Notes under the pieces: generated by a model
Told to the model about the DNA's origin: nothing
The model's database searches: none
The model's input: the letters and a program-made list of their open reading frames with translations, nothing else
Source of the DNA: an uncultured Chitinophagales bacterium
GTDB lineage: Bacteria; Bacteroidota; Bacteroidia; Chitinophagales; S012-47
DNA length: 58,401 bases
Direction: 5' to 3'
NCBI GenBank assembly: GCA_964471795.1
Contig: CAYYHM010000008.1
Location: forward strand, 1 to 58,401
Shown: positions 1 through 58,401 of the stretch, in pieces
Numbering within the stretch: position 1 is the stretch's first letter
How the letters are laid out: every line of letters starts with the position of its first letter
Program-made: the position numbers and the translations under genes

Positions 1-196
1 AGGTATAGCGTATAACGTCTCATCACTTCGAAAATACAAAACGCTACCACTTTTCCCTGTATTGTATGGCGGGTAAGTCAGCCAACAACCTATAGGGCGG
101 ACTCGCCATACCGGCACGTGATGCTCCCTATTAATTGATGCAGGTCTGTTTCATTCAGCTGTTAGAATCGGACTCTGCTGATTGGCGGGCAATTCG

Positions 197-204
197 TACA
201 TTTG
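197..204 (+). promoter_or_regulatory. Bacteroidota -7 promoter box TAnnTTTG (TACATTTG)
   Basis: Exact match to the sigma-A(Bacteroidota) -7 consensus, 42 nt upstream of ATG 246. Confidence 0.4.
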
Positions 205-245
205 GTAACCCACAATTTACCCCCCTACACAGAAACAGCCATTGC

Positions 246-1181
246 ATGCGAGTCGACAAGATTGTAGAGATCAGATCGGAGCTGGGAGCAGGCACACGCG
301 GCGCAAGCCTGGGTGTTGATGCCTTGAAGATTGCCTCCCTGCACAAAGACAAAAGCTTTTTCAAAGTAGTACCCACCATCAAGGTGAAGGATGATAATGA
401 CCTGTTGTATGAGCCTGAAGTGACCCGCAATGCCAAGTGGATCCGCGGACTGGAGCGCCAGTTCAAGCGCAGCAGTAAAGCGGTGAAGAAGGCGCTGGGA
501 AAGAACAACAACATTCTGGTTGTATCCGGCGACCATGGGAGTGCCGGTGGGCTGATTGCGGGCATCAAGATGGCCAAGCCGAAAAGCACCCTGGGTGTTA
601 TTTGGATTGATGCCCACGCCGATCTACATACGCCTTACACCACTCCTTCGGGCAACCTGCACGGCATGCCGCTGGCAACAGCACTCGCCATCGACAATGA
701 GGAGATGAAACGCAACGACCCCAGCGAGGAGGCCATTATCTACTGGGAAAAACTGAAACTTACCGGCAGGATACGACCGAAGATACAACCGGAGCACCTC
801 GTGTTTTTGGGACTTCGTGATTTTGAGGCCGAGGAGAAGCACATCATCGACCAACACAACATTTTCTGGATGGACGTAGATGCCATCAGAAAGAAAGGGC
901 TGGAGGCCACTTGTGCTGCCACTTTGAATCACCTGAAAGATTGCGACCTGCTGTTCGTATCCTTTGATGTGGACAGCCTTGACCCGGAGGTCTGCAGCGG
1001 TACAGGCACACCGGTCCCCGGCGGTTTCATGTTCGACGAGGTGGTGCAGCTGCTGACCTGTTTTACCGGTGATAAACGCACCCGTATCCTTGAGATCACT
1101 GAGATCAATCCACTACTCGATACCGGCAATCAGACCGCTGCCGTAGCCTTCGACATCCTCTGGGAAATCGTTGATGATTGA
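246..1181 (+). CDS. Arginase/ureohydrolase family protein (arginase, agmatinase or formimidoylglutamase-like)
   Basis: Ureohydrolase metal-binding motifs are present: GDHGSAGG, WIDAHADLHTP, SFDVDSLDP. The ORF track starts at 135, but the ATG at 246 (MRVDKIVEI...) lies 42 nt downstream of a TACATTTG -7 box, and the first 37 codons do not look protein-like. Confidence 0.8.
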   Translation: MRVDKIVEIRSELGAGTRGASLGVDALKIASLHKDKSFFKVVPTIKVKDDNDLLYEPEVTRNAKWIRGLERQFKRSSKAVKKALGKNNNILVVSGDHGSAGGLIAGIKMAKPKSTLGVIWIDAHADLHTPYTTPSGNLHGMPLATALAIDNEEMKRNDPSEEAIIYWEKLKLTGRIRPKIQPEHLVFLGLRDFEAEEKHIIDQHNIFWMDVDAIRKKGLEATCAATLNHLKDCDLLFVSFDVDSLDPEVCSGTGTPVPGGFMFDEVVQLLTCFTGDKRTRILEITEINPLLDTGNQTAAVAFDILWEIVDD

Positions 1182-1213
1182 TAGAAACGGCCCGCAATGC
1201 GCTTACTGCATCA

Positions 1214-2116
1214 TTACCAATACATGAGCTTCATGCAGAAGATGCTTCCACCCGATTTCAGGAATTCACCGGTATACACCTCCGTACATCGATAGCCCTT
1301 GCCCGTGAGCAAGGTGGTAACTGTGGCAGCGCCGGCAGGCACCAGCGCTACCCGCTTGCTTGCATCAATGTCATACAGCACGTGGGCATTCAACCCCATG
1401 TACCGGTTATTTTCTGCTGCAGGAACGTACAGCACCTCCGGGAAACTGCTGTGGATCCGGCCCAGGCTCTCCCTGTCGAATGCGTCGGGTACGATGAGCA
1501 CAGTGCTGTCACTAATCGGCAAGAAGCAGGTGTCGAGGTGGTAGCCGTGAGGATCCGTCAGGTGAAGGGGAACAATGGGCACCTGTAACAACTGGCTGAG
1601 TGGCTCCAGTGCCTCCAATTGTGTACGGAAGCCATATCCGCCGAACAACAGCCGTCGGCTCGGATGTGGCAGCAGGTCGCCATTGCCCTCCAGTGAAAAC
1701 CGATCACCCCAGGGAAGCACCTCATATCCTTCCCCTGCCAATGCTTCTGTGAGCAGCGGAACTTCCCCCTGTCTGCCGGCATGCCGCATCAACGAGGGCA
1801 CCACCACCCGTTTTCCGTCGGGCATCAGGAAGGGCAATGCCGGATTGGCTGTAAACACCTGATCGGGAAACCCTTCGGTTGCCTGCAGTATCTGTTGCTT
1901 CTCCAACAAGCCCTGCTCTTGCCACAATGTATAATGCATTGTAAGATTATCCCATTCAAGTTGAGCTACCGTTGTATCTACCTGTTGCCGGGAGGTCATG
2001 AATATGTTGTCGTCACCGGCGAGGGCGAAGTACTGCGGTGTGGCACGAAGCACCTTCCGTGGTATCGGTAATTCAGGCAGCTGCATGATGCGTGCCGTAT
2101 CGGGTTGTAGTAACAT
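1214..2116 (-). CDS. Amidinotransferase / arginine deiminase-type (guanidino-group modifying) family protein, CtlX-like
   Basis: 300 aa. The C-terminal GGSIFCMKLMYW matches the catalytic-Cys end typical of the amidinotransferase/DDAH/ADI superfamily. It lies next to an arginase-family gene, converging on it with a 32-nt gap. Confidence 0.6.
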   Translation of the reverse strand: MLLQPDTARIMQLPELPIPRKVLRATPQYFALAGDDNIFMTSRQQVDTTVAQLEWDNLTMHYTLWQEQGLLEKQQILQATEGFPDQVFTANPALPFLMPDGKRVVVPSLMRHAGRQGEVPLLTEALAGEGYEVLPWGDRFSLEGNGDLLPHPSRRLLFGGYGFRTQLEALEPLSQLLQVPIVPLHLTDPHGYHLDTCFLPISDSTVLIVPDAFDRESLGRIHSSFPEVLYVPAAENNRYMGLNAHVLYDIDASKRVALVPAGAATVTTLLTGKGYRCTEVYTGEFLKSGGSIFCMKLMYW

Positions 2117-2155
2117 ACCGGCAGGTTTTCAGGTAATTTACGCTAAATTACAGGT

Positions 2156-2986
2156 ATGGATTGGTTGCAATGGACAACATCTGATGGGCTTCGTTTGCAG
2201 GGACGCCACTGGCAAGCTCACCATCCTGTTGCGGTGGTGGCTTTGGTGCATGGGCTTGGCGAGCATAGCGGCCGATACGGTGAATTGGCCGAGTTCTTCA
2301 ACAGCCATCAGGTAGCTGTGGTGTCAATCGATCAGCGGGGGCATGGCCTGTCGGAAGGCAGGCGCGGACATGCTGCCCGATATGCGCTACTACTGGAGGC
2401 GGTGGATATGTTGTTGCAAACGACACGGGAGTTGTATCCCGACGTGCCGATTTTCCTGTATGGACACAGCTTTGGCGGCAATCAGGTGTTGAACTATGCC
2501 GTTCGCTACCAGCCGCATATTTCGGGTGTTATCGCTTCCGGATCATGGCTGTTGCTGCGGGCCCGACCCACGGTAGTGTGGGCGTTCCTCACCAAAGCTA
2601 AGAGCTATCTTTTTCCGCGGTGGTCTACCCCCAATCGGATAGAAGCCCAATTCATCAGCCACGACCCCGAGGTTGTGGCGGCATACTGTACTGATCCGCT
2701 GGTGCACGACCGGATAACGGCACGTATGGCGGTAGCCACACAGGCTGCGGCACTGTATGTGTACCGCCATGCCACCTCTTTTCAGGTGCCGGTATTGCTG
2801 ATGCATGGCAGCGATGACCCCATCACCGATCCGAGGGGTTCTCAGTTGCTGGCAGACCGTATCGGCACACTGGCAACCTATCACTCCTGGCCGGGCATGT
2901 ACCATGAGGTACACCATGAAACCAATCGCATGGAAGTGCTTACCTACGTGTGGCAGTGGATATCGACCCGCTTGGAACAAGAATAA
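2156..2986 (+). CDS. Alpha/beta hydrolase, lysophospholipase / monoacylglycerol-lipase-like
   Basis: HGLGEHSGRY oxyanion region, GHSFGG nucleophile elbow, C-terminal HGSDD...H triad region. 276 aa. Confidence 0.8.
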   Translation: MDWLQWTTSDGLRLQGRHWQAHHPVAVVALVHGLGEHSGRYGELAEFFNSHQVAVVSIDQRGHGLSEGRRGHAARYALLLEAVDMLLQTTRELYPDVPIFLYGHSFGGNQVLNYAVRYQPHISGVIASGSWLLLRARPTVVWAFLTKAKSYLFPRWSTPNRIEAQFISHDPEVVAAYCTDPLVHDRITARMAVATQAAALYVYRHATSFQVPVLLMHGSDDPITDPRGSQLLADRIGTLATYHSWPGMYHEVHHETNRMEVLTYVWQWISTRLEQE

Positions 2987-2990
2987 AAAA

Positions 2991-3012
2991 ACCCGGCATG
3001 GTCATGCCGGGT
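2991..3012. terminator. Bidirectional rho-independent terminator
   Basis: ACCCGGCAT-ggtc-ATGCCGGGT hairpin flanked by A7 on the left and TTT on the right. It lies between convergent genes ending at 2986 (+) and 3036 (-). Confidence 0.75.
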
Positions 3013-3035
3013 TTCAGTATCAACAAGTGCTGATT

Positions 3036-5246
3036 TTACCTACGAATCTCCACAGGTACAGCCTGAGGCGGACCGGGATCTTTTTTATCGCCTTCGAAAT
3101 CGCCTTGCTCTTCGACTTGTGGTGATTTATCCGCAATCACCAGTTCGCGCATGATGTATTGAGCGTTGGCCATCTTGTCGATCACAAACAATACATACCG
3201 GATGTCCACACAGATGGTGCGGGTTACAGTCTCATCGAAATACAAATCGCTGAGCATGCTCTCCCAGTTACCATCGAAAGCAATACCGATCAAATCGCCA
3301 TCAGCATCCATTACCGGCGACCCGGAGTTACCACCGGTGATGTCGTTGTTGGTGATGAAGTTTACCCACAGGTCCTTTTCATTTCCATACCGACCATAGT
3401 CTCTCGTGGTCAGCAGTTCGCGCAGAGAAGCAGGCATATCGAATTCCTCATCTCCGGGCACATACTTGGCCAACATCTCATCAGCCGTGGTGTAGTAGCT
3501 GTAGTAGGTGCCATTATCTGCCGGATAGTTCTTTACGCTACCATAGGTAAACCGGAGCGTAGAGTTCGCATCAGGGTAAAAATTCCGGTCTGTCTGCATG
3601 GCCCGCATGCCGCTCACGAACTTGCCCATGGCGTTCTCTTCGCTGGAACTCGCCATCTGCACACTCATCATCTTGCCGATGTAGATATCCAGCAAGCTGT
3701 TCATGAACCGGTATCCAATGTCGTTCTTGATTTTGGCTATCCGTGGCTTGGCAATCCACTTCTCTGCCTTGGCCGGATCTGCCAGGATGGACTTCTTCAT
3801 GATAAAATCAGTGAACTGATCGAACCGGTCAGCCCCTTCCTTATCCCGAAACTTCAAAAACTCTGGCGACTGGAAGATAGCCGGTTGGTTGTCCCCTTGC
3901 AGCCCCTTGTACAGCAGCCTCATCATGGCGGCCATCATATCTCTGTCGAGGGCGGTGTTGTAGGAGGCAAAGTGCTCTGCCGTGGCCGCACGCAACTCAT
4001 CCAGCGCTTCAGTATTGGCCTGCAGCTCCTGGTCGTTGTCCGCCCTACGGAGCATACCGAAATAGTTCAAGCCATAATTCACCAGACCGGGTGCAAAGCC
4101 GGCGAATCCGATAAAGGTCATCAGCTGGCTGTTTTCCCGGTTTCTTTCATACAGGTCAGCCAGATCGGCCACCACTTCGCCATAGGTATCCCAGCGATTG
4201 TCGTCCTCTTCCACCCAGCCTGTAAACTGCGCTTCGAACTCTTCCTTGTCCTGGATGAATGAACTGTTCCTGGAACGCTCTACCACCCCTTTGAAATACT
4301 TATGGCTATTGGCCAGAGATGCATACTCGCCGGCAAGGGCCAGGCGCACCTCATCGTCCCGATCCATGTGGGTCTTCATTACCTGCAGTCGGGTGCCCAA
4401 CAGCCGCACGAACAACGGATAGTCCTCCTTCACGGTTTTGGTGGCGCCGGCAGCTGTCAGATATCGCTCTGTGGAGCCCGGATATCCCATGATGAAGGTG
4501 AAATCACCCGGCTGATAGCCATTCAGGCTCACCTTCAGGAAGTGCTTGGGATTGTAGGGAATGTTGTCTTCACTGTAGTCTGCCGGCTCATTATTGCGGT
4601 TGGCATAGATCCGGAATATGGAGAAATCACCGGTATGGCGAGGCCACATCCAGTTGTCAGTGTCACCACCAAACTTACCGATGGAAGATGGTGGCGCACC
4701 CACAAAGCGGATGTCACGGAACACCTCATATACCATCAGGTAGTGCTCTGTACCATAGTACATGTCAACGATCTCAGCAGAATAACGTCCATCCTGTGAG
4801 GCCGCATCAACCAGTGAGTCTGCTGTTTTTACAGAGCCATTATCGATAAGGCTGGTAACATCTTCCATGCGCACCAGGATTTGCATGGTAAGATCCGGTA
4901 CGGGGATTTCTTCTGCCTGATTGGAGGCCCAATACCCGTTATCCAGATAGTTGGTAGCCGTTGAACTCAGGGTAGCGATAGCATCGTACCCACAGTGGTG
5001 ATTGGTAAATACCATGCCGCGGTTCGATACGATCTCTCCGGTACAGAAATTGCCCATCTGTACGATGGCATCTTTCACGCTTGCCTGATTGATGTTGTAG
5101 ATGTCGTCTGCAGTGAGGCGGGCGCCCATGCGCGACATGTCGCCGTTGAGCATCTTCAGATAGATGGGCAACCACATGCCCTCATCGGCACGGGCAGGAG
5201 TCAGTAGCAGCAGCATACTGACTATAGCAAGAAGCAATCTTTGCAT
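3036..5246 (-). CDS. S46 family peptidase (dipeptidyl-peptidase 7/11-like)
   Basis: After the signal peptide (MQRLLLAIVSMLLLLTPARA) comes the hallmark ADEGMWLP. Catalytic His context TNHHCGY and Ser context TGGNSGSPV are present. Start moved to the ATG at 5246, which has a TATATTTG -7 box 28 nt upstream. Confidence 0.9.
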   Translation of the reverse strand: MQRLLLAIVSMLLLLTPARADEGMWLPIYLKMLNGDMSRMGARLTADDIYNINQASVKDAIVQMGNFCTGEIVSNRGMVFTNHHCGYDAIATLSSTATNYLDNGYWASNQAEEIPVPDLTMQILVRMEDVTSLIDNGSVKTADSLVDAASQDGRYSAEIVDMYYGTEHYLMVYEVFRDIRFVGAPPSSIGKFGGDTDNWMWPRHTGDFSIFRIYANRNNEPADYSEDNIPYNPKHFLKVSLNGYQPGDFTFIMGYPGSTERYLTAAGATKTVKEDYPLFVRLLGTRLQVMKTHMDRDDEVRLALAGEYASLANSHKYFKGVVERSRNSSFIQDKEEFEAQFTGWVEEDDNRWDTYGEVVADLADLYERNRENSQLMTFIGFAGFAPGLVNYGLNYFGMLRRADNDQELQANTEALDELRAATAEHFASYNTALDRDMMAAMMRLLYKGLQGDNQPAIFQSPEFLKFRDKEGADRFDQFTDFIMKKSILADPAKAEKWIAKPRIAKIKNDIGYRFMNSLLDIYIGKMMSVQMASSSEENAMGKFVSGMRAMQTDRNFYPDANSTLRFTYGSVKNYPADNGTYYSYYTTADEMLAKYVPGDEEFDMPASLRELLTTRDYGRYGNEKDLWVNFITNNDITGGNSGSPVMDADGDLIGIAFDGNWESMLSDLYFDETVTRTICVDIRYVLFVIDKMANAQYIMRELVIADKSPQVEEQGDFEGDKKDPGPPQAVPVEIRR

Positions 5247-5273
5247 AACAGATGATTGATTTTTTCGAAACTT

Positions 5274-5281
5274 CAAATATA
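5274..5281 (-). promoter_or_regulatory. -7 box TATATTTG upstream of the S46 peptidase gene
   Basis: Exact TAnnTTTG on the minus strand, 28 nt upstream of ATG 5246. Confidence 0.4.
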
Positions 5282-5334
5282 ATGGCAAATGCAGCATAGC
5301 CTGCTCATTTAATGAACCTTAACAAAGTAATCCC

Positions 5335-7467
5335 TTACAAATGCCTGTCGAAATAATCGGCAATGTGCTCATACAGATGGATCCTGTCGCGGCCGCGTAC
5401 GTTGTGCGGATGGCTTGGGTAGGGAAAAAAGTCTACGTGCTGCCGTTTCTTGATGGCGGCCTCCATAAAGTTCATGGCATGTGCCGGCAGCACCACATCA
5501 TCCTGCAACCCATGGATGATCAGCAGTCGCTTGCCGGCTAATTTGTCTACATAGTTGCTTAGGTTGCTGGCTGCGAACCCTTCTTCGTTTTCATCAATCC
5601 TGTCCATGTAGCGCTCACCATACATGATCTCGTACATGCGCCAGTCTGTTACCGGCCCTCCGGCTACACCTACGGTAAACAAGTCCGGCTTCTTCAGTAG
5701 CATGCTCATGGTCATGAACCCGCCATAGCTCCAACCATGTACACCGATGCGAGATCCATCAACATAGGGCAGCTTTTTCAGGTAAGCGGCGCCTACCGCC
5801 TGATCTTCTACCTCCACAGAACCCATCTGCCGAAACAATGCCTGCTCAAAGTCGCGCCCACGGCCATCAGAGCCCCGGCTGTCCAGCGTAAACACCACAT
5901 ACCCTTGCTGTGCCAGGTAATACAGGAACAGGTTGGCGTTGTGCAGCCAGCTGTTGCGGATCAGCTGCAGGTGTGGACCACCATAAACATAGATGATGGC
6001 AGGGTACTTTTTGGCGGCATTGAAATTACCCGGCTTGATGATGCGCCCATACAGCGTGGTGCCGTCATCAGCCTGCAGGGTCAGGACCTCTGCTGATGGC
6101 AGGGCGTAGTTGGCCAGTGGGTTGTCTGCAGTATGCAGGGTGTGCACTGCAGTACCCTTACGGGTTTCCAACAGGATAATCTCGTTGGGCAGGTCATGCC
6201 GGCTGTATTCATCAATCAAGTAGCTTCCATTGGGATGCAGCCTGCCGGTATGCACCCCTTCGGCAGACCCTACTCGGGTCATCTCGCCATCTTTCAGCCG
6301 GATTTGGTAGTGGGTGCGATCCAGCGGACTATCTTTTGTACCCGTGATATACAGGTATTGTTCCCTGGCATCCATACCCAGCACTTCTGTCACTATCCAG
6401 CTTCCCTCCGTAAGCTGTTGCAGTTGTATCCCGTCCGTGTTGTACAGATACAGGTGATTGAACCCATCGCACTCACTCTGCCATAGGAACAAGTCCTTGT
6501 CTTTGAACAAGAAGGCAGGGCCATGCTCGGGCTCCACATATTTGGGATCGGTTTCCGTGAACAAGGTCTTCATGAATACTCCGCCGGCAGCATCGTACTG
6601 CTGCAGTTGCATGGTATCCTGCCCACGGTTGAGGCGGGCTACATACAGAAAGTTACCATCCGGGCTGAACGTGAGATTCGTGAGGTATTGGTCATAGGGC
6701 TCCCCTGATTCCAGATATACGGTCTTGCCGGTAGTTACGTCGAACAGCCCCACCGTGGTGAATTGTGAGCTATCGCCATTCATCGGATAATTGACCAGTG
6801 TGGTGGTGGGTGGAATGGTACTGTAGTCTGTCAGCGGATAGTCCGTAACCATGCGCTGATCTATGCGGTAAAAGGCAAGCCTGCGGCCATCGGGCGACCA
6901 GAACTGACCTTCAGTAACACCAAATTCATTGCGATAGGCAGCAACTCCATACTCGATTTCCCGGCTGCCGTCGCGGCTGATTCTGACCGGGGCGTCCAAT
7001 CCCTTGCCGGCATATAGGTCATGCTCCAACACATAAGAATAGCTGTACGCATCGGTATAATGCAGCTCCGCAGCACCGGTTGGCACCACGATGCGGGGCC
7101 TCAGGCTGTCGTGGCCGGCAGTGTAGGACCACACATACCCACCATATACCAGCGACACTGTTTTGGCTGTATGCCAGCGAAGTGCCGGCATGTAACGCAT
7201 AGGCTGCAGGGAGTCCGGCAGGTAGCTGTTTAGCTTGTCCAGGCTCAGGTAGACAGTGGAACTGAACTTCTTGGTTTCGGTGATCATCACTGAATCGCCA
7301 TCATTCACGTACGTGTAAGCATCAGCGTCGGGCACCCACTGCAGCTGCCGCAGGGATGTGGGATACAGATCGCGACGAAGGATGATGTCTTCCAGGGTGA
7401 GCGTCTGCTGCTGAGCGGTCAGCGATAGCGTGGCGATATACAGGAGCAGGGTCAGCAGCTTTTGCAT
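5335..7467 (-). CDS. S9 family peptidase, dipeptidyl peptidase IV-like
   Basis: N-terminal beta-propeller region plus a C-terminal prolyl-oligopeptidase domain with the GWSYGG nucleophile motif. Signal peptide runs from MQKLLTLLLYIATLSLTAQQ. Start at 7467 is supported by a TAGATTTG box 19 nt upstream. Confidence 0.85.
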   Translation of the reverse strand: MQKLLTLLLYIATLSLTAQQQTLTLEDIILRRDLYPTSLRQLQWVPDADAYTYVNDGDSVMITETKKFSSTVYLSLDKLNSYLPDSLQPMRYMPALRWHTAKTVSLVYGGYVWSYTAGHDSLRPRIVVPTGAAELHYTDAYSYSYVLEHDLYAGKGLDAPVRISRDGSREIEYGVAAYRNEFGVTEGQFWSPDGRRLAFYRIDQRMVTDYPLTDYSTIPPTTTLVNYPMNGDSSQFTTVGLFDVTTGKTVYLESGEPYDQYLTNLTFSPDGNFLYVARLNRGQDTMQLQQYDAAGGVFMKTLFTETDPKYVEPEHGPAFLFKDKDLFLWQSECDGFNHLYLYNTDGIQLQQLTEGSWIVTEVLGMDAREQYLYITGTKDSPLDRTHYQIRLKDGEMTRVGSAEGVHTGRLHPNGSYLIDEYSRHDLPNEIILLETRKGTAVHTLHTADNPLANYALPSAEVLTLQADDGTTLYGRIIKPGNFNAAKKYPAIIYVYGGPHLQLIRNSWLHNANLFLYYLAQQGYVVFTLDSRGSDGRGRDFEQALFRQMGSVEVEDQAVGAAYLKKLPYVDGSRIGVHGWSYGGFMTMSMLLKKPDLFTVGVAGGPVTDWRMYEIMYGERYMDRIDENEEGFAASNLSNYVDKLAGKRLLIIHGLQDDVVLPAHAMNFMEAAIKKRQHVDFFPYPSHPHNVRGRDRIHLYEHIADYFDRHL

Positions 7468-7485
7468 GGCATAGATAATTTCCTC

Positions 7486-7493
7486 CAAATCTA
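7486..7493 (-). promoter_or_regulatory. -7 box TAGATTTG upstream of the S9 peptidase gene
   Basis: Exact TAnnTTTG on the minus strand, 19 nt upstream of ATG 7467. Confidence 0.4.
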
Positions 7494-7549
7494 GCAGGTT
7501 CTCCTGTACCACAAGAAGCCCCAATGGTGACATAAGTCACTTTTTGCCT

Positions 7550-7564
7550 TGATGATAGTCATCA
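7550..7564. promoter_or_regulatory. Perfect palindrome TGATGA-tag-TCATCA in a divergent intergenic region
   Basis: 6-bp arms with a 3-bp spacer. Read directly between the S9 peptidase gene and the DUF2892 gene. A third TGATGA half-site lies about 10 bp to the right. Confidence 0.3.
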
Positions 7565-7614
7565 CATGCAAGCCCTGATGACCATTTTCTTTGTAGTACT
7601 AAAAAGGATGACAC

Positions 7615-7803
7615 ATGTTTCAGCATAACCTCAGCTTTGCAGATATCGGCGTTCGCTACATGATTATGATGGTGTTCATGATTTTGGCAGGAGCGCTACA
7701 GATGATGGGCTTTCTCATCATTGGCGTAATCTTCTTCCTGACAGCCATCCTTGGTTGGTGTCCGATATACGATATGCTCGGCATATCTACCAGAAAAGAA
7801 TAA
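7615..7803 (+). CDS. Small membrane protein, DUF2892 (YgaP-like) family
   Basis: 62 aa, two hydrophobic helices, C-terminal GWCPIYDMLGIST motif typical of DUF2892. Confidence 0.6.
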   Translation: MFQHNLSFADIGVRYMIMMVFMILAGALQMMGFLIIGVIFFLTAILGWCPIYDMLGISTRKE

Positions 7804-7863
7804 TCAGAAGCCGGTAATCGGCTTACAAAGAACTTCATAGATTGTGGTCAATCAGGCTTAAGT

Positions 7864-7893
7864 GGGGGGCAGTAATGTCCCCTGCTTTTTTTT
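7864..7893 (+). terminator. Possible weak terminator downstream of the DUF2892 gene
   Basis: Short GGGG/CCCC stem (7866-7869 / 7879-7882) followed by a T8 run (7886-7893). The stem is short. Confidence 0.25.
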
Positions 7894-8002
7894 GTAGCAG
7901 TGGCAAGCAGGTGCCCCTGGTCGAGTTGGTAAAATAGGGCTCAGGTAATTTTTTCCTTTGCGCCACTTGACATATCTCCCTGAAATAGTCATCTTTAGAC
8001 TT

Positions 8003-8917
8003 GTGAAACATTTCTTACTACAGGCTGGTGTGGCAATTCTGTTGCTTGCGTCTACGGCCTGCACCAAAAAAACCACCCTGATACCGGACAATGATGCGCC
8101 CTATTACGGCGATGTCCCTGCCGTGTTGGTAGAGAACTATGTCAACAGGCTATACATTGACCTGCTGGGCAGAGAGCCATTGGATAGCGAGATGTTGCGC
8201 GATGTGGCGTACCTCCGCGCCGGGGAACTGGCCATCGCTTCCCGGGACAGTCTTACCCAACGATTACAGTCAGATACTGCCTTCATCTCCGGTGATTCCT
8301 CCTACTTCATCGCCTATCACAAGCGGTTTTATGATATGTGTAAGGCACGGCTGATAGAGGGTGTCAGCAACAAAGAAATCTCTGATCAGCATGGGGTGTA
8401 CTATGCCGAATGGCTGAAAGATTCCATCAACGGCAATCAGCAGGGCATGGACGTCAAACAGCGGCAGATGGACAAGCTGACAGCCATCCTGCAGAGCGAA
8501 TACGACTATCGGGATGGTAATATGGCTATCAATACCATGCATGCCATACTGGTAGATAACTACTTCTACGACCTCATCAACATGAATACCTTCAACTTTA
8601 TCAATGCCACCTTCGACGACCTGTATTTCCGGTATCCCACGCAGGCTGAGTTCAATACGGCATTCGATATCATTGAATTCAATACCTCTTCGGTCATTTT
8701 CGGGCTCCCGGCACAGAACAAGGAAGACTACATCCGGATCATTACATCGCACCGCGAGTTCTACGAAGGCCTCATCATCTGGGCCTATACCACGCTACTG
8801 TCGCGGGAGCCTACCACATCGGAGACCTACTCGCTGATGCTTACCTTCTTTGACAACCCTGATTTCCGTTGGCTGCAACGACAAATCGTTACCACTGATG
8901 AATATGCGAACTTTTAG
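8003..8917 (+). CDS. Lipoprotein with three DUF1549/DUF4214-like repeats (operon gene 1)
   Basis: Lipobox LLLASTAC. Repeated motif: NRLYIDLLGREPLDSE, DDLYFRYPTQAEF, TTLLSREPTTSET. The ORF track begins at TTG 7958; the GTG at 8003 gives a canonical lipoprotein signal (VKHFLLQAGVAILLLASTAC). The start is uncertain. Confidence 0.55.
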   Translation: MKHFLLQAGVAILLLASTACTKKTTLIPDNDAPYYGDVPAVLVENYVNRLYIDLLGREPLDSEMLRDVAYLRAGELAIASRDSLTQRLQSDTAFISGDSSYFIAYHKRFYDMCKARLIEGVSNKEISDQHGVYYAEWLKDSINGNQQGMDVKQRQMDKLTAILQSEYDYRDGNMAINTMHAILVDNYFYDLINMNTFNFINATFDDLYFRYPTQAEFNTAFDIIEFNTSSVIFGLPAQNKEDYIRIITSHREFYEGLIIWAYTTLLSREPTTSETYSLMLTFFDNPDFRWLQRQIVTTDEYANF

Positions 8918-9383
8918 ACTTTGGCTGCCGATAGGCTTGTTGTGGCTGGCTGCCTGCCGCCCTACGCCGATCTATGAGGTGAATCCGGTGGCGGTATCCA
9001 TGCCCAATGCCCAAAAAAGCAAGCTGAAGTCGGAGGAACAGTTCATCTCCATCCTGTATGCCAACTTGTTCCAAAAGGCCTTATCTGCCAACGAACTGCT
9101 GGACATGACCGATGTGATCTTCAGCATAGGCGACAAGGATCTTGCCCACGAAGTAATCGTCAGCAACCTGATGAACAATCCCGATGTGCTGTTGCCTTCC
9201 GATAGCCTGATGCGTGCTGATGTAGATGCTTTCATCGAAGACACCTATGTGCGCTTTCTGGTACGACGACCTACAGAAGGTGAGCTTACCTGGTTCCGGA
9301 ACTTTTTATCCAATCATCCTGACCTGAGCGTGGAGATGGTGTACATCGCCTTCGCCCTCAGTCACGAATACTTGTATTACTAA
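8898..9383 (+). CDS. Lipoprotein with two DUF1549/DUF4214-like repeats (operon gene 2)
   Basis: MNMRTFRLWLPIGLLWLAAC lipobox. Motifs ILYANLFQKALSANEL and YVRFLVRRPTEGELTWF. The start overlaps the end of gene 1 by 20 nt (an alternative ATG is at 8904). Confidence 0.55.
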   Translation: MNMRTFRLWLPIGLLWLAACRPTPIYEVNPVAVSMPNAQKSKLKSEEQFISILYANLFQKALSANELLDMTDVIFSIGDKDLAHEVIVSNLMNNPDVLLPSDSLMRADVDAFIEDTYVRFLVRRPTEGELTWFRNFLSNHPDLSVEMVYIAFALSHEYLYY

Positions 9384-9387
9384 GCCT

Positions 9388-10743
9388 ATGGACCGGAGAA
9401 GATTCATTCAGAAAGCCACCTTGGCAGCAGCCTCCGCCATAGCTGCGCCCTACATCCTGCCATCGGGCCGGTTGTTTGCGGCAACAGGCAGTCAGCTGGC
9501 AGAGCATGTGGTATATGTGCTGTTCGCCGGTGGTGTACGCCAGCAGGAATCCATCCTGCAGCGGTATCTGGCCGACAGCCAGGGGTTGAATAACCTGGAG
9601 GGCAACCTGATGGTGAACATGCTCAACGGGGCAGCTCCACAACAGAAGGTAGTTTTCGGCACCAATCCTGCCGTAGGGCCAAAAGGCAGCATTCCTATTC
9701 CGAAGCTGTTGCCGGGCTCACAGACCTTTGAAACCATCGGCACCCTGTTCTCTGAAGTACAGGCAACGCAAGTGGGGCACTATGGAGGCCTCAACTCACT
9801 GGTAACCGGCAACACTGCCTTCACACAGGGACTCAAGCAAAAGCCACTGTACCCGACCATCTTCGAATATGTGCGCCGCCATCTGGGCGTACCTGCCACC
9901 AAGGTGTGGTTTGTGGGCAACGGCATTGGCAACTCCGTGCCACTACTCAACTACAGCTCGCATGACAACTATGGCGCTGCCTACGGCGGCAACTTCTTTG
10001 CGCCGCGCATCACGTTCGGCGCCAAGGGAGAAGATCATCTTGCAAACGCAAAGATCTACCATCCCGAAGAGGAGCTTTCTCCGATGTACAAGATGAAATT
10101 CTTCCTGGATCAATCATTCTCACAGGGTGGTGGCAGCCTGCTGGAATACGGCATCCAAAACACGGAGGAAGAGCGCGAGGAGATCCGCAGCTTCATGCAG
10201 CTGATGTTCCAGAAGAAACAGAATGGCATATTGAACATGCCGCCGGTGGCCGATAATGGCGACCTGCAGACTATCGGATATGCAGCGGAGGTGATTCAAC
10301 ATTTCCGGCCTACTCTCACCGTGGTGAACCTGAATGATGTGGACGGCTGCCACAGCAACTTCACCGGTTATCTACGCAATCTGCACCGTGCTGATCATGG
10401 TTTGGCGCACCTGTGGAATGTGATACAAAGCACACCGGGCATGCAAAACAACACCGTGATGATAGCCATTCCGGAATGTGGCCGCAATGAGCAGCCCAAC
10501 CCGATACTCGATGAAAACGACTGGCATGCCTTCGACCACAGCGACGCCAACGCACGCCGTGTGTTTGCCTTGATGGCAGGAAAGAACATACCGGCAGGCT
10601 TGCGCATCGGCACGCCGGGCTCACCGGTAGGCACCACCATGGACGGCGTACCCACCATTGCGGAAATCCTGGGATGCAAGGACGAGGTTGTCAACAGTGG
10701 ACTCATCAGCGGGCTTTCCCAATCACTATTCGACAGGATGTAG
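9388..10743 (+). CDS. DUF1501-like protein (sulfatase/alkaline-phosphatase superfamily) with twin-arginine signal (operon gene 3)
   Basis: MDRRRFIQKATLAAASAIAAP Tat motif. VVYVLFAGGVRQQES near the N-terminus and ECGRNEQPN...HAFDHSDANA near the C-terminus resemble conserved DUF1501 blocks. Starts 4 nt after gene 2. Confidence 0.7.
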   Translation: MDRRRFIQKATLAAASAIAAPYILPSGRLFAATGSQLAEHVVYVLFAGGVRQQESILQRYLADSQGLNNLEGNLMVNMLNGAAPQQKVVFGTNPAVGPKGSIPIPKLLPGSQTFETIGTLFSEVQATQVGHYGGLNSLVTGNTAFTQGLKQKPLYPTIFEYVRRHLGVPATKVWFVGNGIGNSVPLLNYSSHDNYGAAYGGNFFAPRITFGAKGEDHLANAKIYHPEEELSPMYKMKFFLDQSFSQGGGSLLEYGIQNTEEEREEIRSFMQLMFQKKQNGILNMPPVADNGDLQTIGYAAEVIQHFRPTLTVVNLNDVDGCHSNFTGYLRNLHRADHGLAHLWNVIQSTPGMQNNTVMIAIPECGRNEQPNPILDENDWHAFDHSDANARRVFALMAGKNIPAGLRIGTPGSPVGTTMDGVPTIAEILGCKDEVVNSGLISGLSQSLFDRM

Positions 10744-10746
10744 CCA

Positions 10747-11688
10747 ATGAGACTTTTACTGACACTGATAGCGATGAGCCTGCTGATGGCCTCCTGCAAG
10801 AAGGGCGGAGATCCAAACCCTTTTGATGACCCCTCTTTGCAACCGCCTGTGGACTCAGCCCTGGCGATGGAGCCACCCCCAACGAGTTTTGCGGGCATAC
10901 ATCAGCACGTATTCCGGCCTACCTGCGCCAACTCAGGCTGCCACGACGGCACCTTTGAGCCTGACTTCCGAACCATCGAAGGCGCCTACAACACGTTGGT
11001 GTACCAGCCCGTGATCAAGAACAATGCTGCCGGCACCTTTACCTATCGTGTGGACCCCTTCAGCCCATCCACATCCGTGTTGCTGGAGCGGCTCATCAAC
11101 GATATCGACGGCATTTCGGGCATCATGCCCCTGAGTGTAGACCCGGGCAGTGACTGGGCTGTAAAGAAAGACACCTTCATCAACTACATCCGTGCCTGGA
11201 TTGCTGATGGCGCCCGCGACATGTTCGGGCGGCTGCCGCAAAAGGGCAATCAGGAACCACAGATGCAAGGGGTGGTAGCCTTTGTGGCCGGCCAGCCACT
11301 GCCACGGAATCCGGGTCAGGGTGCTTTGCGTGTGCCGGCCAGCGCCGGCAGCATCGACGTGTGGTTCAGCATCACCGATGACTCCACAGCCACCCCTTCG
11401 CTGAAAGAGAACCGTGTGCTGGTTTCGGCACGGCGCGACGACTTCAGCCAGGCCACCGGCTACAACCTGACCATCCAGGCCACGCCCTTGCAGGCTACAG
11501 GCTATCTGGGTAGCCCCGTCGGGTATTACCACAAAATCACCTTTACCAATCCGGGGCAGTGGGGGCCTCCAGGCACCCGCGTATACCTGCGGGTATACGT
11601 GCAGGATGCCACCCATCCCGTCACAGAAATCCCTGAGACAGGCAGTTTCGATTACATCAAGGAATACTTTGCCATTGAACTGATATGA
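10747..11688 (+). CDS. Lipoprotein with PSCyt-like (planctomycete cytochrome-like) N-terminal motif carrying CX4CH instead of CXXCH, plus a beta-rich C-terminal half (operon gene 4)
   Basis: Lipobox LLMASC. HQHVFRPTCANSGCHDGTFEPDFR ... STSVLLERLIND resembles the PSCyt1 layout. Starts 3 nt after gene 3. Confidence 0.55.
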   Translation: MRLLLTLIAMSLLMASCKKGGDPNPFDDPSLQPPVDSALAMEPPPTSFAGIHQHVFRPTCANSGCHDGTFEPDFRTIEGAYNTLVYQPVIKNNAAGTFTYRVDPFSPSTSVLLERLINDIDGISGIMPLSVDPGSDWAVKKDTFINYIRAWIADGARDMFGRLPQKGNQEPQMQGVVAFVAGQPLPRNPGQGALRVPASAGSIDVWFSITDDSTATPSLKENRVLVSARRDDFSQATGYNLTIQATPLQATGYLGSPVGYYHKITFTNPGQWGPPGTRVYLRVYVQDATHPVTEIPETGSFDYIKEYFAIELI

Positions 11689-12119
11689 GAACAAGCCTGC
11701 TGATATCTGTCCTGCTCCTTGTAGCTGCCTGTAGCAAGAAGAATCCTGTGATCTCCCCCATTCCGGAGATCAGGCTGCAGGAGGTAGCGCCTACCTCACT
11801 CCAGCAATTTCAGGAGCAGGTTACCATACAGCTGGCCTACACGGACGGCGATGGCGACCTGGGATTCGAACACCCGGACTCCCTGTCGCTGCGGGTGCAG
11901 GATGCCCGCCTTTCGCAACCCGACTGGTATTTTGTGCAGCCGCTGGCACCTGTGGGCAGCAACGTGGCCATACAGGGCGTCCTCAACTTTGCCATCAGCG
12001 GCACATTCCTGCTGGGCAACGGCAATCAGGAGACAACCACTTTTTCCATCATGATCAAGGATAGGGCCGGCAACTGGAGCAATGAGGTAACCACGCCTGT
12101 CATCACCATCAAGCGATAA
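11685..12119 (+). CDS. Small lipoprotein, probable Ig-like beta-sandwich (operon gene 5)
   Basis: Lipobox LLVAAC, YTDGDGDLGF motif. ATGA overlap with gene 4. Confidence 0.5.
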   Translation: MRTSLLISVLLLVAACSKKNPVISPIPEIRLQEVAPTSLQQFQEQVTIQLAYTDGDGDLGFEHPDSLSLRVQDARLSQPDWYFVQPLAPVGSNVAIQGVLNFAISGTFLLGNGNQETTTFSIMIKDRAGNWSNEVTTPVITIKR

Positions 12120-12120
12120 C

Positions 12121-15100
12121 GTGAAGAGAACCGCTGCCATAGTACTGATCCTTTGCCTCTTCCGGCTGTCCACCCTGCCGGCACAGGCTGTCTACAACAT
12201 GGCCAATCAGACGGTTACCGATTGCTATGGCACCCTACTCGATTCTGAGGCCGGTCAGACCAATGGTCACTACAACCACAACGAAAACCTGACCTTCCGC
12301 ATCTGTCCCACCAACGCTGCGCGTGTTACCCTCACCTTCACCGGTATATTTTGCACAGAACAAGGGTTTGATGTGCTGCGCATCTTCGATGGCCCCGACA
12401 CCAACAGCACCCTGCTGGGCACATGGTCGGGCACTACTTCACCGGGAACTGTGGTAGCGAACTCAGGGTGTATGACCATCCATTTCCGGTCGGATGCCAA
12501 CCGCAGCTGCGACGGATGGGACGCCGACTGGACAGTGGACCTGATTCCACCCACACCACCCGCTATCACCGCCGTTACCAATGTGAGCTGTTTCTCCAAC
12601 ACCTTTCGCATCACCCTGGACAAACCTATCCCGTGCGACTCAGCCTATGCCTCGGCATTTACCCTGTCGGGTCCCGGTAATCCACAGGTAGCCTCAGCTG
12701 TTGCTGTGAACTGCACCGGCGGCGTTACACAGACCATCGAGCTGACCATGAACCCGGGCTTCAGCGACAATGGCAACCATGGAGTGCGCTTCGTCTATAA
12801 CTATCTGGATGACTGCGATTCGGTGTGGGTATTTACCCTGCAAAGGGCTTTTTCTGTAACCGACTGCCCGCTGGAGGTGGACATCATCAGCTCCTCGGAC
12901 ACCATTTGCCAGGGTGGTTGTGTAACGTTGCAAGCTGATGTGACGGGTGGCAATCCTGCCACGTATGCCTACAGCTGGAACATGGGCCTGCCTCCCACAG
13001 GAGGACCGCACGTGGTATGCCCTACCAGCACCACCACTTATGCCGTTACCGTTACCGATGCAGGCCCTAGCCCTGCAGCTACTGCCACCCGAAGGATTGT
13101 GGTAGTGCCCAAACCCAATGCCGGCACCGACAGAACGGTATGCCAGTACGGTAGCGCCATCACCCTCACCGGCACTCCTGCTTTCGGCTGGTGGACAGGC
13201 CCGGGAATCATCAATAACTCGGCCGGCACCTTCCATCCCGACACAGCCGGCCCCGGCACGCATCGGATTCTCTACTGGCGCAACGGCTGTGCCGATACGA
13301 TGTTGGTTACTGTGCACCCTGTATATGCAGGGTGGGACGAAGCTGCCTGCCCCAATGCACCTGCCTGGCTGGTAAACGGTGGCACTCCTGCCGGTGGCAG
13401 CTGGAGTGGCAGCGGCATCACGGCAGCCGGCATGTTTACCCCACCGGGTGTCGGCAACTACACCGTTACCTACACGGCTCCCAACGGTTGCAGCCATAGC
13501 AAAGAGATCCATGTAGCACCCTTGCTCATCAACGACCGCGATACCATCTGCAGCAGCACAGGGCTGTACTACCTGCCGCACCAACCTCCGGGGGGTGTAT
13601 GGAGCGGCACGGGTATTACCAACCCGCTGACCGGTGAATTCAATCCCGTTATATCCGGCCAAGGCAACTTCCCGCTGACCTACACCGTTCAGGGATGCCG
13701 CGATACTACCTGGTTGTTCGTGCAAACCATCAACGCCCCGAATAGCGCCCTCTCCTGCCCCTCACAGGGCATCGTGCAGCTGCCGAAAGCTATCCCGCCG
13801 GGTGGCTATTGGAGTGGCCGCGGCATTGTGGACTCGGCCCTCGGCACCTTCGACGCCATGGACAACAACGGCAAGAACTTCAACGCTACCCTGGTGTACC
13901 ACTATGCCAACTGCACGGATACCATGCCCATGTATGTGCGGATTACCACCATTGGCGTAGACACCTTGTGGTTTTGTGAAAACGACACGATTACCCTGCT
14001 GGGATGGGATCAGGTACGCCGCAATCCGGGCAATGGTAAGTGGAGTGGGGCAGGCATCATAGACCCCGACTATCCGGGCAAATTCGATCCGTCGGTGGCC
14101 GGACCGGGCACACACACCCTTACCTATGTAGCCAACACCTGCAGCGACAGCATGGTGATGGTGGTGTATCCCGCAGAAACGGTTCAGCCGGATACTATCG
14201 TCTGCCAGACCTCAGGCGCATTCAGTCTGCGCACCCTGTTCCCCGGAGGCACCTGGAATGGCCCGGGTATCACCAACAGTACGCTGGGAATCTTTAACCC
14301 GCAGATCACAGGACTGGGCAATCATACAGTGTACTACACCCATTTTGTAAACTGTGTGGACTCGCTTACCATCACTGTAGAGCCGCTGGTAACCATCAAC
14401 CTCACCCCATTGCCGGGATTTGTCTGTTACACCGACACCGTGCTGCCATTGACCGCCACCCCTTCGGGCGGTATGTGGTCCGGTGCAGGCGTATCGGGTA
14501 GCGGTTTCAATCCTGCCACGGCAGGCGCCGGCATTCACACGATCTACTATCAATACGGCAGTGGCGATTGTGCCCAAACCGACTCTCTGCAGGTAGAGGT
14601 TGGTGAGCCCATTGCCATTACTCCCATCAGCCAGCAGGACTCTATCTGCTACGGCACGTATGTCACCATCGGTGTAACCGCCACCGGAGGCAGCACAGGC
14701 GTGTTCACGTACCAATGGAGTAATGGCGCCGGCAACAAAAGTTTTCAGGCTGTAAACCCATTGTCTACCACCACCTACCGCGTAACCGTTACCGATGGCT
14801 GCAGCGATGAGGCCATACAGGAAATAGTGGTATTCGTGCATCCACGTATACAAGCCACTACAGTATCAGGTCCGAAGGTGTGCTATGGCGACACCGGATG
14901 GGTTGCCGTAAAGCCGGCTCCCGGTAAAAACTACAGCTATGCCTGGAACACCAGCCCGGTATTTACCGGTGACACGCTGTATGGAAAAGGTGGCGCCTAT
15001 CAGGTGGAGGTCTCGGACAATGCCTCCGGATGCACACTAACCCTGGACACCGAAATTGACGGGTATAGCTTTATCAGAGCCGCCTTTACCCCCAACCCTG

Positions 15101-15606
15101 CCGGTGACTGCATCGACTACCTCGATCCCACTATTGAACTGCTGGACAACTCTACCGGCGGCAACACCGGCTGGTGGGATTTGGGTGATGGCACACAGCG
15201 CATCTACCAGCCCGGCCAGTCCATTGCGCATACATTTGCCGACACCGGAACATTTGTGGTGACCTTGCGCATCAGCAATGCCGGTGGCTGCAGTGATTCC
15301 ACCAGTATGCCCATTTGTGTAGAGCCAGCTACTACATTATACGTACCCAACGCATTTACTCCGAATGGCGATGGCCGCAATGACCAGTTCAGGGCAGTGG
15401 GGATCGGCATCGTTTCGTACCGGATGATGGTATTCAACCGATGGGGTGAAAAGCTTTTTGAAAGCAACGATATGACCATTGGCTGGGATGGCACCTACAG
15501 GGGTGAAAGAGTAGAAAATGATGTCTACACCTACCTGATTGCCTACACCGATATCACCTCACCGGTGGTGAAATACCAGAAAGGAGTTGTAGCGGTAGTA
15601 AGGTAA
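12121..15606 (+). CDS. Large secreted CUB-domain / repeat / PKD protein with T9SS type-B (gliding-motility-associated) C-terminal sorting domain (operon gene 6)
   Basis: Sec signal. CUB-like domain (CYGTLLDSEAG...LRIFDG...CDGWDADW). Seven approximately 70-aa repeats (G-W-S/T-G-x-G-I ... F-N/D-P ... H-T-L/V-T/Y-Y ... C). Two CxGxxVxLxAxxxGG...Y.W modules. PKD-like module (WDLGDGT...HTF...G.F.VTL). C-terminus YVPNAFTPNGDGRNDQF...FNRWGEKLFES...GWDG...YTY matches the type-B CTD. GTG start lies 1 nt after the gene 5 stop. Confidence 0.85.
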   Translation: MKRTAAIVLILCLFRLSTLPAQAVYNMANQTVTDCYGTLLDSEAGQTNGHYNHNENLTFRICPTNAARVTLTFTGIFCTEQGFDVLRIFDGPDTNSTLLGTWSGTTSPGTVVANSGCMTIHFRSDANRSCDGWDADWTVDLIPPTPPAITAVTNVSCFSNTFRITLDKPIPCDSAYASAFTLSGPGNPQVASAVAVNCTGGVTQTIELTMNPGFSDNGNHGVRFVYNYLDDCDSVWVFTLQRAFSVTDCPLEVDIISSSDTICQGGCVTLQADVTGGNPATYAYSWNMGLPPTGGPHVVCPTSTTTYAVTVTDAGPSPAATATRRIVVVPKPNAGTDRTVCQYGSAITLTGTPAFGWWTGPGIINNSAGTFHPDTAGPGTHRILYWRNGCADTMLVTVHPVYAGWDEAACPNAPAWLVNGGTPAGGSWSGSGITAAGMFTPPGVGNYTVTYTAPNGCSHSKEIHVAPLLINDRDTICSSTGLYYLPHQPPGGVWSGTGITNPLTGEFNPVISGQGNFPLTYTVQGCRDTTWLFVQTINAPNSALSCPSQGIVQLPKAIPPGGYWSGRGIVDSALGTFDAMDNNGKNFNATLVYHYANCTDTMPMYVRITTIGVDTLWFCENDTITLLGWDQVRRNPGNGKWSGAGIIDPDYPGKFDPSVAGPGTHTLTYVANTCSDSMVMVVYPAETVQPDTIVCQTSGAFSLRTLFPGGTWNGPGITNSTLGIFNPQITGLGNHTVYYTHFVNCVDSLTITVEPLVTINLTPLPGFVCYTDTVLPLTATPSGGMWSGAGVSGSGFNPATAGAGIHTIYYQYGSGDCAQTDSLQVEVGEPIAITPISQQDSICYGTYVTIGVTATGGSTGVFTYQWSNGAGNKSFQAVNPLSTTTYRVTVTDGCSDEAIQEIVVFVHPRIQATTVSGPKVCYGDTGWVAVKPAPGKNYSYAWNTSPVFTGDTLYGKGGAYQVEVSDNASGCTLTLDTEIDGYSFIRAAFTPNPAGDCIDYLDPTIELLDNSTGGNTGWWDLGDGTQRIYQPGQSIAHTFADTGTFVVTLRISNAGGCSDSTSMPICVEPATTLYVPNAFTPNGDGRNDQFRAVGIGIVSYRMMVFNRWGEKLFESNDMTIGWDGTYRGERVENDVYTYLIAYTDITSPVVKYQKGVVAVVR
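13117..14601 (+). repeat. Seven tandem approximately 210-bp coding repeats inside the CUB/T9SS gene
   Basis: The protein-level periodicity was read directly: WWTGPGI, SWSGSGI, VWSGTGI, YWSGRGI, KWSGAGI, TWNGPGI, MWSGAGV. Each is followed by F-x-P...G...(T/Y)Y and a Cys. Confidence 0.7.
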
Positions 15607-15618
15607 CCGCTTTTCATC

Positions 15619-15626
15619 TACCTTTG
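15619..15626 (+). promoter_or_regulatory. -7 box TACCTTTG upstream of the hypothetical gene at 15651
   Basis: Exact TAnnTTTG, 13 nt after the stop of the CUB gene and 25 nt before ATG 15651. Confidence 0.35.
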
Positions 15627-15650
15627 ATGACGCTCAAATTTTTTGATGCT

Positions 15651-16190
15651 ATGTCTATGAATGATTTAGGAATCGGTGCCAAAGTACGCCATGACAGGTA
15701 TGGTGATGGCATCGTCAGCAATCTGGGTCTTACTACGGTTACGGTGTTCTTCCGGCAGCACGGAGAAAAGGAGTTCACTCTTGATTATGAGGGGTTCGAA
15801 GTGATTGCGCCGGTGCCAAGGCCTTCCGACGTACTCAGCCTGGAAGATGTAGAAGCTGCGCTGGCAGGCGTATTGCAGAAGTTTGCAGACTTTACACCCA
15901 TCATTCCGCTTGCCGAGCGCTACAAAGGCGGTACGATTGAGATCAAACCGCGCGATGCCAGCCTGGCCGGCAAGGAGATTCCCATCGACACCTTCTTCCA
16001 TAAGATTGTGATGGTGCGTGATCGCCTGCGTGTGCTGGAGCAGCAGATCAACGCCCACGACAAGCTGGACGATCAGGACAAGGTGCAATTACAACAATAC
16101 ATTACCAGGATATACGGTAGTCTTACCACATTCAATATTCTTTTCAGGGAAAAGGATCATCATTTCAAAGGCGAATCATCCAAAGGGTAA
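15651..16190 (+). CDS. Hypothetical protein (N-terminal small beta-domain, C-terminal helical region)
   Basis: Coding-like ORF. G.KV.H..YGDG.V motif near the N-terminus. The ORF track starts at TTG 15624, but a TACCTTTG -7 box occupies 15619-15626, so the ATG at 15651 (MSMNDLG) is more plausible. Confidence 0.45.
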   Translation: MSMNDLGIGAKVRHDRYGDGIVSNLGLTTVTVFFRQHGEKEFTLDYEGFEVIAPVPRPSDVLSLEDVEAALAGVLQKFADFTPIIPLAERYKGGTIEIKPRDASLAGKEIPIDTFFHKIVMVRDRLRVLEQQINAHDKLDDQDKVQLQQYITRIYGSLTTFNILFREKDHHFKGESSKG

Positions 16191-16234
16191 GCAAGAGAAT
16201 TTTTTGCTAGTTTCGAATAAGAATAGTCAAACCC

Positions 16235-16930
16235 ATGCGCTGTATCATAGTAGATGACGATCCGATTCAACGGCAACTGCTGGAAAGCTATGTTGGGGAA
16301 CTGGACAGCCTGCAGCTGGCTGGTTCCTACGAAAACGCTACAGCAGCCTTGAAGGGCCTGAGGGATCAGGACGTAGATCTCATTTTCCTGGATGTGGAAA
16401 TGCCGATGATGAGCGGACTGGACTTTCTGTCTACGCTGACTAATCCACCACAGGTGATCCTGGTAACGGCCCATGAGAAATATGCCATGTCGGCCTTCGA
16501 CTTCAACGTCACGGACTTCCTCAAGAAACCCATCGAGTTTGCCCGCTTTCTAAAAGCAGTAAACAAGGTGCTGGATTCCAAGAAATCAGGGGGCACCCCT
16601 GTGAATCAGGTAGAGGACTTTGACATGTTCGTAAAGGACGGCACGCAGCTGGTAAAGATCAATACCTCGGACATTTTCTTCATCAATGCGCTAAGCGACT
16701 ATGTGAAGATTGTGACGTCCAAGAAAGAATATGCCATTCTGTATACCATGAAAAGCCTGAGCGATCAGCTGCCGGTGAAGCGATTCATGCGGGTGCATCG
16801 TTCCTTTATCGTTCGACTCGACAAGATCGACAGGATAGCAGATCACGTGATAGAAATCGGCAAGCATTCCATTCCGGTGAGTAAGTCATATCGCGACGAA
16901 TTGTACGAACGGCTAAACCTGCTCAAATAA
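16235..16930 (+). CDS. LytR/AlgR-family response regulator (REC + LytTR DNA-binding domain)
   Basis: MRCIIVDDDP...DLIFLDVEMPMMSG receiver motifs. C-terminal FMRVHRSFIV...I LytTR signature. Confidence 0.9.
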   Translation: MRCIIVDDDPIQRQLLESYVGELDSLQLAGSYENATAALKGLRDQDVDLIFLDVEMPMMSGLDFLSTLTNPPQVILVTAHEKYAMSAFDFNVTDFLKKPIEFARFLKAVNKVLDSKKSGGTPVNQVEDFDMFVKDGTQLVKINTSDIFFINALSDYVKIVTSKKEYAILYTMKSLSDQLPVKRFMRVHRSFIVRLDKIDRIADHVIEIGKHSIPVSKSYRDELYERLNLLK

Positions 16931-16932
16931 TC

Positions 16933-19689
16933 ATGGGCCACTCGGTACATGTACCGGATGATCAATTGTACAAGTGGCTGTTTCGCCATTCCGTTGCCTT
17001 ACAGGACAGCCTGGATTTGTCTGTTCTTGACAGCTTCCCCTCTCCTATCCCTCCCCTGCGATTAATCTGCAACACGGATGACGGCATGTATTCAGGCGCA
17101 AGTGGCAGTATCGGGCCTCTGCTGCCCGACCGTCCTTATGATGACGGAGAGCCGCTGTCTACCGACTTCATCGCCCTGCTGCGGAATGCCGGCTGGAAAC
17201 TGCCACAGAACTGTACTGCCTATCACTTCTTCCTGTCACAGGACGCCTGCTGGGTGATTCCGGCCGAACTCACTTCGGCACAAATCGCCGATATTCAGGA
17301 CTGGCTCAACCACCAGCTGAAAGAAAGGGGCTCCATGCAGTTGGAAAACCTGCAATTCCGGTCATTACTGTCGTTGTTGCCAGATGCCATCTTGATTGAA
17401 GACAAATACCGGAAAATCTCATTCGTCAATCAGGCCTTTTGCGACCTGTTCTCCATACCAGCCCCGCCACAGGCTTTGCTTGGCTACGACTGCGTAGATG
17501 CCATCAGGCAGGCAAAGTTGCTGTTTGACAACCCCCGTAAGTTTGAAGAAAGGGTCGATGAGCTGATTGATGCCGGTAAGGCCAGCCTTGGGGAAGTGTT
17601 GTACATGCGCAATGGCAACATCCTGAGTCGCGACTTTCAACCCATTACCGATGAGGGCAGGTTTGCCGGACAGCTGTGGGTATACCGCAACATCACCACC
17701 GATCTGGAGAAGGAATACAACCTGCAATTTACCTACAAACAATACCAGGAACTGCTGGACAACCTCAACGTAGGCATCCTGGAAGTAGATGCAGAGGGTA
17801 TTGTGGTGAATGCCTATGACAAGTTTTGTCAACTGGTTGGATACTCCCGGGAGGAGCTGATGGGCAAGGATCCTGTTCAACTATTGATGGGCTCGCAGGA
17901 ACAGGAGGGGGCTGAGCGGGTGAACAATGAAACTGCCCGACGAGCTGATGGCGTATCCTCAGCCTATGAGATACCCCTGATCCGAAAAGATGGCACCAAG
18001 ATGTGGTTCCTCATCAGTGGAACACCCATCTACAATCAGGCTGGCGAATATATGGGATCCATTGGCCTGCACATGGATATCACCGACCGGAAACTCAAGG
18101 AACAAGAATTGCAGGCTGCCAAGGTACAGGCCGAAACCGCCAACATAGTAAAAGAACAGTTCATGGCGAATCTGAGCCATGAGATGCTCACACCCATCAA
18201 CGGCATCCTGGGTTTTACCAATCTCATGATTGAGAGCGACAGCCTGAGTGAGAAGCAACAGCAGTTCCTGGAAAACATCCAGACTGCAGGCAACAACCTG
18301 CTGGTTCTGATTGAGGATCTGCTGGATTTCAGCCAACTGGAAGATGCCAGCCTCAAGCTCAGCAACCGAGTGTTTGAGCTGCCCAAGATGGTTCGCAATG
18401 CGTGCGACACCTTTCAGCCTCAGCTGAAGGAAAACAGGAACAGCCTGCACATCACGATCGATCCGGCCCTGCCGAAGAAGGTAAAGGGTGATCCGTCGCG
18501 CATTGCCCAAATCATCAAGCACCTGACTTCTAATGCCATCAAATTCACCCGCCATGGCCGGGTAGACGTGCGGATTACCGGGCGGGGTCAAAAAGACGAT
18601 ACGCTATATGTGGTGCTCGAAATACAAGATACAGGTGTGGGCATCCCAAGAGATGAGCACAACAAAATCTTCAATCGTTTCTACAAGCTGGAGCGCTTTG
18701 ACGACAAGGTTACCAGCGGCACGGGCATAGGCTTGTCGATCGTACAGCGCATCGTAAACCAGCTGGGTGGGTCCATAGAACTGGAAAGTGAGGTAGGGAA
18801 AGGCACAATAATCCGGGTGTACCTTACCCTGTCCATGGCCGATGAGGTAAAGGTCGGGCGCATGCTGGAGCAGTTTGGCAGTAGGTTACAGAGATTGCGG
18901 GTGTTGGTGGCAGAAGACAATCCCATCAATCAGATGTTGGTGCGGGAAAACATGAAGCAATGGCATATCCCCTATGAAATAGTCGACAACGGCATGGACC
19001 TCATTGAGGCACACCTGGAAAATCCGGCCGATGTGGTGCTGATGGATGTGCTGATGCCTCGAATGGATGGCTTAACCGCTACCCGACATATCCGCAACGA
19101 GCTGGCTGAGCCCTTCAATAAGGTGCCCATCATTGCCCTTACGGCCTATGCCATGAACGAAGATGAGGAAAGATGCCGTGCCGCCGGCATGAACGATTAC
19201 ATAGCCAAACCTTTCAGCCCGGCGCAGTTGCTGCAGAAAATCATCCACTACACCCTGAGGGAACAGGTGCGGGCAGGACGCATACAGCAGGATATAGAAG
19301 AAATCCCTGCACCGGGAGCAGCGAAATTCGACAAGGACTACCTGAGCAACGTGGACCTGACCAACCTGGAAGAGTTTGTCCGTGGCAACGAAAAGCTGAA
19401 ACGAGCCCTGATACAAACCATGGTAGATCAGGCGCCACAATACAAGCAGGAGTTCAGGGAATACCTGGAGCATGAACAATGGGACGACCTGTTCAAGACG
19501 GTGCACAAACTGAAGCCCAACGTAACCTTGATGGGATTTACCAACATTACCGGCTTGCTACACGAGCTGAATGAAGACCTGCGGGTACAGCGCAATCTGG
19601 GAACAGTGCCTGAGCGGATGACACAGCTGATGTCCGGGCTGGATAAAGCCGTAGATGAACTGAAGGCCTACCTGTCGCTGGCGCAATAG
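16933..19689 (+). CDS. Soluble hybrid sensor histidine kinase (unknown N-domain, 2 PAS, HisKA, HATPase_c, REC, HPt)
   Basis: H-box FMANLSHEMLTPINGILGF. N/G boxes (LTSNAIKFT, DTGVGI, GTGIGLSIV). Receiver RVLVAEDNPINQ...VLMDVLMPRMDG...K. C-terminal HKLKPN HPt motif. No predicted TM segments. Starts 2 nt after the LytTR gene. Confidence 0.9.
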   Translation: MGHSVHVPDDQLYKWLFRHSVALQDSLDLSVLDSFPSPIPPLRLICNTDDGMYSGASGSIGPLLPDRPYDDGEPLSTDFIALLRNAGWKLPQNCTAYHFFLSQDACWVIPAELTSAQIADIQDWLNHQLKERGSMQLENLQFRSLLSLLPDAILIEDKYRKISFVNQAFCDLFSIPAPPQALLGYDCVDAIRQAKLLFDNPRKFEERVDELIDAGKASLGEVLYMRNGNILSRDFQPITDEGRFAGQLWVYRNITTDLEKEYNLQFTYKQYQELLDNLNVGILEVDAEGIVVNAYDKFCQLVGYSREELMGKDPVQLLMGSQEQEGAERVNNETARRADGVSSAYEIPLIRKDGTKMWFLISGTPIYNQAGEYMGSIGLHMDITDRKLKEQELQAAKVQAETANIVKEQFMANLSHEMLTPINGILGFTNLMIESDSLSEKQQQFLENIQTAGNNLLVLIEDLLDFSQLEDASLKLSNRVFELPKMVRNACDTFQPQLKENRNSLHITIDPALPKKVKGDPSRIAQIIKHLTSNAIKFTRHGRVDVRITGRGQKDDTLYVVLEIQDTGVGIPRDEHNKIFNRFYKLERFDDKVTSGTGIGLSIVQRIVNQLGGSIELESEVGKGTIIRVYLTLSMADEVKVGRMLEQFGSRLQRLRVLVAEDNPINQMLVRENMKQWHIPYEIVDNGMDLIEAHLENPADVVLMDVLMPRMDGLTATRHIRNELAEPFNKVPIIALTAYAMNEDEERCRAAGMNDYIAKPFSPAQLLQKIIHYTLREQVRAGRIQQDIEEIPAPGAAKFDKDYLSNVDLTNLEEFVRGNEKLKRALIQTMVDQAPQYKQEFREYLEHEQWDDLFKTVHKLKPNVTLMGFTNITGLLHELNEDLRVQRNLGTVPERMTQLMSGLDKAVDELKAYLSLAQ

Positions 19690-19691
19690 CC

Positions 19692-20471
19692 TTACCGGCC
19701 TTTGAATACCGGCTTCCGCTTTTCGTTGAAGGCGGCTACTCCTTCCTTGTAGTCTTCACTGCTGCCGGCAATTTCCTGACAGTAAGCCTCATAGTCCAGC
19801 ATCGTGTCCAGGTTGGAATGGAACGACTTGTTCAGCATCTGCTTCATCAATCCGATAGCCTTCGTGGGAGCCTGTGCGTAATAGTTGGCATAGGCCTTCA
19901 CGGCATCATCCAACTCCTCTGCCGGCACCACCTTGTTTACCATGCCCAGCTGCAATGCCTCCGAGGCGGACACCTTTGTGCCCATGGTAGACAGCTCAAA
20001 GGCTTTGGCACTGCCCACCAACCGCGGCAGGAAGTAAGAAGAACCACTGTCCAGCACCAGCCCTACCTGTACAAATACCTCTATGAGGCTGGCATTCTCT
20101 GCCGCCACTACCAGGTCTGACGCCAATGCCAATGAACAGCCGGCACCGGCAGCCACGCCATTCAACCGGCAGATGATGGGCTTGGGAAGTGCCCGCATGG
20201 CGCGGATGATGGGGTTGTACCGCTTGTGCAACGACTCGGCCAGGTTGCGGTCTTTGGAGTCCTTGATGGCCTTCAGATCCTGACCACTGCAAAATGCCCG
20301 CCCGGAGCCGGTCAATATCACCACGCGTACCTGCTCATCCCTGGATAACTGCTTCCAGGCGTCCTGTAACTCATAGCTGATCTCGTCATTGATGGCGTTG
20401 AATACCTCGGGGCGGTTCAGGGTAAGGGTGGCGATGTTTTCGCGGATATCGAGCAATAAATGTTGATACAT
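19692..20471 (-). CDS. Enoyl-CoA hydratase/isomerase (crotonase) family protein
   Basis: 259 aa. LTLNRPEVFNA, GSGRAFCSGQDL and NGVAAGAGCSLALASD crotonase motifs. Confidence 0.85.
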   Translation of the reverse strand: MYQHLLLDIRENIATLTLNRPEVFNAINDEISYELQDAWKQLSRDEQVRVVILTGSGRAFCSGQDLKAIKDSKDRNLAESLHKRYNPIIRAMRALPKPIICRLNGVAAGAGCSLALASDLVVAAENASLIEVFVQVGLVLDSGSSYFLPRLVGSAKAFELSTMGTKVSASEALQLGMVNKVVPAEELDDAVKAYANYYAQAPTKAIGLMKQMLNKSFHSNLDTMLDYEAYCQEIAGSSEDYKEGVAAFNEKRKPVFKGR

Positions 20472-20482
20472 GTTACGTGATT

Positions 20483-21097
20483 TCAGACAACAATATACAA
20501 AGCGATCATCTGTCCGGCCATACCGATCAGAAAACCTATATACACCTCATCACTGGTATGGGCCCCCAAATACAATCTGGAAGATCCGGTAATACCGCCT
20601 GCCAACACCGCCATCAGGAAAAACGGCAACACATCGAGTTCAGCAACCGGAACCAAGGCAAGCAGATAGGCAAAAGCCACACCCATGCCCACCATGTGCA
20701 GGCTAATCTTGAAGAACAACACATTCACCAGGAACGACAAGATCAGGGCAGCCAGCATGCCGGCAATGACGGCAGTAAACAGGGAGGGCACCCCTTGTTT
20801 CACAAATACTGTTACCGACCAGATGTAAAAGAACAGCCCCGCAATAAATGGAGCGATGCGCTCCTGCCGCCCCTCCATGCGGAAAGACTGGATAAACCCC
20901 AGTCCTTTCATAATCAGGATGGCCACCAAAGGCAACACTACCATGTTGACCAGCACCGTAATCAGCAATATGCCGGGATCAGAATCGATGAATCGAAACG
21001 TGCCCGGGTTGGCACGCATCAGGATAACCAGCAAGTACACCGGCACCAACAGCGGGTGTAGTACAATTGAAAACAAATGAGCCAACAAGCGCATCAT
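20483..21097 (-). CDS. Integral membrane protein, PAP2-phosphatase-like
   Basis: Six hydrophobic segments. SSRLYLGAHTSDE resembles the PAP2 C3 motif (SR-x5-H-x3-D). 4-nt overlap with the rpoN stop. The antisense ORF 20477-21061 is His/Gln-rich junk. Confidence 0.5.
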   Translation of the reverse strand: MMRLLAHLFSIVLHPLLVPVYLLVILMRANPGTFRFIDSDPGILLITVLVNMVVLPLVAILIMKGLGFIQSFRMEGRQERIAPFIAGLFFYIWSVTVFVKQGVPSLFTAVIAGMLAALILSFLVNVLFFKISLHMVGMGVAFAYLLALVPVAELDVLPFFLMAVLAGGITGSSRLYLGAHTSDEVYIGFLIGMAGQMIALYIVV

Positions 21098-22551
21098 GAT
21101 AGTTCTTTTCTAAGTCGGGCGACAGGCAGGTTGAGCTGCTCTCTGTACTTGGCCACTGTCCGCCTCGCTATGTTGTACCCCTTTTCCTGCAAGTACTCCA
21201 TCAACTGCTGATCACTCAACGGCTTTCGCTTGTCCTCCTGTCCGATGAGTGTCTGTAGAATGTTCTTCACCTCACGGGTACTTACCTCCTCCCCACTATC
21301 GGTGGTGAGCGACTCGGAGAAGAAGTATTTCAGCGGAAAGGTGCCGAATTCTGTCTGTACGTACTTGCTGTTGGCCACCCTCGAGACCGTTGAGATATCC
21401 ATGTTGATCTGCTCTGCAATGTCTTTCAATATCATGGGGCGCATGCGGGTTTCGTCGCCGGTAAGGAAGAAGGCCTGCTGATAGTCCATGATGGCGTGCA
21501 TGGTGCTGTACAGCGTAAGTTGCCGCTGCCGGATGGCATCGATGAACCACTTGGCTGCGTCTATCTTTTGTTTGATGAACAATACCGCCTGCTTTTGGTC
21601 GCTGGTATGTTGCTTGGAGGCCTGGTATTCCTTTAGCATGTCGCGGTAGTCCTGGCTGATGCGCAAATCCGGCGAGTTGCCCTTGGTAAGGCGCAGTTCC
21701 AGCTCTCCATCCTTGCTGTCAACGATAAAGTCCGGTACAATTACCTGATCCGACTTTTCGCCTCCCGTGAAGCTGCCGCCCGGCTTCGGGTTCAAACGCA
21801 ACACCTCGTCCAGTGCATATTTCAGCTCATCTTCTTCTATCCCCAGGCTGCGGATGATCTTCTCGTAGTGCTTCTTGGAGAAAGCTTCAAACTGCTCTTC
21901 CAGCATTTTGATGGCCAGGCGTATGGTGGGGTTGCTCTCCTTGCGACGCAGCTGCAGCAGCAGGCACTCCTGCAGGTTTCGGGCTCCTACACCCGGAGGA
22001 TCCAGCGACTGCACTACCTGCAGCGATGCTTCCAGATCAGCAGGATCGGCTATGATGTTCTGGGTAAATGCCAAATCGTCGGCAATGGATTCCAAATCCC
22101 TGCGCAGCCAGCCGTCTTCATCCAGGCTGCCGATGATGTGCTCGGCAATCAGGTATTGCTGTGCATCAAGTGGCACCAGCCCCAGCTGCTTCAGCAGGTT
22201 TTCATGGAAGGTTTCCACCACACGCACCGGAATCACCCGCTCCTCATCAGGATCGGGGTAGTTGTCATCACGGGTCTTGTAGTCAGCCACATCGTCATCT
22301 GTGAGGTACTCGGTGAGGTCGAACTCTTCCTCCCGCTCATCCGGCGACTCTGCGTCCACCTCCTCCTGATCGGCACGGTAGTCATCCTCTTCCCGCTGCG
22401 TAGCTTCAATCTCCAACGCCGGATTGATCTCTATTTCTTCCTTGATGCGCTGCTCCAGGTTGGCCGTAGGTATCTGCAACAGCTTCATCAGCTGAATCTG
22501 CTGTGGCGACAGCTTTTGCTGCAGTTTTTGGGCTAACCTTTGATGAAGCAT
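21094..22551 (-). CDS. rpoN: RNA polymerase sigma-54 factor
   Basis: N-terminal Gln/Leu-rich region I, acidic region II, HTH and the C-terminal RpoN box ARRTVAKYREQL. Confidence 0.9.
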   Translation of the reverse strand: MLHQRLAQKLQQKLSPQQIQLMKLLQIPTANLEQRIKEEIEINPALEIEATQREEDDYRADQEEVDAESPDEREEEFDLTEYLTDDDVADYKTRDDNYPDPDEERVIPVRVVETFHENLLKQLGLVPLDAQQYLIAEHIIGSLDEDGWLRRDLESIADDLAFTQNIIADPADLEASLQVVQSLDPPGVGARNLQECLLLQLRRKESNPTIRLAIKMLEEQFEAFSKKHYEKIIRSLGIEEDELKYALDEVLRLNPKPGGSFTGGEKSDQVIVPDFIVDSKDGELELRLTKGNSPDLRISQDYRDMLKEYQASKQHTSDQKQAVLFIKQKIDAAKWFIDAIRQRQLTLYSTMHAIMDYQQAFFLTGDETRMRPMILKDIAEQINMDISTVSRVANSKYVQTEFGTFPLKYFFSESLTTDSGEEVSTREVKNILQTLIGQEDKRKPLSDQQLMEYLQEKGYNIARRTVAKYREQLNLPVARLRKELS

Positions 22552-22574
22552 GCTTCTGGAATTATCAATGTGAT

Positions 22575-22582
22575 CAAAGTTA
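22575..22582 (-). promoter_or_regulatory. -7 box TAACTTTG upstream of rpoN
   Basis: Exact TAnnTTTG on the minus strand, 24 nt upstream of ATG 22551. Confidence 0.4.
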
Positions 22583-22661
22583 CTTCATTCATCTCCAAAA
22601 ATGAGGCCAAACCCACCCGCTACAGTAGTTTCCCTCACTATACAAAGCCATTCGGATACCG

Positions 22662-22669
22662 TAATTTTG
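22662..22669 (+). promoter_or_regulatory. -7 box TAATTTTG upstream of asnS
   Basis: Exact TAnnTTTG, 30 nt upstream of ATG 22699. Confidence 0.4.
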
Positions 22670-22698
22670 CCACTTCTTATCAACAAAGGCATCACCAC

Positions 22699-24213
22699 AT
22701 GCAGTACATCAGCGACTTATCTGCTTATACAGGCCAACAGGTAACCCTCAAAGGATGGGTAGCCAACAAGCGTACCGGGAAAGGGCTGGCCTTTTTGATC
22801 CTTCGTGATGGTACCGGTTTCTGCCAGACGGTAGTGGCAGAAGATCAGGTGTCTGAGGCGGCTTTTGACGTAGCCAAGCGGGTTACCATGGAAAGCGCCG
22901 TTGAGCTCACCGGTACTGTGGTGGCCGATGATCGCCAGATCGGTGGCTACGAAGTGCAGGTGACCGACATGAAACTGATTTCGCTGGCCGAGGAATATCC
23001 CATCGCTAAAAAGGAGCATGGTGTCGATTTTCTGATGGATCTGCGTCACCTGTGGCTGCGCAGCCGTCGTCAGTGGGCCATCATGCGCATTCGCAACCGC
23101 ATCATCCAGGCTATCCATCAGTTCTTTCAGCAGGAAGGATTTGTGCAGATGGATGCACCCATCTTTACCGGCAACGCCTGCGAAGGCACCAGCACCTTGT
23201 TCGAAACCGACTACTACGGTGTGCCCGCCTACCTGAGCCAGTCCGGACAGCTGTACGGCGAGGCCATGGCCATGGCTATGGGCAAGATATACACCTTCGG
23301 CCCCACCTTCCGTGCCGAAAAGTCCAAGACCCGCCGCCACCTCAGCGAGTTCTGGATGATAGAGCCCGAAATGGCGTTCTACGACCTGGACATGAACATG
23401 GACCTCATCGAGGCATTCCTCAAATATGTAATCAACGATGTGGTATCCCACTGCTCCTTTGAGCTGGAACAGATTGAGCGCGATGTAGAAGCACTGAAGA
23501 AGGTGAATCAGTCCTTCCCCCGCATCACCTACACACAGGCGGTAAAGTTGCTGAAAGGGCAGGAAGACTGGCAGGGACGCAACGCCATCAAGCTGCTGGA
23601 AGAAGACCTGGCGGCACTGCAGAGCGATCTGGCGGCCAAAACAGCAAAGATTGACGAATATGAGCAGCTGATTCAGCAGGGTGGCAAGAAAGGGGAACTG
23701 AACTACTACCGTACCCAGGCCGACAAGCTGAAGAACGAGGTGCGTGATATCGAAGAAAAGGCAGGTAACATCCCCCAATGGATCGAGTCTGCCCGCAACT
23801 TCCAGGAAGGCAACGACTTCGGCGGCTCCGATGAAACCGTGCTGACACGCTTGTTCGACTGCCCCGTAATGGTGTACAACTGGCCAAAAGATGTAAAGGC
23901 CTTCTACATGAAGCGGGTGGAGGATGACGATAACTTTGTAAAAGGTGTGGACGTGCTGGCACCGGAAGGGTTCGGAGAAATAGTGGGCGGTGCAGAACGC
24001 GAGAACAACAAGGACATCCTCATCGAACGGATACACCACGAGCAACTGCCCATGGAGGCTTTTGAGTGGTACGTGGACCTGCGCCGGTTCGGCTCTGTGC
24101 CACATGCCGGCTTCGGTCTCGGCCTGGAGCGGTTGGTTGCCTGGATCTGCAATCTACACCACGTGCGGGAAACCATCCCGTTTGCCCGCTTCTATGGCCG
24201 CATTACGCCATAG
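22699..24213 (+). CDS. asnS: Asparagine--tRNA ligase (with an approximately 65-80 aa coiled-coil insertion)
   Basis: OB-fold N-terminus (VTLKGWVANKR..GKGLAFLILRDG) and class II motifs (FRAE...R, GFGLGLERL). The ORF track starts at 22540, but the ATG at 22699 (MQYISDL) follows a TAATTTTG -7 box by 30 nt. Confidence 0.9.
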   Translation: MQYISDLSAYTGQQVTLKGWVANKRTGKGLAFLILRDGTGFCQTVVAEDQVSEAAFDVAKRVTMESAVELTGTVVADDRQIGGYEVQVTDMKLISLAEEYPIAKKEHGVDFLMDLRHLWLRSRRQWAIMRIRNRIIQAIHQFFQQEGFVQMDAPIFTGNACEGTSTLFETDYYGVPAYLSQSGQLYGEAMAMAMGKIYTFGPTFRAEKSKTRRHLSEFWMIEPEMAFYDLDMNMDLIEAFLKYVINDVVSHCSFELEQIERDVEALKKVNQSFPRITYTQAVKLLKGQEDWQGRNAIKLLEEDLAALQSDLAAKTAKIDEYEQLIQQGGKKGELNYYRTQADKLKNEVRDIEEKAGNIPQWIESARNFQEGNDFGGSDETVLTRLFDCPVMVYNWPKDVKAFYMKRVEDDDNFVKGVDVLAPEGFGEIVGGAERENNKDILIERIHHEQLPMEAFEWYVDLRRFGSVPHAGFGLGLERLVAWICNLHHVRETIPFARFYGRITP

Positions 24214-24421
24214 TCGGAGAAAAGAAGTGAGGTACCGCATCTGACAGCAATTCCCAAACAGCTTGGGTATTCATCTGTCATAAAGCGGCTGCCGTGCCTT
24301 ATTGATCTTGCAATACCTGCGTCGATTACTGCATTTTTCAGCTGAAATGCGTCCTGTGTACCCTCATGGCACAGCCCTTTCACTAAAATGATGCAATTTT
24401 ATACCTATAACCATCTTCGTT

Positions 24422-25378
24422 ATGTCTTCTATTACCATCCCGGCTTTGAGCCTGTCAGACTTCCTGAGTGGCGATCCTGAAAAGAAACGACAATTCGTAG
24501 CTGCTGTTGGGAAAGCCTATGAAGAAGTCGGCTTCATAGCTGTCAACCGGCACGGCATACCCGACGCACTCGTATCGAAGTTCTACAGCCAGGTAGAGGC
24601 GTTCTTTGCCTTGCCGGTAGCCCAAAAGCTGGCCTATGAAGTGCCAGAGCTCAACGGGCAGCGTGGCTACACGTCCTTTGGCAGGGAGCATGCCAAAGGC
24701 AGCGATGCCCCCGACTTGAAAGAGTTCTGGCAGATCGGCCAAACCGTAGAAGACGGCGCTCAGCTCTCCGAGTCGTACCCCGCCAACTTGTCGGTTGCGG
24801 AGCTACCCGAATTCATGGACACCGGTCGTCAGCTGTACCAGGCATTCGAGGAGGCGGGGAAGAGCCTGCTGCAGGCCATAGCCCTGTATCTCGGGCTGGA
24901 CGAGCACTACTTTGACGAATGGGTCCACAATGGCAACTCCATATTGCGCGCCATCCACTACCCACCGATTACACAAGAGCCGAAGAATGCCATCCGTGCC
25001 GAGCAACATGAAGACATCAACCTGATCACCTTGCTGGTGGGTGCCAGCGCCGACGGGCTGGAACTGCTGGACAAGCAGGGCAACTGGCTGCCGGTGGTGG
25101 CGCCTGAAGGCTACATCATCGTAAACGTTGGCGATATGCTGCAGCGCCTCACCAACAACAAGCTGCGCAGCACGACCCACCGCGTGGTAAACCCGCCCAA
25201 AGAACTGTGGGGCACACACCGGTATTCTATCCCGTTCTTCCTTCATCCCCGCTCCGAAATGCCGCTCAACTGCCTCGATAGCTGTGTTGACCAGGCCAAT
25301 CCACTGGCCTACACAGACATCACTGCCGGCGACTATCTGGACGAGCGGCTGATTGAGATCGGCCTGAAAAAGAAATAG
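24422..25378 (+). CDS. 2-oxoglutarate/Fe(II)-dependent oxygenase (isopenicillin-N-synthase-like family)
   Basis: LRAIHYPP, HEDINLITLL (H-x-D), STTHRV (distal His and Arg) motifs. Confidence 0.8.
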   Translation: MSSITIPALSLSDFLSGDPEKKRQFVAAVGKAYEEVGFIAVNRHGIPDALVSKFYSQVEAFFALPVAQKLAYEVPELNGQRGYTSFGREHAKGSDAPDLKEFWQIGQTVEDGAQLSESYPANLSVAELPEFMDTGRQLYQAFEEAGKSLLQAIALYLGLDEHYFDEWVHNGNSILRAIHYPPITQEPKNAIRAEQHEDINLITLLVGASADGLELLDKQGNWLPVVAPEGYIIVNVGDMLQRLTNNKLRSTTHRVVNPPKELWGTHRYSIPFFLHPRSEMPLNCLDSCVDQANPLAYTDITAGDYLDERLIEIGLKKK

Positions 25379-25383
25379 CAAGG

Positions 25384-26571
25384 ATGGTTGCCGGGTCATT
25401 CCTGCGCGATGTTGCTTCCCTGGCAGTTACAGCATTCGGAGGGCCGAACGTACACATCACGCTGATGCTGGAACAGCTGGTTCGGAAGCGCAAATATGTT
25501 ACTGAAGAAGAGCTGATTGAGCTGATGGGGCTATGTCAGCTACTACCCGGACCTACTTCTACCCAAACCATTACCGCTGTTGGCTACAAGCTCGGCGGTG
25601 CCAGGCTGGCCTTCCTCACCCTGCTGATCTGGATATCGCCAGCTGTACTCCTGATGACACTGCTGGCATTGCTGTGGCATAGTCTGAGTGGCTATAGCTG
25701 GTGGTCACCCCTCATACAGTTCATTCCGGCATTGGCTGTTGGTTTCATTACACATGCCGCCTGGACGATTGGCCGCAAGGTGGCCACAACACGACTTACC
25801 TTTTTCATCCTGCTGGCATCGGCCACACTCGCCGTAGTGGTGAGTGCGCCCTGGATCTTTCCGGTAGTCATACTGGCAGGCGGACTGGCTACCATGTGGT
25901 CAACTGCTGACACCTCGTCGCAGCCCACAACTGCCGGATCCATCCGGTGGACATACCTGCTTGCCTATGCCGGCCTCTTTGCCGCCAGCGGATTGGTGGC
26001 CATTGCATTCCACTACCCGCCTGCCATGCTTTTCGAGCAGTTCTACCGCTACGGGAGTCTGGTGTTTGGCGGTGGACAGGTACTGATACCCATGATGTTG
26101 GAACAGTTTACACACCATTCCGGCTGGGTATCTGAGCAGGTTTTCCTGACAGGCTATGGCGTAGTACAGGCCACGCCCGGCCCGGTGTTCAGCTTTTGTG
26201 CCTTCCTCGGCGCCATGGCCATGCAAGAGGATGGGTCGGCAGCCATGCTGGTCGGTAGCCTCATAGGTACAGCAGGCATCTTCCTACCGGGTACGTTGCT
26301 CATCTTCTTCGTATATCCTATGTGGGAATGGCTGAAACAATTTGAGGTGATCAGACGTGCACTCAAGGGCATCAACGCTGCCGCCGGAGGGCTTGTGGCC
26401 GCTGCCGTGCTGATGATGATTGAGGCGAATGGATGGTGGCAAATGTCCACTCATGATCTGGCAGTGCCCGTCATGATCGCGGTTGCCATATTCCTGCTCT
26501 TACGGTTTACACGTATTCCTGCCCCCTTGCTGGTGGTGGCCACGATGGCAGCAGGTCTATTGCTGCAATAG
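25384..26571 (+). CDS. chrA: Chromate transporter (CHR family, two-domain)
   Basis: FGGPNVHI...LPGPTSTQ in the first half and FGGGQVLIPM...ATPGPVFSF in the second half. About 10-12 TM segments. Confidence 0.8.
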   Translation: MVAGSFLRDVASLAVTAFGGPNVHITLMLEQLVRKRKYVTEEELIELMGLCQLLPGPTSTQTITAVGYKLGGARLAFLTLLIWISPAVLLMTLLALLWHSLSGYSWWSPLIQFIPALAVGFITHAAWTIGRKVATTRLTFFILLASATLAVVVSAPWIFPVVILAGGLATMWSTADTSSQPTTAGSIRWTYLLAYAGLFAASGLVAIAFHYPPAMLFEQFYRYGSLVFGGGQVLIPMMLEQFTHHSGWVSEQVFLTGYGVVQATPGPVFSFCAFLGAMAMQEDGSAAMLVGSLIGTAGIFLPGTLLIFFVYPMWEWLKQFEVIRRALKGINAAAGGLVAAAVLMMIEANGWWQMSTHDLAVPVMIAVAIFLLLRFTRIPAPLLVVATMAAGLLLQ

Positions 26572-27768
26572 TCTCCCTACCAACGCATAATACTGCTCCG
26601 CAGTTTGCGTGTAGGCCCTGCCTGTAGCCGGACCGGAGAAGCCGGTATGAACCGCTTCAACCGTGCCATCGCCACGGACAAAGATTGTGGTTGGATAGGC
26701 GGTGAATCCCTGCAATAGCGGCAGCACGCCTGCTACTCCCTCACTGCTGGCATAGCCTGCATAGACAACGGGATAACTCAGCTGCATGTAGTCCTGCATC
26801 CGTTGTATGTTGCGTACAGCCTGTATAGAATCCCTGGCACGCTCAAACGACAATCCGATCACCTGCAGCCCCTGCGCCCTATACGACTGATAGATGGTAT
26901 CCAACAGGCGTGCCTCGTCCTTGCAGTTGGGGCACCATGTACCCATGATCTCGATGATGGCAGGCTGGCCATGTGCCAGCCAGTTGGCAGGCGCGCCATC
27001 TTCGCCGGGCAACATCACCACGAATGGCTGGTCGGCAGGAGCGCCGGCCAGTGTGAACGCATCGGGCAGGGTGGCCTCATCATTCCGCCAGGCGATGAAC
27101 GGCTCAGCGTAATGGTTCCCGGAGTAGTACATCCCGGAGATGGTGTCGCCCAGCGATGCCACGAACAGCATCACATGCATGCCATCGAAATTGGACAGGA
27201 AAAGGGAGTCTGCTGTTGCAGCTCCTGCCAGATAGCGATAGTCGCCATAGGGTGTAAGTACCGTACCTGTCACCTCATTGCCGTGCACTTCCAGCAGCCC
27301 TACAGCTTCGCTTTCCTTGTCGGTGCCGGGGCTGAAAACAACGCTGTAGGTGCCCGCTACGGTTGCCGACTCATCCATTGCAGGCCGAAAACGGTACTCA
27401 AGTCCATGTACGGCATGAAAAGGAATCTGATAATCGTCGCTGCGGTAATAATTGTGAAATGCTCCCTCCATGGTGCCGTCGGTAACGATGGCACTGATGG
27501 TGGCATGGTAGATGGGCAACTGCACCAATAACGTATCGCTATACATGGAGGCCTCCGATATGGAGATCGTGTCCTTGCCATTCACGATGGACAACAATGC
27601 CTCTCCCTGTTGGTGGCTGACATGAATCTGAAAAGGCAATTCATGCTCACCGATGTCGAGTGTAGCTCGCCACCAGCCCTCTGCCGGCAATGCTTTGTCC
27701 GTATCCTGATGGGTGCAGGCGACAAGTGCCCAGATGGCTGTCAGCAGCAGCAGTGATTGCCGTGTCAT
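26557..27768 (-). CDS. TlpA-family thiol:disulfide oxidoreductase lipoprotein with an N-terminal approximately 250-aa extra domain
   Basis: Lipobox WALVAC. Thioredoxin-fold active site GTWCPNC. ATGA start overlap with the pseudouridine synthase stop. Confidence 0.75.
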   Translation of the reverse strand: MTRQSLLLLTAIWALVACTHQDTDKALPAEGWWRATLDIGEHELPFQIHVSHQQGEALLSIVNGKDTISISEASMYSDTLLVQLPIYHATISAIVTDGTMEGAFHNYYRSDDYQIPFHAVHGLEYRFRPAMDESATVAGTYSVVFSPGTDKESEAVGLLEVHGNEVTGTVLTPYGDYRYLAGAATADSLFLSNFDGMHVMLFVASLGDTISGMYYSGNHYAEPFIAWRNDEATLPDAFTLAGAPADQPFVVMLPGEDGAPANWLAHGQPAIIEIMGTWCPNCKDEARLLDTIYQSYRAQGLQVIGLSFERARDSIQAVRNIQRMQDYMQLSYPVVYAGYASSEGVAGVLPLLQGFTAYPTTIFVRGDGTVEAVHTGFSGPATGRAYTQTAEQYYALVGRLLQQ

Positions 27769-28523
27769 GCCAGGTGCTTTAAGGTGATGATTTCCTGTTT
27801 GGTCAGGTGACGCCAGCGACCGCGGGGCAGGTCTTTTTTGGTGAGGCCTGCATAGATGGTTCGATCCAGTTTCTTCACCTTGTAGCCCAGCTCTTCGAAC
27901 AGCCTACGCACTACCCGGTTCCAGCCAATATGAATCAGAATGCCGATCTGACTGGGATCCGCAGGGTCGGTATAGGCCAGGTCATCAACCGGCACTACTC
28001 CTTCTTCCAGCTTTACGCCTTTGCGGATAGCCTCAAAATGCTCTTTCGTCAGTGGCTTATCCAGCCCTACAGCATAGAGCTTCTTCACGCGGTAACGCGG
28101 GTGTGTGAGCTTCTCTGCCAGCTCGCCATCATTGGTCAGCAGCAGCAGACCGGTTGTATTGCGGTCGAGCCTGCCCACCGGATAGATGCGCTCATCCGTA
28201 GCATTTCGTACCAGATCCAGCACTGTCATGCGGTCGCCCTGGTCTTTGGTGGTACTGATGATGTCCTTTGGCTTATTGAGCAACACATATACCAACCTTA
28301 CCGGCTTTATCTGCTTCCCTTCATACTGCACCTTATCACCGGGCATCACCTTGTGGCCCATTTCCATGACCACCTTCCCGTTCACCTTCACCTTACCCGC
28401 TTTGATGAGCTCGTCGGCCTGCCTGCGGGAAGAAACGCCTGAATTGGACAAATACTTGTTGAGCCTTATCCCCAGTGCTGGGTCTGGTGCTTCCTGTTTC
28501 CTGCCGGACGGTCTGCGTGGCAT
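27765..28523 (-). CDS. rluB: Pseudouridine synthase, RsuA/RluB family (S4 domain + catalytic domain)
   Basis: RLNKYLSNSGVSSRR S4 motif. Catalytic GRLDRNTTGLLLLTNDG. Confidence 0.85.
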   Translation of the reverse strand: MPRRPSGRKQEAPDPALGIRLNKYLSNSGVSSRRQADELIKAGKVKVNGKVVMEMGHKVMPGDKVQYEGKQIKPVRLVYVLLNKPKDIISTTKDQGDRMTVLDLVRNATDERIYPVGRLDRNTTGLLLLTNDGELAEKLTHPRYRVKKLYAVGLDKPLTKEHFEAIRKGVKLEEGVVPVDDLAYTDPADPSQIGILIHIGWNRVVRRLFEELGYKVKKLDRTIYAGLTKKDLPRGRWRHLTKQEIITLKHLA

Positions 28524-28538
28524 ATGATGTGTGTGGGA

Positions 28539-29222
28539 TTACAATCCGTTAAAGGAAAGGCCGATCTGGAATGGCACCATCTCCGGACCTCTGCCTTTTT
28601 CAAAAAGGGTGCTGAGGCCATAATAGGCACTGAGATTTACAGGGCCATAACCAACACGGAAAGTAGCTCCATACCGCAGATTATCCAGACCGGGCACATC
28701 GTATTGCTTGTATTTCACCTCCTGCTGTGCCAATCCGAAAACGGTGCCCTCACCATTGTACTTCATATGGCTGGTAATGAGTAGTCCGCCCCGGATACCG
28801 GCAGCAATCTTGAAGCTTTGCCCCTTGTCGTTAGCCTTGGTGCGGAAGCGCAGCTCCAGCGGAATCTCCAGATAGGTGGTCTGTAACTTATTGTTGTTGA
28901 AGGTAATACTGTCCGGAATTACCGAAAGAGTCGTAAACGTGTCAGTAGCGGTGAAGAAACCGTTGTGATACAGGTTGTCGGTAGCAAACCCGATGCCCGG
29001 AGCGATGCTGATCGGGGACTTACCCAGCTCCAGGTCATACATGAAGAAAAGGTTGAAGCCACGAGAAAACCAGCGGCTTTCTATGCCGTCCGGTGCGTTG
29101 AGCCAGGTGTTCCAGTTGAATTGTGCAACAAGCCTGTCCTGTCCACCCGGCCTATCCTGTGCCCTGCCTGTAATAGTAGCCAATCCAATCAACAGGGCAA
29201 CCAAAAAGAAGTGTTTACGCAT
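28539..29222 (-). CDS. Outer-membrane beta-barrel (porin-family) protein
   Basis: Signal peptide. Alternating-hydrophobic beta-strand pattern. Aromatic-rich C-terminal strand (PFQIGLSFNGL). Confidence 0.55.
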   Translation of the reverse strand: MRKHFFLVALLIGLATITGRAQDRPGGQDRLVAQFNWNTWLNAPDGIESRWFSRGFNLFFMYDLELGKSPISIAPGIGFATDNLYHNGFFTATDTFTTLSVIPDSITFNNNKLQTTYLEIPLELRFRTKANDKGQSFKIAAGIRGGLLITSHMKYNGEGTVFGLAQQEVKYKQYDVPGLDNLRYGATFRVGYGPVNLSAYYGLSTLFEKGRGPEMVPFQIGLSFNGL

Positions 29223-29258
29223 CAGTATGAATTTTCAATAGAACGACAAAGGTACGAT

Positions 29259-30557
29259 TTATTGCCCTGCCTGATCGAGGCCATATTTCTGCCGATACAG
29301 CTCATACAGCTGTTCCTGATGGGTAGTCAGGTCAATCCGCCTGCCGTCGATGAAGGCATGTGTCACCCGATTGGTGCGCATATCCAGTGCGTCGCCTGCA
29401 GACACGAACAGGGTGGCTTTCTTACCTTCTTCCACAGTGCCATAGTGGTCGTCGACGCCCAAAATGGCTGCTGCCGTGCCGGTAATCGCCTGAATTGCCT
29501 CCTCACCGGATAAGCCATAGGCGGCAGCCGTACCGGCCGCAAAGGGCAGGTTGCGGACTTGCCAACTGCCCTCCACAGAGATACAGAAGGGTATGCCGGC
29601 CTGCTGCAGCAGGTAGGGTGTCTTGTAAGGCAGATCCACCGCATCGTCGGCGTAGCCGGGTAGATTATGGGTAGACCGCAAAATAACCTGTACGCCGGCA
29701 TCGGCCAACACGTCGGGTATCATCCAGGCATCCCGCGCACCCACGAATACCCCGGTAAGGCCATAGCGCTGCAACAGCTCTGCCGCTTGTCGCATGTCCT
29801 GTACCTGATCGACATGGATGTACAACCTGGCTTCCCCCGTAAACAAAGGCTTCATGGCTGCCAGCACCTGACTGAACGGCTGTGGACTGCCAGCCCCATG
29901 GTAGGCCCTGGCTGCATCCAGGAAGTCGATCAGCTCCTGCAGGTCTTTGCGCCATTGCTCATTCTGTTGCACACCGGCCTGCTCCGCCCACCAGCCGGAC
30001 CGGCGAAACAAGGCTGCCCAGTAAAGATGAATGCCGTTGTCTGCCGCCACGATTGCGTCTTCCCAGTTCCACGCATCCAGTTGCACTACCGATGAAGAGC
30101 CACTGATGCGCCCACCCTGTGGCACCACCTGTGCCATCAGCACGCCATTGGCTCGCACTGTCGGGATGATTTTGGAATCAGTGTTGTAGGCAATAATGCT
30201 CCGTACATGCGGGGTAAATTCGCCCACCTCCTCATAGTCTAGCGTGGCCCGCACCAGCTCTATCTCCGCAAGCCCCAGCTGTGTGTTGGCAGCAATGAAT
30301 CCCGGATAGATATGCTGACCGGTAACGTCGATGACCTCAGCAGCAGTGGCGTCGACACGTATTACCCGGGCGTCGGCCACCATGGTGATAACCCCGTTTT
30401 CAAAGCCAACAGCGGCATTTTCCATTACCTCACCATTACCGATATGCAAGGTGCCGTTGAGCAGGATAACCGGTTTTTCGGGCAGTACGCCACGTTGTAT
30501 CTGCGCCGGCAGTGCTATCACTGCCAGCAGCATTGTCAAGAGTAGATATGTCTTCAT
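29259..30557 (-). CDS. Amidohydrolase-superfamily protein, secreted, with a degenerate metal-binding motif
   Basis: Overall amidohydrolase architecture (ILLNGTLHIGNG..., ...ATLFVSAGDALDM), but the HxH position reads PGFIAANTQLG. The ORF track start at 30746 overlaps the upstream gene. The ATG at 30557 gives the signal peptide MKTYLLLTMLLAVIALPAQ and lies 8 nt after the upstream stop. Confidence 0.7.
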   Translation of the reverse strand: MKTYLLLTMLLAVIALPAQIQRGVLPEKPVILLNGTLHIGNGEVMENAAVGFENGVITMVADARVIRVDATAAEVIDVTGQHIYPGFIAANTQLGLAEIELVRATLDYEEVGEFTPHVRSIIAYNTDSKIIPTVRANGVLMAQVVPQGGRISGSSSVVQLDAWNWEDAIVAADNGIHLYWAALFRRSGWWAEQAGVQQNEQWRKDLQELIDFLDAARAYHGAGSPQPFSQVLAAMKPLFTGEARLYIHVDQVQDMRQAAELLQRYGLTGVFVGARDAWMIPDVLADAGVQVILRSTHNLPGYADDAVDLPYKTPYLLQQAGIPFCISVEGSWQVRNLPFAAGTAAAYGLSGEEAIQAITGTAAAILGVDDHYGTVEEGKKATLFVSAGDALDMRTNRVTHAFIDGRRIDLTTHQEQLYELYRQKYGLDQAGQ

Positions 30558-30564
30558 ATGCTGC

Positions 30565-33500
30565 TTACTTGCCTTCATCTTCCATGTCATCACAGTGATA
30601 TAATTTTTCCTCCGGCTTCGGCACAGGCCTTGTAGCTGCGCCCCCTTGCCTGGCAGCCAGCATGGCCTGTATGAGCCGGTGCCGCTCTGCTGCCAGTGCG
30701 GTGCGCATCTGCCGGTCTTCTTCCTGATCGAATAACTTTCTGCCATCTACCCAGGTTTGCAGCACCTGTGCATACACGCTTAGCGGATGATCGTTCCACA
30801 GTACCAGATCGGCATCTTTTCCTACCTGGATGCTCCCCACTTTGTGGTCTATCCGCAACAGCCGTGCCGGATTGAGGGTAACCAGATTCCAGGCCTCCTC
30901 CTCCGTCATGCCACCATATTTCATGGCTTTGGCTGCCTCCTGATTGAGCCTTCGACCCATCTCGGCATCATCGCTGTTGATAGCTGTAACCACGCCCATC
31001 TCGTGCAACAGGGAGGCATTGTGCGGAATAGCTTCTATCACCTCGTATTTGTAGGCCCACCAATCCGAAAAGGTAGATGCCCCGGCTCCATGTGCCTTCA
31101 TCTTGTCGGCCACCTTGTAGCCCTCCAATATGTGGGTGAACGTGTTGAGGGTAAACCCAAATGAATCCGCCACCTTCATCAGCATGTTGATTTCACTTTG
31201 CACATAGCTGTGGCAGGTGATGAACCGCTCCTGCTGTAAGATTTCTCCGAGCGCTTCCAGCTCCAGATCACGGCGGGGTGGTATAGCCAGCTCCTTGTAG
31301 CGCCGCGATAGGTTGTTGTAGGCCTCCCAGGTTGCCAGGTAGGCCTCCGCCCTGTGGAAGGCATCGTACATTACCTGTTCCACACCCATGCGCGTTTGCG
31401 GAAATCGGTACCGCTGATTGTCGCCCCAGTTACTCTGCTTTACATTCTCTCCCAGCGCAAACTTGATGAAAGGCGCTGCATTTTCCATCTTCATCTGCTC
31501 ACCGGGCTGACCCCAGCGCAGCTTGATGATGGCCGACTGGCCACCGATGGGATTGGCAGACCCATGCAGCAACTGCGACGTGGTAACACCACCTGCCAGC
31601 TGTCGGTAGATGTTGATGTCGTCGGAACGGACCACATCACCGATACGTACCTCAGCGGTTACCGCCTGTGTGCCTTCATTCACACCTCGAGCCACGGCAA
31701 TGTGGCTATGTTCATCGATGATGCCCGCTGTCAGGTGCAGCCCGGTGGCATCCACCTCACGCGCATCCTTTACCGCAAGATTCTGTCCTATGCTGATGAT
31801 GAAGCCATTGTCGATAAGCACATCCGTGTCTTCCAATATACCCTCTGCCTCACCTGTCCATACCGTGGCATGGCGAAACACCACACGCTCCTGCGCCGGT
31901 AAGGTGGGCCGGCCAAAACTTTGGAAGGGATAAATTACGGCCGACTGCATGGCTGCTGTCGCTGTCGCTGTATCAACTGATGGCTGGGGTACTTCTTGCA
32001 GTACCGCTTTCCAGGTAGTTCTCTCTCCACCGGGAAGGATGGCCTCACCCGACATGCTTCCCCGGCCTACTTTACCGGTCAGGATGAGGTAGGCACCTGA
32101 GTCGGGAGCCATGGCTACCGTCATCCGTATCAGGTCTGCCTGCAGCGATACGGTGCCGGTAGCCTTGCCTGAATCCGCATCCATCCAGGCAGCCTTAGGC
32201 CCTGTATAGCTGCCGGAGAGGGTTACCTTGTAGGCGGCATCACCCACTTCTACGGCATATATCCCGCGGATGTCGAAAGGCAAATGATCTACCAACAGGT
32301 GTCGCTGCCCGCGGATCCAGCTTTCGAGCACCTGCATGTCGCTGTCCCAAAGGGGGGCTGAGGAGATGAAAAAACTGGCCGTCTTACCGGGATCCAGTGT
32401 GCCGGCATCCTTGGAGATGCCCAGCATGGAGGCAGGCTGTGTGGTAAGTGCTGCCAGCAACAGGCTGTCGGTCAGGCCATATGACCGCACCTTGCGCAAC
32501 TGTTTCCAGATATCCTGCGGCTTGGTAAGGCCGTCAGCCGTAAAGGCAAAAGGCACACCGGCAGTTGCCAGCATCGCCGCATTAGCCGGCGCCATCTCCC
32601 AATGCATCAACTGCGGCAGGCTTACGTGCAGGGCGCCATAGGGGTCTTCTACATCGAAGGCCTCAGGAAACACGAGCGGGATGACCACCGGCTGCTGCCG
32701 GGCTGCCAGCCATTGTGCCTGCTGATATTCGTCGCCACTGCCTTTCAGGATGAACCGCTTGTTGAACTCTGTACCGATGGCTACAGCACGTTGCCCACTG
32801 GCAATACCATCCACCGCAAAGATGGCCGGCAGGGGCTCCATTGCCGTCATGGCCTGGAGCGAAGCATCATAAGGCGTATCGTCCAGGGTGCGGGCACGGG
32901 CATACCATTGTGCATCATACCATGTCTGTCTTATCAAGGCTATGGCACCCATCAGGGAGCTGGGGTAACTCATCGGTGAGCTGCCCTTGGAAAAGGAGAA
33001 GCCACCGGCCGCCACGGGCTGGGCTATGGCCTCGTTGGCCTTCCCATCCAACAAATGTACCAGCGCTGCCGTCCCTCGGATGATGCCATCCTGCTGCTGG
33101 GTTAGCACCAGGCCGAACCCTGCTTCACGAAGTGCTGCAGCGGCCTTGGCATCGGGCTCCATCATATCGGCAGCTTGTACCTCAGGCTTTATAGCCGCAT
33201 TCCAGCCAAATGCGCCCCGCTTCTCCGAGAACCAGATCGGCTCGTCCTGTTCTTCAGAAGAAGCAGCCACAGCCGGCATACCATAACTACTATACAGATC
33301 GATGAAGGTAGGATAGATGTATTTACCCTCCAGGTCATATACCACAGCTTCCGGCGGCACTGTAATTGCACCGGATTTACCCACCGCTACTATCTTTCCC
33401 TTACGGATCACAAGCACACCGCCGTCTACCAATCTCCCCGGCGCTTGTTGTATGCGGGCGTTTACAAATGCAAACACTTCCGCCCGCTCATCGGCCACCC

Positions 33501-33582
33501 CATTGGTAGGGTACAGCGGCTGCGCTTCTGCTACCGCCATCAGCAGCAGCATAGCACAGTAACTCCATAGCAACTTCCACAT
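30565..33582 (-). CDS. Large two-domain amidohydrolase-superfamily protein (degenerate N-domain + intact C-domain)
   Basis: The N-domain has PTFIDLYSSYG at the HxH position. The C-domain has the intact GIIDEHSHIAV, later His residues and AINSDDAE. Signal peptide present. Confidence 0.8.
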   Translation of the reverse strand: MWKLLWSYCAMLLLMAVAEAQPLYPTNGVADERAEVFAFVNARIQQAPGRLVDGGVLVIRKGKIVAVGKSGAITVPPEAVVYDLEGKYIYPTFIDLYSSYGMPAVAASSEEQDEPIWFSEKRGAFGWNAAIKPEVQAADMMEPDAKAAAALREAGFGLVLTQQQDGIIRGTAALVHLLDGKANEAIAQPVAAGGFSFSKGSSPMSYPSSLMGAIALIRQTWYDAQWYARARTLDDTPYDASLQAMTAMEPLPAIFAVDGIASGQRAVAIGTEFNKRFILKGSGDEYQQAQWLAARQQPVVIPLVFPEAFDVEDPYGALHVSLPQLMHWEMAPANAAMLATAGVPFAFTADGLTKPQDIWKQLRKVRSYGLTDSLLLAALTTQPASMLGISKDAGTLDPGKTASFFISSAPLWDSDMQVLESWIRGQRHLLVDHLPFDIRGIYAVEVGDAAYKVTLSGSYTGPKAAWMDADSGKATGTVSLQADLIRMTVAMAPDSGAYLILTGKVGRGSMSGEAILPGGERTTWKAVLQEVPQPSVDTATATAAMQSAVIYPFQSFGRPTLPAQERVVFRHATVWTGEAEGILEDTDVLIDNGFIISIGQNLAVKDAREVDATGLHLTAGIIDEHSHIAVARGVNEGTQAVTAEVRIGDVVRSDDINIYRQLAGGVTTSQLLHGSANPIGGQSAIIKLRWGQPGEQMKMENAAPFIKFALGENVKQSNWGDNQRYRFPQTRMGVEQVMYDAFHRAEAYLATWEAYNNLSRRYKELAIPPRRDLELEALGEILQQERFITCHSYVQSEINMLMKVADSFGFTLNTFTHILEGYKVADKMKAHGAGASTFSDWWAYKYEVIEAIPHNASLLHEMGVVTAINSDDAEMGRRLNQEAAKAMKYGGMTEEEAWNLVTLNPARLLRIDHKVGSIQVGKDADLVLWNDHPLSVYAQVLQTWVDGRKLFDQEEDRQMRTALAAERHRLIQAMLAARQGGAATRPVPKPEEKLYHCDDMEDEGK

Positions 33583-33620
33583 AAGCCCTAATTTAGCGAG
33601 TCCTAAAATAACCCTTTTCT

Positions 33621-34373
33621 ATGGCTATTCCCGCTGCTGTCCCATTGGTGTTGTTGCATGGCTTTGCATTGGATCAGCAAATCTGGGAGGAGGTGACACC
33701 CCTGCTGAGCGGCATGCCTGTACATACCCCCGGATTCCCGGGCCTGTCGGACACGCCCATGCTGCAGGATTGCACCATGGCAACCCTCACCGACTGGCTC
33801 ATTGCCTGGCTGGATGAGCAGCAGATACAACAATGTGTACTGGCAGGCCATAGCATGGGCGGATACGTGGCCATGGAAATACTGGCGAGGTTCCCCGACA
33901 GGCTGAAGGGAGTATTGCTGGTACATTCACACGTATATGGCGACACCCCGGAAAAGCGGCAGGACCGCAACAAAGCGATCCGATTTGTGGAACAGCATGG
34001 TACAGCCACATGGGTACGGGAGTTCTTGCCCCCCTTGTTTGCGGATCGTTTCCTGGAAGAACAACCAGAAATCACATCCCGGCTCTTCCACAGATACCAC
34101 ACCATTCCTACCGCAGTCATCACCGCTTACCTGGCAGCCATGCGCGACAGAACGGACAGATCAGGAGCGCTGCAGACCAACCTGCCGGTAGGATTCATCA
34201 TGGGCGAACTGGATAAGCATGCACCGTTGGACAAGAACTTGAGCCAGGCATGCCTGCCCGACAGAGCCGGTGTATACCTGATGCAACAGGTAGCCCACAT
34301 GGGCATGTACGAGCAGCCGCAACAGCTGGCCACCCACATCGCAGATTTTTATGATTGGGCTACTTCGGCCTGA
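33621..34373 (+). CDS. Alpha/beta hydrolase
   Basis: LLHGFALDQQIW and GHSMGGYVA nucleophile elbow. 250 aa. Confidence 0.75.
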   Translation: MAIPAAVPLVLLHGFALDQQIWEEVTPLLSGMPVHTPGFPGLSDTPMLQDCTMATLTDWLIAWLDEQQIQQCVLAGHSMGGYVAMEILARFPDRLKGVLLVHSHVYGDTPEKRQDRNKAIRFVEQHGTATWVREFLPPLFADRFLEEQPEITSRLFHRYHTIPTAVITAYLAAMRDRTDRSGALQTNLPVGFIMGELDKHAPLDKNLSQACLPDRAGVYLMQQVAHMGMYEQPQQLATHIADFYDWATSA

Positions 34374-35038
34374 GTTGTAGCGCCTGTATCCGACTCCTTG
34401 GGTGCAGCAGGGTCATCCTTGCGGAAAAACCGCTTCTGACCCAGTAAAATGATGAACACACCAATGGTGATGTAGCTATCTGCCAGGTTGAATACCGGTC
34501 TGAAAAAGAAGATCTCACGACCACCCAGCAATGGCAGCCATTCCGGCCAATACACGTCGTAAATAATGGGAAAGAAGAACATGTCCACCACCTTGCCTTG
34601 CAGCAGTGGCGCATAACCGCCACCTTCCGGCAAAAAGGTAGCTACCTGAATGTTGGGCCACGGACTGGCACTGAACAGGACACCATAAAAAACGCTGTCA
34701 ATAATATTACCGATGGCACCGGACAGAATGAGGGTCATGCTGGCAATCATTCCCCAGTGTGCTTTTTGCTGTATCAGCCGGCGCAGGTATATGCCGATGA
34801 ACACAACGGCCGCAATTCGAAACAGCGTCAGCAGCACCTTACCGGTTGCACCGCCAAAGGCCAATCCGAAGGCCATACCCTCGTTTTCAATGAAGTGGAT
34901 GCGAAACCAGGATTGACCCAGCACCAGGAATTCCTCCGTCAGGTACATGTTGGTCTTGATCCAGAACTTGAGGATCTGATCGAGCAGGAGTGCCACCATT
35001 ACCGTGGCCGGCACCCAGTATGTACGCAGGAATCTCAT
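34349..35038 (-). CDS. lspA: Lipoprotein signal peptidase (signal peptidase II)
   Basis: IENEGMAFG and FNLADS catalytic-Asp motifs, 4 TM segments. Conserved position downstream of ileS. Confidence 0.85.
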   Translation of the reverse strand: MRFLRTYWVPATVMVALLLDQILKFWIKTNMYLTEEFLVLGQSWFRIHFIENEGMAFGLAFGGATGKVLLTLFRIAAVVFIGIYLRRLIQQKAHWGMIASMTLILSGAIGNIIDSVFYGVLFSASPWPNIQVATFLPEGGGYAPLLQGKVVDMFFFPIIYDVYWPEWLPLLGGREIFFFRPVFNLADSYITIGVFIILLGQKRFFRKDDPAAPKESDTGATTQAEVAQS

Positions 35039-35427
35039 TTACGATCCTTGGCCATCTTGGCCTCGATGCTCAGGGTAGCATGTGGTACGGCACGCAGTCG
35101 CTCCTTGGAGATCAGCTTACCTGTCTCCCGGCAAATGCCATACGTCTTGTTCTCGATGCGAATCATGGCATTCTCCAGGTGCTTGATGAACTGTATCTGG
35201 CGGGATGCCATCTGCGTCAGGTATTCCTTTTCCATACTGTCCACGCCATCTTCAATACCGTTGAACTTGTTCACCGTATCGTTGGCAGCGTTGTCGCTAT
35301 TGCTGATCTGCTCCTGCAGATATTTCAGCTCGTCGCGCGCTGAGTCCAGCTTCTTGGAGATGATCTCTTTGAATTCCTGTAATTCTTCGTCGCTGTAGCG
35401 GGTTTTATTGGTGTTTTCGGTGCTCAT
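35035..35427 (-). CDS. DksA/TraR-family C4-type zinc-finger protein
   Basis: Coiled-coil N-terminus followed by YGICRETGKLISKERLRAVPHATLSIEAK. Confidence 0.8.
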   Translation of the reverse strand: MSTENTNKTRYSDEELQEFKEIISKKLDSARDELKYLQEQISNSDNAANDTVNKFNGIEDGVDSMEKEYLTQMASRQIQFIKHLENAMIRIENKTYGICRETGKLISKERLRAVPHATLSIEAKMAKDRK

Positions 35428-35437
35428 GCTACAATTT

Positions 35438-38400
35438 TTATAATGTTACAACTTGCAGGCGTACCGGTACATCATTGATGTCTACGGTATCACCGGACGA
35501 CAGCGCATCCACTACTTCCAGTGTGGCAGCCAGTGTTTCCGCGCAAATATAATGGTTAAACTCATTGAGGGCGCCATCGAGGAAAGATTGGCGCTCTATG
35601 GTGATATGTATTCTGTCTGTTACGTTGAAATCTTTCTCTTTGCGTAACCGCTGTATGCGGTTCACAAGTTCCCTTGCATTGCCTTCATTCAACAGATTGT
35701 CGGTAATGGTGATGTCGAGGGCAACGGTGAGGGGGCCTTCGTTGGCCACCAACCATCCGGGTATGTCTTCGGAAGTAATCTCCACCTCACTCCGCTGGAT
35801 GCGCACTTCCTCGCCCTGCAGGCTGAAGTCGTAATATCCCTGATGCTCCAGTTGTCGGATCTGCTCCTGCGAAAACTGCTGCAAGGCTTGCGACAATGGC
35901 TTCATGAGGCCTCCTAGGCGGGATCCGAGTTGCTTGAAGTCGGGTCTGATTCGCTTCTTGATGACGCCTGCCGTATCGGTGAGGTACTCGATCTCCTTCA
36001 CGTTGACCTCAGACAATATCAGGTCTTCCACCTGCGCCACCTGCTGCCTGAAACGGTCGTCCAGCACCGGGATCATCATCCGCGCCAAGGGTTGGCGCAC
36101 CTTGATGTTCTCCTTCTTGCGCAGCGACAGCACCATAGAAGAGAAATCCTGTGCCAGCTGCATCCGCTCCTCCAGGTCAGTATCGATTACTGCTTCGTCT
36201 ACCTGTGGGAAGTGGGCCAGATGTACCGACTCTGCCTCATGCCTGCCTGATGCGGCGTTGAGATCGCTGAACAGCCTGTCGGCAAAGAAGGGTGATATCG
36301 GCGACATCAACATAGACACCACTTCCAGACAGGAGTACAACGTCTGATAAGCAGCCACTTTGTCTTCATTATACTGACCTTTCCAGAAGCGACGGCGGCA
36401 CAAACGCACATACCAGTTGGATAAATGATCATTTACGAAGGTTTGAATGGCGCGTGCTGCACGGGTTGGCTCGTACGCATCGTAGGCGGCATCCACCTCT
36501 TTGATGAGCGAATGCAGCAGGGAAATGATCCACCTGTCGATCTCCGGCCGGTCAGCTACCGGCACCTCCTGCTCCTGATAGGTAAACCCGTCGATGTTGG
36601 CATAGAGTGCAAAGAAGGAATAGGTATTGAAAAGAGTTCCAAAGAATTTCCGCTTCACCTCTTCGATGCCCTTCTCATCGAACTTCAGGTTGTCCCATGG
36701 CTGTGAGTTGGCAATCATATACCAGCGGGTAGCGTCGGCGCCATGTTGTGCAATGGTGGTAAAAGGGTCAACGGCATTGCCCAAACGTTTCGACATCTTG
36801 TTGCCGTTCTTATCCAATACCAGTCCGTTGCTCACCACGTTCTTGAAGGCCACGTCGTCGAACAACATCACGGCCAGGGCATGCAGCGTAAAGAACCAGC
36901 CGCGGGTTTGGTCAACCCCTTCTGCGATGAAGTCCGCCGGGAACGAGGCTTTGAAGATATCTGCATGCTCGAATGGATAATGCCACTGCGCATAGGGCAT
37001 AGCACCCGAGTCAAACCATACGTCTATCAGATCAGGCTCGCGGTACATGCGCTTACCGGTAGGTGACACCAGCACGATGTCGTCTACGTAGGGCCGGTGC
37101 AGATCGAAGTCGTCTGCCAGCGGGGCATCCATTACCCCTGCCGCCACGGCTTTGTCCACCTCCTGCTTTAGCTGTGCTACCGAGCCGATGCAAATCACCT
37201 CGTTATCATCCCAATTGTCTTCCGTGATGCCCTCGCTGACCCAGATGGGAAGGGGCGTGCCCCAGTAACGGCTGCGGCTCAGGTTCCAGTCTACCAGGTT
37301 TTCCAGCCAGTTGCCAAAGCGACCTGTACCGGTGAACTCCGGCTTCCAGTTGATAGTCTTGTTCAACGCAACCATCCGCTCCTTCAGTGCTGTGGTGCGG
37401 ATGAACCAGGAATCCAATGGATAGTAAATGATGGGTTTGTCTGTACGCCAGCAATGCGGGTAGCTGTGTTCGTACTTTTCAATCTTGAAAGCCCTGTTGC
37501 GCTGCTTCAGCAAAACGGCTATGTCTACATCCACAGACACGTAATCGGGATCGTCCGTATAGTTCTTCACGTACCGACCGGCAAAATCGGTGACGGCATC
37601 CACGAATTTTCCCTGCCGGTCTACCAGTGTCAAGGAGCCAATGCCATTTTCACGAGCCACCTTCATGTCGTCGGCGCCGAAACTGGGAGCTGTGTGTACA
37701 ATACCTGTTCCGTCTTCTGTAGTTACGAAGTCTCCGGTTATCACTACAAAGGCGTCACCATCTGCCGGCTGTGCATATGGGAGTAGTTGCTCATAGCGCA
37801 TACCGGCCAGCTCCCGCCCCATCTTGCGGTCTACCACCGCAAACGGCACCGGCTTCTCGCCCGGCTGCCAATTGTCTACGCCGGCCGGTTCAACTGCCAC
37901 AAAACCTGCCTTCCCATTGAAATATCGCTCATACAGTGCTGCCGCCACCCATACCTTGCCCCGCTGATCGGTGTACGGATTGTAGGAATCCACCAACACG
38001 TATTCGATAGCCGGACCTACTGTTAGTGCGGTGTTGGAGGGCAGTGTCCACGGCGTAGTGGTCCATGCCAGCAGGTACTCATCTTCTTTATCCGCTACTT
38101 TGAACTGTGCCACCATGGACGTGTCTTTTACGTCGCGGTAGCAGCCGGGCAGGTTCAGCTCATGTGAGCTCAAACCGGTACCTGCAGCCGGAGAGAATGG
38201 CTGTATGGTATAGCCCTTGTAGAGGAGCCCCTTCTTATACAGGGTGTGCAGCAGGTTCCACAGGGTCTCAATGTAATCGTTCTCAAAGGTGATGTAAGGA
38301 TTGTCAAGGTCTACCCAATAGCCCATCTTCCGGGTTAGGTCGTCCCAGGAGTCCTTGTACCGCATCACCTCCTTACGGCAGGCAGCGTTGTACTCGGCAA

Positions 38401-38752
38401 TAGAGATGGTTTTTCCGATGTCCTCCTTAGTGATGCCCAGCAGTTTCTCAACACCCAACTCTACCGGCAAGCCGTGTGTATCCCATCCGCCCTTGCGCTT
38501 CACCTGAAAGCCTTTCAGCGTTTTGTATCGACAAAACAGGTCCTTGATGGTGCGCGACAATACGTGGTGAATACCGGGCATGCCGTTGGCGCTGGGTGGC
38601 CCCTCATAAAATACGAAGGCAGGGCGTCCTTCCCTGCTGCTTACACTTTGGTGGAAAATATCATGTTCGTCCCAGTAGGCCAGCACCTCCTTGTCCACCT
38701 GCGGGAGATGAAGCTGCTCATGCTGCCTATAGCGGGCGTTCTTGTTGTTCAT
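35438..38752 (-). CDS. ileS: Isoleucine--tRNA ligase (long, type-2-like form)
   Basis: PSANGMPGIHHVLSRT (HIGH-type), KMSKRLGN (KMSKS), CP1 editing domain. 1104 aa. Confidence 0.95.
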   Translation of the reverse strand: MNNKNARYRQHEQLHLPQVDKEVLAYWDEHDIFHQSVSSREGRPAFVFYEGPPSANGMPGIHHVLSRTIKDLFCRYKTLKGFQVKRKGGWDTHGLPVELGVEKLLGITKEDIGKTISIAEYNAACRKEVMRYKDSWDDLTRKMGYWVDLDNPYITFENDYIETLWNLLHTLYKKGLLYKGYTIQPFSPAAGTGLSSHELNLPGCYRDVKDTSMVAQFKVADKEDEYLLAWTTTPWTLPSNTALTVGPAIEYVLVDSYNPYTDQRGKVWVAAALYERYFNGKAGFVAVEPAGVDNWQPGEKPVPFAVVDRKMGRELAGMRYEQLLPYAQPADGDAFVVITGDFVTTEDGTGIVHTAPSFGADDMKVARENGIGSLTLVDRQGKFVDAVTDFAGRYVKNYTDDPDYVSVDVDIAVLLKQRNRAFKIEKYEHSYPHCWRTDKPIIYYPLDSWFIRTTALKERMVALNKTINWKPEFTGTGRFGNWLENLVDWNLSRSRYWGTPLPIWVSEGITEDNWDDNEVICIGSVAQLKQEVDKAVAAGVMDAPLADDFDLHRPYVDDIVLVSPTGKRMYREPDLIDVWFDSGAMPYAQWHYPFEHADIFKASFPADFIAEGVDQTRGWFFTLHALAVMLFDDVAFKNVVSNGLVLDKNGNKMSKRLGNAVDPFTTIAQHGADATRWYMIANSQPWDNLKFDEKGIEEVKRKFFGTLFNTYSFFALYANIDGFTYQEQEVPVADRPEIDRWIISLLHSLIKEVDAAYDAYEPTRAARAIQTFVNDHLSNWYVRLCRRRFWKGQYNEDKVAAYQTLYSCLEVVSMLMSPISPFFADRLFSDLNAASGRHEAESVHLAHFPQVDEAVIDTDLEERMQLAQDFSSMVLSLRKKENIKVRQPLARMMIPVLDDRFRQQVAQVEDLILSEVNVKEIEYLTDTAGVIKKRIRPDFKQLGSRLGGLMKPLSQALQQFSQEQIRQLEHQGYYDFSLQGEEVRIQRSEVEITSEDIPGWLVANEGPLTVALDITITDNLLNEGNARELVNRIQRLRKEKDFNVTDRIHITIERQSFLDGALNEFNHYICAETLAATLEVVDALSSGDTVDINDVPVRLQVVTL

Positions 38753-41144
38753 GGTCGAAATCCAGTTTATCGAAGTCTATGTCCTCTTCTTCGTTGTACA
38801 CATCGGTCAGCACCTCGTTACGCACCGCCCGACGGTCTTCCCATCGCTTCACCGATACCAGCAGCGCCGGCAGGAACACCAGGTTGCTGAGCATAGCTAC
38901 CACCAGGGTGATGGAGGTGAGCCGTCCCAGGTTGGCTGTGCCATCGAACTCCGACCCGGTAAACACGATAAATCCGAAGAACAAGATCAGTGAGGTATAA
39001 ATCATGCTGACACCGGTTTCGCGCAGCGACACACGCACTGTCTTTACGATGTCCCAGTTGTGCCACATCAGCTCCTGCCTGTACTTAGCCAGAAAGTGGA
39101 TGGTGTAGTCCACCGAAATACCGAATGCGACAGAAAAGATCAGCACCGTTGATGGCTTCAGGGGAATATCGAAAAAGCCCATGATGCCCGCCGTTACCAG
39201 CAACGGGAAGATGTTGGGCGCCAACGACAACAGCAGCATCCGCAGCGAGCGGAACAGGTAGGCCATTATCAGTGCAATCAGGATGAATGCCAGCCCAACA
39301 GAGTACACCAGCCCGTCAATCAAAAAGTTGAAGCCCTCAATCGCAATGATGCTGGTGCCGGTAAGTTGTACGTCATAGTCTTCCGGAGGAAAGATGGAAT
39401 CGATGATAGGCTGTATGTCAGCCAGCAGCTTCGGCAGGCTGTCTGACCCGATATCAGCCATGCGGTAGCTGATTCGGGCTACCCGGGCTGAAGAGTCCGT
39501 AAACCGGATGCTCAGGTCTGCGGCCGTATCTACCTGGAACTTTCTGAGGTAGCTGCGCATGGCAGGGTTTTGACTCAGCTCGAAGCCTGTAGGCAGCCGA
39601 TAATATTTGGGGTTGCCGTTGTAGTAGGATTGCACCAGAAACTTGTACCCTTCTGCCAATGACAGCGGCCTGCTGAATACCGGGTACAGTGCCAGCGAAT
39701 CCTCCAGCTCTACCAGCTTCGCCATCGTGGTGCGATCGGTAGCACCCTTGTCTTTGCGGGTGTCAACCGTAATCTCGAAGGGCATGATTCCGGAGAACTG
39801 CTGCTCAAAGAACTTCAGGTCTTTGTACACCTTGGAGCTCTTGGACACATCGTCAAGGATGTATCCTTCTGCCTTCAACTGTACCAAACCGATGATAGCA
39901 AACACTAAGCCGACGCCAAATATCAGGTACACGATGCGGCGATGCGACAGCGCCCACACCTCCAAGAAGTCCAGAATCCGCAGCAGCACTTTGTTGTCCA
40001 GGTGCAGCAACTGCCGGGTTTTCGGCTCAGGCAGGTAGCTGAACATCACCGGAATCAGGATGACCGAAATCAGGAAGGTAGCCAATATGTTCAGGAAAGC
40101 AACGATGCCGAACTCGTCCAGCATCTTGGTGTCGGTAAAATAGAATACCCCGAAGCCGATGGCGGTGGTAAGGTTGGTGAAGAGGGTCACGAGACCGATC
40201 TTGGAGATGGTACGGGCCAGCGCTTTCTGTTTGTTGCCATGCTTGCGGTACTCGCTGTGGTACTTGTTGATCATGTACACACAGTTGGGGATACCGATAA
40301 CGACGATCAGCGTGGGCAATAGCCCGGTGAGGATCGTGATCTTATACCCTAGAATAACCAGCGTTCCCAGCGACCAAACCGCTCCAAACACCACCACTAT
40401 GAGCGGCAGCACAACGGCATACACGTTGCGGAAGAGGAACAGCAGCAATCCTGCCAGCACAACCATGGCAAACAGCAGGAACATCCTGAGCTCGCGGCTG
40501 ATTGTGGTCATGTTGTAGGTACGCAGGTAAGGCAATCCGCTGTAGTGCATGACCTCGTCATGTTGCTCGCCAAACTTGTCACCCAGCGCCACAATGGTAT
40601 CCACTATGCCGAGGCGGTCTTTGGAGTCGAGTTTCTTTCGGTTGAAGGTGATGGCCAGTATGGTGGCCTTGGTGTCGGGGTTGTACAGGAAGTGGCGATA
40701 GAAGGGCAGGTCGTTGATGCGCTGCTCGAAACTGTCTGCCGCTGCCTGCGAGGCGAGTGGCCCATCGAGGAACGATCTGATGACGGGACTGCGGGTGGCT
40801 GTATCCTTCACCACTTCAAAGGCATGGGTGATAGACAACACCGCCTCGATACCATCGATAGCCAGGATGTCGTCTCCAAGCTGCTTCCAGGCATTCAGGA
40901 ACTCCACGTCGAACAATGCCCTGGATTGCATGCCGATGGTCATCACGTTGCCATCTTCACCGAAGGTTTCGCGAAAGGCCTTGAATGCTATGTATTTCGG
41001 ATCATCTTCGGGTACAATCTTGGCAAAATCGTAGGTCAGCTGAATATCTTTCGCCTCCCAGGCCATGAAGCCGGTGAAACCAAACAGTCCGAGCAGCAGC
41101 AACAGTCTGTATCTAAGGACGTATATGGCGATGGTCTCCCACAT
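38727..41144 (-). CDS. RND-superfamily (MMPL/HpnN-like, sterol-sensing-domain type) transporter
   Basis: 805 aa. Two blocks of about 6 TM helices, each preceded by a large periplasmic loop. The 3' end overlaps the ileS start by 26 nt. TATCTTTG box lies 14 nt upstream of the start. Confidence 0.75.
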   Translation of the reverse strand: MWETIAIYVLRYRLLLLLGLFGFTGFMAWEAKDIQLTYDFAKIVPEDDPKYIAFKAFRETFGEDGNVMTIGMQSRALFDVEFLNAWKQLGDDILAIDGIEAVLSITHAFEVVKDTATRSPVIRSFLDGPLASQAAADSFEQRINDLPFYRHFLYNPDTKATILAITFNRKKLDSKDRLGIVDTIVALGDKFGEQHDEVMHYSGLPYLRTYNMTTISRELRMFLLFAMVVLAGLLLFLFRNVYAVVLPLIVVVFGAVWSLGTLVILGYKITILTGLLPTLIVVIGIPNCVYMINKYHSEYRKHGNKQKALARTISKIGLVTLFTNLTTAIGFGVFYFTDTKMLDEFGIVAFLNILATFLISVILIPVMFSYLPEPKTRQLLHLDNKVLLRILDFLEVWALSHRRIVYLIFGVGLVFAIIGLVQLKAEGYILDDVSKSSKVYKDLKFFEQQFSGIMPFEITVDTRKDKGATDRTTMAKLVELEDSLALYPVFSRPLSLAEGYKFLVQSYYNGNPKYYRLPTGFELSQNPAMRSYLRKFQVDTAADLSIRFTDSSARVARISYRMADIGSDSLPKLLADIQPIIDSIFPPEDYDVQLTGTSIIAIEGFNFLIDGLVYSVGLAFILIALIMAYLFRSLRMLLLSLAPNIFPLLVTAGIMGFFDIPLKPSTVLIFSVAFGISVDYTIHFLAKYRQELMWHNWDIVKTVRVSLRETGVSMIYTSLILFFGFIVFTGSEFDGTANLGRLTSITLVVAMLSNLVFLPALLVSVKRWEDRRAVRNEVLTDVYNEEEDIDFDKLDFDHEQQERPL

Positions 41145-41157
41145 GATTTAGCAGGCG

Positions 41158-41165
41158 CAAAGATA
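41158..41165 (-). promoter_or_regulatory. -7 box TATCTTTG upstream of the RND transporter gene
   Basis: Exact TAnnTTTG on the minus strand, 14 nt upstream of ATG 41144. Confidence 0.35.
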
Positions 41166-41303
41166 GACAAAACCCCCTGAAAAGCAGCCTCACTATCAAG
41201 ATTTACAGGGCTTTGCGACAATCAGAGAGCCGCTCCTGCCATGCAACGGAATCGAGTTGGCATACGTCTATCCTAACCACACGATCAACCCTCTTGTTTA
41301 CAC

Positions 41304-41311
41304 TACCTTTG
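41304..41311 (+). promoter_or_regulatory. -7 box TACCTTTG abutting the PorZ-like start codon
   Basis: Exact TAnnTTTG ending 5 nt before ATG 41316. A TTG (41294-41296) lies at a plausible -33 distance. This implies a leaderless or near-leaderless mRNA. Confidence 0.35.
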
Positions 41312-41315
41312 TACA

Positions 41316-43664
41316 ATGACCAGAATCATCGTCCTGCTCATATTGCATGTTTCGCTCCTGCCCAATCTGTGGAGCCAGGCACAGCCAGTATCTACCATCA
41401 TCGGCAGCTGGACAGACCTCCTCAACTACCGCAACACGGTAGGTGTAGCCGTTAGCGATTCCATGGTATTTTGCGCCAGCCGACAGGCGTTGTACACCTA
41501 CTCCCTGTCCGACTTCAACATCCGCAAACTCAGCAAAGCCAACGGCCTCAGCGACATCAGCGACGTAAGCAGCACCCTGCAGACAAGAATTGCCTACCAC
41601 CGGCAACTCGACCTGCTGCTGATTGCCTACACCAACGGCAACCTGGATCTGCTGCAAAACGGCAAGGTCTACAACATCCCCGACATCAAAGCCGCACTGA
41701 TTACCGGCGAAAAGCGCATCAACCATATCCACTTCCAGGGCGACCTCGCCTATCTGAGTACTACCTTCGGGGTGGTGGTGGTAGACCTGGTGAAGCGGGA
41801 AATCAAGGACACCTACCGCATAGGGCCTGCCGGCTCGCCGGTGCCTGTGCTGGCAGTGACTACCTCCACCGACTCCATCTATGCCGCCTCTGCTGCCGGC
41901 CTGTTCCATGCCAGCCTGGCCCCCGGCATCAACCTACTGAACTTTGCCAACTGGCAAGCCGACACGGGCCGCGGACTACCGGCATCACCTGTCCGGGAAG
42001 TGATCACCTTTCAGGGTGACATCTATGCCGCCATCGACACGGTGGTGTATCGCCTGAAGCCCGGTGGGACCTGGCAAACATGGTACAGCCCGGGAAATTG
42101 GCAAATCATCGACCTGTCAGCATCGGGGCCACACCTCATGACTTTGGAGATCATCCCCGGCAGCGGCGTTTTTCCTGATGATGCGCGGGTGGGTCGGTTA
42201 TCCAGCAACAAATTCGACTATCCCATTGGCAAGGACCTGCTTACCATCCCCCGGCAGGTAGAAGAGAGTACTAATGGCGATATCTGGGTGGCGGATTTCG
42301 CCGAAGGGCTCATCAAGTTCACCCCGGCCGGCAGTGCCTACCTGTATCCCCAAGGCCCCGCCAGCTCGGCAGTATACGACATGACCATACAGGATGGTGT
42401 GTTATGGGCAGCACCCGGCGGTGTTGATGATGCCTTCGGATATACCTTCAACCGCGATGGCATCTTTTCCTACAACTCGGAAGGGTATTGGTACACCTAT
42501 AATCAGTTCAACAACCCACCCTTGTCGGATTACCTGGATCTCATTGTCGCCAAGTCCGACCCACTAACCGGTCGCATCTGGTTTGGATCGTACTGGGGTG
42601 GACTTATCCGCTACGAAAACACGCAATTTACCTATTACAACAAGGACAACTCCAGTCTGCAAGCACCTACCGGCGACCCCAACCGAACCACCGTGAGCGG
42701 TATAGCCACCGATGGCGACGGCAATGCATGGGTAGCCAACAACCTGGTGTCCAAACCGCTGTCTGTGTTTACACCCGACGGCAAGAGCCAGGCATTCAGC
42801 TTTCCCGGTGGCATCACCCAAGCCTCTGATATCGTTGTTGACGACTTTGGACAGAAGTGGATCGTAGCTGCCCGCAACAGCAGTGTGGGTATGGTAGTGT
42901 ACGATAGTGGAGACGATCCGCTGTCTACCTCAGACGACCAGGCGCGACTGGTGACCTCCGTCCCCGGCAACGGCAACCTCCACACCAACGAAGTAACCAC
43001 ACTGGCCGTGGATGCCGACGGCGAGCTGTGGATCGGCACCACAGAAGGCATCACGGTGATCTATACTCCCGGCGCCGCATTCACCTCCGGCAACATCGAC
43101 GCCAATCGCATACTGGTAGAGGAAGATGGCGAGTTCAACTACCTGCTGGAATCTGAATACATCAACTGCATTGCTGTAGATGGCGCCAACCGCAAATGGA
43201 TAGGCACCAACAATGGCGCATTCCTGATGAGTGCCGACGGGCGCACACAGGTATTGTTCGTCAACGAGGCCAACAGCCCGCTGTTGTCCAACACTGTGCT
43301 GGACATAGAGATAGATCCCACCACGGGCACCGTGTATTTTGGCACCAGCAGAGGTATGATAGCCTACCGGGGCTCCGCTACACAAGGCCCCGAAACAGGA
43401 ACAGGATGCCGCATCTATCCCAACCCCGTACGTGAAACCTACAGTGGCCCCATCACCATAGACGGCGTAATCAACAATGCCAACGTAAAGATTACCGATG
43501 TCGGTGGCATGATGGTTTGGGAAACCACCGCTCAAGGTGGTCGGGTAATCTGGGATGGCAACAACTACAATGGCGAGCGGGCTCGTACCGGCATCTACCT
43601 GGTTTTCATCTCCAACCCCGACGGCAGCAGCACTGATGTGTGCAAGCTGATGCTGGTCAACTGA
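41316..43664 (+). CDS. porZ: Two-propeller (two-component-regulator-propeller repeats) protein with T9SS type-A C-terminal domain; PorZ-like
   Basis: Signal peptide. Repeated N..T.LAVD.DGELWIGT..G type Reg_prop motifs. C-terminus CRIYPNPV...ITDVGG...IWDG.N..G...TGIYLV is a type-A CTD. The size (782 aa) and architecture match PorZ. Confidence 0.6.
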   Translation: MTRIIVLLILHVSLLPNLWSQAQPVSTIIGSWTDLLNYRNTVGVAVSDSMVFCASRQALYTYSLSDFNIRKLSKANGLSDISDVSSTLQTRIAYHRQLDLLLIAYTNGNLDLLQNGKVYNIPDIKAALITGEKRINHIHFQGDLAYLSTTFGVVVVDLVKREIKDTYRIGPAGSPVPVLAVTTSTDSIYAASAAGLFHASLAPGINLLNFANWQADTGRGLPASPVREVITFQGDIYAAIDTVVYRLKPGGTWQTWYSPGNWQIIDLSASGPHLMTLEIIPGSGVFPDDARVGRLSSNKFDYPIGKDLLTIPRQVEESTNGDIWVADFAEGLIKFTPAGSAYLYPQGPASSAVYDMTIQDGVLWAAPGGVDDAFGYTFNRDGIFSYNSEGYWYTYNQFNNPPLSDYLDLIVAKSDPLTGRIWFGSYWGGLIRYENTQFTYYNKDNSSLQAPTGDPNRTTVSGIATDGDGNAWVANNLVSKPLSVFTPDGKSQAFSFPGGITQASDIVVDDFGQKWIVAARNSSVGMVVYDSGDDPLSTSDDQARLVTSVPGNGNLHTNEVTTLAVDADGELWIGTTEGITVIYTPGAAFTSGNIDANRILVEEDGEFNYLLESEYINCIAVDGANRKWIGTNNGAFLMSADGRTQVLFVNEANSPLLSNTVLDIEIDPTTGTVYFGTSRGMIAYRGSATQGPETGTGCRIYPNPVRETYSGPITIDGVINNANVKITDVGGMMVWETTAQGGRVIWDGNNYNGERARTGIYLVFISNPDGSSTDVCKLMLVN

Positions 43665-43674
43665 ACCCGATAGC

Positions 43675-44394
43675 ATGCTGGTTTCCACGAAAGGAATAGT
43701 GCTGCGCCAGGTGAAGTATGGAGATACCAGCCTTATCTGTACCCTGTTTACCGCTGAGTTGGGTGTACAATCCTACATCATCAATGGTGCCCGCAGTGCC
43801 CGGGGTGCAGCCAAAGCCAACATGCTTCGGCCCATGTCCCTGCTGCAACTGGTGGTATACCACAAAGATGGCAAACAGCTGCAGCGCATCCGCGAGATGT
43901 CATTCGATTACCTGTATCAGACACTGCTGTTCGATGTGGTTAAAGGTGCCGTCGGCCTGTTCCTGATAGAGGTATTGAGCAAGGTGCTGAAGGAGGAGGG
44001 CGAAAGCCATCACTTGTATGATTGGGTGAGTAACGTGTTCGTCCGGCTCGACAAACTGGACACCTCGTTGGCACTGTATCCGCACTCCGTATTACTCGAG
44101 CTGGCCGGTCAGTTAGGCTTTGGCCTGCAACCACAGGAGCCCGGACAGCCGTGGTTCGATATGCAGGAGGGCGTATTTGTGGACACCCAGCCATTGCATC
44201 CCAACTTCATCAGCGGACCTACAGCGCAGCTGCTGGCCAACCTGCTGGCTACTGATGAGGCCTGGGAAACAGCCCATGCCCCCTCCTCAGTCCGCAGGGC
44301 CTTGCTCGGCGATCTGCTTCGCTACTTCGAACTACATGTGGAAGGCTTCCCCCGCATTCATGCACATGCCATCCTGGAGAGTGTGTTCCGCTGA
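43675..44394 (+). CDS. recO: DNA repair protein RecO
   Basis: N-terminal OB-fold motif (TKGIVLRQVKYGDTSLI...). 239 aa. Starts 10 nt after the upstream stop. Confidence 0.8.
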   Translation: MLVSTKGIVLRQVKYGDTSLICTLFTAELGVQSYIINGARSARGAAKANMLRPMSLLQLVVYHKDGKQLQRIREMSFDYLYQTLLFDVVKGAVGLFLIEVLSKVLKEEGESHHLYDWVSNVFVRLDKLDTSLALYPHSVLLELAGQLGFGLQPQEPGQPWFDMQEGVFVDTQPLHPNFISGPTAQLLANLLATDEAWETAHAPSSVRRALLGDLLRYFELHVEGFPRIHAHAILESVFR

Positions 44395-44398
44395 ACTT

Positions 44399-45124
44399 TC
44401 AGCCATAGATCTCCAAGTGGATGGATGAGGCAGGATATCCCATGGCCGCCAGCCGCTCCCGTGCTTCATCGATCATGTTCTTCCAGCCACACAGATAGAA
44501 ATGTGCCGGTCTTTTATCCGCATACAACGCTTCATAGACGGGATGCACATATCCATTGAGACCTGTCCAACTGTCGGATTCCTCTCGCGACAACGTGGGA
44601 TGATAGCTGAACTGCGGCAGCGACTGCGACAACTCTTCCATCTCATGTCCAAACAGGATGTCCTGCTGATAGCGGGTGCCATAGATCAGGTGTATAGCAG
44701 GTGTATCTGCTCGGCGTCGCAGCAAATCCCACAGCATACTGCGGAAGGGTGCTATTCCTGTTCCGGTGCAGATGAAGCAGATCTCCTGATCAGTTGGCTC
44801 GGGAAGCGTGAATCGGCCCAGAGGCCCCATCAGCATCACCTCCGTACCTACCGTAGCTTCCTCAAACAGGTAGCGGGTGCCCTTGCCTCCTTCAACCTGC
44901 ACGATAACCAGCTCAATGATGCCATCACCGGCCGGAGCCGAAGCTATCGAGTAGCTGCGCCAACGGTCTTTGGGCTTGTCGCCAATGGGTAGGTCGAGGG
45001 TTACAAACTGGCCGGCAGTGAATGGAAAGCCGTCAGCATCGTCCACTTGAAAGGTGAACAGTCGGGTAGCCGGCGCTACCTGTTCCACCCGGATGATACG
45101 GCTTTGTAGGAAAGTACGGGACAT
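44399..45124 (-). CDS. Ferredoxin--NADP(+) reductase-type flavoprotein (FAD_binding_6 + NAD_binding_1)
   Basis: RSYSIAS FAD-binding motif and CTGTGIAPF NAD(P)-binding motif. Confidence 0.75.
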   Translation of the reverse strand: MSRTFLQSRIIRVEQVAPATRLFTFQVDDADGFPFTAGQFVTLDLPIGDKPKDRWRSYSIASAPAGDGIIELVIVQVEGGKGTRYLFEEATVGTEVMLMGPLGRFTLPEPTDQEICFICTGTGIAPFRSMLWDLLRRRADTPAIHLIYGTRYQQDILFGHEMEELSQSLPQFSYHPTLSREESDSWTGLNGYVHPVYEALYADKRPAHFYLCGWKNMIDEARERLAAMGYPASSIHLEIYG

Positions 45125-45147
45125 ACTTAAATGTACATAAATCCACG

Positions 45148-45168
45148 GTTACAAACGATGATTGTAAC
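45148..45168. promoter_or_regulatory. Inverted repeat GTTACAA-n7-TTGTAAC in the fpr/ydcF divergent region
   Basis: Perfect 7-bp arms read directly. The repeat lies 24 nt from the reductase start and 26 nt from the ydcF-like start. Confidence 0.3.
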
Positions 45169-45193
45169 TTGCAATTCCAAATTCCCACTATAC

Positions 45194-45811
45194 ATGAAGC
45201 GAAGGCATGTTTTGTTATTGATAGGGATGGTGGCGGTAGTGGCGCTCTGGTGGTGGCGCACCCCACTGCTGCGGCAAATAGGGACGGTACTGATTGTACA
45301 GGATGTGCTGGAAGAAGCCGACGTCATCATCGTGCTGGCAGGGCAGCCGATCGACCGTGCCGGCCATGCAGCTACCTTATACCGGCAGGGACTGGCACCC
45401 CAACTCATCTGCACCGGCGGCGCAGTACCGCCCGATTTCGAAGCCATTGACGTCACCCTGGTAGAGAGCGACATCACCAAGTGGCGACTTACACAACTGG
45501 GTGTGCCCGATGCTGCCATTACTCAGGTATGCTATGCCACCAGTACGGCCGAGGAAGCTGACACACTCGCCCGCATTGCCGTGGAGATGGGTCTGCGCAG
45601 CTGCATCGTCGTCACCAACGCCTTCCACAGCAGGCGGGTAAAGAAGGTGTTTCGAAAAGCATTTCGTGATACCGGCGTACGGCTTATGGTGGCGCCGGCA
45701 CCCTCCTCACAGTATGACGAACAGGAATGGTGGAAGTACGAGCATGGCCTGCTGGCCGTCAACAATGAATACGTAAAGCTGCTGTACTACCTGCTGAAAG
45801 GCTACCTCTAA
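45194..45811 (+). CDS. YdcF/ElyC (DUF218) family protein
   Basis: One N-terminal TM segment, then ADVIIVLAG...LICTGG and VVTNAFHSRR motifs. The ATG at 45194 is preferred over the track start at 45131. Confidence 0.7.
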   Translation: MKRRHVLLLIGMVAVVALWWWRTPLLRQIGTVLIVQDVLEEADVIIVLAGQPIDRAGHAATLYRQGLAPQLICTGGAVPPDFEAIDVTLVESDITKWRLTQLGVPDAAITQVCYATSTAEEADTLARIAVEMGLRSCIVVTNAFHSRRVKKVFRKAFRDTGVRLMVAPAPSSQYDEQEWWKYEHGLLAVNNEYVKLLYYLLKGYL

Positions 45812-46392
45812 TCTTCCCACATAAGGGATTCGATGAAGTGGTCTACATCGTAGCTGATGTAATCGATCACCGGCGCCAACGAGTCATAATCCGGGGCAAC
45901 ATCAAAGTACAACGCTCCCCGCAACCAGTGGGCAGTAGTATCCGTTACAAAGAATTGCAGTGCTGAAGCCGCATCACCACCAACCTTGTACACCACCCCA
46001 AACACCCGATTAGGTGTTTCTACATACACCGGCTCTATGTAGTCGGCACGTTTGGTGTGCTCATAGGTAAGCCTGTACGCGTCGTCGCGCAACTTATTGA
46101 GGGTGTATGACCCGCTGAGTGCCTTGTAGCTCAGGTAAATGGTGGCCCCGTAGTTGGGGTAATACAGATTATACCAGCAGTCACCGGATTGTGTGGTGCT
46201 GAACAACTGCGTGTCGCGCTGAATCGTCACATAGTCCAGCCGCTGAAAGGTAAACGGACAGCCTTCCAGTGAATCCGATACATATTGCTTGGGTGGTAGT
46301 TCGACACGGGGATATTCCTTGGGTCGCGGGCCATATTCTGCCGTACAAGCTGCCAGCAACAGCCAACCCATAACAACAATCCATTTAGTCAT
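45808..46392 (-). CDS. gldD: Gliding-motility lipoprotein GldD
   Basis: Lipobox LLAAC, about 190 aa. Lies immediately downstream of gldE (8-nt overlap), as in Flavobacterium johnsoniae. RPKEYPRVELPPKQY N-terminal motif. Confidence 0.7.
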   Translation of the reverse strand: MTKWIVVMGWLLLAACTAEYGPRPKEYPRVELPPKQYVSDSLEGCPFTFQRLDYVTIQRDTQLFSTTQSGDCWYNLYYPNYGATIYLSYKALSGSYTLNKLRDDAYRLTYEHTKRADYIEPVYVETPNRVFGVVYKVGGDAASALQFFVTDTTAHWLRGALYFDVAPDYDSLAPVIDYISYDVDHFIESLMWED

Positions 46393-47767
46393 GAGTACCT
46401 GTTTTGGGCAGTTCTATCCTTACTTTCTGTATCCGCCTGCGGGTAACGGCCACCACCTCAAAACGATAGCCATCAAGCGAGATGGAATCGCCAACTACGG
46501 GCATCTTCTGGAATACTTCCAGCAGCAACCCGGCAAGCGAGTCTGAATCGCCACGTTCTTCTTCCCACTGATCAGCGCGCAAGCCAAGCAGCTTCATCAT
46601 ATCGTTCAGCTGAATCTTCCCTTCAAACACATAGGTATTGTCGTCCAGTCGCTCATAAGGCAACTTTTCCTGCTCATCATATTCATCATTGATCTCCCCT
46701 ATGATTTCCTCCATGATATCCTCCAGCGTGATGATGCCGGAAGTGCCCCCATATTCATCAACGGCAATGGCCAGATGGATATGCCGCTGCTGGAACTCCT
46801 GCAGGAGTCGCTCTATCTTCTTGGCCTCAGGCACAAAGAAGGCAGGCCGCAGCAATACCCGCCAGTCGAAGTTGTCCGCCTCATTGAGATACTTCAGCAA
46901 GTCTTTGGCGTAGAGCACCCCCTCCATTTGGTCCAGATTGTCGCGATACACCGGAATCCGTGAAAATCCACTATCCAGCACGATGGCGAACACTTCGCGG
47001 AAGGTGCTGTCGGTGTCGATGGCCACGATATCCATGCGTGGCTGCATGATTTGTTTGACAGTAATGTCACCAAACTTCACAATGCCCTTCAGGATATCTT
47101 TCTCCGCCTCAGAAGTTCCTTTGTCGGTAGCCAGATCTATGGCGTGGTCTACTTCCTCCCTGGATACCTGCTTCATGGCACGGCTACCAAGGCGCTGCTC
47201 CAGCACCCGTGTGCTGCTCACCAGCAGCATGGCTAACGGGCGAAACAGGGATCGCAGCACCAGCAAAGGACCTGCCATGGCCAGCGCAAAATTCACGTTG
47301 TGGTGGTTGGCATACACCTTTGGCACCACCTCTCCCAACAATACAATCACGAATGTGACCAACACTACCTCCACCGCAAACTGCACCAAGGCAGCATCAC
47401 CAAAGGTGAAAGTGCGCGAGATGATGAAGTACGACAGAATGACGATGGATATGTTGAACAAGTTGTTGGCAATCAAGATGGTCGCCAACAGCAAACGAGG
47501 TCTCTCCAGCAGCTGCATCAGGCGCTTCGTGCGCTTTTCCTGCATGTTGAGGGTGGTAAGTACCGGCTTACCCAACGAGAAGAATGCCACTTCCGATCCG
47601 GATATGAGTGCCGATCCCAGGAGTAACAATAACAAGATAGCCGCTGCTGCCAGTGCATCGGGGTGGGGTGTGAAACTGATGGAGGCCAGGAGCTGATCAA
47701 GCCCCCATTGATGATACTCCCCTTCTGCGTTACTTTCCAAAACTGCTGAATTTGGTTCAACCATCAA
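46385..47767 (-). CDS. gldE: Gliding-motility protein GldE (DUF21-CBS-CorC/HlyC transporter-associated family)
   Basis: Four N-terminal TM segments (DUF21), a CBS pair, and a C-terminal CorC_HlyC domain. Conserved ssb-gldE-gldD synteny. Confidence 0.8.
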   Translation of the reverse strand: MMVEPNSAVLESNAEGEYHQWGLDQLLASISFTPHPDALAAAAILLLLLLGSALISGSEVAFFSLGKPVLTTLNMQEKRTKRLMQLLERPRLLLATILIANNLFNISIVILSYFIISRTFTFGDAALVQFAVEVVLVTFVIVLLGEVVPKVYANHHNVNFALAMAGPLLVLRSLFRPLAMLLVSSTRVLEQRLGSRAMKQVSREEVDHAIDLATDKGTSEAEKDILKGIVKFGDITVKQIMQPRMDIVAIDTDSTFREVFAIVLDSGFSRIPVYRDNLDQMEGVLYAKDLLKYLNEADNFDWRVLLRPAFFVPEAKKIERLLQEFQQRHIHLAIAVDEYGGTSGIITLEDIMEEIIGEINDEYDEQEKLPYERLDDNTYVFEGKIQLNDMMKLLGLRADQWEEERGDSDSLAGLLLEVFQKMPVVGDSISLDGYRFEVVAVTRRRIQKVRIELPKTGTHD

Positions 47768-47773
47768 CCTGCC

Positions 47774-48208
47774 TTAAAAAGGCAGGTCATCTTCGTCGCT
47801 GGACATAGACCTGGGGGCTGGTGGGGGAGGCATATGGCTTGCAGCAGACCCATCAGCACCGGCAGAACTGTTGCCAGACCCTTTCGGTGACAGCATGTTC
47901 ATACTGTCAGCCACTATTTCGGTGATGTAGCGATCGTTGCCTTCCTTATCCTGATAGGATCGTGTCTTGATTTTTCCTTCGATGTACACAAGGTCACCTT
48001 TGTGCAGAAACTTTTCTGCCACTTCGGCAAGACCTCTCCACAGCACTACATTGTGCCAGTCGGTGATTTCCTTCTTTTCGTTGGTGGTTCTGTCGCGATA
48101 GGCTTCGGAAGTAGCAACAGAGAATGAAGCCTTCTTGATTCCATTGCCAATGTCGACTACCTCGGGATCCTTGCCCAATCGGCCGACCAAAATCACTTTG
48201 TTTACCAT
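47774..48208 (-). CDS. ssb: Single-stranded DNA-binding protein
   Basis: MVNKVILVGRLGKDPE OB-fold start. Gly/Pro/Ser-rich tail ending in the acidic DEDDLPF tip. Confidence 0.9.
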   Translation of the reverse strand: MVNKVILVGRLGKDPEVVDIGNGIKKASFSVATSEAYRDRTTNEKKEITDWHNVVLWRGLAEVAEKFLHKGDLVYIEGKIKTRSYQDKEGNDRYITEIVADSMNMLSPKGSGNSSAGADGSAASHMPPPPAPRSMSSDEDDLPF

Positions 48209-48242
48209 GGTACTTTGGTGGTTAGAATGTGGGGTAATTTTT

Positions 48243-49310
48243 TTATCGAAATAAATATAGTGCATTATCCGACAGATACCAATTGAGTAACCGCGGGAAG
48301 GCGAAAGTAGCCATTTTTTGACTGTCTGTGCTGATGAACTGATCCGATTGGACAGGCGATCCTTCTACCACATATATGTGTCCATAGACTTCCTGATGGG
48401 TTAGCAGCTGGCGGAACACTCTTCCTACCGGCGTCAACGCCATGTGTTCCGACAGCCAGCCAGCCTCACTGGCCGCCTGCCGCACTTCCTGCTCCGCCAG
48501 TGGATGCGGGGCCTCAATCATGGGAAACTCATGCAGCCCCTGCCAAATGTCCTTGGCTTGTCGCTTTACCAGGTAGCGGCGATCACCATCCCGGAAGTCC
48601 AGATAGTGGAAGTGCCGGATCTTTCGCACCATCTGCTTGGATTTGACGGGTAGTACGGACACTAAGTCCTGCGATAGAGCCAGGCACTGCGAATGAAGCG
48701 GACAGGTAGTGCACGCAGGAGCAGATGGCGTGCATACCGTTGCGCCAAAATCCATCATGGCCTGATTGAAGGCAGCAGGATCCGGAGAGTAGAGCAAGTT
48801 TGTCGCCAGTTCTGCAAACTGCTGCTTACCCCCAGTGGAGTCGATAGGTGTGTCTACTCCGAAAAACCTGGACAAGATGCGATACACATTGCCATCCACT
48901 ACCGGAATGGCCTCCCCAAAGGCAAATGAGGCAATTGCTGCAGCCGTGTAGGGACCCACTCCTTTCAGCTGTAGCCAGCCGGCAGCGGTATCAGGGAATC
49001 TGCCTCCATGGGCATAGGCTATTGTTTTTGCTGCAGCATGCAGGTTGCGGGCACGGGAATAATAGCCCAGCCCTTCCCACATCTTCATCACCTCATCTTC
49101 TGCCGCATCTGCCAGGTGCTGTACCGTAGGAAACGCCTCCAGAAATCGCTCGTAATACTTCATCCCCTGCGCCACGCGGGTCTGCTGCAGTATCACCTCA
49201 CTCAGCCAGATTCGGTATGGATCCTTCTCGCCCTTCCAGGGCATCTCCCTGTGATTGTGGTGCTCATGCCACGCCATCAACGCACCGGTAAACCAATTCT
49301 CCCTTCCCAT
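48243..49310 (-). CDS. mutY: A/G-specific adenine DNA glycosylase
   Basis: PYRIWLSEVILQQT, HhH-GPD (LKGVGPYTAAAI), 4Fe-4S Cys cluster (C-x6-C-x2-C-x5-C: CTPSAPACTTCPLHSQC), C-terminal NUDIX-like domain. Confidence 0.9.
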   Translation of the reverse strand: MGRENWFTGALMAWHEHHNHREMPWKGEKDPYRIWLSEVILQQTRVAQGMKYYERFLEAFPTVQHLADAAEDEVMKMWEGLGYYSRARNLHAAAKTIAYAHGGRFPDTAAGWLQLKGVGPYTAAAIASFAFGEAIPVVDGNVYRILSRFFGVDTPIDSTGGKQQFAELATNLLYSPDPAAFNQAMMDFGATVCTPSAPACTTCPLHSQCLALSQDLVSVLPVKSKQMVRKIRHFHYLDFRDGDRRYLVKRQAKDIWQGLHEFPMIEAPHPLAEQEVRQAASEAGWLSEHMALTPVGRVFRQLLTHQEVYGHIYVVEGSPVQSDQFISTDSQKMATFAFPRLLNWYLSDNALYLFR

Positions 49311-49335
49311 GGTAGCATCAATGACGGTAAGGGGC

Positions 49336-51147
49336 TTATTGTTTTACGATCTGCTCTACAAACAAACGCTGTCCATCTGCCGTAACCGCCTCCAGCCAAT
49401 ATGCGCCGGCAGGCAAATGTCCTATCCGACAGCTGAACTGCTGCGTGCCGGCACGGACAACATCCTCTACCAACACATCTGCCAGCTGCCCGGACTGACC
49501 GAGCAATCGGAACGTGATGCGGGCAGGGTTATCCAACCGAAACGATACCGTCACCCGGTCGGAAGAAGGGTTGGGAAACAATTCTACAGGCACAGGAGGC
49601 GCAATGGATGCCTGCCCGATGGGAGTAGGACGCTGCAGGGAGGCAATCCAGCTGTAGTGTACGTTGGATCGTCCATAGGATCCTACTGCCCACACCACCC
49701 CGGGTTCATCATATTTGGGTTGAATGCCGGAATAATCGCCCCATCGCTCTACAGAACTCAGGAGTATGTCCACTCCCGTAATGCCTTCCCTGAGGGAGAT
49801 CAGATCGGAATAGCCGCCAATGCCATCGACATACAGCCCCGTAAAACCACTGAAAACAGTACTGGCTGACTTGTTCATGGTGATGATGGCACTATGATCT
49901 GTAGGTGAAGTGCCACAATAGGCAATGTTGGGATAGGCAAGGTCCAGCAGGGTGTCGCCAATGATTTGCAGACTTACAGCAGGAGAAGGAGATGAAACAT
50001 GAGTGATGACCCCATGATAGACGCCGGCCTTTCCGGTTGCGAAAACATGCGTGTTCCCCACAAACTGTATGGTATCCCGATGCAGGAAGCCCCCAAGAAT
50101 CCGGGTATCGTTGGTGTCGAACGTATCGGCAACGGGCTGCATGGCTCCGGGAGGGAGTCCATACCGTTGGTTGGCTGTCAGCGCTTGTATGCTGAGCTGC
50201 CCGCCGTTGGCGATCGTGTTGTCCATATAAAAGAGAAAGAGGGTGTCGTTCTCGGTATGCAGATTGCGGTTGCTCAGGAAATACATGCCCGGCCCATATA
50301 AACCATTGCCCCCTTGTATCGGCGTTATGTTGAAGAATGGCTCGCCCTGATAGGTAAGCCCTGCCAGGTAGCGGGAACGAAGCGTGTCGTTGGCATACCC
50401 ATCATACTTGTTGATCTGCCATATGGTACTCTCCACAAATCCGTTGTTGTTCACAGAACCGTTGGTAAAGGTGTTGAAGGTGAGAAACAGTTCATCGGTG
50501 GACAGGCCTATGTTCGGATAGTCGGACCACGTGTTGTTGGTCAGCGGATTGCCCGGCAAGCCATACAGATACCACTCCCCCAGTGGATCGTTGGTGGCAC
50601 TGAAAGCCAGGATGATACGACTGGTAGTGTCCAGATTGCCATTGAGGTACACCATTACAAAGCGGTCCTCAGCAGGGTCGTACACCACCTTGGGGTCATA
50701 CTTGAACTCCGGGAATCCCAACGAGTCGGCAAACACAGCTAAAGAAGCGCTTTTAACCACCCGCTCTGTATTGGCATCATAGAAGAAGATGATGGAGTTG
50801 ATGACTGAAACCAGCATGCCGCTGTTGGAGATAGCCAGGTCATTGTCGTTGGGAGTGCGGAAGTTGAACTGATTTCCCGCAAAGGAAGCCAGAATTTGAG
50901 GCTGTGGGGCTGTGCCCAGCTGTACGGCATCCTGACTCCGTTGTTCAGATAGTTGCTCCACATGGTGTTTGCGGACACCGCCTGTAGGCGAAACGGTTTC
51001 CAATGTTTGCAGCACCGGAGCATAATCCTGCTGAATGGACTGTACTTCCACCCGTGCCTGCGGCGGTATAATAATGTGCTTGTATTCCTGTGCCGTGATA
51101 TTCAGGACTATCAAGGTGCTACTTATCCAAAGTATCCAATGTTTCAT
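49336..51147 (-). CDS. Secreted hypothetical protein with T9SS type-A C-terminal sorting domain
   Basis: Signal peptide MKHWILWISSTLIVLNITAQ. The body has no motif I can name and may be propeller-like. C-terminus LFPNPSSDRVTVSF...GAYWLEAV...VEQIVKQ is a type-A CTD. Confidence 0.6.
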   Translation of the reverse strand: MKHWILWISSTLIVLNITAQEYKHIIIPPQARVEVQSIQQDYAPVLQTLETVSPTGGVRKHHVEQLSEQRSQDAVQLGTAPQPQILASFAGNQFNFRTPNDNDLAISNSGMLVSVINSIIFFYDANTERVVKSASLAVFADSLGFPEFKYDPKVVYDPAEDRFVMVYLNGNLDTTSRIILAFSATNDPLGEWYLYGLPGNPLTNNTWSDYPNIGLSTDELFLTFNTFTNGSVNNNGFVESTIWQINKYDGYANDTLRSRYLAGLTYQGEPFFNITPIQGGNGLYGPGMYFLSNRNLHTENDTLFLFYMDNTIANGGQLSIQALTANQRYGLPPGAMQPVADTFDTNDTRILGGFLHRDTIQFVGNTHVFATGKAGVYHGVITHVSSPSPAVSLQIIGDTLLDLAYPNIAYCGTSPTDHSAIITMNKSASTVFSGFTGLYVDGIGGYSDLISLREGITGVDILLSSVERWGDYSGIQPKYDEPGVVWAVGSYGRSNVHYSWIASLQRPTPIGQASIAPPVPVELFPNPSSDRVTVSFRLDNPARITFRLLGQSGQLADVLVEDVVRAGTQQFSCRIGHLPAGAYWLEAVTADGQRLFVEQIVKQ

Positions 51148-51374
51148 ACTGTGCTGTTGCCTTAAAATTACAGATTGACAGGCATTTGAACCTACAGTAG
51201 CCGTCCGCTGCTTGCTATATGGCTCTAAATCAATGGATAATCCGTAAAAAATCGCTATTTATTCCTTCGCCATACCGAAAAAATTGTCGAAATTTGCAGC
51301 CTGTTTCGAGAAATCGAAGAAGGGGCCGCAAGGCAGAAGTGTGATCATAGATAGATTCAAATACTAAAATCCCA

Positions 51375-51686
51375 ATGAGAAAAGCTGATTTGATTAATGA
51401 CATTGCTGAGAAGACCGGAATCGCTAAGGTAGATGTGCTGGTGACCCTGGAGGCCTTTTTCAAAGAGGTAAAGGAGTCATTGTCTACCGGTGAAAACGTA
51501 TACATCCGCGGCTTCGGCAGTTTTGTTACAAAGAAGAGAGCCAAGAAGATTGGTCGGAATATCAAGAAGAATGTGGCTATTGAAATACCGGAGCATTTCA
51601 TCCCGGCATTCAAGCCATCCAAAGTTTTTGTCGACATGGTGAAGCACAACGGAGTAGGGGTGTTTCATGATGAAGAAGAAGAATAA
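51375..51686 (+). CDS. hup: HU-family DNA-binding protein
   Basis: MRKADLINDIAEKTG...VYIRGFGSF...R.GRN..K... The classic HU/IHF fold motifs are present. Confidence 0.9.
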   Translation: MRKADLINDIAEKTGIAKVDVLVTLEAFFKEVKESLSTGENVYIRGFGSFVTKKRAKKIGRNIKKNVAIEIPEHFIPAFKPSKVFVDMVKHNGVGVFHDEEEE

Positions 51687-51700
51687 AATACTGCTTGCTG

Positions 51701-52474
51701 ATGGGTAGGAAACAATGGTGGCTGATCGTCATCGGAGTCATATTGGTTGTCGCTCTGTTTGTGTTGCGCAATCAACCACACCAGACCACTGCCATTGACG
51801 CCTTTCTGCAACAAGCCAAAGACTCTCTGAGCACCGACGCCTGGCAACAGGCAACACGTTTGGAATCCTTGCCTGAAGAGGTACAGACAGACAGTCTGAT
51901 TTCTTTCTGGAAACAACAGGGAAATGCAGCGGCGACCGCTATTTATAGCTTGCAGTTGGCCAGACGCAATGACAGTAAGCCACAATGGCTGGCCGCCGGC
52001 AACGACCTGATGTCAGGTATTGGTTACGGCAGACAGCAAGGGTTGTCTGACAATCTGTTGTTCTACTTTTCCGAGGCGGCTTTTGAATGCTTCGACAGGG
52101 TATTGCAGCAAGACTCCACCGATGCAGATGCATCCATAGGCATGGCCATGGTGTACATCGAGGGTCGGGGGCAGGTGATGCCGGGTGTTCGCCTACTGCT
52201 GGATGTACTGCAACGGGACTCGCTCCATGTAGGAGCCAACCTGCGGCTGGGCAGACTCAGCATGGTGAACGGAGAGTATGGCAACGTCATCAAGCGCATG
52301 AAGAAGGTGCTGATGGTGGAGCCGGACAACGGTGAGGCCTACATCACTATCGCCAGTGCCTGGCAAGCACAAGGCATACCCGATTCCGCACGGGTTTACC
52401 TGGCAAAAAGCCTTCCTTTCCTGCCGGAAGGGGAAGTAAAAGCGGAAGCATTGAAACGATTGAACGAACTGTAA
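51701..52474 (+). CDS. Membrane-anchored tetratricopeptide-repeat protein
   Basis: N-terminal TM segment (WWLIVIGVILVVALFVL) followed by TPR-like helices. ATG 51701 is preferred to TTG 51695. Confidence 0.65.
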   Translation: MGRKQWWLIVIGVILVVALFVLRNQPHQTTAIDAFLQQAKDSLSTDAWQQATRLESLPEEVQTDSLISFWKQQGNAAATAIYSLQLARRNDSKPQWLAAGNDLMSGIGYGRQQGLSDNLLFYFSEAAFECFDRVLQQDSTDADASIGMAMVYIEGRGQVMPGVRLLLDVLQRDSLHVGANLRLGRLSMVNGEYGNVIKRMKKVLMVEPDNGEAYITIASAWQAQGIPDSARVYLAKSLPFLPEGEVKAEALKRLNEL

Positions 52475-52485
52475 AATAAGTTACT

Positions 52486-52578
52486 ATGCCTTGTGGTAAG
52501 AAACGTAAAAGACACAAGATTGCAACGCACAAGCGTAAGAAGCGTCTGCGTAAAGACAGACATAAGAAGAAGAAGTAA
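52486..52578 (+). CDS. 30-aa ultra-basic peptide, candidate small-subunit ribosomal protein bS22-like
   Basis: Not in the ORF track. ATG...TAA encodes MPCGKKRKRHKIATHKRKKRLRKDRHKKKK (20 of 30 residues K/R/H). It resembles the KKRRKRMSKKKHRKLLRR core of actinobacterial bS22. It sits between the TPR gene and rng. Confidence 0.5.
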   Translation: MPCGKKRKRHKIATHKRKKRLRKDRHKKKK

Positions 52579-52663
52579 GCGGTAGCAGGCCCAGGCACCT
52601 TCACTCGGATTTCTTCTTTCATCATCAATCCTGTACAGGCATGGAAGCCGTGTACACAAAACT

Positions 52664-54244
52664 GTGATTGTGGAAAGAGAACTAATCATCAAAAGTGGGG
52701 AAGCCGGTGCTGAAATAGCCTTACTGGAAGACAAAGCGCTTGTTGAGTTTCATAAGGAGACTGCAGACAGTCAATACAAGGTAGGAGACATCTACCTTGG
52801 TGTGGTACAGAAAATCAATCCCGGACTGAATGCTGCCTTTGTAGATGTAGGACATCAAAAAGATGCCTTCCTGCATTATACAGACTTGGGACCCAACATC
52901 CGCTCATTGGTCAAGTTGACCAATGTGGCCAGGAATGGACAACGCCAGCAACGGCAGTTGGAAACCTTCCAATTTGAACCGCAAATCGTTAAGACGGGGA
53001 AGATCAACAATGCGATCTCCAAAAAGAACCCCGTTCTGGTTCAGATCCTGAAGGAGCCCATCTCCACCAAAGGACCACGGCTCACATGTGAAATCACATT
53101 GGCCGGCAGGTACCTCATTTTATCGCCTTTTGGCGATTCCATCGGTATTTCCAAACGGATATCGTCTGCTGACGAGCGCAAGAGACTGTTGCGCCTCGTA
53201 GAGAGCATTCGTCCCAAAAACTTCGGCGTGGTCATCCGCACCGTAGCGGAAGGACGCAGCGTAGCAGAATTGCACGAGGACCTGAAAACCCTCACCGACA
53301 AGTGGGAGCAAATCCTCGACAAGCTCCACAACCGTCGGCCGCCATCGCTCATCCTCAGCGAATTGGACAAGACTTCCGGTCTGGTACGTGATCTGCTGAA
53401 TGAATCCTTCGCACGTGTGGTCACCGACGACAAGTTGATTGCCGCAGACCTCAAAACCTATATCGGTAAGATTGCCCCCGGCAAGGAAAACATCGTTCAG
53501 CACTATCAGGGGAAAGCGTCTCTGTTCGACACCTACGGCATCACCAAACAAATCAAGAGCTCCTTTGGCAAGTCGGTGACGATGAAGAGTGGCGCATACA
53601 TCGTAATCGAACATACCGAAGCCCTCCACGTGGTTGATGTGAACAGCGGTTACAAGATTGGCACCCACAGCGATCAGGAAAGCAATGCGCTGAACGTAAA
53701 CATGGAAGCCGCCCGGGAAATTGCCAGGCAGCTGCGTCTGCGCGACATTGGCGGCATCATCATCGTCGATTTCATCGACATGAAGAACCCCGCCAACAAG
53801 AAAACCCTGTTTCAGGTAATGCGCGATGCCATGGCCAACGATAAGGCACGGCATACCATTTTGCCCCCTAGCAAGTTCGGACTCATACAGATCACACGGC
53901 AGCGGGTAAGACCGGAAATCAGCATCTCCACACAGGAAGTGTGCCCCACCTGCCAAGGCACCGGCAAGATCGGCCCGGGCATATTGGTAGTGGATGAAAT
54001 TGAGAGGGCGTTGGCCATGTTAATGACCACTGCACCGCCGGCAAAGCTTACATTACACGTACATCCGTTCATTGAAGCATTCCTGAAGCGTGGCATCCTG
54101 TCCCGGCAGGTAGGCTGGTTCCGGAAGTACAAGAAATGGATCCGCATCCAAAAAGACAACAACTACCAGATGGTAGAATTCCATTTCATGGATGGTGAAG
54201 GTGAAGAAATTTCACTGGAGAAGATGGAAGCAGCGGAAGGGTAA
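52664..54244 (+). CDS. rng: Ribonuclease E/G family endoribonuclease (RNase G-like)
   Basis: S1 domain (VGDIYLGVVQKINPGLNAAFVDVG), catalytic region (ALHVVDVNSG...DFIDM), Zn-link-like CPTCQGTG. GTG start (an alternative GTG is at 52670). Confidence 0.85.
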   Translation: MIVERELIIKSGEAGAEIALLEDKALVEFHKETADSQYKVGDIYLGVVQKINPGLNAAFVDVGHQKDAFLHYTDLGPNIRSLVKLTNVARNGQRQQRQLETFQFEPQIVKTGKINNAISKKNPVLVQILKEPISTKGPRLTCEITLAGRYLILSPFGDSIGISKRISSADERKRLLRLVESIRPKNFGVVIRTVAEGRSVAELHEDLKTLTDKWEQILDKLHNRRPPSLILSELDKTSGLVRDLLNESFARVVTDDKLIAADLKTYIGKIAPGKENIVQHYQGKASLFDTYGITKQIKSSFGKSVTMKSGAYIVIEHTEALHVVDVNSGYKIGTHSDQESNALNVNMEAAREIARQLRLRDIGGIIIVDFIDMKNPANKKTLFQVMRDAMANDKARHTILPPSKFGLIQITRQRVRPEISISTQEVCPTCQGTGKIGPGILVVDEIERALAMLMTTAPPAKLTLHVHPFIEAFLKRGILSRQVGWFRKYKKWIRIQKDNNYQMVEFHFMDGEGEEISLEKMEAAEG

Positions 54245-54267
54245 ATCCCATCCACCAAGAAATACGA

Positions 54268-54295
54268 AGAGGGCACCAAAAGTGCCCTCTTTTTT
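54268..54295 (+). terminator. Rho-independent terminator of rng
   Basis: AGAGGGCAC-caaaa-GTGCCCTCT hairpin followed by TTTTT, 24 nt after the stop codon. Confidence 0.8.
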
Positions 54296-54511
54296 GTTAG
54301 CAGCATGTGCTATTCTCTAGTGTGACACGTGGAGGCGCCATCAGATAGACCCAAAAGCAATTAGCGCAAGGCCTGTCTCCGGGACAGCCAATATCCGACA
54401 CTCCAAACCTGTTTCCCGGCATAATTCTATTACATTCACATACATACGAGCAAGTCCAACAAACTGCAAGCAGAACTCCTGTACTACGGTCACGTTTGCA
54501 CTAATCCTGTT

Positions 54512-55111
54512 ATGGAATACAAAGCAATAGCCACCCAACTTCTTGCCATGAAAGAGGCCGACCTTGCATGCCGGCAACGGCTGATAGCTAATGGCCAGCT
54601 GCATGAAGGTTATAATGCGGAAATGGCCGCCATTCATGACAGGAACGCCTCTGCGCTGGAGGAGATCATCAACAAGATCGGGTATCCAACCACCAGCAAA
54701 GTAGGGAAGGAAGCCAGTGAAGCCGCCTGGCTGATTGTACAACATGCCATTGGCAGACCCTTGTTTATGAAAAAGTGCCTGATGGCTTTGCAAGCAGCTG
54801 CTACTGATGACCCATTGCTTGGGAACCATCTTGCCTACCTGTCCGACCGGATCGCTGTGCTGGAAGGCAAGCCACAGCTGTATGGTACTCAATTTGATTG
54901 GGACGAAGCCGGCCAACTAAGTCCATCCCCCATAGATGATCTGGCAGCGGTGAACCGCAGAAGAGCGGCTCTCGGATGGGAATCGCTGGAAGAACGAACT
55001 GCCGCCATCAGACAACAGGCGCTACAAGAAAATCAAAGCCCCCCATCAGACTTGCGACAGCGGAATCTTGAAATGGCAAAATGGAAGCAATCAGTTGGTT
55101 GGACTACCTGA
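54512..55111 (+). CDS. Hypothetical helical protein (possibly DUF6624-like)
   Basis: Coding-like composition. The WLIVQHA motif is recalled from a family of uncharacterised helical proteins. The antisense ORF 54341-54916 looks non-coding. Confidence 0.45.
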   Translation: MEYKAIATQLLAMKEADLACRQRLIANGQLHEGYNAEMAAIHDRNASALEEIINKIGYPTTSKVGKEASEAAWLIVQHAIGRPLFMKKCLMALQAAATDDPLLGNHLAYLSDRIAVLEGKPQLYGTQFDWDEAGQLSPSPIDDLAAVNRRRAALGWESLEERTAAIRQQALQENQSPPSDLRQRNLEMAKWKQSVGWTT

Positions 55112-55132
55112 CCGTTGGCGTTATCGCCACAC

Positions 55133-55228
55133 TCAATCCTGTTGATTTTTATTCCGCCTGCACCTGTCACTACAGTATTTCACCTCATCCCACACCTTTT
55201 CCCAATGTCCCCCGCTGGAAAAGCTGCA
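55133..55228 (-). pseudogene. Start-less relic of a DUF2256 zinc-ribbon gene (C-terminal 31 codons)
   Basis: The minus-strand frame reads [31 protein letters not shown], preceded directly by an in-frame TAA with no ATG. The intact paralog at 56648-56797 reads ...[30 protein letters not shown]. Confidence 0.6.
55150..55204. repeat. Direct repeat copy A (55 bp) flanking the ATPase island
   Basis: tattccgcctgcacctGtcactAcagtatttcacctcAtcccacaccttttccca. 52/55 identical to 56656-56710, with the three mismatches capitalised. Confidence 0.9.
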
Positions 55229-55346
55229 TTAACACCAATATTTTATTTCCTAAACAACCAGACCTTGCCAAATCAAACTATTGTCTAAAATCATTAAAAC
55301 TTGCTGTGGTTGCATGTTTTAATGATTGTTGATGTACCTTCGTACA

Positions 55347-56576
55347 ATGCCAGCTTATACCCCAAGAAAACACTATTTGCAAAAACTGCTTGCCTACAAG
55401 GATAAAGACCTGATAAAAGTTATCACTGGGTTACGCAGATCTGGCAAGTCTACACTGTTGGCTCTTTACCGTGCCGAACTGGAAAAGAGTGGAATCTCTT
55501 CCGGACAAATCATCTCTCTCAACTTCGAGGAAATTGGCCTTCGTAAATATCTTTCCGATGTGGATGGTTTGTATAACTACATCATGCAATCAATAGACAT
55601 TTCAAAGCCCTGCTATGTTGTTCTGGACGAAGTGCAAAACGTGGCAGACTTTGAACGACTGGTAGATGGCCTCTTCGTTACTCCAAACATAGATGTCTAT
55701 ATCACGGGATCCAACGCATTATTATTAAGTGGTGAACTGGCCACACTACTCAGTGGCAGATACATTGAGATTTCGATTTTACCGTTTTCCTTTTCGGAAT
55801 ATCTGGCGGCTAGAAACATTGATACGGACAAAGGACACCTTAACTATGAGGGTTTGTTTTTTGACTATGTGAATGAAACCTCGTTACCCGCCGGAATTTC
55901 TGTACGAGAGGCTGGCTACGACAAGGTGTACGAATACCTGGAGGCTATTTATAAAACCATCATCGAAAAAGACATCACACAACGACATAGAATCCATGAT
56001 AAACGTGCTTTCAGCAATGTCGTAAAATATGTAGCATCTGCTATCGGCAAACCGCTTTCACCAGGTAATATCTCGAAAACCTTACAACAAGACGGGCAAA
56101 GCACACATAACACTACCGTTGAGAAATATCTGGACTATCTAGAAACCAGTTTTGTTTTTTACAAGGTCAACCGATTTGATCTGAAAGGAAGAAAACAATT
56201 GGCTACCCAAGAAAAATACTACCTGGTAGACCCTGGATTGCTACATGTACTGGTAGGTAAGGATAGGACAACAGACAGGGGAAGAATTCTGGAAAATGTA
56301 ATTTTCCTTGAGCTACTGCGCAGGGGTAATAAAATATGGACAGGCACCAGCCGCCATAGTGAAGTCGATTTTGTTTGTAAGAATACTGCCGGCAATATTG
56401 AATACTATCAGGTGGCTTGGCAATTAACATCTGATGCTACTGCAGAGCGAGAGTTTGGGGCACTCGAAAAAATCAATGATAATTATCCGAAATACTTGCT
56501 CACAACAGACAACTTTACCCAAAACCACAAGGGTATACTTCATATCAATGTATTCAACTGGCTACTGAACAGATGA
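55347..56576 (+). CDS. AAA+ ATPase of the AAA_14/DUF4143 family
   Basis: Walker A ITGLRRSGKSTLL, Walker B YVVLDEVQ, C-terminal DUF4143-like region (YLVDPGL..., EVDFV). ATG 55347 is preferred to the TTG/ATG at 55326/55332. The gene looks AT-richer than its neighbours. Confidence 0.8.
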   Translation: MPAYTPRKHYLQKLLAYKDKDLIKVITGLRRSGKSTLLALYRAELEKSGISSGQIISLNFEEIGLRKYLSDVDGLYNYIMQSIDISKPCYVVLDEVQNVADFERLVDGLFVTPNIDVYITGSNALLLSGELATLLSGRYIEISILPFSFSEYLAARNIDTDKGHLNYEGLFFDYVNETSLPAGISVREAGYDKVYEYLEAIYKTIIEKDITQRHRIHDKRAFSNVVKYVASAIGKPLSPGNISKTLQQDGQSTHNTTVEKYLDYLETSFVFYKVNRFDLKGRKQLATQEKYYLVDPGLLHVLVGKDRTTDRGRILENVIFLELLRRGNKIWTGTSRHSEVDFVCKNTAGNIEYYQVAWQLTSDATAEREFGALEKINDNYPKYLLTTDNFTQNHKGILHINVFNWLLNR

Positions 56577-56647
56577 TTGAATCAGGCATCCATCAATGAA
56601 ATATCAAGTAATGGAAGTTGTTGCCATTGCAGTTCATGCCATACAGA

Positions 56648-56797
56648 TTAAGGCCTATTCCGCCTGCACCTTTCACTGCAGTATTTCACCTCGTCCCACA
56701 CCTTTTCCCATTTCTTGCGCCACGCAAAGGGCCGGCCACACACGGTACAGGTTTTTGTGGGCAGATGTGTTTTAGAATGGGTTTTGCCAGAACGCAT
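56648..56797 (-). CDS. DUF2256 zinc-ribbon protein (49 aa)
   Basis: [49 protein letters not shown] with CxxC...CxxxC. Only the last 49 codons of track ORF 56648-57196 are plausible. The start overlaps the photolyase stop by 26 nt. Confidence 0.7.
56656..56710. repeat. Direct repeat copy B (55 bp), inside the 3' end of the intact DUF2256 gene
   Basis: tattccgcctgcacctTtcactGcagtatttcacctcGtcccacaccttttccca. Lies 1506 bp to the right of copy A. Confidence 0.9.
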
Positions 56798-58247
56798 TAC
56801 GGGCTCCTTTTTTAACGTGTTTCGCAGTGATGGCCTTTGCAGCTCGTTTGCTCTCAGCCATGCCGGCCACACGCCACAATTGTGTGCGGGCATGGGCATA
56901 CCGCTCCTTGAGGTCGATGATGGGCAGAGGGTAGTGCACGCCCGGCTTAAAACGATAGAATGCACTTTCCAGCTCGGTAACCAGCCATGGTTCGTGGATG
57001 TAGGCCACAGGCAGATCCTGCAACTCAGGCACCCACTGCCTGATAAATCGGGCTTCTGCATCCTGCTCCTGACTTTGGCGCACCGGGTTGTAGATCCGGA
57101 AAGTGTTGATACCCGTGGTGCCGGCCTGCATCTGGAACTGCGGAAAGTGGATGCCCGGCTCAAAGTCGGTGAATTGCTGTGCCAGCCAATGCGCACCCTC
57201 CTGCCACGGCTGCCATAGCAGATGCGTAAGGAACGATACCAGCATGGCCCGCATCCGAAAGTTGAGGTACCCGGTAGCTACCACGCTGCGCATACAGGCG
57301 TCTACCAATGGAAAACCGGTTTGGCCGGTACGCCAGGCTTCAAACAAGTGCTCATCAAATTCCAGGCGAATTTGGTTGAACCCACTATTCAAGTTGTCCC
57401 ACTCATAGCGCTGTTCGGCCTCCAGCTTCTGCATGAAATGGCTGCGCCATGCCAAACGACTGGCAAACTGCTTTAGGTGACGCTTCTGGCCACCCACCTC
57501 CCAGGCTTGCCGCGAAGCCTGAAATACCTGCCGCAAACTTAGCGTTCCCCATGCCAGGTGTGGCGACAGGCGACTGCAGCTCTGCGGCGCCAGCGCCGGC
57601 TTGGAGATGTTCGTTATATATTGGTGATGACGGTCTGCCAGAAAAGATTGCAGCAATTCCATGCCTCTAGTAGTGCCCCCTGGTTGGAAAAGCACATTCG
57701 TTTTCTCATACTGCGGTAGCCATGACACTACCTCGCCGGGAAGCATGGCAAAAATAGCCTTAGCCCACTCGGGCGTCTGCAACGATGCCCGCAACTCACT
57801 GAGCCGATGCTCCGCCCAGCCGTCACGTTTCCGCAAGCCACGGATCACTCCCTGCGTAGGAAACTCATGCCACGGAATGCCTCTTTGTTGCAGCCAACGT
57901 TTCACCGCCTTGTCACGGTCCCACGTCCATTGGATGCCTACTTCCTCTGTGCTGTAAACGCCCTTGATATCGAAGTGCCCAATCAGCCACTCCAGCCAGG
58001 GCTCTACCTCGCTGTGAATAAGGTGCACCTGCCCGTTATAGGGAGCCAAGGCCCGATTGATGTCGACTACACTCTGCTTTACAAACTGCCAATGGCGGGC
58101 ATCGCTGGTAGGCTGTAGCATGAGGCCGGGCTCCAACAAGGCAAATGCCAGCATCGGCAAACCGGTGTCGATAGCGGCCTTGAACGATGGATGGTCCTCC
58201 ACCCGCAAGTCACGTTTCAGCCATACCAGATTCACCGCTGTATGCAT
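56772..58247 (-). CDS. Cryptochrome/photolyase-family FAD-binding protein
   Basis: N-terminal [16 protein letters not shown] photolyase alpha/beta-domain motif. C-terminal FAD-binding region (...[22 protein letters not shown]...FIRQWVPEL). Confidence 0.85.
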
Positions 58248-58291
58248 GGCTGATTAAGGCCAACCAATGGCACTTTGTTGACTACCGGGCA

Positions 58292-58316
58292 CAAAAAAGT
58301 CCGGCGCAAGGCCGGA
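58292..58316 (-). terminator. Rho-independent terminator of the partial upstream minus-strand gene
   Basis: The minus strand reads GTCCGGCC-ttg-CGCCGGAC followed by TTTTTT, about 35 nt after the TGA at 58351-58353. Confidence 0.7.
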
Positions 58317-58350
58317 CTCGGTATGTATGGTTATGAGTAGACTACTCGGC

Positions 58351-58401
58351 TCAGGCCTGTACCTGATAGCTGTGCCAGTTCTGATTCAGCGACTGCATGT
58401 G
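58351..58401 (-). CDS. 3' end of an unidentified gene running off the window
   Basis: Open minus-strand frame ...HMQSLNQNWHSYQVQA* with TGA at 58351-58353, followed by a hairpin and T-tract terminator. Confidence 0.3.
   Translation of the reverse strand, partial: HMQSLNQNWHSYQVQA

What the first reader, a model, noticed from the sequence alone, without database searches (positions are those of the whole stretch)
7958..15606. Six-gene all-exported operon: split PSCyt/DUF1549-like lipoproteins + Tat-DUF1501 + T9SS-secreted CUB protein
**What the sequence shows**
- Six same-strand ORFs are packed with junctions of -20, +4, +3, -4 and +1 nt.
- Every product has an export signal. Four have lipoboxes (LLLASTAC, LLWLAAC, LLMASC, LLVAAC). 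One has a twin-arginine signal (DRRRFIQK). One has a Sec signal plus a T9SS type-B C-terminal domain.
- Genes 1 and 2 carry five copies of a (L/F)Y-x2-(L/F)-x-R-x-P-x3-E-like motif: NRLYIDLLGREPLDSE, DDLYFRYPTQAEF, TTLLSREPTTSET, ILYANLFQKALSANEL, YVRFLVRRPTEGEL. This motif resembles the conserved core of DUF1549/PSCyt2 (and DUF4214).
- Gene 3 looks like DUF1501.
- Gene 4 has a PSCyt1-like block.

**Context and hypothesis**
- In Planctomycetes, DUF1501 genes are characteristically paired with giant PSCyt-DUF1549-DUF1553 proteins, and the function of that pair is still unknown.
- Here the same domain vocabulary appears to be distributed over separate lipoproteins in a Bacteroidota genome, and it is transcriptionally fused to a 1161-aa surface adhesin-like T9SS cargo.
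- I infer a cell-surface or periplasmic multi-protein module of unknown function. This is the best candidate in the window for an undescribed system.
Basis: partly seen in the sequence, partly recalled or inferred. Interest (0 to 1): 0.7.

Follow-up and report, generated by a model that had tools for sequence, protein, structure and literature searches.

The report
Conserved exported six-gene operon, Bacteroidota
This is a real six-gene operon of exported proteins, kept in the same order in many uncultured aquatic Bacteroidota, and it is a distant, split-up relative of the still-unexplained DUF1800/DUF1501/cytochrome gene modules, so its biochemical job remains unknown.

Summary
The six tightly packed same-strand genes, their export signals and the repeated helical motif are all present as described. 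The cluster is not a chance arrangement. A pattern scan matched relatives of gene 3 in at least 590 stretches of species-representative genomes. In 49 of the 52 related genomes with enough flanking DNA, all six genes occur in the same order.

- **Gene 3:** it does not match Pfam DUF1501. Its model has an alkaline-phosphatase-superfamily fold, the twin-arginine signal is invariant, and it is clearly homologous to a protein that just passes the DUF1501 threshold.
- **Genes 1 and 2:** these are paralogous helical lipoproteins. Together they line up, in order, with the C-terminal 200 residues of a DUF1800-like protein encoded next to that DUF1501 relative.
- **Gene 4:** it has no Pfam match, PSCyt1 included. 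It keeps an invariant Cys-x4-Cys-His...Met-Pro...Trp-Ile-x-x-Gly-Ala signature, which looks like a class-I cytochrome c, followed by a beta-sandwich.
- **Gene 6:** a CUB/Ig-repeat/PKD protein with a T9SS type-B sorting domain. It is a clade-specific addition, because more distant lineages keep genes 1-5 without it.

This is a new variant of a known but uncharacterised kind of module, and its function is inferred, not shown.

The parts
7860..7897 (+). Terminator-like hairpin plus T-run after the upstream YgaP-like gene. It marks the upstream boundary of the operon.
   Evidence: 12-pair stem with 6 G-C pairs followed by TTTTTTTT.
8003..8917 (+). Gene 1: a 304-aa lipoprotein (the maximal ORF starts at 7958). 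It is helical and carries three copies of the (L/F)Y..L.R.P...E motif. The family gives weak DUF4214, phycobilisome-linker, PSCyt2 and DUF1800 hits.
   Evidence: ORF. Cys20 is invariant in 40 homologues. Pfam hits among members: DUF4214 25/40, PBS_linker 17/40, PSCyt2 11/40. The family profile hits ApcE/linker REP domains in the PDB. Residues 229-302 align to 705-779 of a DUF1800-like protein.
8898..9383 (+). Gene 2: a 161-aa lipoprotein and a paralogue of the N-terminal part of gene 1. It corresponds to the extreme C-terminus of DUF1800-type proteins.
   Evidence: Cys20 is invariant. DUF4214 hits, mostly sub-threshold, in 36/42 members. hhalign gives 91% to the gene 1 N-terminus. hhalign gives 96%, E 1.1e-9, to residues 778-902 of the L082 902-aa protein.
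9388..10743 (+). Gene 3: a 451-aa Tat-signal protein with an alkaline-phosphatase-superfamily fold. It belongs to a divergent sister family of DUF1501 and is the presumed catalytic subunit. Its Tat motif RRRF lies at 9394-9405.
   Evidence: No Pfam hit. More than 2028 homologues, all named 'hypothetical'. Invariant R3 R4 F6, D319, H322, E363, D383, H384. AF2 pTM 0.80. Foldseek hits sulfatases, alkaline phosphatase and LtaS at probability 1.0. hhalign gives 99.9% to P0163, which passes DUF1501.
10747..11688 (+). Gene 4: a 313-aa lipoprotein. The N-terminal helical domain (residues ~45-160) carries an invariant C60-x4-C65-H66 (nt 10924-10944), M127-P128 and W151-I152-x-x-G155-A156. The C-terminal domain (172-312) is a beta-sandwich.
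   Evidence: Invariant columns in 44 and 35 homologues, and in 30%-identical distant ones. No Pfam hit in 44 members. AF2 pLDDT 82. Foldseek gives only weak Ig/C2-like hits. hhalign gives 79% to a CX3CH domain of another Bacteroidota protein.
11685..12119 (+). Gene 5: a 144-aa lipoprotein with an invariant Y-x-D-x-D-G-D-L-G-type acidic motif. No known family.
   Evidence: Invariant C16, Y52, D54, G57, G60 in 45 homologues. No Pfam, NCBIfam or PDB hit. Retained in the distant locus L084 at 41% identity.
12121..15606 (+). Gene 6: a 1161-aa T9SS type-B cargo. It has a signal-like N-terminus, a CUB domain (nt 12265-12528), about 7-8 Cys-bracketed Ig-like repeats of ~70 aa (five match GGxWSGxGI exactly), a PKD domain (nt 15172-15303) and a CHU_C/type-B sorting domain (nt 15343-15558).
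   Evidence: Pfam and NCBIfam hits above threshold. Repeats and Cys spacing. Orthologues at a median 39% identity over the full length in 52/54 loci. Absent from distant gene 1-5 loci.

Best explanation
**What it is.** This is a vertically conserved cell-envelope operon of uncultured aquatic Bacteroidota. Genes 1-5 form a periplasmic core. That core is a split, lipoprotein-anchored version of the DUF1800-DUF1501(-cytochrome) modules known from other phyla, whose function is also unknown.

**The parts.**
- Gene 3 is the presumed enzyme. It is folded in the cytoplasm, exported by Tat, and built on the alkaline-phosphatase/sulfatase scaffold. It has a conserved Asp/His/Glu cluster of the kind that binds metal in that superfamily.
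- Genes 1 and 2 are paralogous all-helical lipoproteins. Together they replace the C-terminal half of the single DUF1800-type partner protein.
- Gene 4 is a lipoprotein with a class-I-cytochrome-c-like domain (Cys-x4-Cys-His plus a Met-Pro loop) followed by an Ig-like beta-sandwich.
- Gene 5 is a small lipoprotein with an acidic motif.
- Gene 6 is exported by the type IX secretion system and displayed on the cell surface. It is a clade-specific addition, not part of the core.

**Proposed working (inferred).**
- The helical lipoproteins probably tether or regulate the enzyme at a membrane.
- Gene 4 probably binds haem and passes electrons or senses redox state.
- Gene 5 possibly binds Ca2+.
- The lipoproteins hold gene 3 and the gene 4 haem domain together at the periplasmic face of a membrane. 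There gene 3 cleaves or transfers a phospho- or sulfo-ester-type group on a substrate that is still unknown.
- Gene 6 supplies an outward-facing binding arm in this clade.

**Shown:** gene order conservation, export signals, folds, and remote homologies. **Inferred:** complex formation, metal and haem binding, catalysis, and any functional link to gene 6.
For: **Operon anatomy and conservation**
- Anatomy is shown.
- All six genes are in order in 49/52 loci. Per gene, presence is 69/70, 76/76, 72/73, 67/69 and 52/54.
- No other flanking gene is broadly conserved.

**Export signals**
- Lipobox Cys and Tat RR-F are invariant columns.

**Gene 3**
- It has an alkaline-phosphatase-superfamily fold.
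- D319/H322/E363/D383/H384 are invariant and shared with P0163, which passes Pfam DUF1501.

**Genes 1 and 2**
- hhalign places gene 1 residues 229-302 and gene 2 residues 34-161 consecutively on residues 705-902 of a protein whose residues 710-901 score DUF1800 (25.5 bits), PSCyt2, PSD1 and DUF4214. That protein sits directly upstream of P0163.

**Gene 4**
- The C-x4-C-H...M-P...W-I-x-x-G-A signature is invariant down to 30% identity. A 165-aa version carrying only this domain follows the gene 3 homologue in L086.
- The L082 relative of gene 3 is followed by a multihaem cytochrome c.
- PVC DUF1501 modules are likewise paired with cytochrome-motif proteins (PMC3542564).

**Core versus add-on**
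- Genes 1-5 are kept without gene 6 in L084/L085, and by gene sizes at the P0152 locus.
- L031 keeps genes 2-5 only.
Against: - No member of any of the six families has been studied. All database names are 'hypothetical'.
- Gene 3 fails the Pfam DUF1501 model outright. Structural matches have low TM-scores of 0.35-0.46. A catalytic nucleophile could not be assigned.
- Gene 4 hits no cytochrome family in Pfam. Foldseek found no cytochrome match. The model is least confident exactly at the Cys-x4-Cys-His motif (pLDDT <50 at residues 61-69). CX4CH is a non-standard haem-attachment motif.
- The bridging DUF1800-like protein is itself 0.6 bit under the Pfam cut-off.
- Physical interaction and co-transcription are untested, because no RNA data were found.
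Confidence: 0.6

Rival explanations
1. Nutrient-scavenging module. Gene 6 captures a phosphorylated or sulfated polymer at the cell surface. Gene 3 removes the ester groups in the periplasm, as a sulfatase or phosphatase does within a polysaccharide-utilisation locus.
For: - Gene 3 has an alkaline-phosphatase/sulfatase fold.
- Gene 6 has CUB, PKD and Ig repeats typical of binding proteins.
- In Verrucomicrobia, PSCyt genes often sit near sulfatases and carry carbohydrate-binding modules (PMC5615132).
Against: - No SusC/SusD, TonB-dependent receptor, glycoside hydrolase or transporter is conserved next to the cluster.
- The cluster is unusually uniform, with 61% median identity for gene 3 and fixed gene order. 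Utilisation loci are normally variable.
- The core exists without gene 6.
Confidence: 0.2
2. Envelope-biogenesis enzyme. Gene 3 acts like LtaS, EptA or OpgB, which are also alkaline-phosphatase-superfamily enzymes. It would transfer a phospho-alcohol group onto a lipid, glycan or surface protein on the periplasmic side, with the lipoproteins as membrane tethers. Gene 6 could be one client.
For: - LtaS/LtaP and a Vibrio alkaline-phosphatase-superfamily protein are among the best structural matches, with the highest target-normalised TM-scores of 0.41-0.46.
- Very high sequence conservation and fixed gene order across the loci fetched suggest a housekeeping role.
- Four lipoprotein partners place it at a membrane.
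Against: - Gene 3 has no transmembrane domain, unlike LtaS or EptA.
- This reading leaves the cytochrome-like domain of gene 4 unexplained.
- No lipid or glycan synthesis genes are conserved nearby.
Confidence: 0.2
3. Primarily a redox (electron-transfer) module, as proposed for the PVC DUF1501/PSCyt clusters. Gene 4 would be a monohaem cytochrome and gene 3 a Tat-exported cofactor enzyme that oxidises or reduces a periplasmic substrate.
For: - Gene 4 has the invariant Cys-x4-Cys-His...Met-Pro signature.
- A multihaem cytochrome lies next to the DUF1501 relative in L082.
- Tat export fits a cofactor-loaded enzyme.
- This hypothesis was put forward for the PVC modules in PMC3542564.
Against: - To my knowledge the alkaline-phosphatase superfamily has no redox enzymes (established knowledge, not tested here).
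- Gene 4 has no Pfam cytochrome hit and no structural cytochrome match.
- Haem binding is unproven.
Confidence: 0.15
4. Genes 1-5 are accessory factors for secretion, anchoring or movement of the gene 6 adhesin. This would be analogous to sprC/sprD with sprB/sprF in gliding Bacteroidota.
For: - Gene 6 is a type-B T9SS cargo.
- A cognate-type PorP/SprF gene follows it in about 22 related loci.
- Gene 6 gives weak SprB-repeat hits.
Against: - Genes 1-5 are conserved without gene 6 in more distant lineages, and genes 2-5 without it in L031.
- Gene 3 is much better conserved than gene 6 (61% against 39% median identity).
- No PorP/SprF gene is in the window.
Confidence: 0.08
5. The six genes are merely neighbours with no common function.
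For: No transcript or interaction data are available.
Against: - All six genes are in order in 49/52 species-level genomes.
- Start and stop codons overlap or abut.
- Core synteny persists down to 30% identity.
Confidence: 0.02

Closest known systems
DUF1800 (PF08811) - DUF1501 (PF07394) operon pair, widespread in Proteobacteria and other phyla; function unknown (PMC5122149)
   Same: - A helical partner gene lies directly upstream of a Tat-signal, alkaline-phosphatase-superfamily gene.
- Gene 3 is homologous to a protein that passes DUF1501.
- The C-terminus of gene 1 plus gene 2 are colinear with DUF1800 profile positions ~217-419.
   Different: - The partner is split into two separate lipoproteins, each with its own signal peptide.
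- Neither the window proteins nor gene 3 reach the Pfam cut-offs.
- Gene 3 has an extra ~45-residue insertion.
- Three further conserved genes (4, 5, 6) are attached.
Planctomycetes/Verrucomicrobia DUF1501 + PSCyt1-PSCyt2(DUF1549)-PSD1(DUF1553) modules (Kamneva et al. 2012, PMC3542564; He et al. 2017, PMC5615132)
   Same: - The same vocabulary is present: a Tat-exported DUF1501-like protein, a Cys/His cytochrome-like motif, and helical PSCyt2/PSD1-like repeats.
- Sub-threshold PSCyt2 hits occur in 11/40 gene 1 homologues, and PSD1 hits in a few.
- Function is unknown in both cases.
   Different: - The PVC modules use giant multidomain proteins present in many paralogous copies. Here there are small separate lipoproteins in a fixed, highly conserved arrangement (copy number per genome was not checked).
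- The motif is CX4CH rather than CXXCH.
- There is no PSCyt1 HMM match.
- A T9SS cargo is appended.
T9SS type-B cargo with cognate PorP/SprF (the SprB/SprF paradigm of Flavobacterium; recalled knowledge)
   Same: Gene 6 has a CHU_C/TIGR04131 sorting domain and Ig-like repeats. In about 22 related loci a PorP/SprF gene follows it directly.
   Different: - Gene 6 is much smaller than SprB, has a CUB domain, and is well conserved in length.
- No PorP/SprF gene lies next to it in this window.
- It is embedded behind a periplasmic enzyme module.
Phycobilisome linker REP / DUF4214 helical domain
   Same: The repeated (L/F)Y..L.R.P...E motif of genes 1 and 2 scores against DUF4214 and PBS_linker_poly, and against ApcE/linker chains in the PDB.
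   Different: Scores are mostly below threshold. The host is non-photosynthetic and the setting is a periplasmic lipoprotein. This is a fold-level resemblance only.

Membership tests
DUF1501 (PF07394) | Scores at or above the Pfam gathering threshold (27 bits) | tested here: not met
   Gene 3 gives no hit at E<1. All 120 listed homologues have no precomputed Pfam domain.
DUF1501 (PF07394) | Demonstrable homology to a bona fide member | tested here: met
   P0163 scores 28.6 against 27 bits for DUF1501. Gene 3 against P0163 gives phmmer E 1.3e-29 and hhalign 99.9% over 366 columns.
DUF1501 (PF07394) | Alkaline-phosphatase-clan fold and twin-arginine signal | tested here: met
   Foldseek probability is 1.0 to sulfatases, alkaline phosphatase and LtaS. 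RR-F is invariant. TIGR01409 scores 16.1 against 16.7.
DUF1800 (PF08811) | Scores at or above the Pfam gathering threshold (26.1 bits) | tested here: not met
   No hit for window genes 1 or 2. Only 1 of 40 gene 1 homologues hits, at E 0.049.
DUF1800 (PF08811) | Colinear homology to the DUF1800 region of a partner protein encoded upstream of a DUF1501 gene | tested here: inconclusive
   Gene 1 residues 229-302 align to 705-779 (E 6.5e-4, probability 27%). Gene 2 residues 34-161 align to 778-902 (E 1.1e-9, probability 96%) of the L082 902-aa protein. That protein scores DUF1800 at 25.5 bits, 0.6 bit below the cut-off.
PSCyt2/DUF1549 (PF07583) and PSD1/DUF1553 (PF07587) | Scores at or above the Pfam gathering thresholds (29.8 / 28.5 bits) | tested here: not met
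   PSCyt2 hits 11/40 gene 1 homologues, best E 4.5e-5. PSD1 gives E 0.24 for gene 2 and hits 2/40 gene 1 homologues. The PSD1 hit shown (11.2 bits) is far below its cut-off; bit scores for the family-member hits were not returned.
PSCyt1 (PF07635, planctomycete cytochrome c) | HMM match and a CXXCH haem-binding motif | tested here: not met
   0 of 44 gene 4 homologues hit PSCyt1 or any cytochrome family. The motif is C-A-N-S-G-C-H, that is CX4CH.
Class-I c-type cytochrome (general) | Covalent haem at Cys-Xn-Cys-His with a distal Met, in a helical fold with N- and C-terminal helices | tested here: inconclusive
   C60, C65, H66, M127, P128 and the C-terminal WIxxGA helix are invariant. The model has four helices in this domain, including one before the motif and one at its C-terminal end. 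Foldseek found no cytochrome match, and pLDDT is <50 at the motif. Haem binding is not testable here.
DUF4214 (PF13946) | Scores at or above the gathering threshold (23.2 bits) | tested here: inconclusive
   Window gene 2 scores 20.4 and gene 1 scores 13.6-13.8 bits, both below the cut-off. 36/42 and 25/40 family members hit at E<0.1, with best values of 8.6e-6 and 2.2e-5. The L084 gene 1 homologue scores 23.4 bits, which passes.
T9SS type-B cargo (TIGR04131 / CHU_C) | C-terminal type-B sorting domain above threshold | tested here: met
   TIGR04131 scores 55.2 against 35 and CHU_C 57.1 against 27, at residues 1075-1146.
T9SS type-B cargo (TIGR04131 / CHU_C) | Cognate PorP/SprF-like gene immediately downstream | tested here: not met
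   tblastn finds no PorP/SprF homologue anywhere in the window. One follows gene 6 in 22 related loci.
Bacterial lipoproteins (genes 1, 2, 4, 5) | Signal peptide ending in a lipobox with an invariant +1 Cys; processing by Lgt/LspA | tested here: inconclusive
   The Cys is invariant at the end of a hydrophobic N-terminus in all four families. No dedicated predictor or experiment was available. The residues after the Cys are mostly K-K, not the acidic surface-export signal. A periplasmic location is therefore inferred.

The most novel reading that the evidence does not exclude
Genes 1-5 encode a previously undescribed periplasmic machine. In it, a haem lipoprotein with an unusual CX4CH attachment site works together with an alkaline-phosphatase-fold metalloenzyme. 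The chemistry would be new for that superfamily, for example a redox-coupled cleavage or modification of an ester-linked envelope or dissolved-organic-matter compound. The same principle would then explain the hundreds of unexplained DUF1501/DUF1800/PSCyt modules in Planctomycetes, Verrucomicrobia and Proteobacteria.
Probability: 0.2. Interest if true: 0.85.

Novelty: new variant of a known kind. Interest (0 to 1): 0.58.

Why it matters
DUF1501, DUF1800 and the 'planctomycete-specific' cytochrome/PSD domains are among the most abundant unexplained gene modules in environmental bacteria. They have had no assigned function since they were first described (PMC3542564, PMC5615132, PMC5122149).

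This operon is a compact version in which each domain is a separate small protein, with a fixed, highly conserved gene order. That makes each part individually expressible and testable: haem binding for gene 4, metal content and activity for gene 3, and pairwise interactions among genes 1-5.

A pattern scan matched gene 3 relatives in at least 590 stretches of species-representative genomes of largely uncultured aquatic Bacteroidota, so the module probably matters for how these abundant freshwater and marine bacteria work. Three of the six families (genes 3, 4 and 5) have no Pfam model and could be defined from the alignments made here.

Tried and rejected
- **Direct Pfam and NCBIfam scans of the six proteins.** Nothing for genes 3-5, and only sub-threshold hits for genes 1 and 2. 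Direct membership of DUF1501, DUF1549 and PSCyt1 was rejected.
- **PDB sequence searches.** Single-sequence searches for genes 3 and 4, and profile searches for genes 1, 3, 4 and 5, found nothing except weak phycobilisome-linker hits for gene 1.
- **Foldseek of the gene 4 model.** Only generic Ig/C2-like beta-sandwich matches (E>1e-3) and no cytochrome. The PSCyt1 idea could be neither confirmed nor excluded structurally.
- **hhalign of gene 4 against the L082 multihaem cytochrome.** No relationship.
- **hhalign of gene 1 against the 616-aa ORF upstream of gene 2 in L031.** That ORF is a GyrB/ParE-type protein, not a long form of gene 1.
- **Search for further conserved neighbours.** Only PorP/SprF in a subclade. 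There are no transporters, TonB receptors or cytochrome-maturation genes.
- **Downstream 188-aa ORF, LytTR regulator and hybrid kinase.** They are syntenic only in the nearest relative, L002, so they are not part of the module.
- **Rfam scan of the window.** No RNA elements.
- **RNA-seq evidence for a single transcript.** Only DNA metagenomes hold the sequence.
- **Promoter and terminator scan.** Counts are no better than in shuffled sequence inside the operon. The only convincing terminator lies upstream, at 7860-7887.
- **Third whole-database homologue search.** Deliberately not used. Family members would have filled the 120-row list, so it could not have answered the PSCyt1 question.

Full report

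Yes, with small corrections.

- **ORFs and junctions.** One search lists six + strand ORFs at 7958-8917, 8850/8898-9383, 9388-10743, 10747-11688, 11685-12119 and 12121-15606.
- **Start of gene 1.** It is more likely the GTG at 8003 (MKHFLLQAGVAILLLASTAC, 304 aa) than the TTG at 7958. Homologues have about 20 residues before the lipobox cysteine.
- **Upstream boundary.** A 62-aa YgaP-like membrane protein gene (7615-7803) is followed by a strong terminator-like hairpin at 7860-7887. This marks the upstream boundary.
- **Lipoboxes.** The four cysteines are invariant columns in alignments of 40-45 homologues.
- **Tat signal.** R3, R4 and F6 of gene 3 are invariant in 24 homologues.
- **Gene 6.** It scores above threshold for CUB, PKD and the T9SS type-B sorting domain.
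- **Motif.** The five quoted motif copies are in the translations.

**2. Is it more than chance?**

- **Spread.** A pattern scan of one genome per GTDB species matched gene 3 relatives in at least 590 stretches. The best 80 are all Bacteroidota MAGs: Flavobacteriales, Bacteroidia, Chitinophagales, Vicingaceae and Cryomorphaceae.
- **Gene order.** tblastn of the six proteins against these loci shows the same six genes in the same order almost everywhere. Counting only loci with enough flanking DNA, presence is gene 1 69/70, gene 2 76/76, gene 4 72/73, gene 5 67/69 and gene 6 52/54. In 49 of 52 loci with room for all six, all six are in order.
- **Identity.** Median identities are 45, 53, 61, 43, 43 and 39% for genes 1-6.
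- **Other neighbours.** No other neighbour is broadly conserved. The one exception is a PorP/SprF gene after gene 6 in about 22 loci of one subclade, and it is absent from this window.
- **Source.** The window comes from an aquatic metagenome and also encodes PorZ, so the host has a T9SS.

**3. What are the parts?**

*Gene 3*
- It has no Pfam hit even at E<1. It has more than 2028 homologues, all unnamed and without Pfam domains.
- Its AlphaFold model (pTM 0.80) matches sulfatases, E. coli alkaline phosphatase, LtaS/LtaP and other alkaline-phosphatase-superfamily structures. Foldseek probability is 1.0, but TM-scores are modest at 0.35-0.46.
- An exhaustive search of 1.8 billion representatives found 468 clusters. 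Among ten distant ones, P0163 passes DUF1501 (28.6 against 27 bits) and four others hit it below threshold.
- hhalign of the gene 3 family against P0163 gives 99.9% over 366 columns. The shared motifs are HVV.V.FAGGVR..E, VGHYG....TGNT, PTIFEY.R, D..H, PE.GR and DH.D.
- Gene 3 is therefore a divergent sister of DUF1501, not a Pfam member.

*Genes 1 and 2*
- The window copies only graze DUF4214 and PSD1.
- Across families the weak hits recur. For gene 2, DUF4214 hits 36/42 members. For gene 1, DUF4214 hits 25/40, the phycobilisome linker 17/40, PSCyt2/DUF1549 11/40, PSD1 2/40 and DUF1800 1/40.
- The gene 1 profile hits ApcE/linker REP domains in the PDB.
- The N-terminal ~100 residues of genes 1 and 2 are paralogous (hhalign 91%).
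- The informative bridge is locus L082, where P0163 is encoded. The 902-aa protein just upstream has residues 710-901 matching DUF1800 profile positions 217-419 (25.5 bits against a cut-off of 26.1), plus weak PSCyt2, PSD1 and DUF4214 hits.
- hhalign places gene 1 residues 229-302 on 705-779 (E 6.5e-4) and gene 2 residues 34-161 on 778-902 (E 1.1e-9, 96%) of that protein.
- The 'split' idea is thus supported, but the nearest unsplit form is DUF1800-like.

*Gene 4*
- Neither it nor 43 homologues hit any recurring Pfam family.
- The model (pLDDT 82) has a helical N-domain (helices 48-63, 77-84, 111-118, 137-153) and a confident beta-sandwich (172-312). Foldseek gives only weak generic sandwich matches.
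- C60, C65, H66, M127, P128, W151, I152, G155 and A156 are invariant even in homologues only ~30% identical (L084, L086).
- In L086 a 165-aa protein consisting of this domain alone (CFVAACH) follows the gene 3 homologue.
- The order helix, Cys-Xn-Cys-His, Met-Pro loop, C-terminal helix is the layout of class-I c-type cytochromes (established knowledge). The spacing here is CX4CH, not CXXCH.
- hhalign links the domain (79%, E 1.6e-5) to a CX3CH N-terminal domain of another Bacteroidota protein.
- PSCyt1 membership is not met. Haem binding is a reasonable but untested inference.

*Gene 5*
- It has no match anywhere.
- It keeps an invariant acidic Y-x-D-x-D-G-D-L-G-type motif.

*Gene 6*
- Its domains, in order, are a CUB domain, about 7-8 Cys-bracketed Ig-like repeats of ~70 residues (five of them match GGxWSGxGI exactly), a PKD domain, and a type-B sorting domain.

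**4. What is the conserved unit?**

- Distant relatives of gene 3 were traced to their contigs. L084/L085 (gene 3 37-41% identical) keep homologues of genes 1, 2, 4 and 5 in order but have no gene 6.
- The P0152 locus (30% identical) has the same series of gene sizes and no gene 6.
- L086 has a gene 1-C-terminal-like protein, gene 3 and the gene 4 N-domain only.
- L031, a complete-chromosome MAG, has genes 2-5 only. A GyrB/ParE-type gene lies upstream and a fatty-acid desaturase downstream.
- L087 has gene 3 alone.
- The core is therefore genes (1)2-5, and gene 6 (with PorP/SprF in some lineages) is a clade-specific addition.

**5. How does it most likely work?**

*Shown*
- Operon-like packing and co-conservation.
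- Export signals.
- An alkaline-phosphatase-superfamily fold with a conserved Asp/His/Glu cluster in gene 3.
- Remote homology of genes 1 and 2 to the DUF1800-type partner.
- A cytochrome-c-like signature in gene 4.
- T9SS targeting of gene 6.

*Inferred*
- The residues after the lipobox Cys are mostly Lys-Lys rather than the acidic surface-export signal. Genes 1, 2, 4 and 5 therefore probably stay periplasmic.
- They probably hold the Tat-exported enzyme at a membrane.
- Gene 4 probably carries haem and supplies electron transfer or redox sensing.
- Gene 3 probably cleaves or transfers a phospho- or sulfo-ester-type group on an unknown substrate.
- Gene 6 is probably a surface-displayed binding arm in this clade.

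*Supporting pattern and rivals*
- A DUF1501-like enzyme recurs next to a Cys/His cytochrome motif in three different architectures: this operon, L082 with a multihaem cytochrome, and the PVC PSCyt modules (PMC3542564). This is the strongest argument that the pairing is functional.
- The rivals (nutrient scavenging, envelope biogenesis, a purely redox role, an accessory role for gene 6) are listed with their evidence. None can be excluded with sequence tools.

**6. Comparison with what is known, and novelty**

- The DUF1800-DUF1501 pair (PMC5122149) and the PVC DUF1501/PSCyt1/PSCyt2/PSD1 modules (PMC3542564; PMC5615132) are the closest known systems. Both remain functionally unexplained in the papers found.
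- This operon differs in five ways. Its parts are separate small lipoproteins. It has a fixed, highly conserved arrangement. It uses a CX4CH motif. It includes an extra small lipoprotein. It has an appended T9SS cargo.
- Genes 3, 4 and 5 have no Pfam model.
- I rate it a new variant of a known (but uncharacterised) kind.
- Interest is moderate to high. It is not categorically new, but it offers a minimal, dissectable form of a long-standing unknown.

Noticed in passing
window 7615-7803 (+) and 7860-7897: A 62-aa YgaP-like transmembrane protein (Pfam 4.8e-12) is followed by the only convincing intrinsic-terminator-like hairpin in the region.
   Followed up: partly
window 3036-5297 (-) and 5335-7533 (-): Two exported peptidases lie back-to-back upstream of the operon: Peptidase_S46 (dipeptidyl-peptidase 7/11-like, E 5e-204) and DPP-IV/S9. 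The DPP-IV gene was found near the cluster in only one related locus (L038); the S46 gene was not checked.
   Followed up: partly
window 15624/15651-16190, 16235-16930, 16933-19689 (+): An uncharacterised 188-aa cytoplasmic-looking ORF (no Pfam hit), a LytTR response regulator and a 918-aa hybrid histidine kinase directly follow gene 6. No terminator-like site was found in between. This trio follows gene 6 only in the closest relative, L002 (a homologue of the 188-aa ORF alone occurs on the opposite strand in L075).
   Followed up: partly
window 41316-43664 (+): PorZ (N-terminal beta-propeller, E 1.3e-36), a T9SS component. This confirms that the host has type IX secretion.
   Followed up: no
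window 30565-33582 (-), 35438-38752 (-), 38727-41144 (-), 1214-2116 (-): A 1005-aa protein with only a C-terminal amidohydrolase domain. An isoleucyl-tRNA-synthetase-type gene overlapping by 26 nt with an MMPL/sterol-sensing-domain transporter gene. A 300-aa ORF with no Pfam match.
   Followed up: no
L031:14917-16497 (+) and the L037 minus-strand ORF ending near position 1196: Bacteroidota proteins with an N-terminal Cys-X(2-3)-Cys-His...MP...W(I/V)xxGA domain. The L037 domain is related to the gene 4 N-domain (hhalign 79%). The L031 protein fuses its domain to a copper type-II (PHM/DBH-like) monooxygenase and a T9SS type-A tail. This suggests a wider family of cytochrome-like modules attached to exported enzymes in this phylum.
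   Followed up: partly
L082:5237-13281: A four-gene set around a DUF1501 protein: a PKD + DUF1800-like protein (902 aa), DUF1501 (398 aa, Tat), a multihaem cytochrome c3/c7-like protein with LVIVD repeats (1026 aa), and an EF-hand protein (335 aa). This is another undescribed architecture of the same module type.
   Followed up: partly
L031:9506-12769: A complete-chromosome MAG keeps only genes 2-5 at this locus, with a gyrB/parE-like gene upstream and a fatty-acid desaturase downstream. Whether genes 1 and 6 lie elsewhere in that genome was not checked.
   Followed up: partly
window 9448-9480 (gene 3 residues 21-31): The stretch PYILPSGRLFA directly after the Tat signal's hydrophobic region is nearly invariant across the family. 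This is unusual for a region next to a signal-peptide cleavage site. It may mean the signal is not cleaved, or it may be a docking motif.
   Followed up: no
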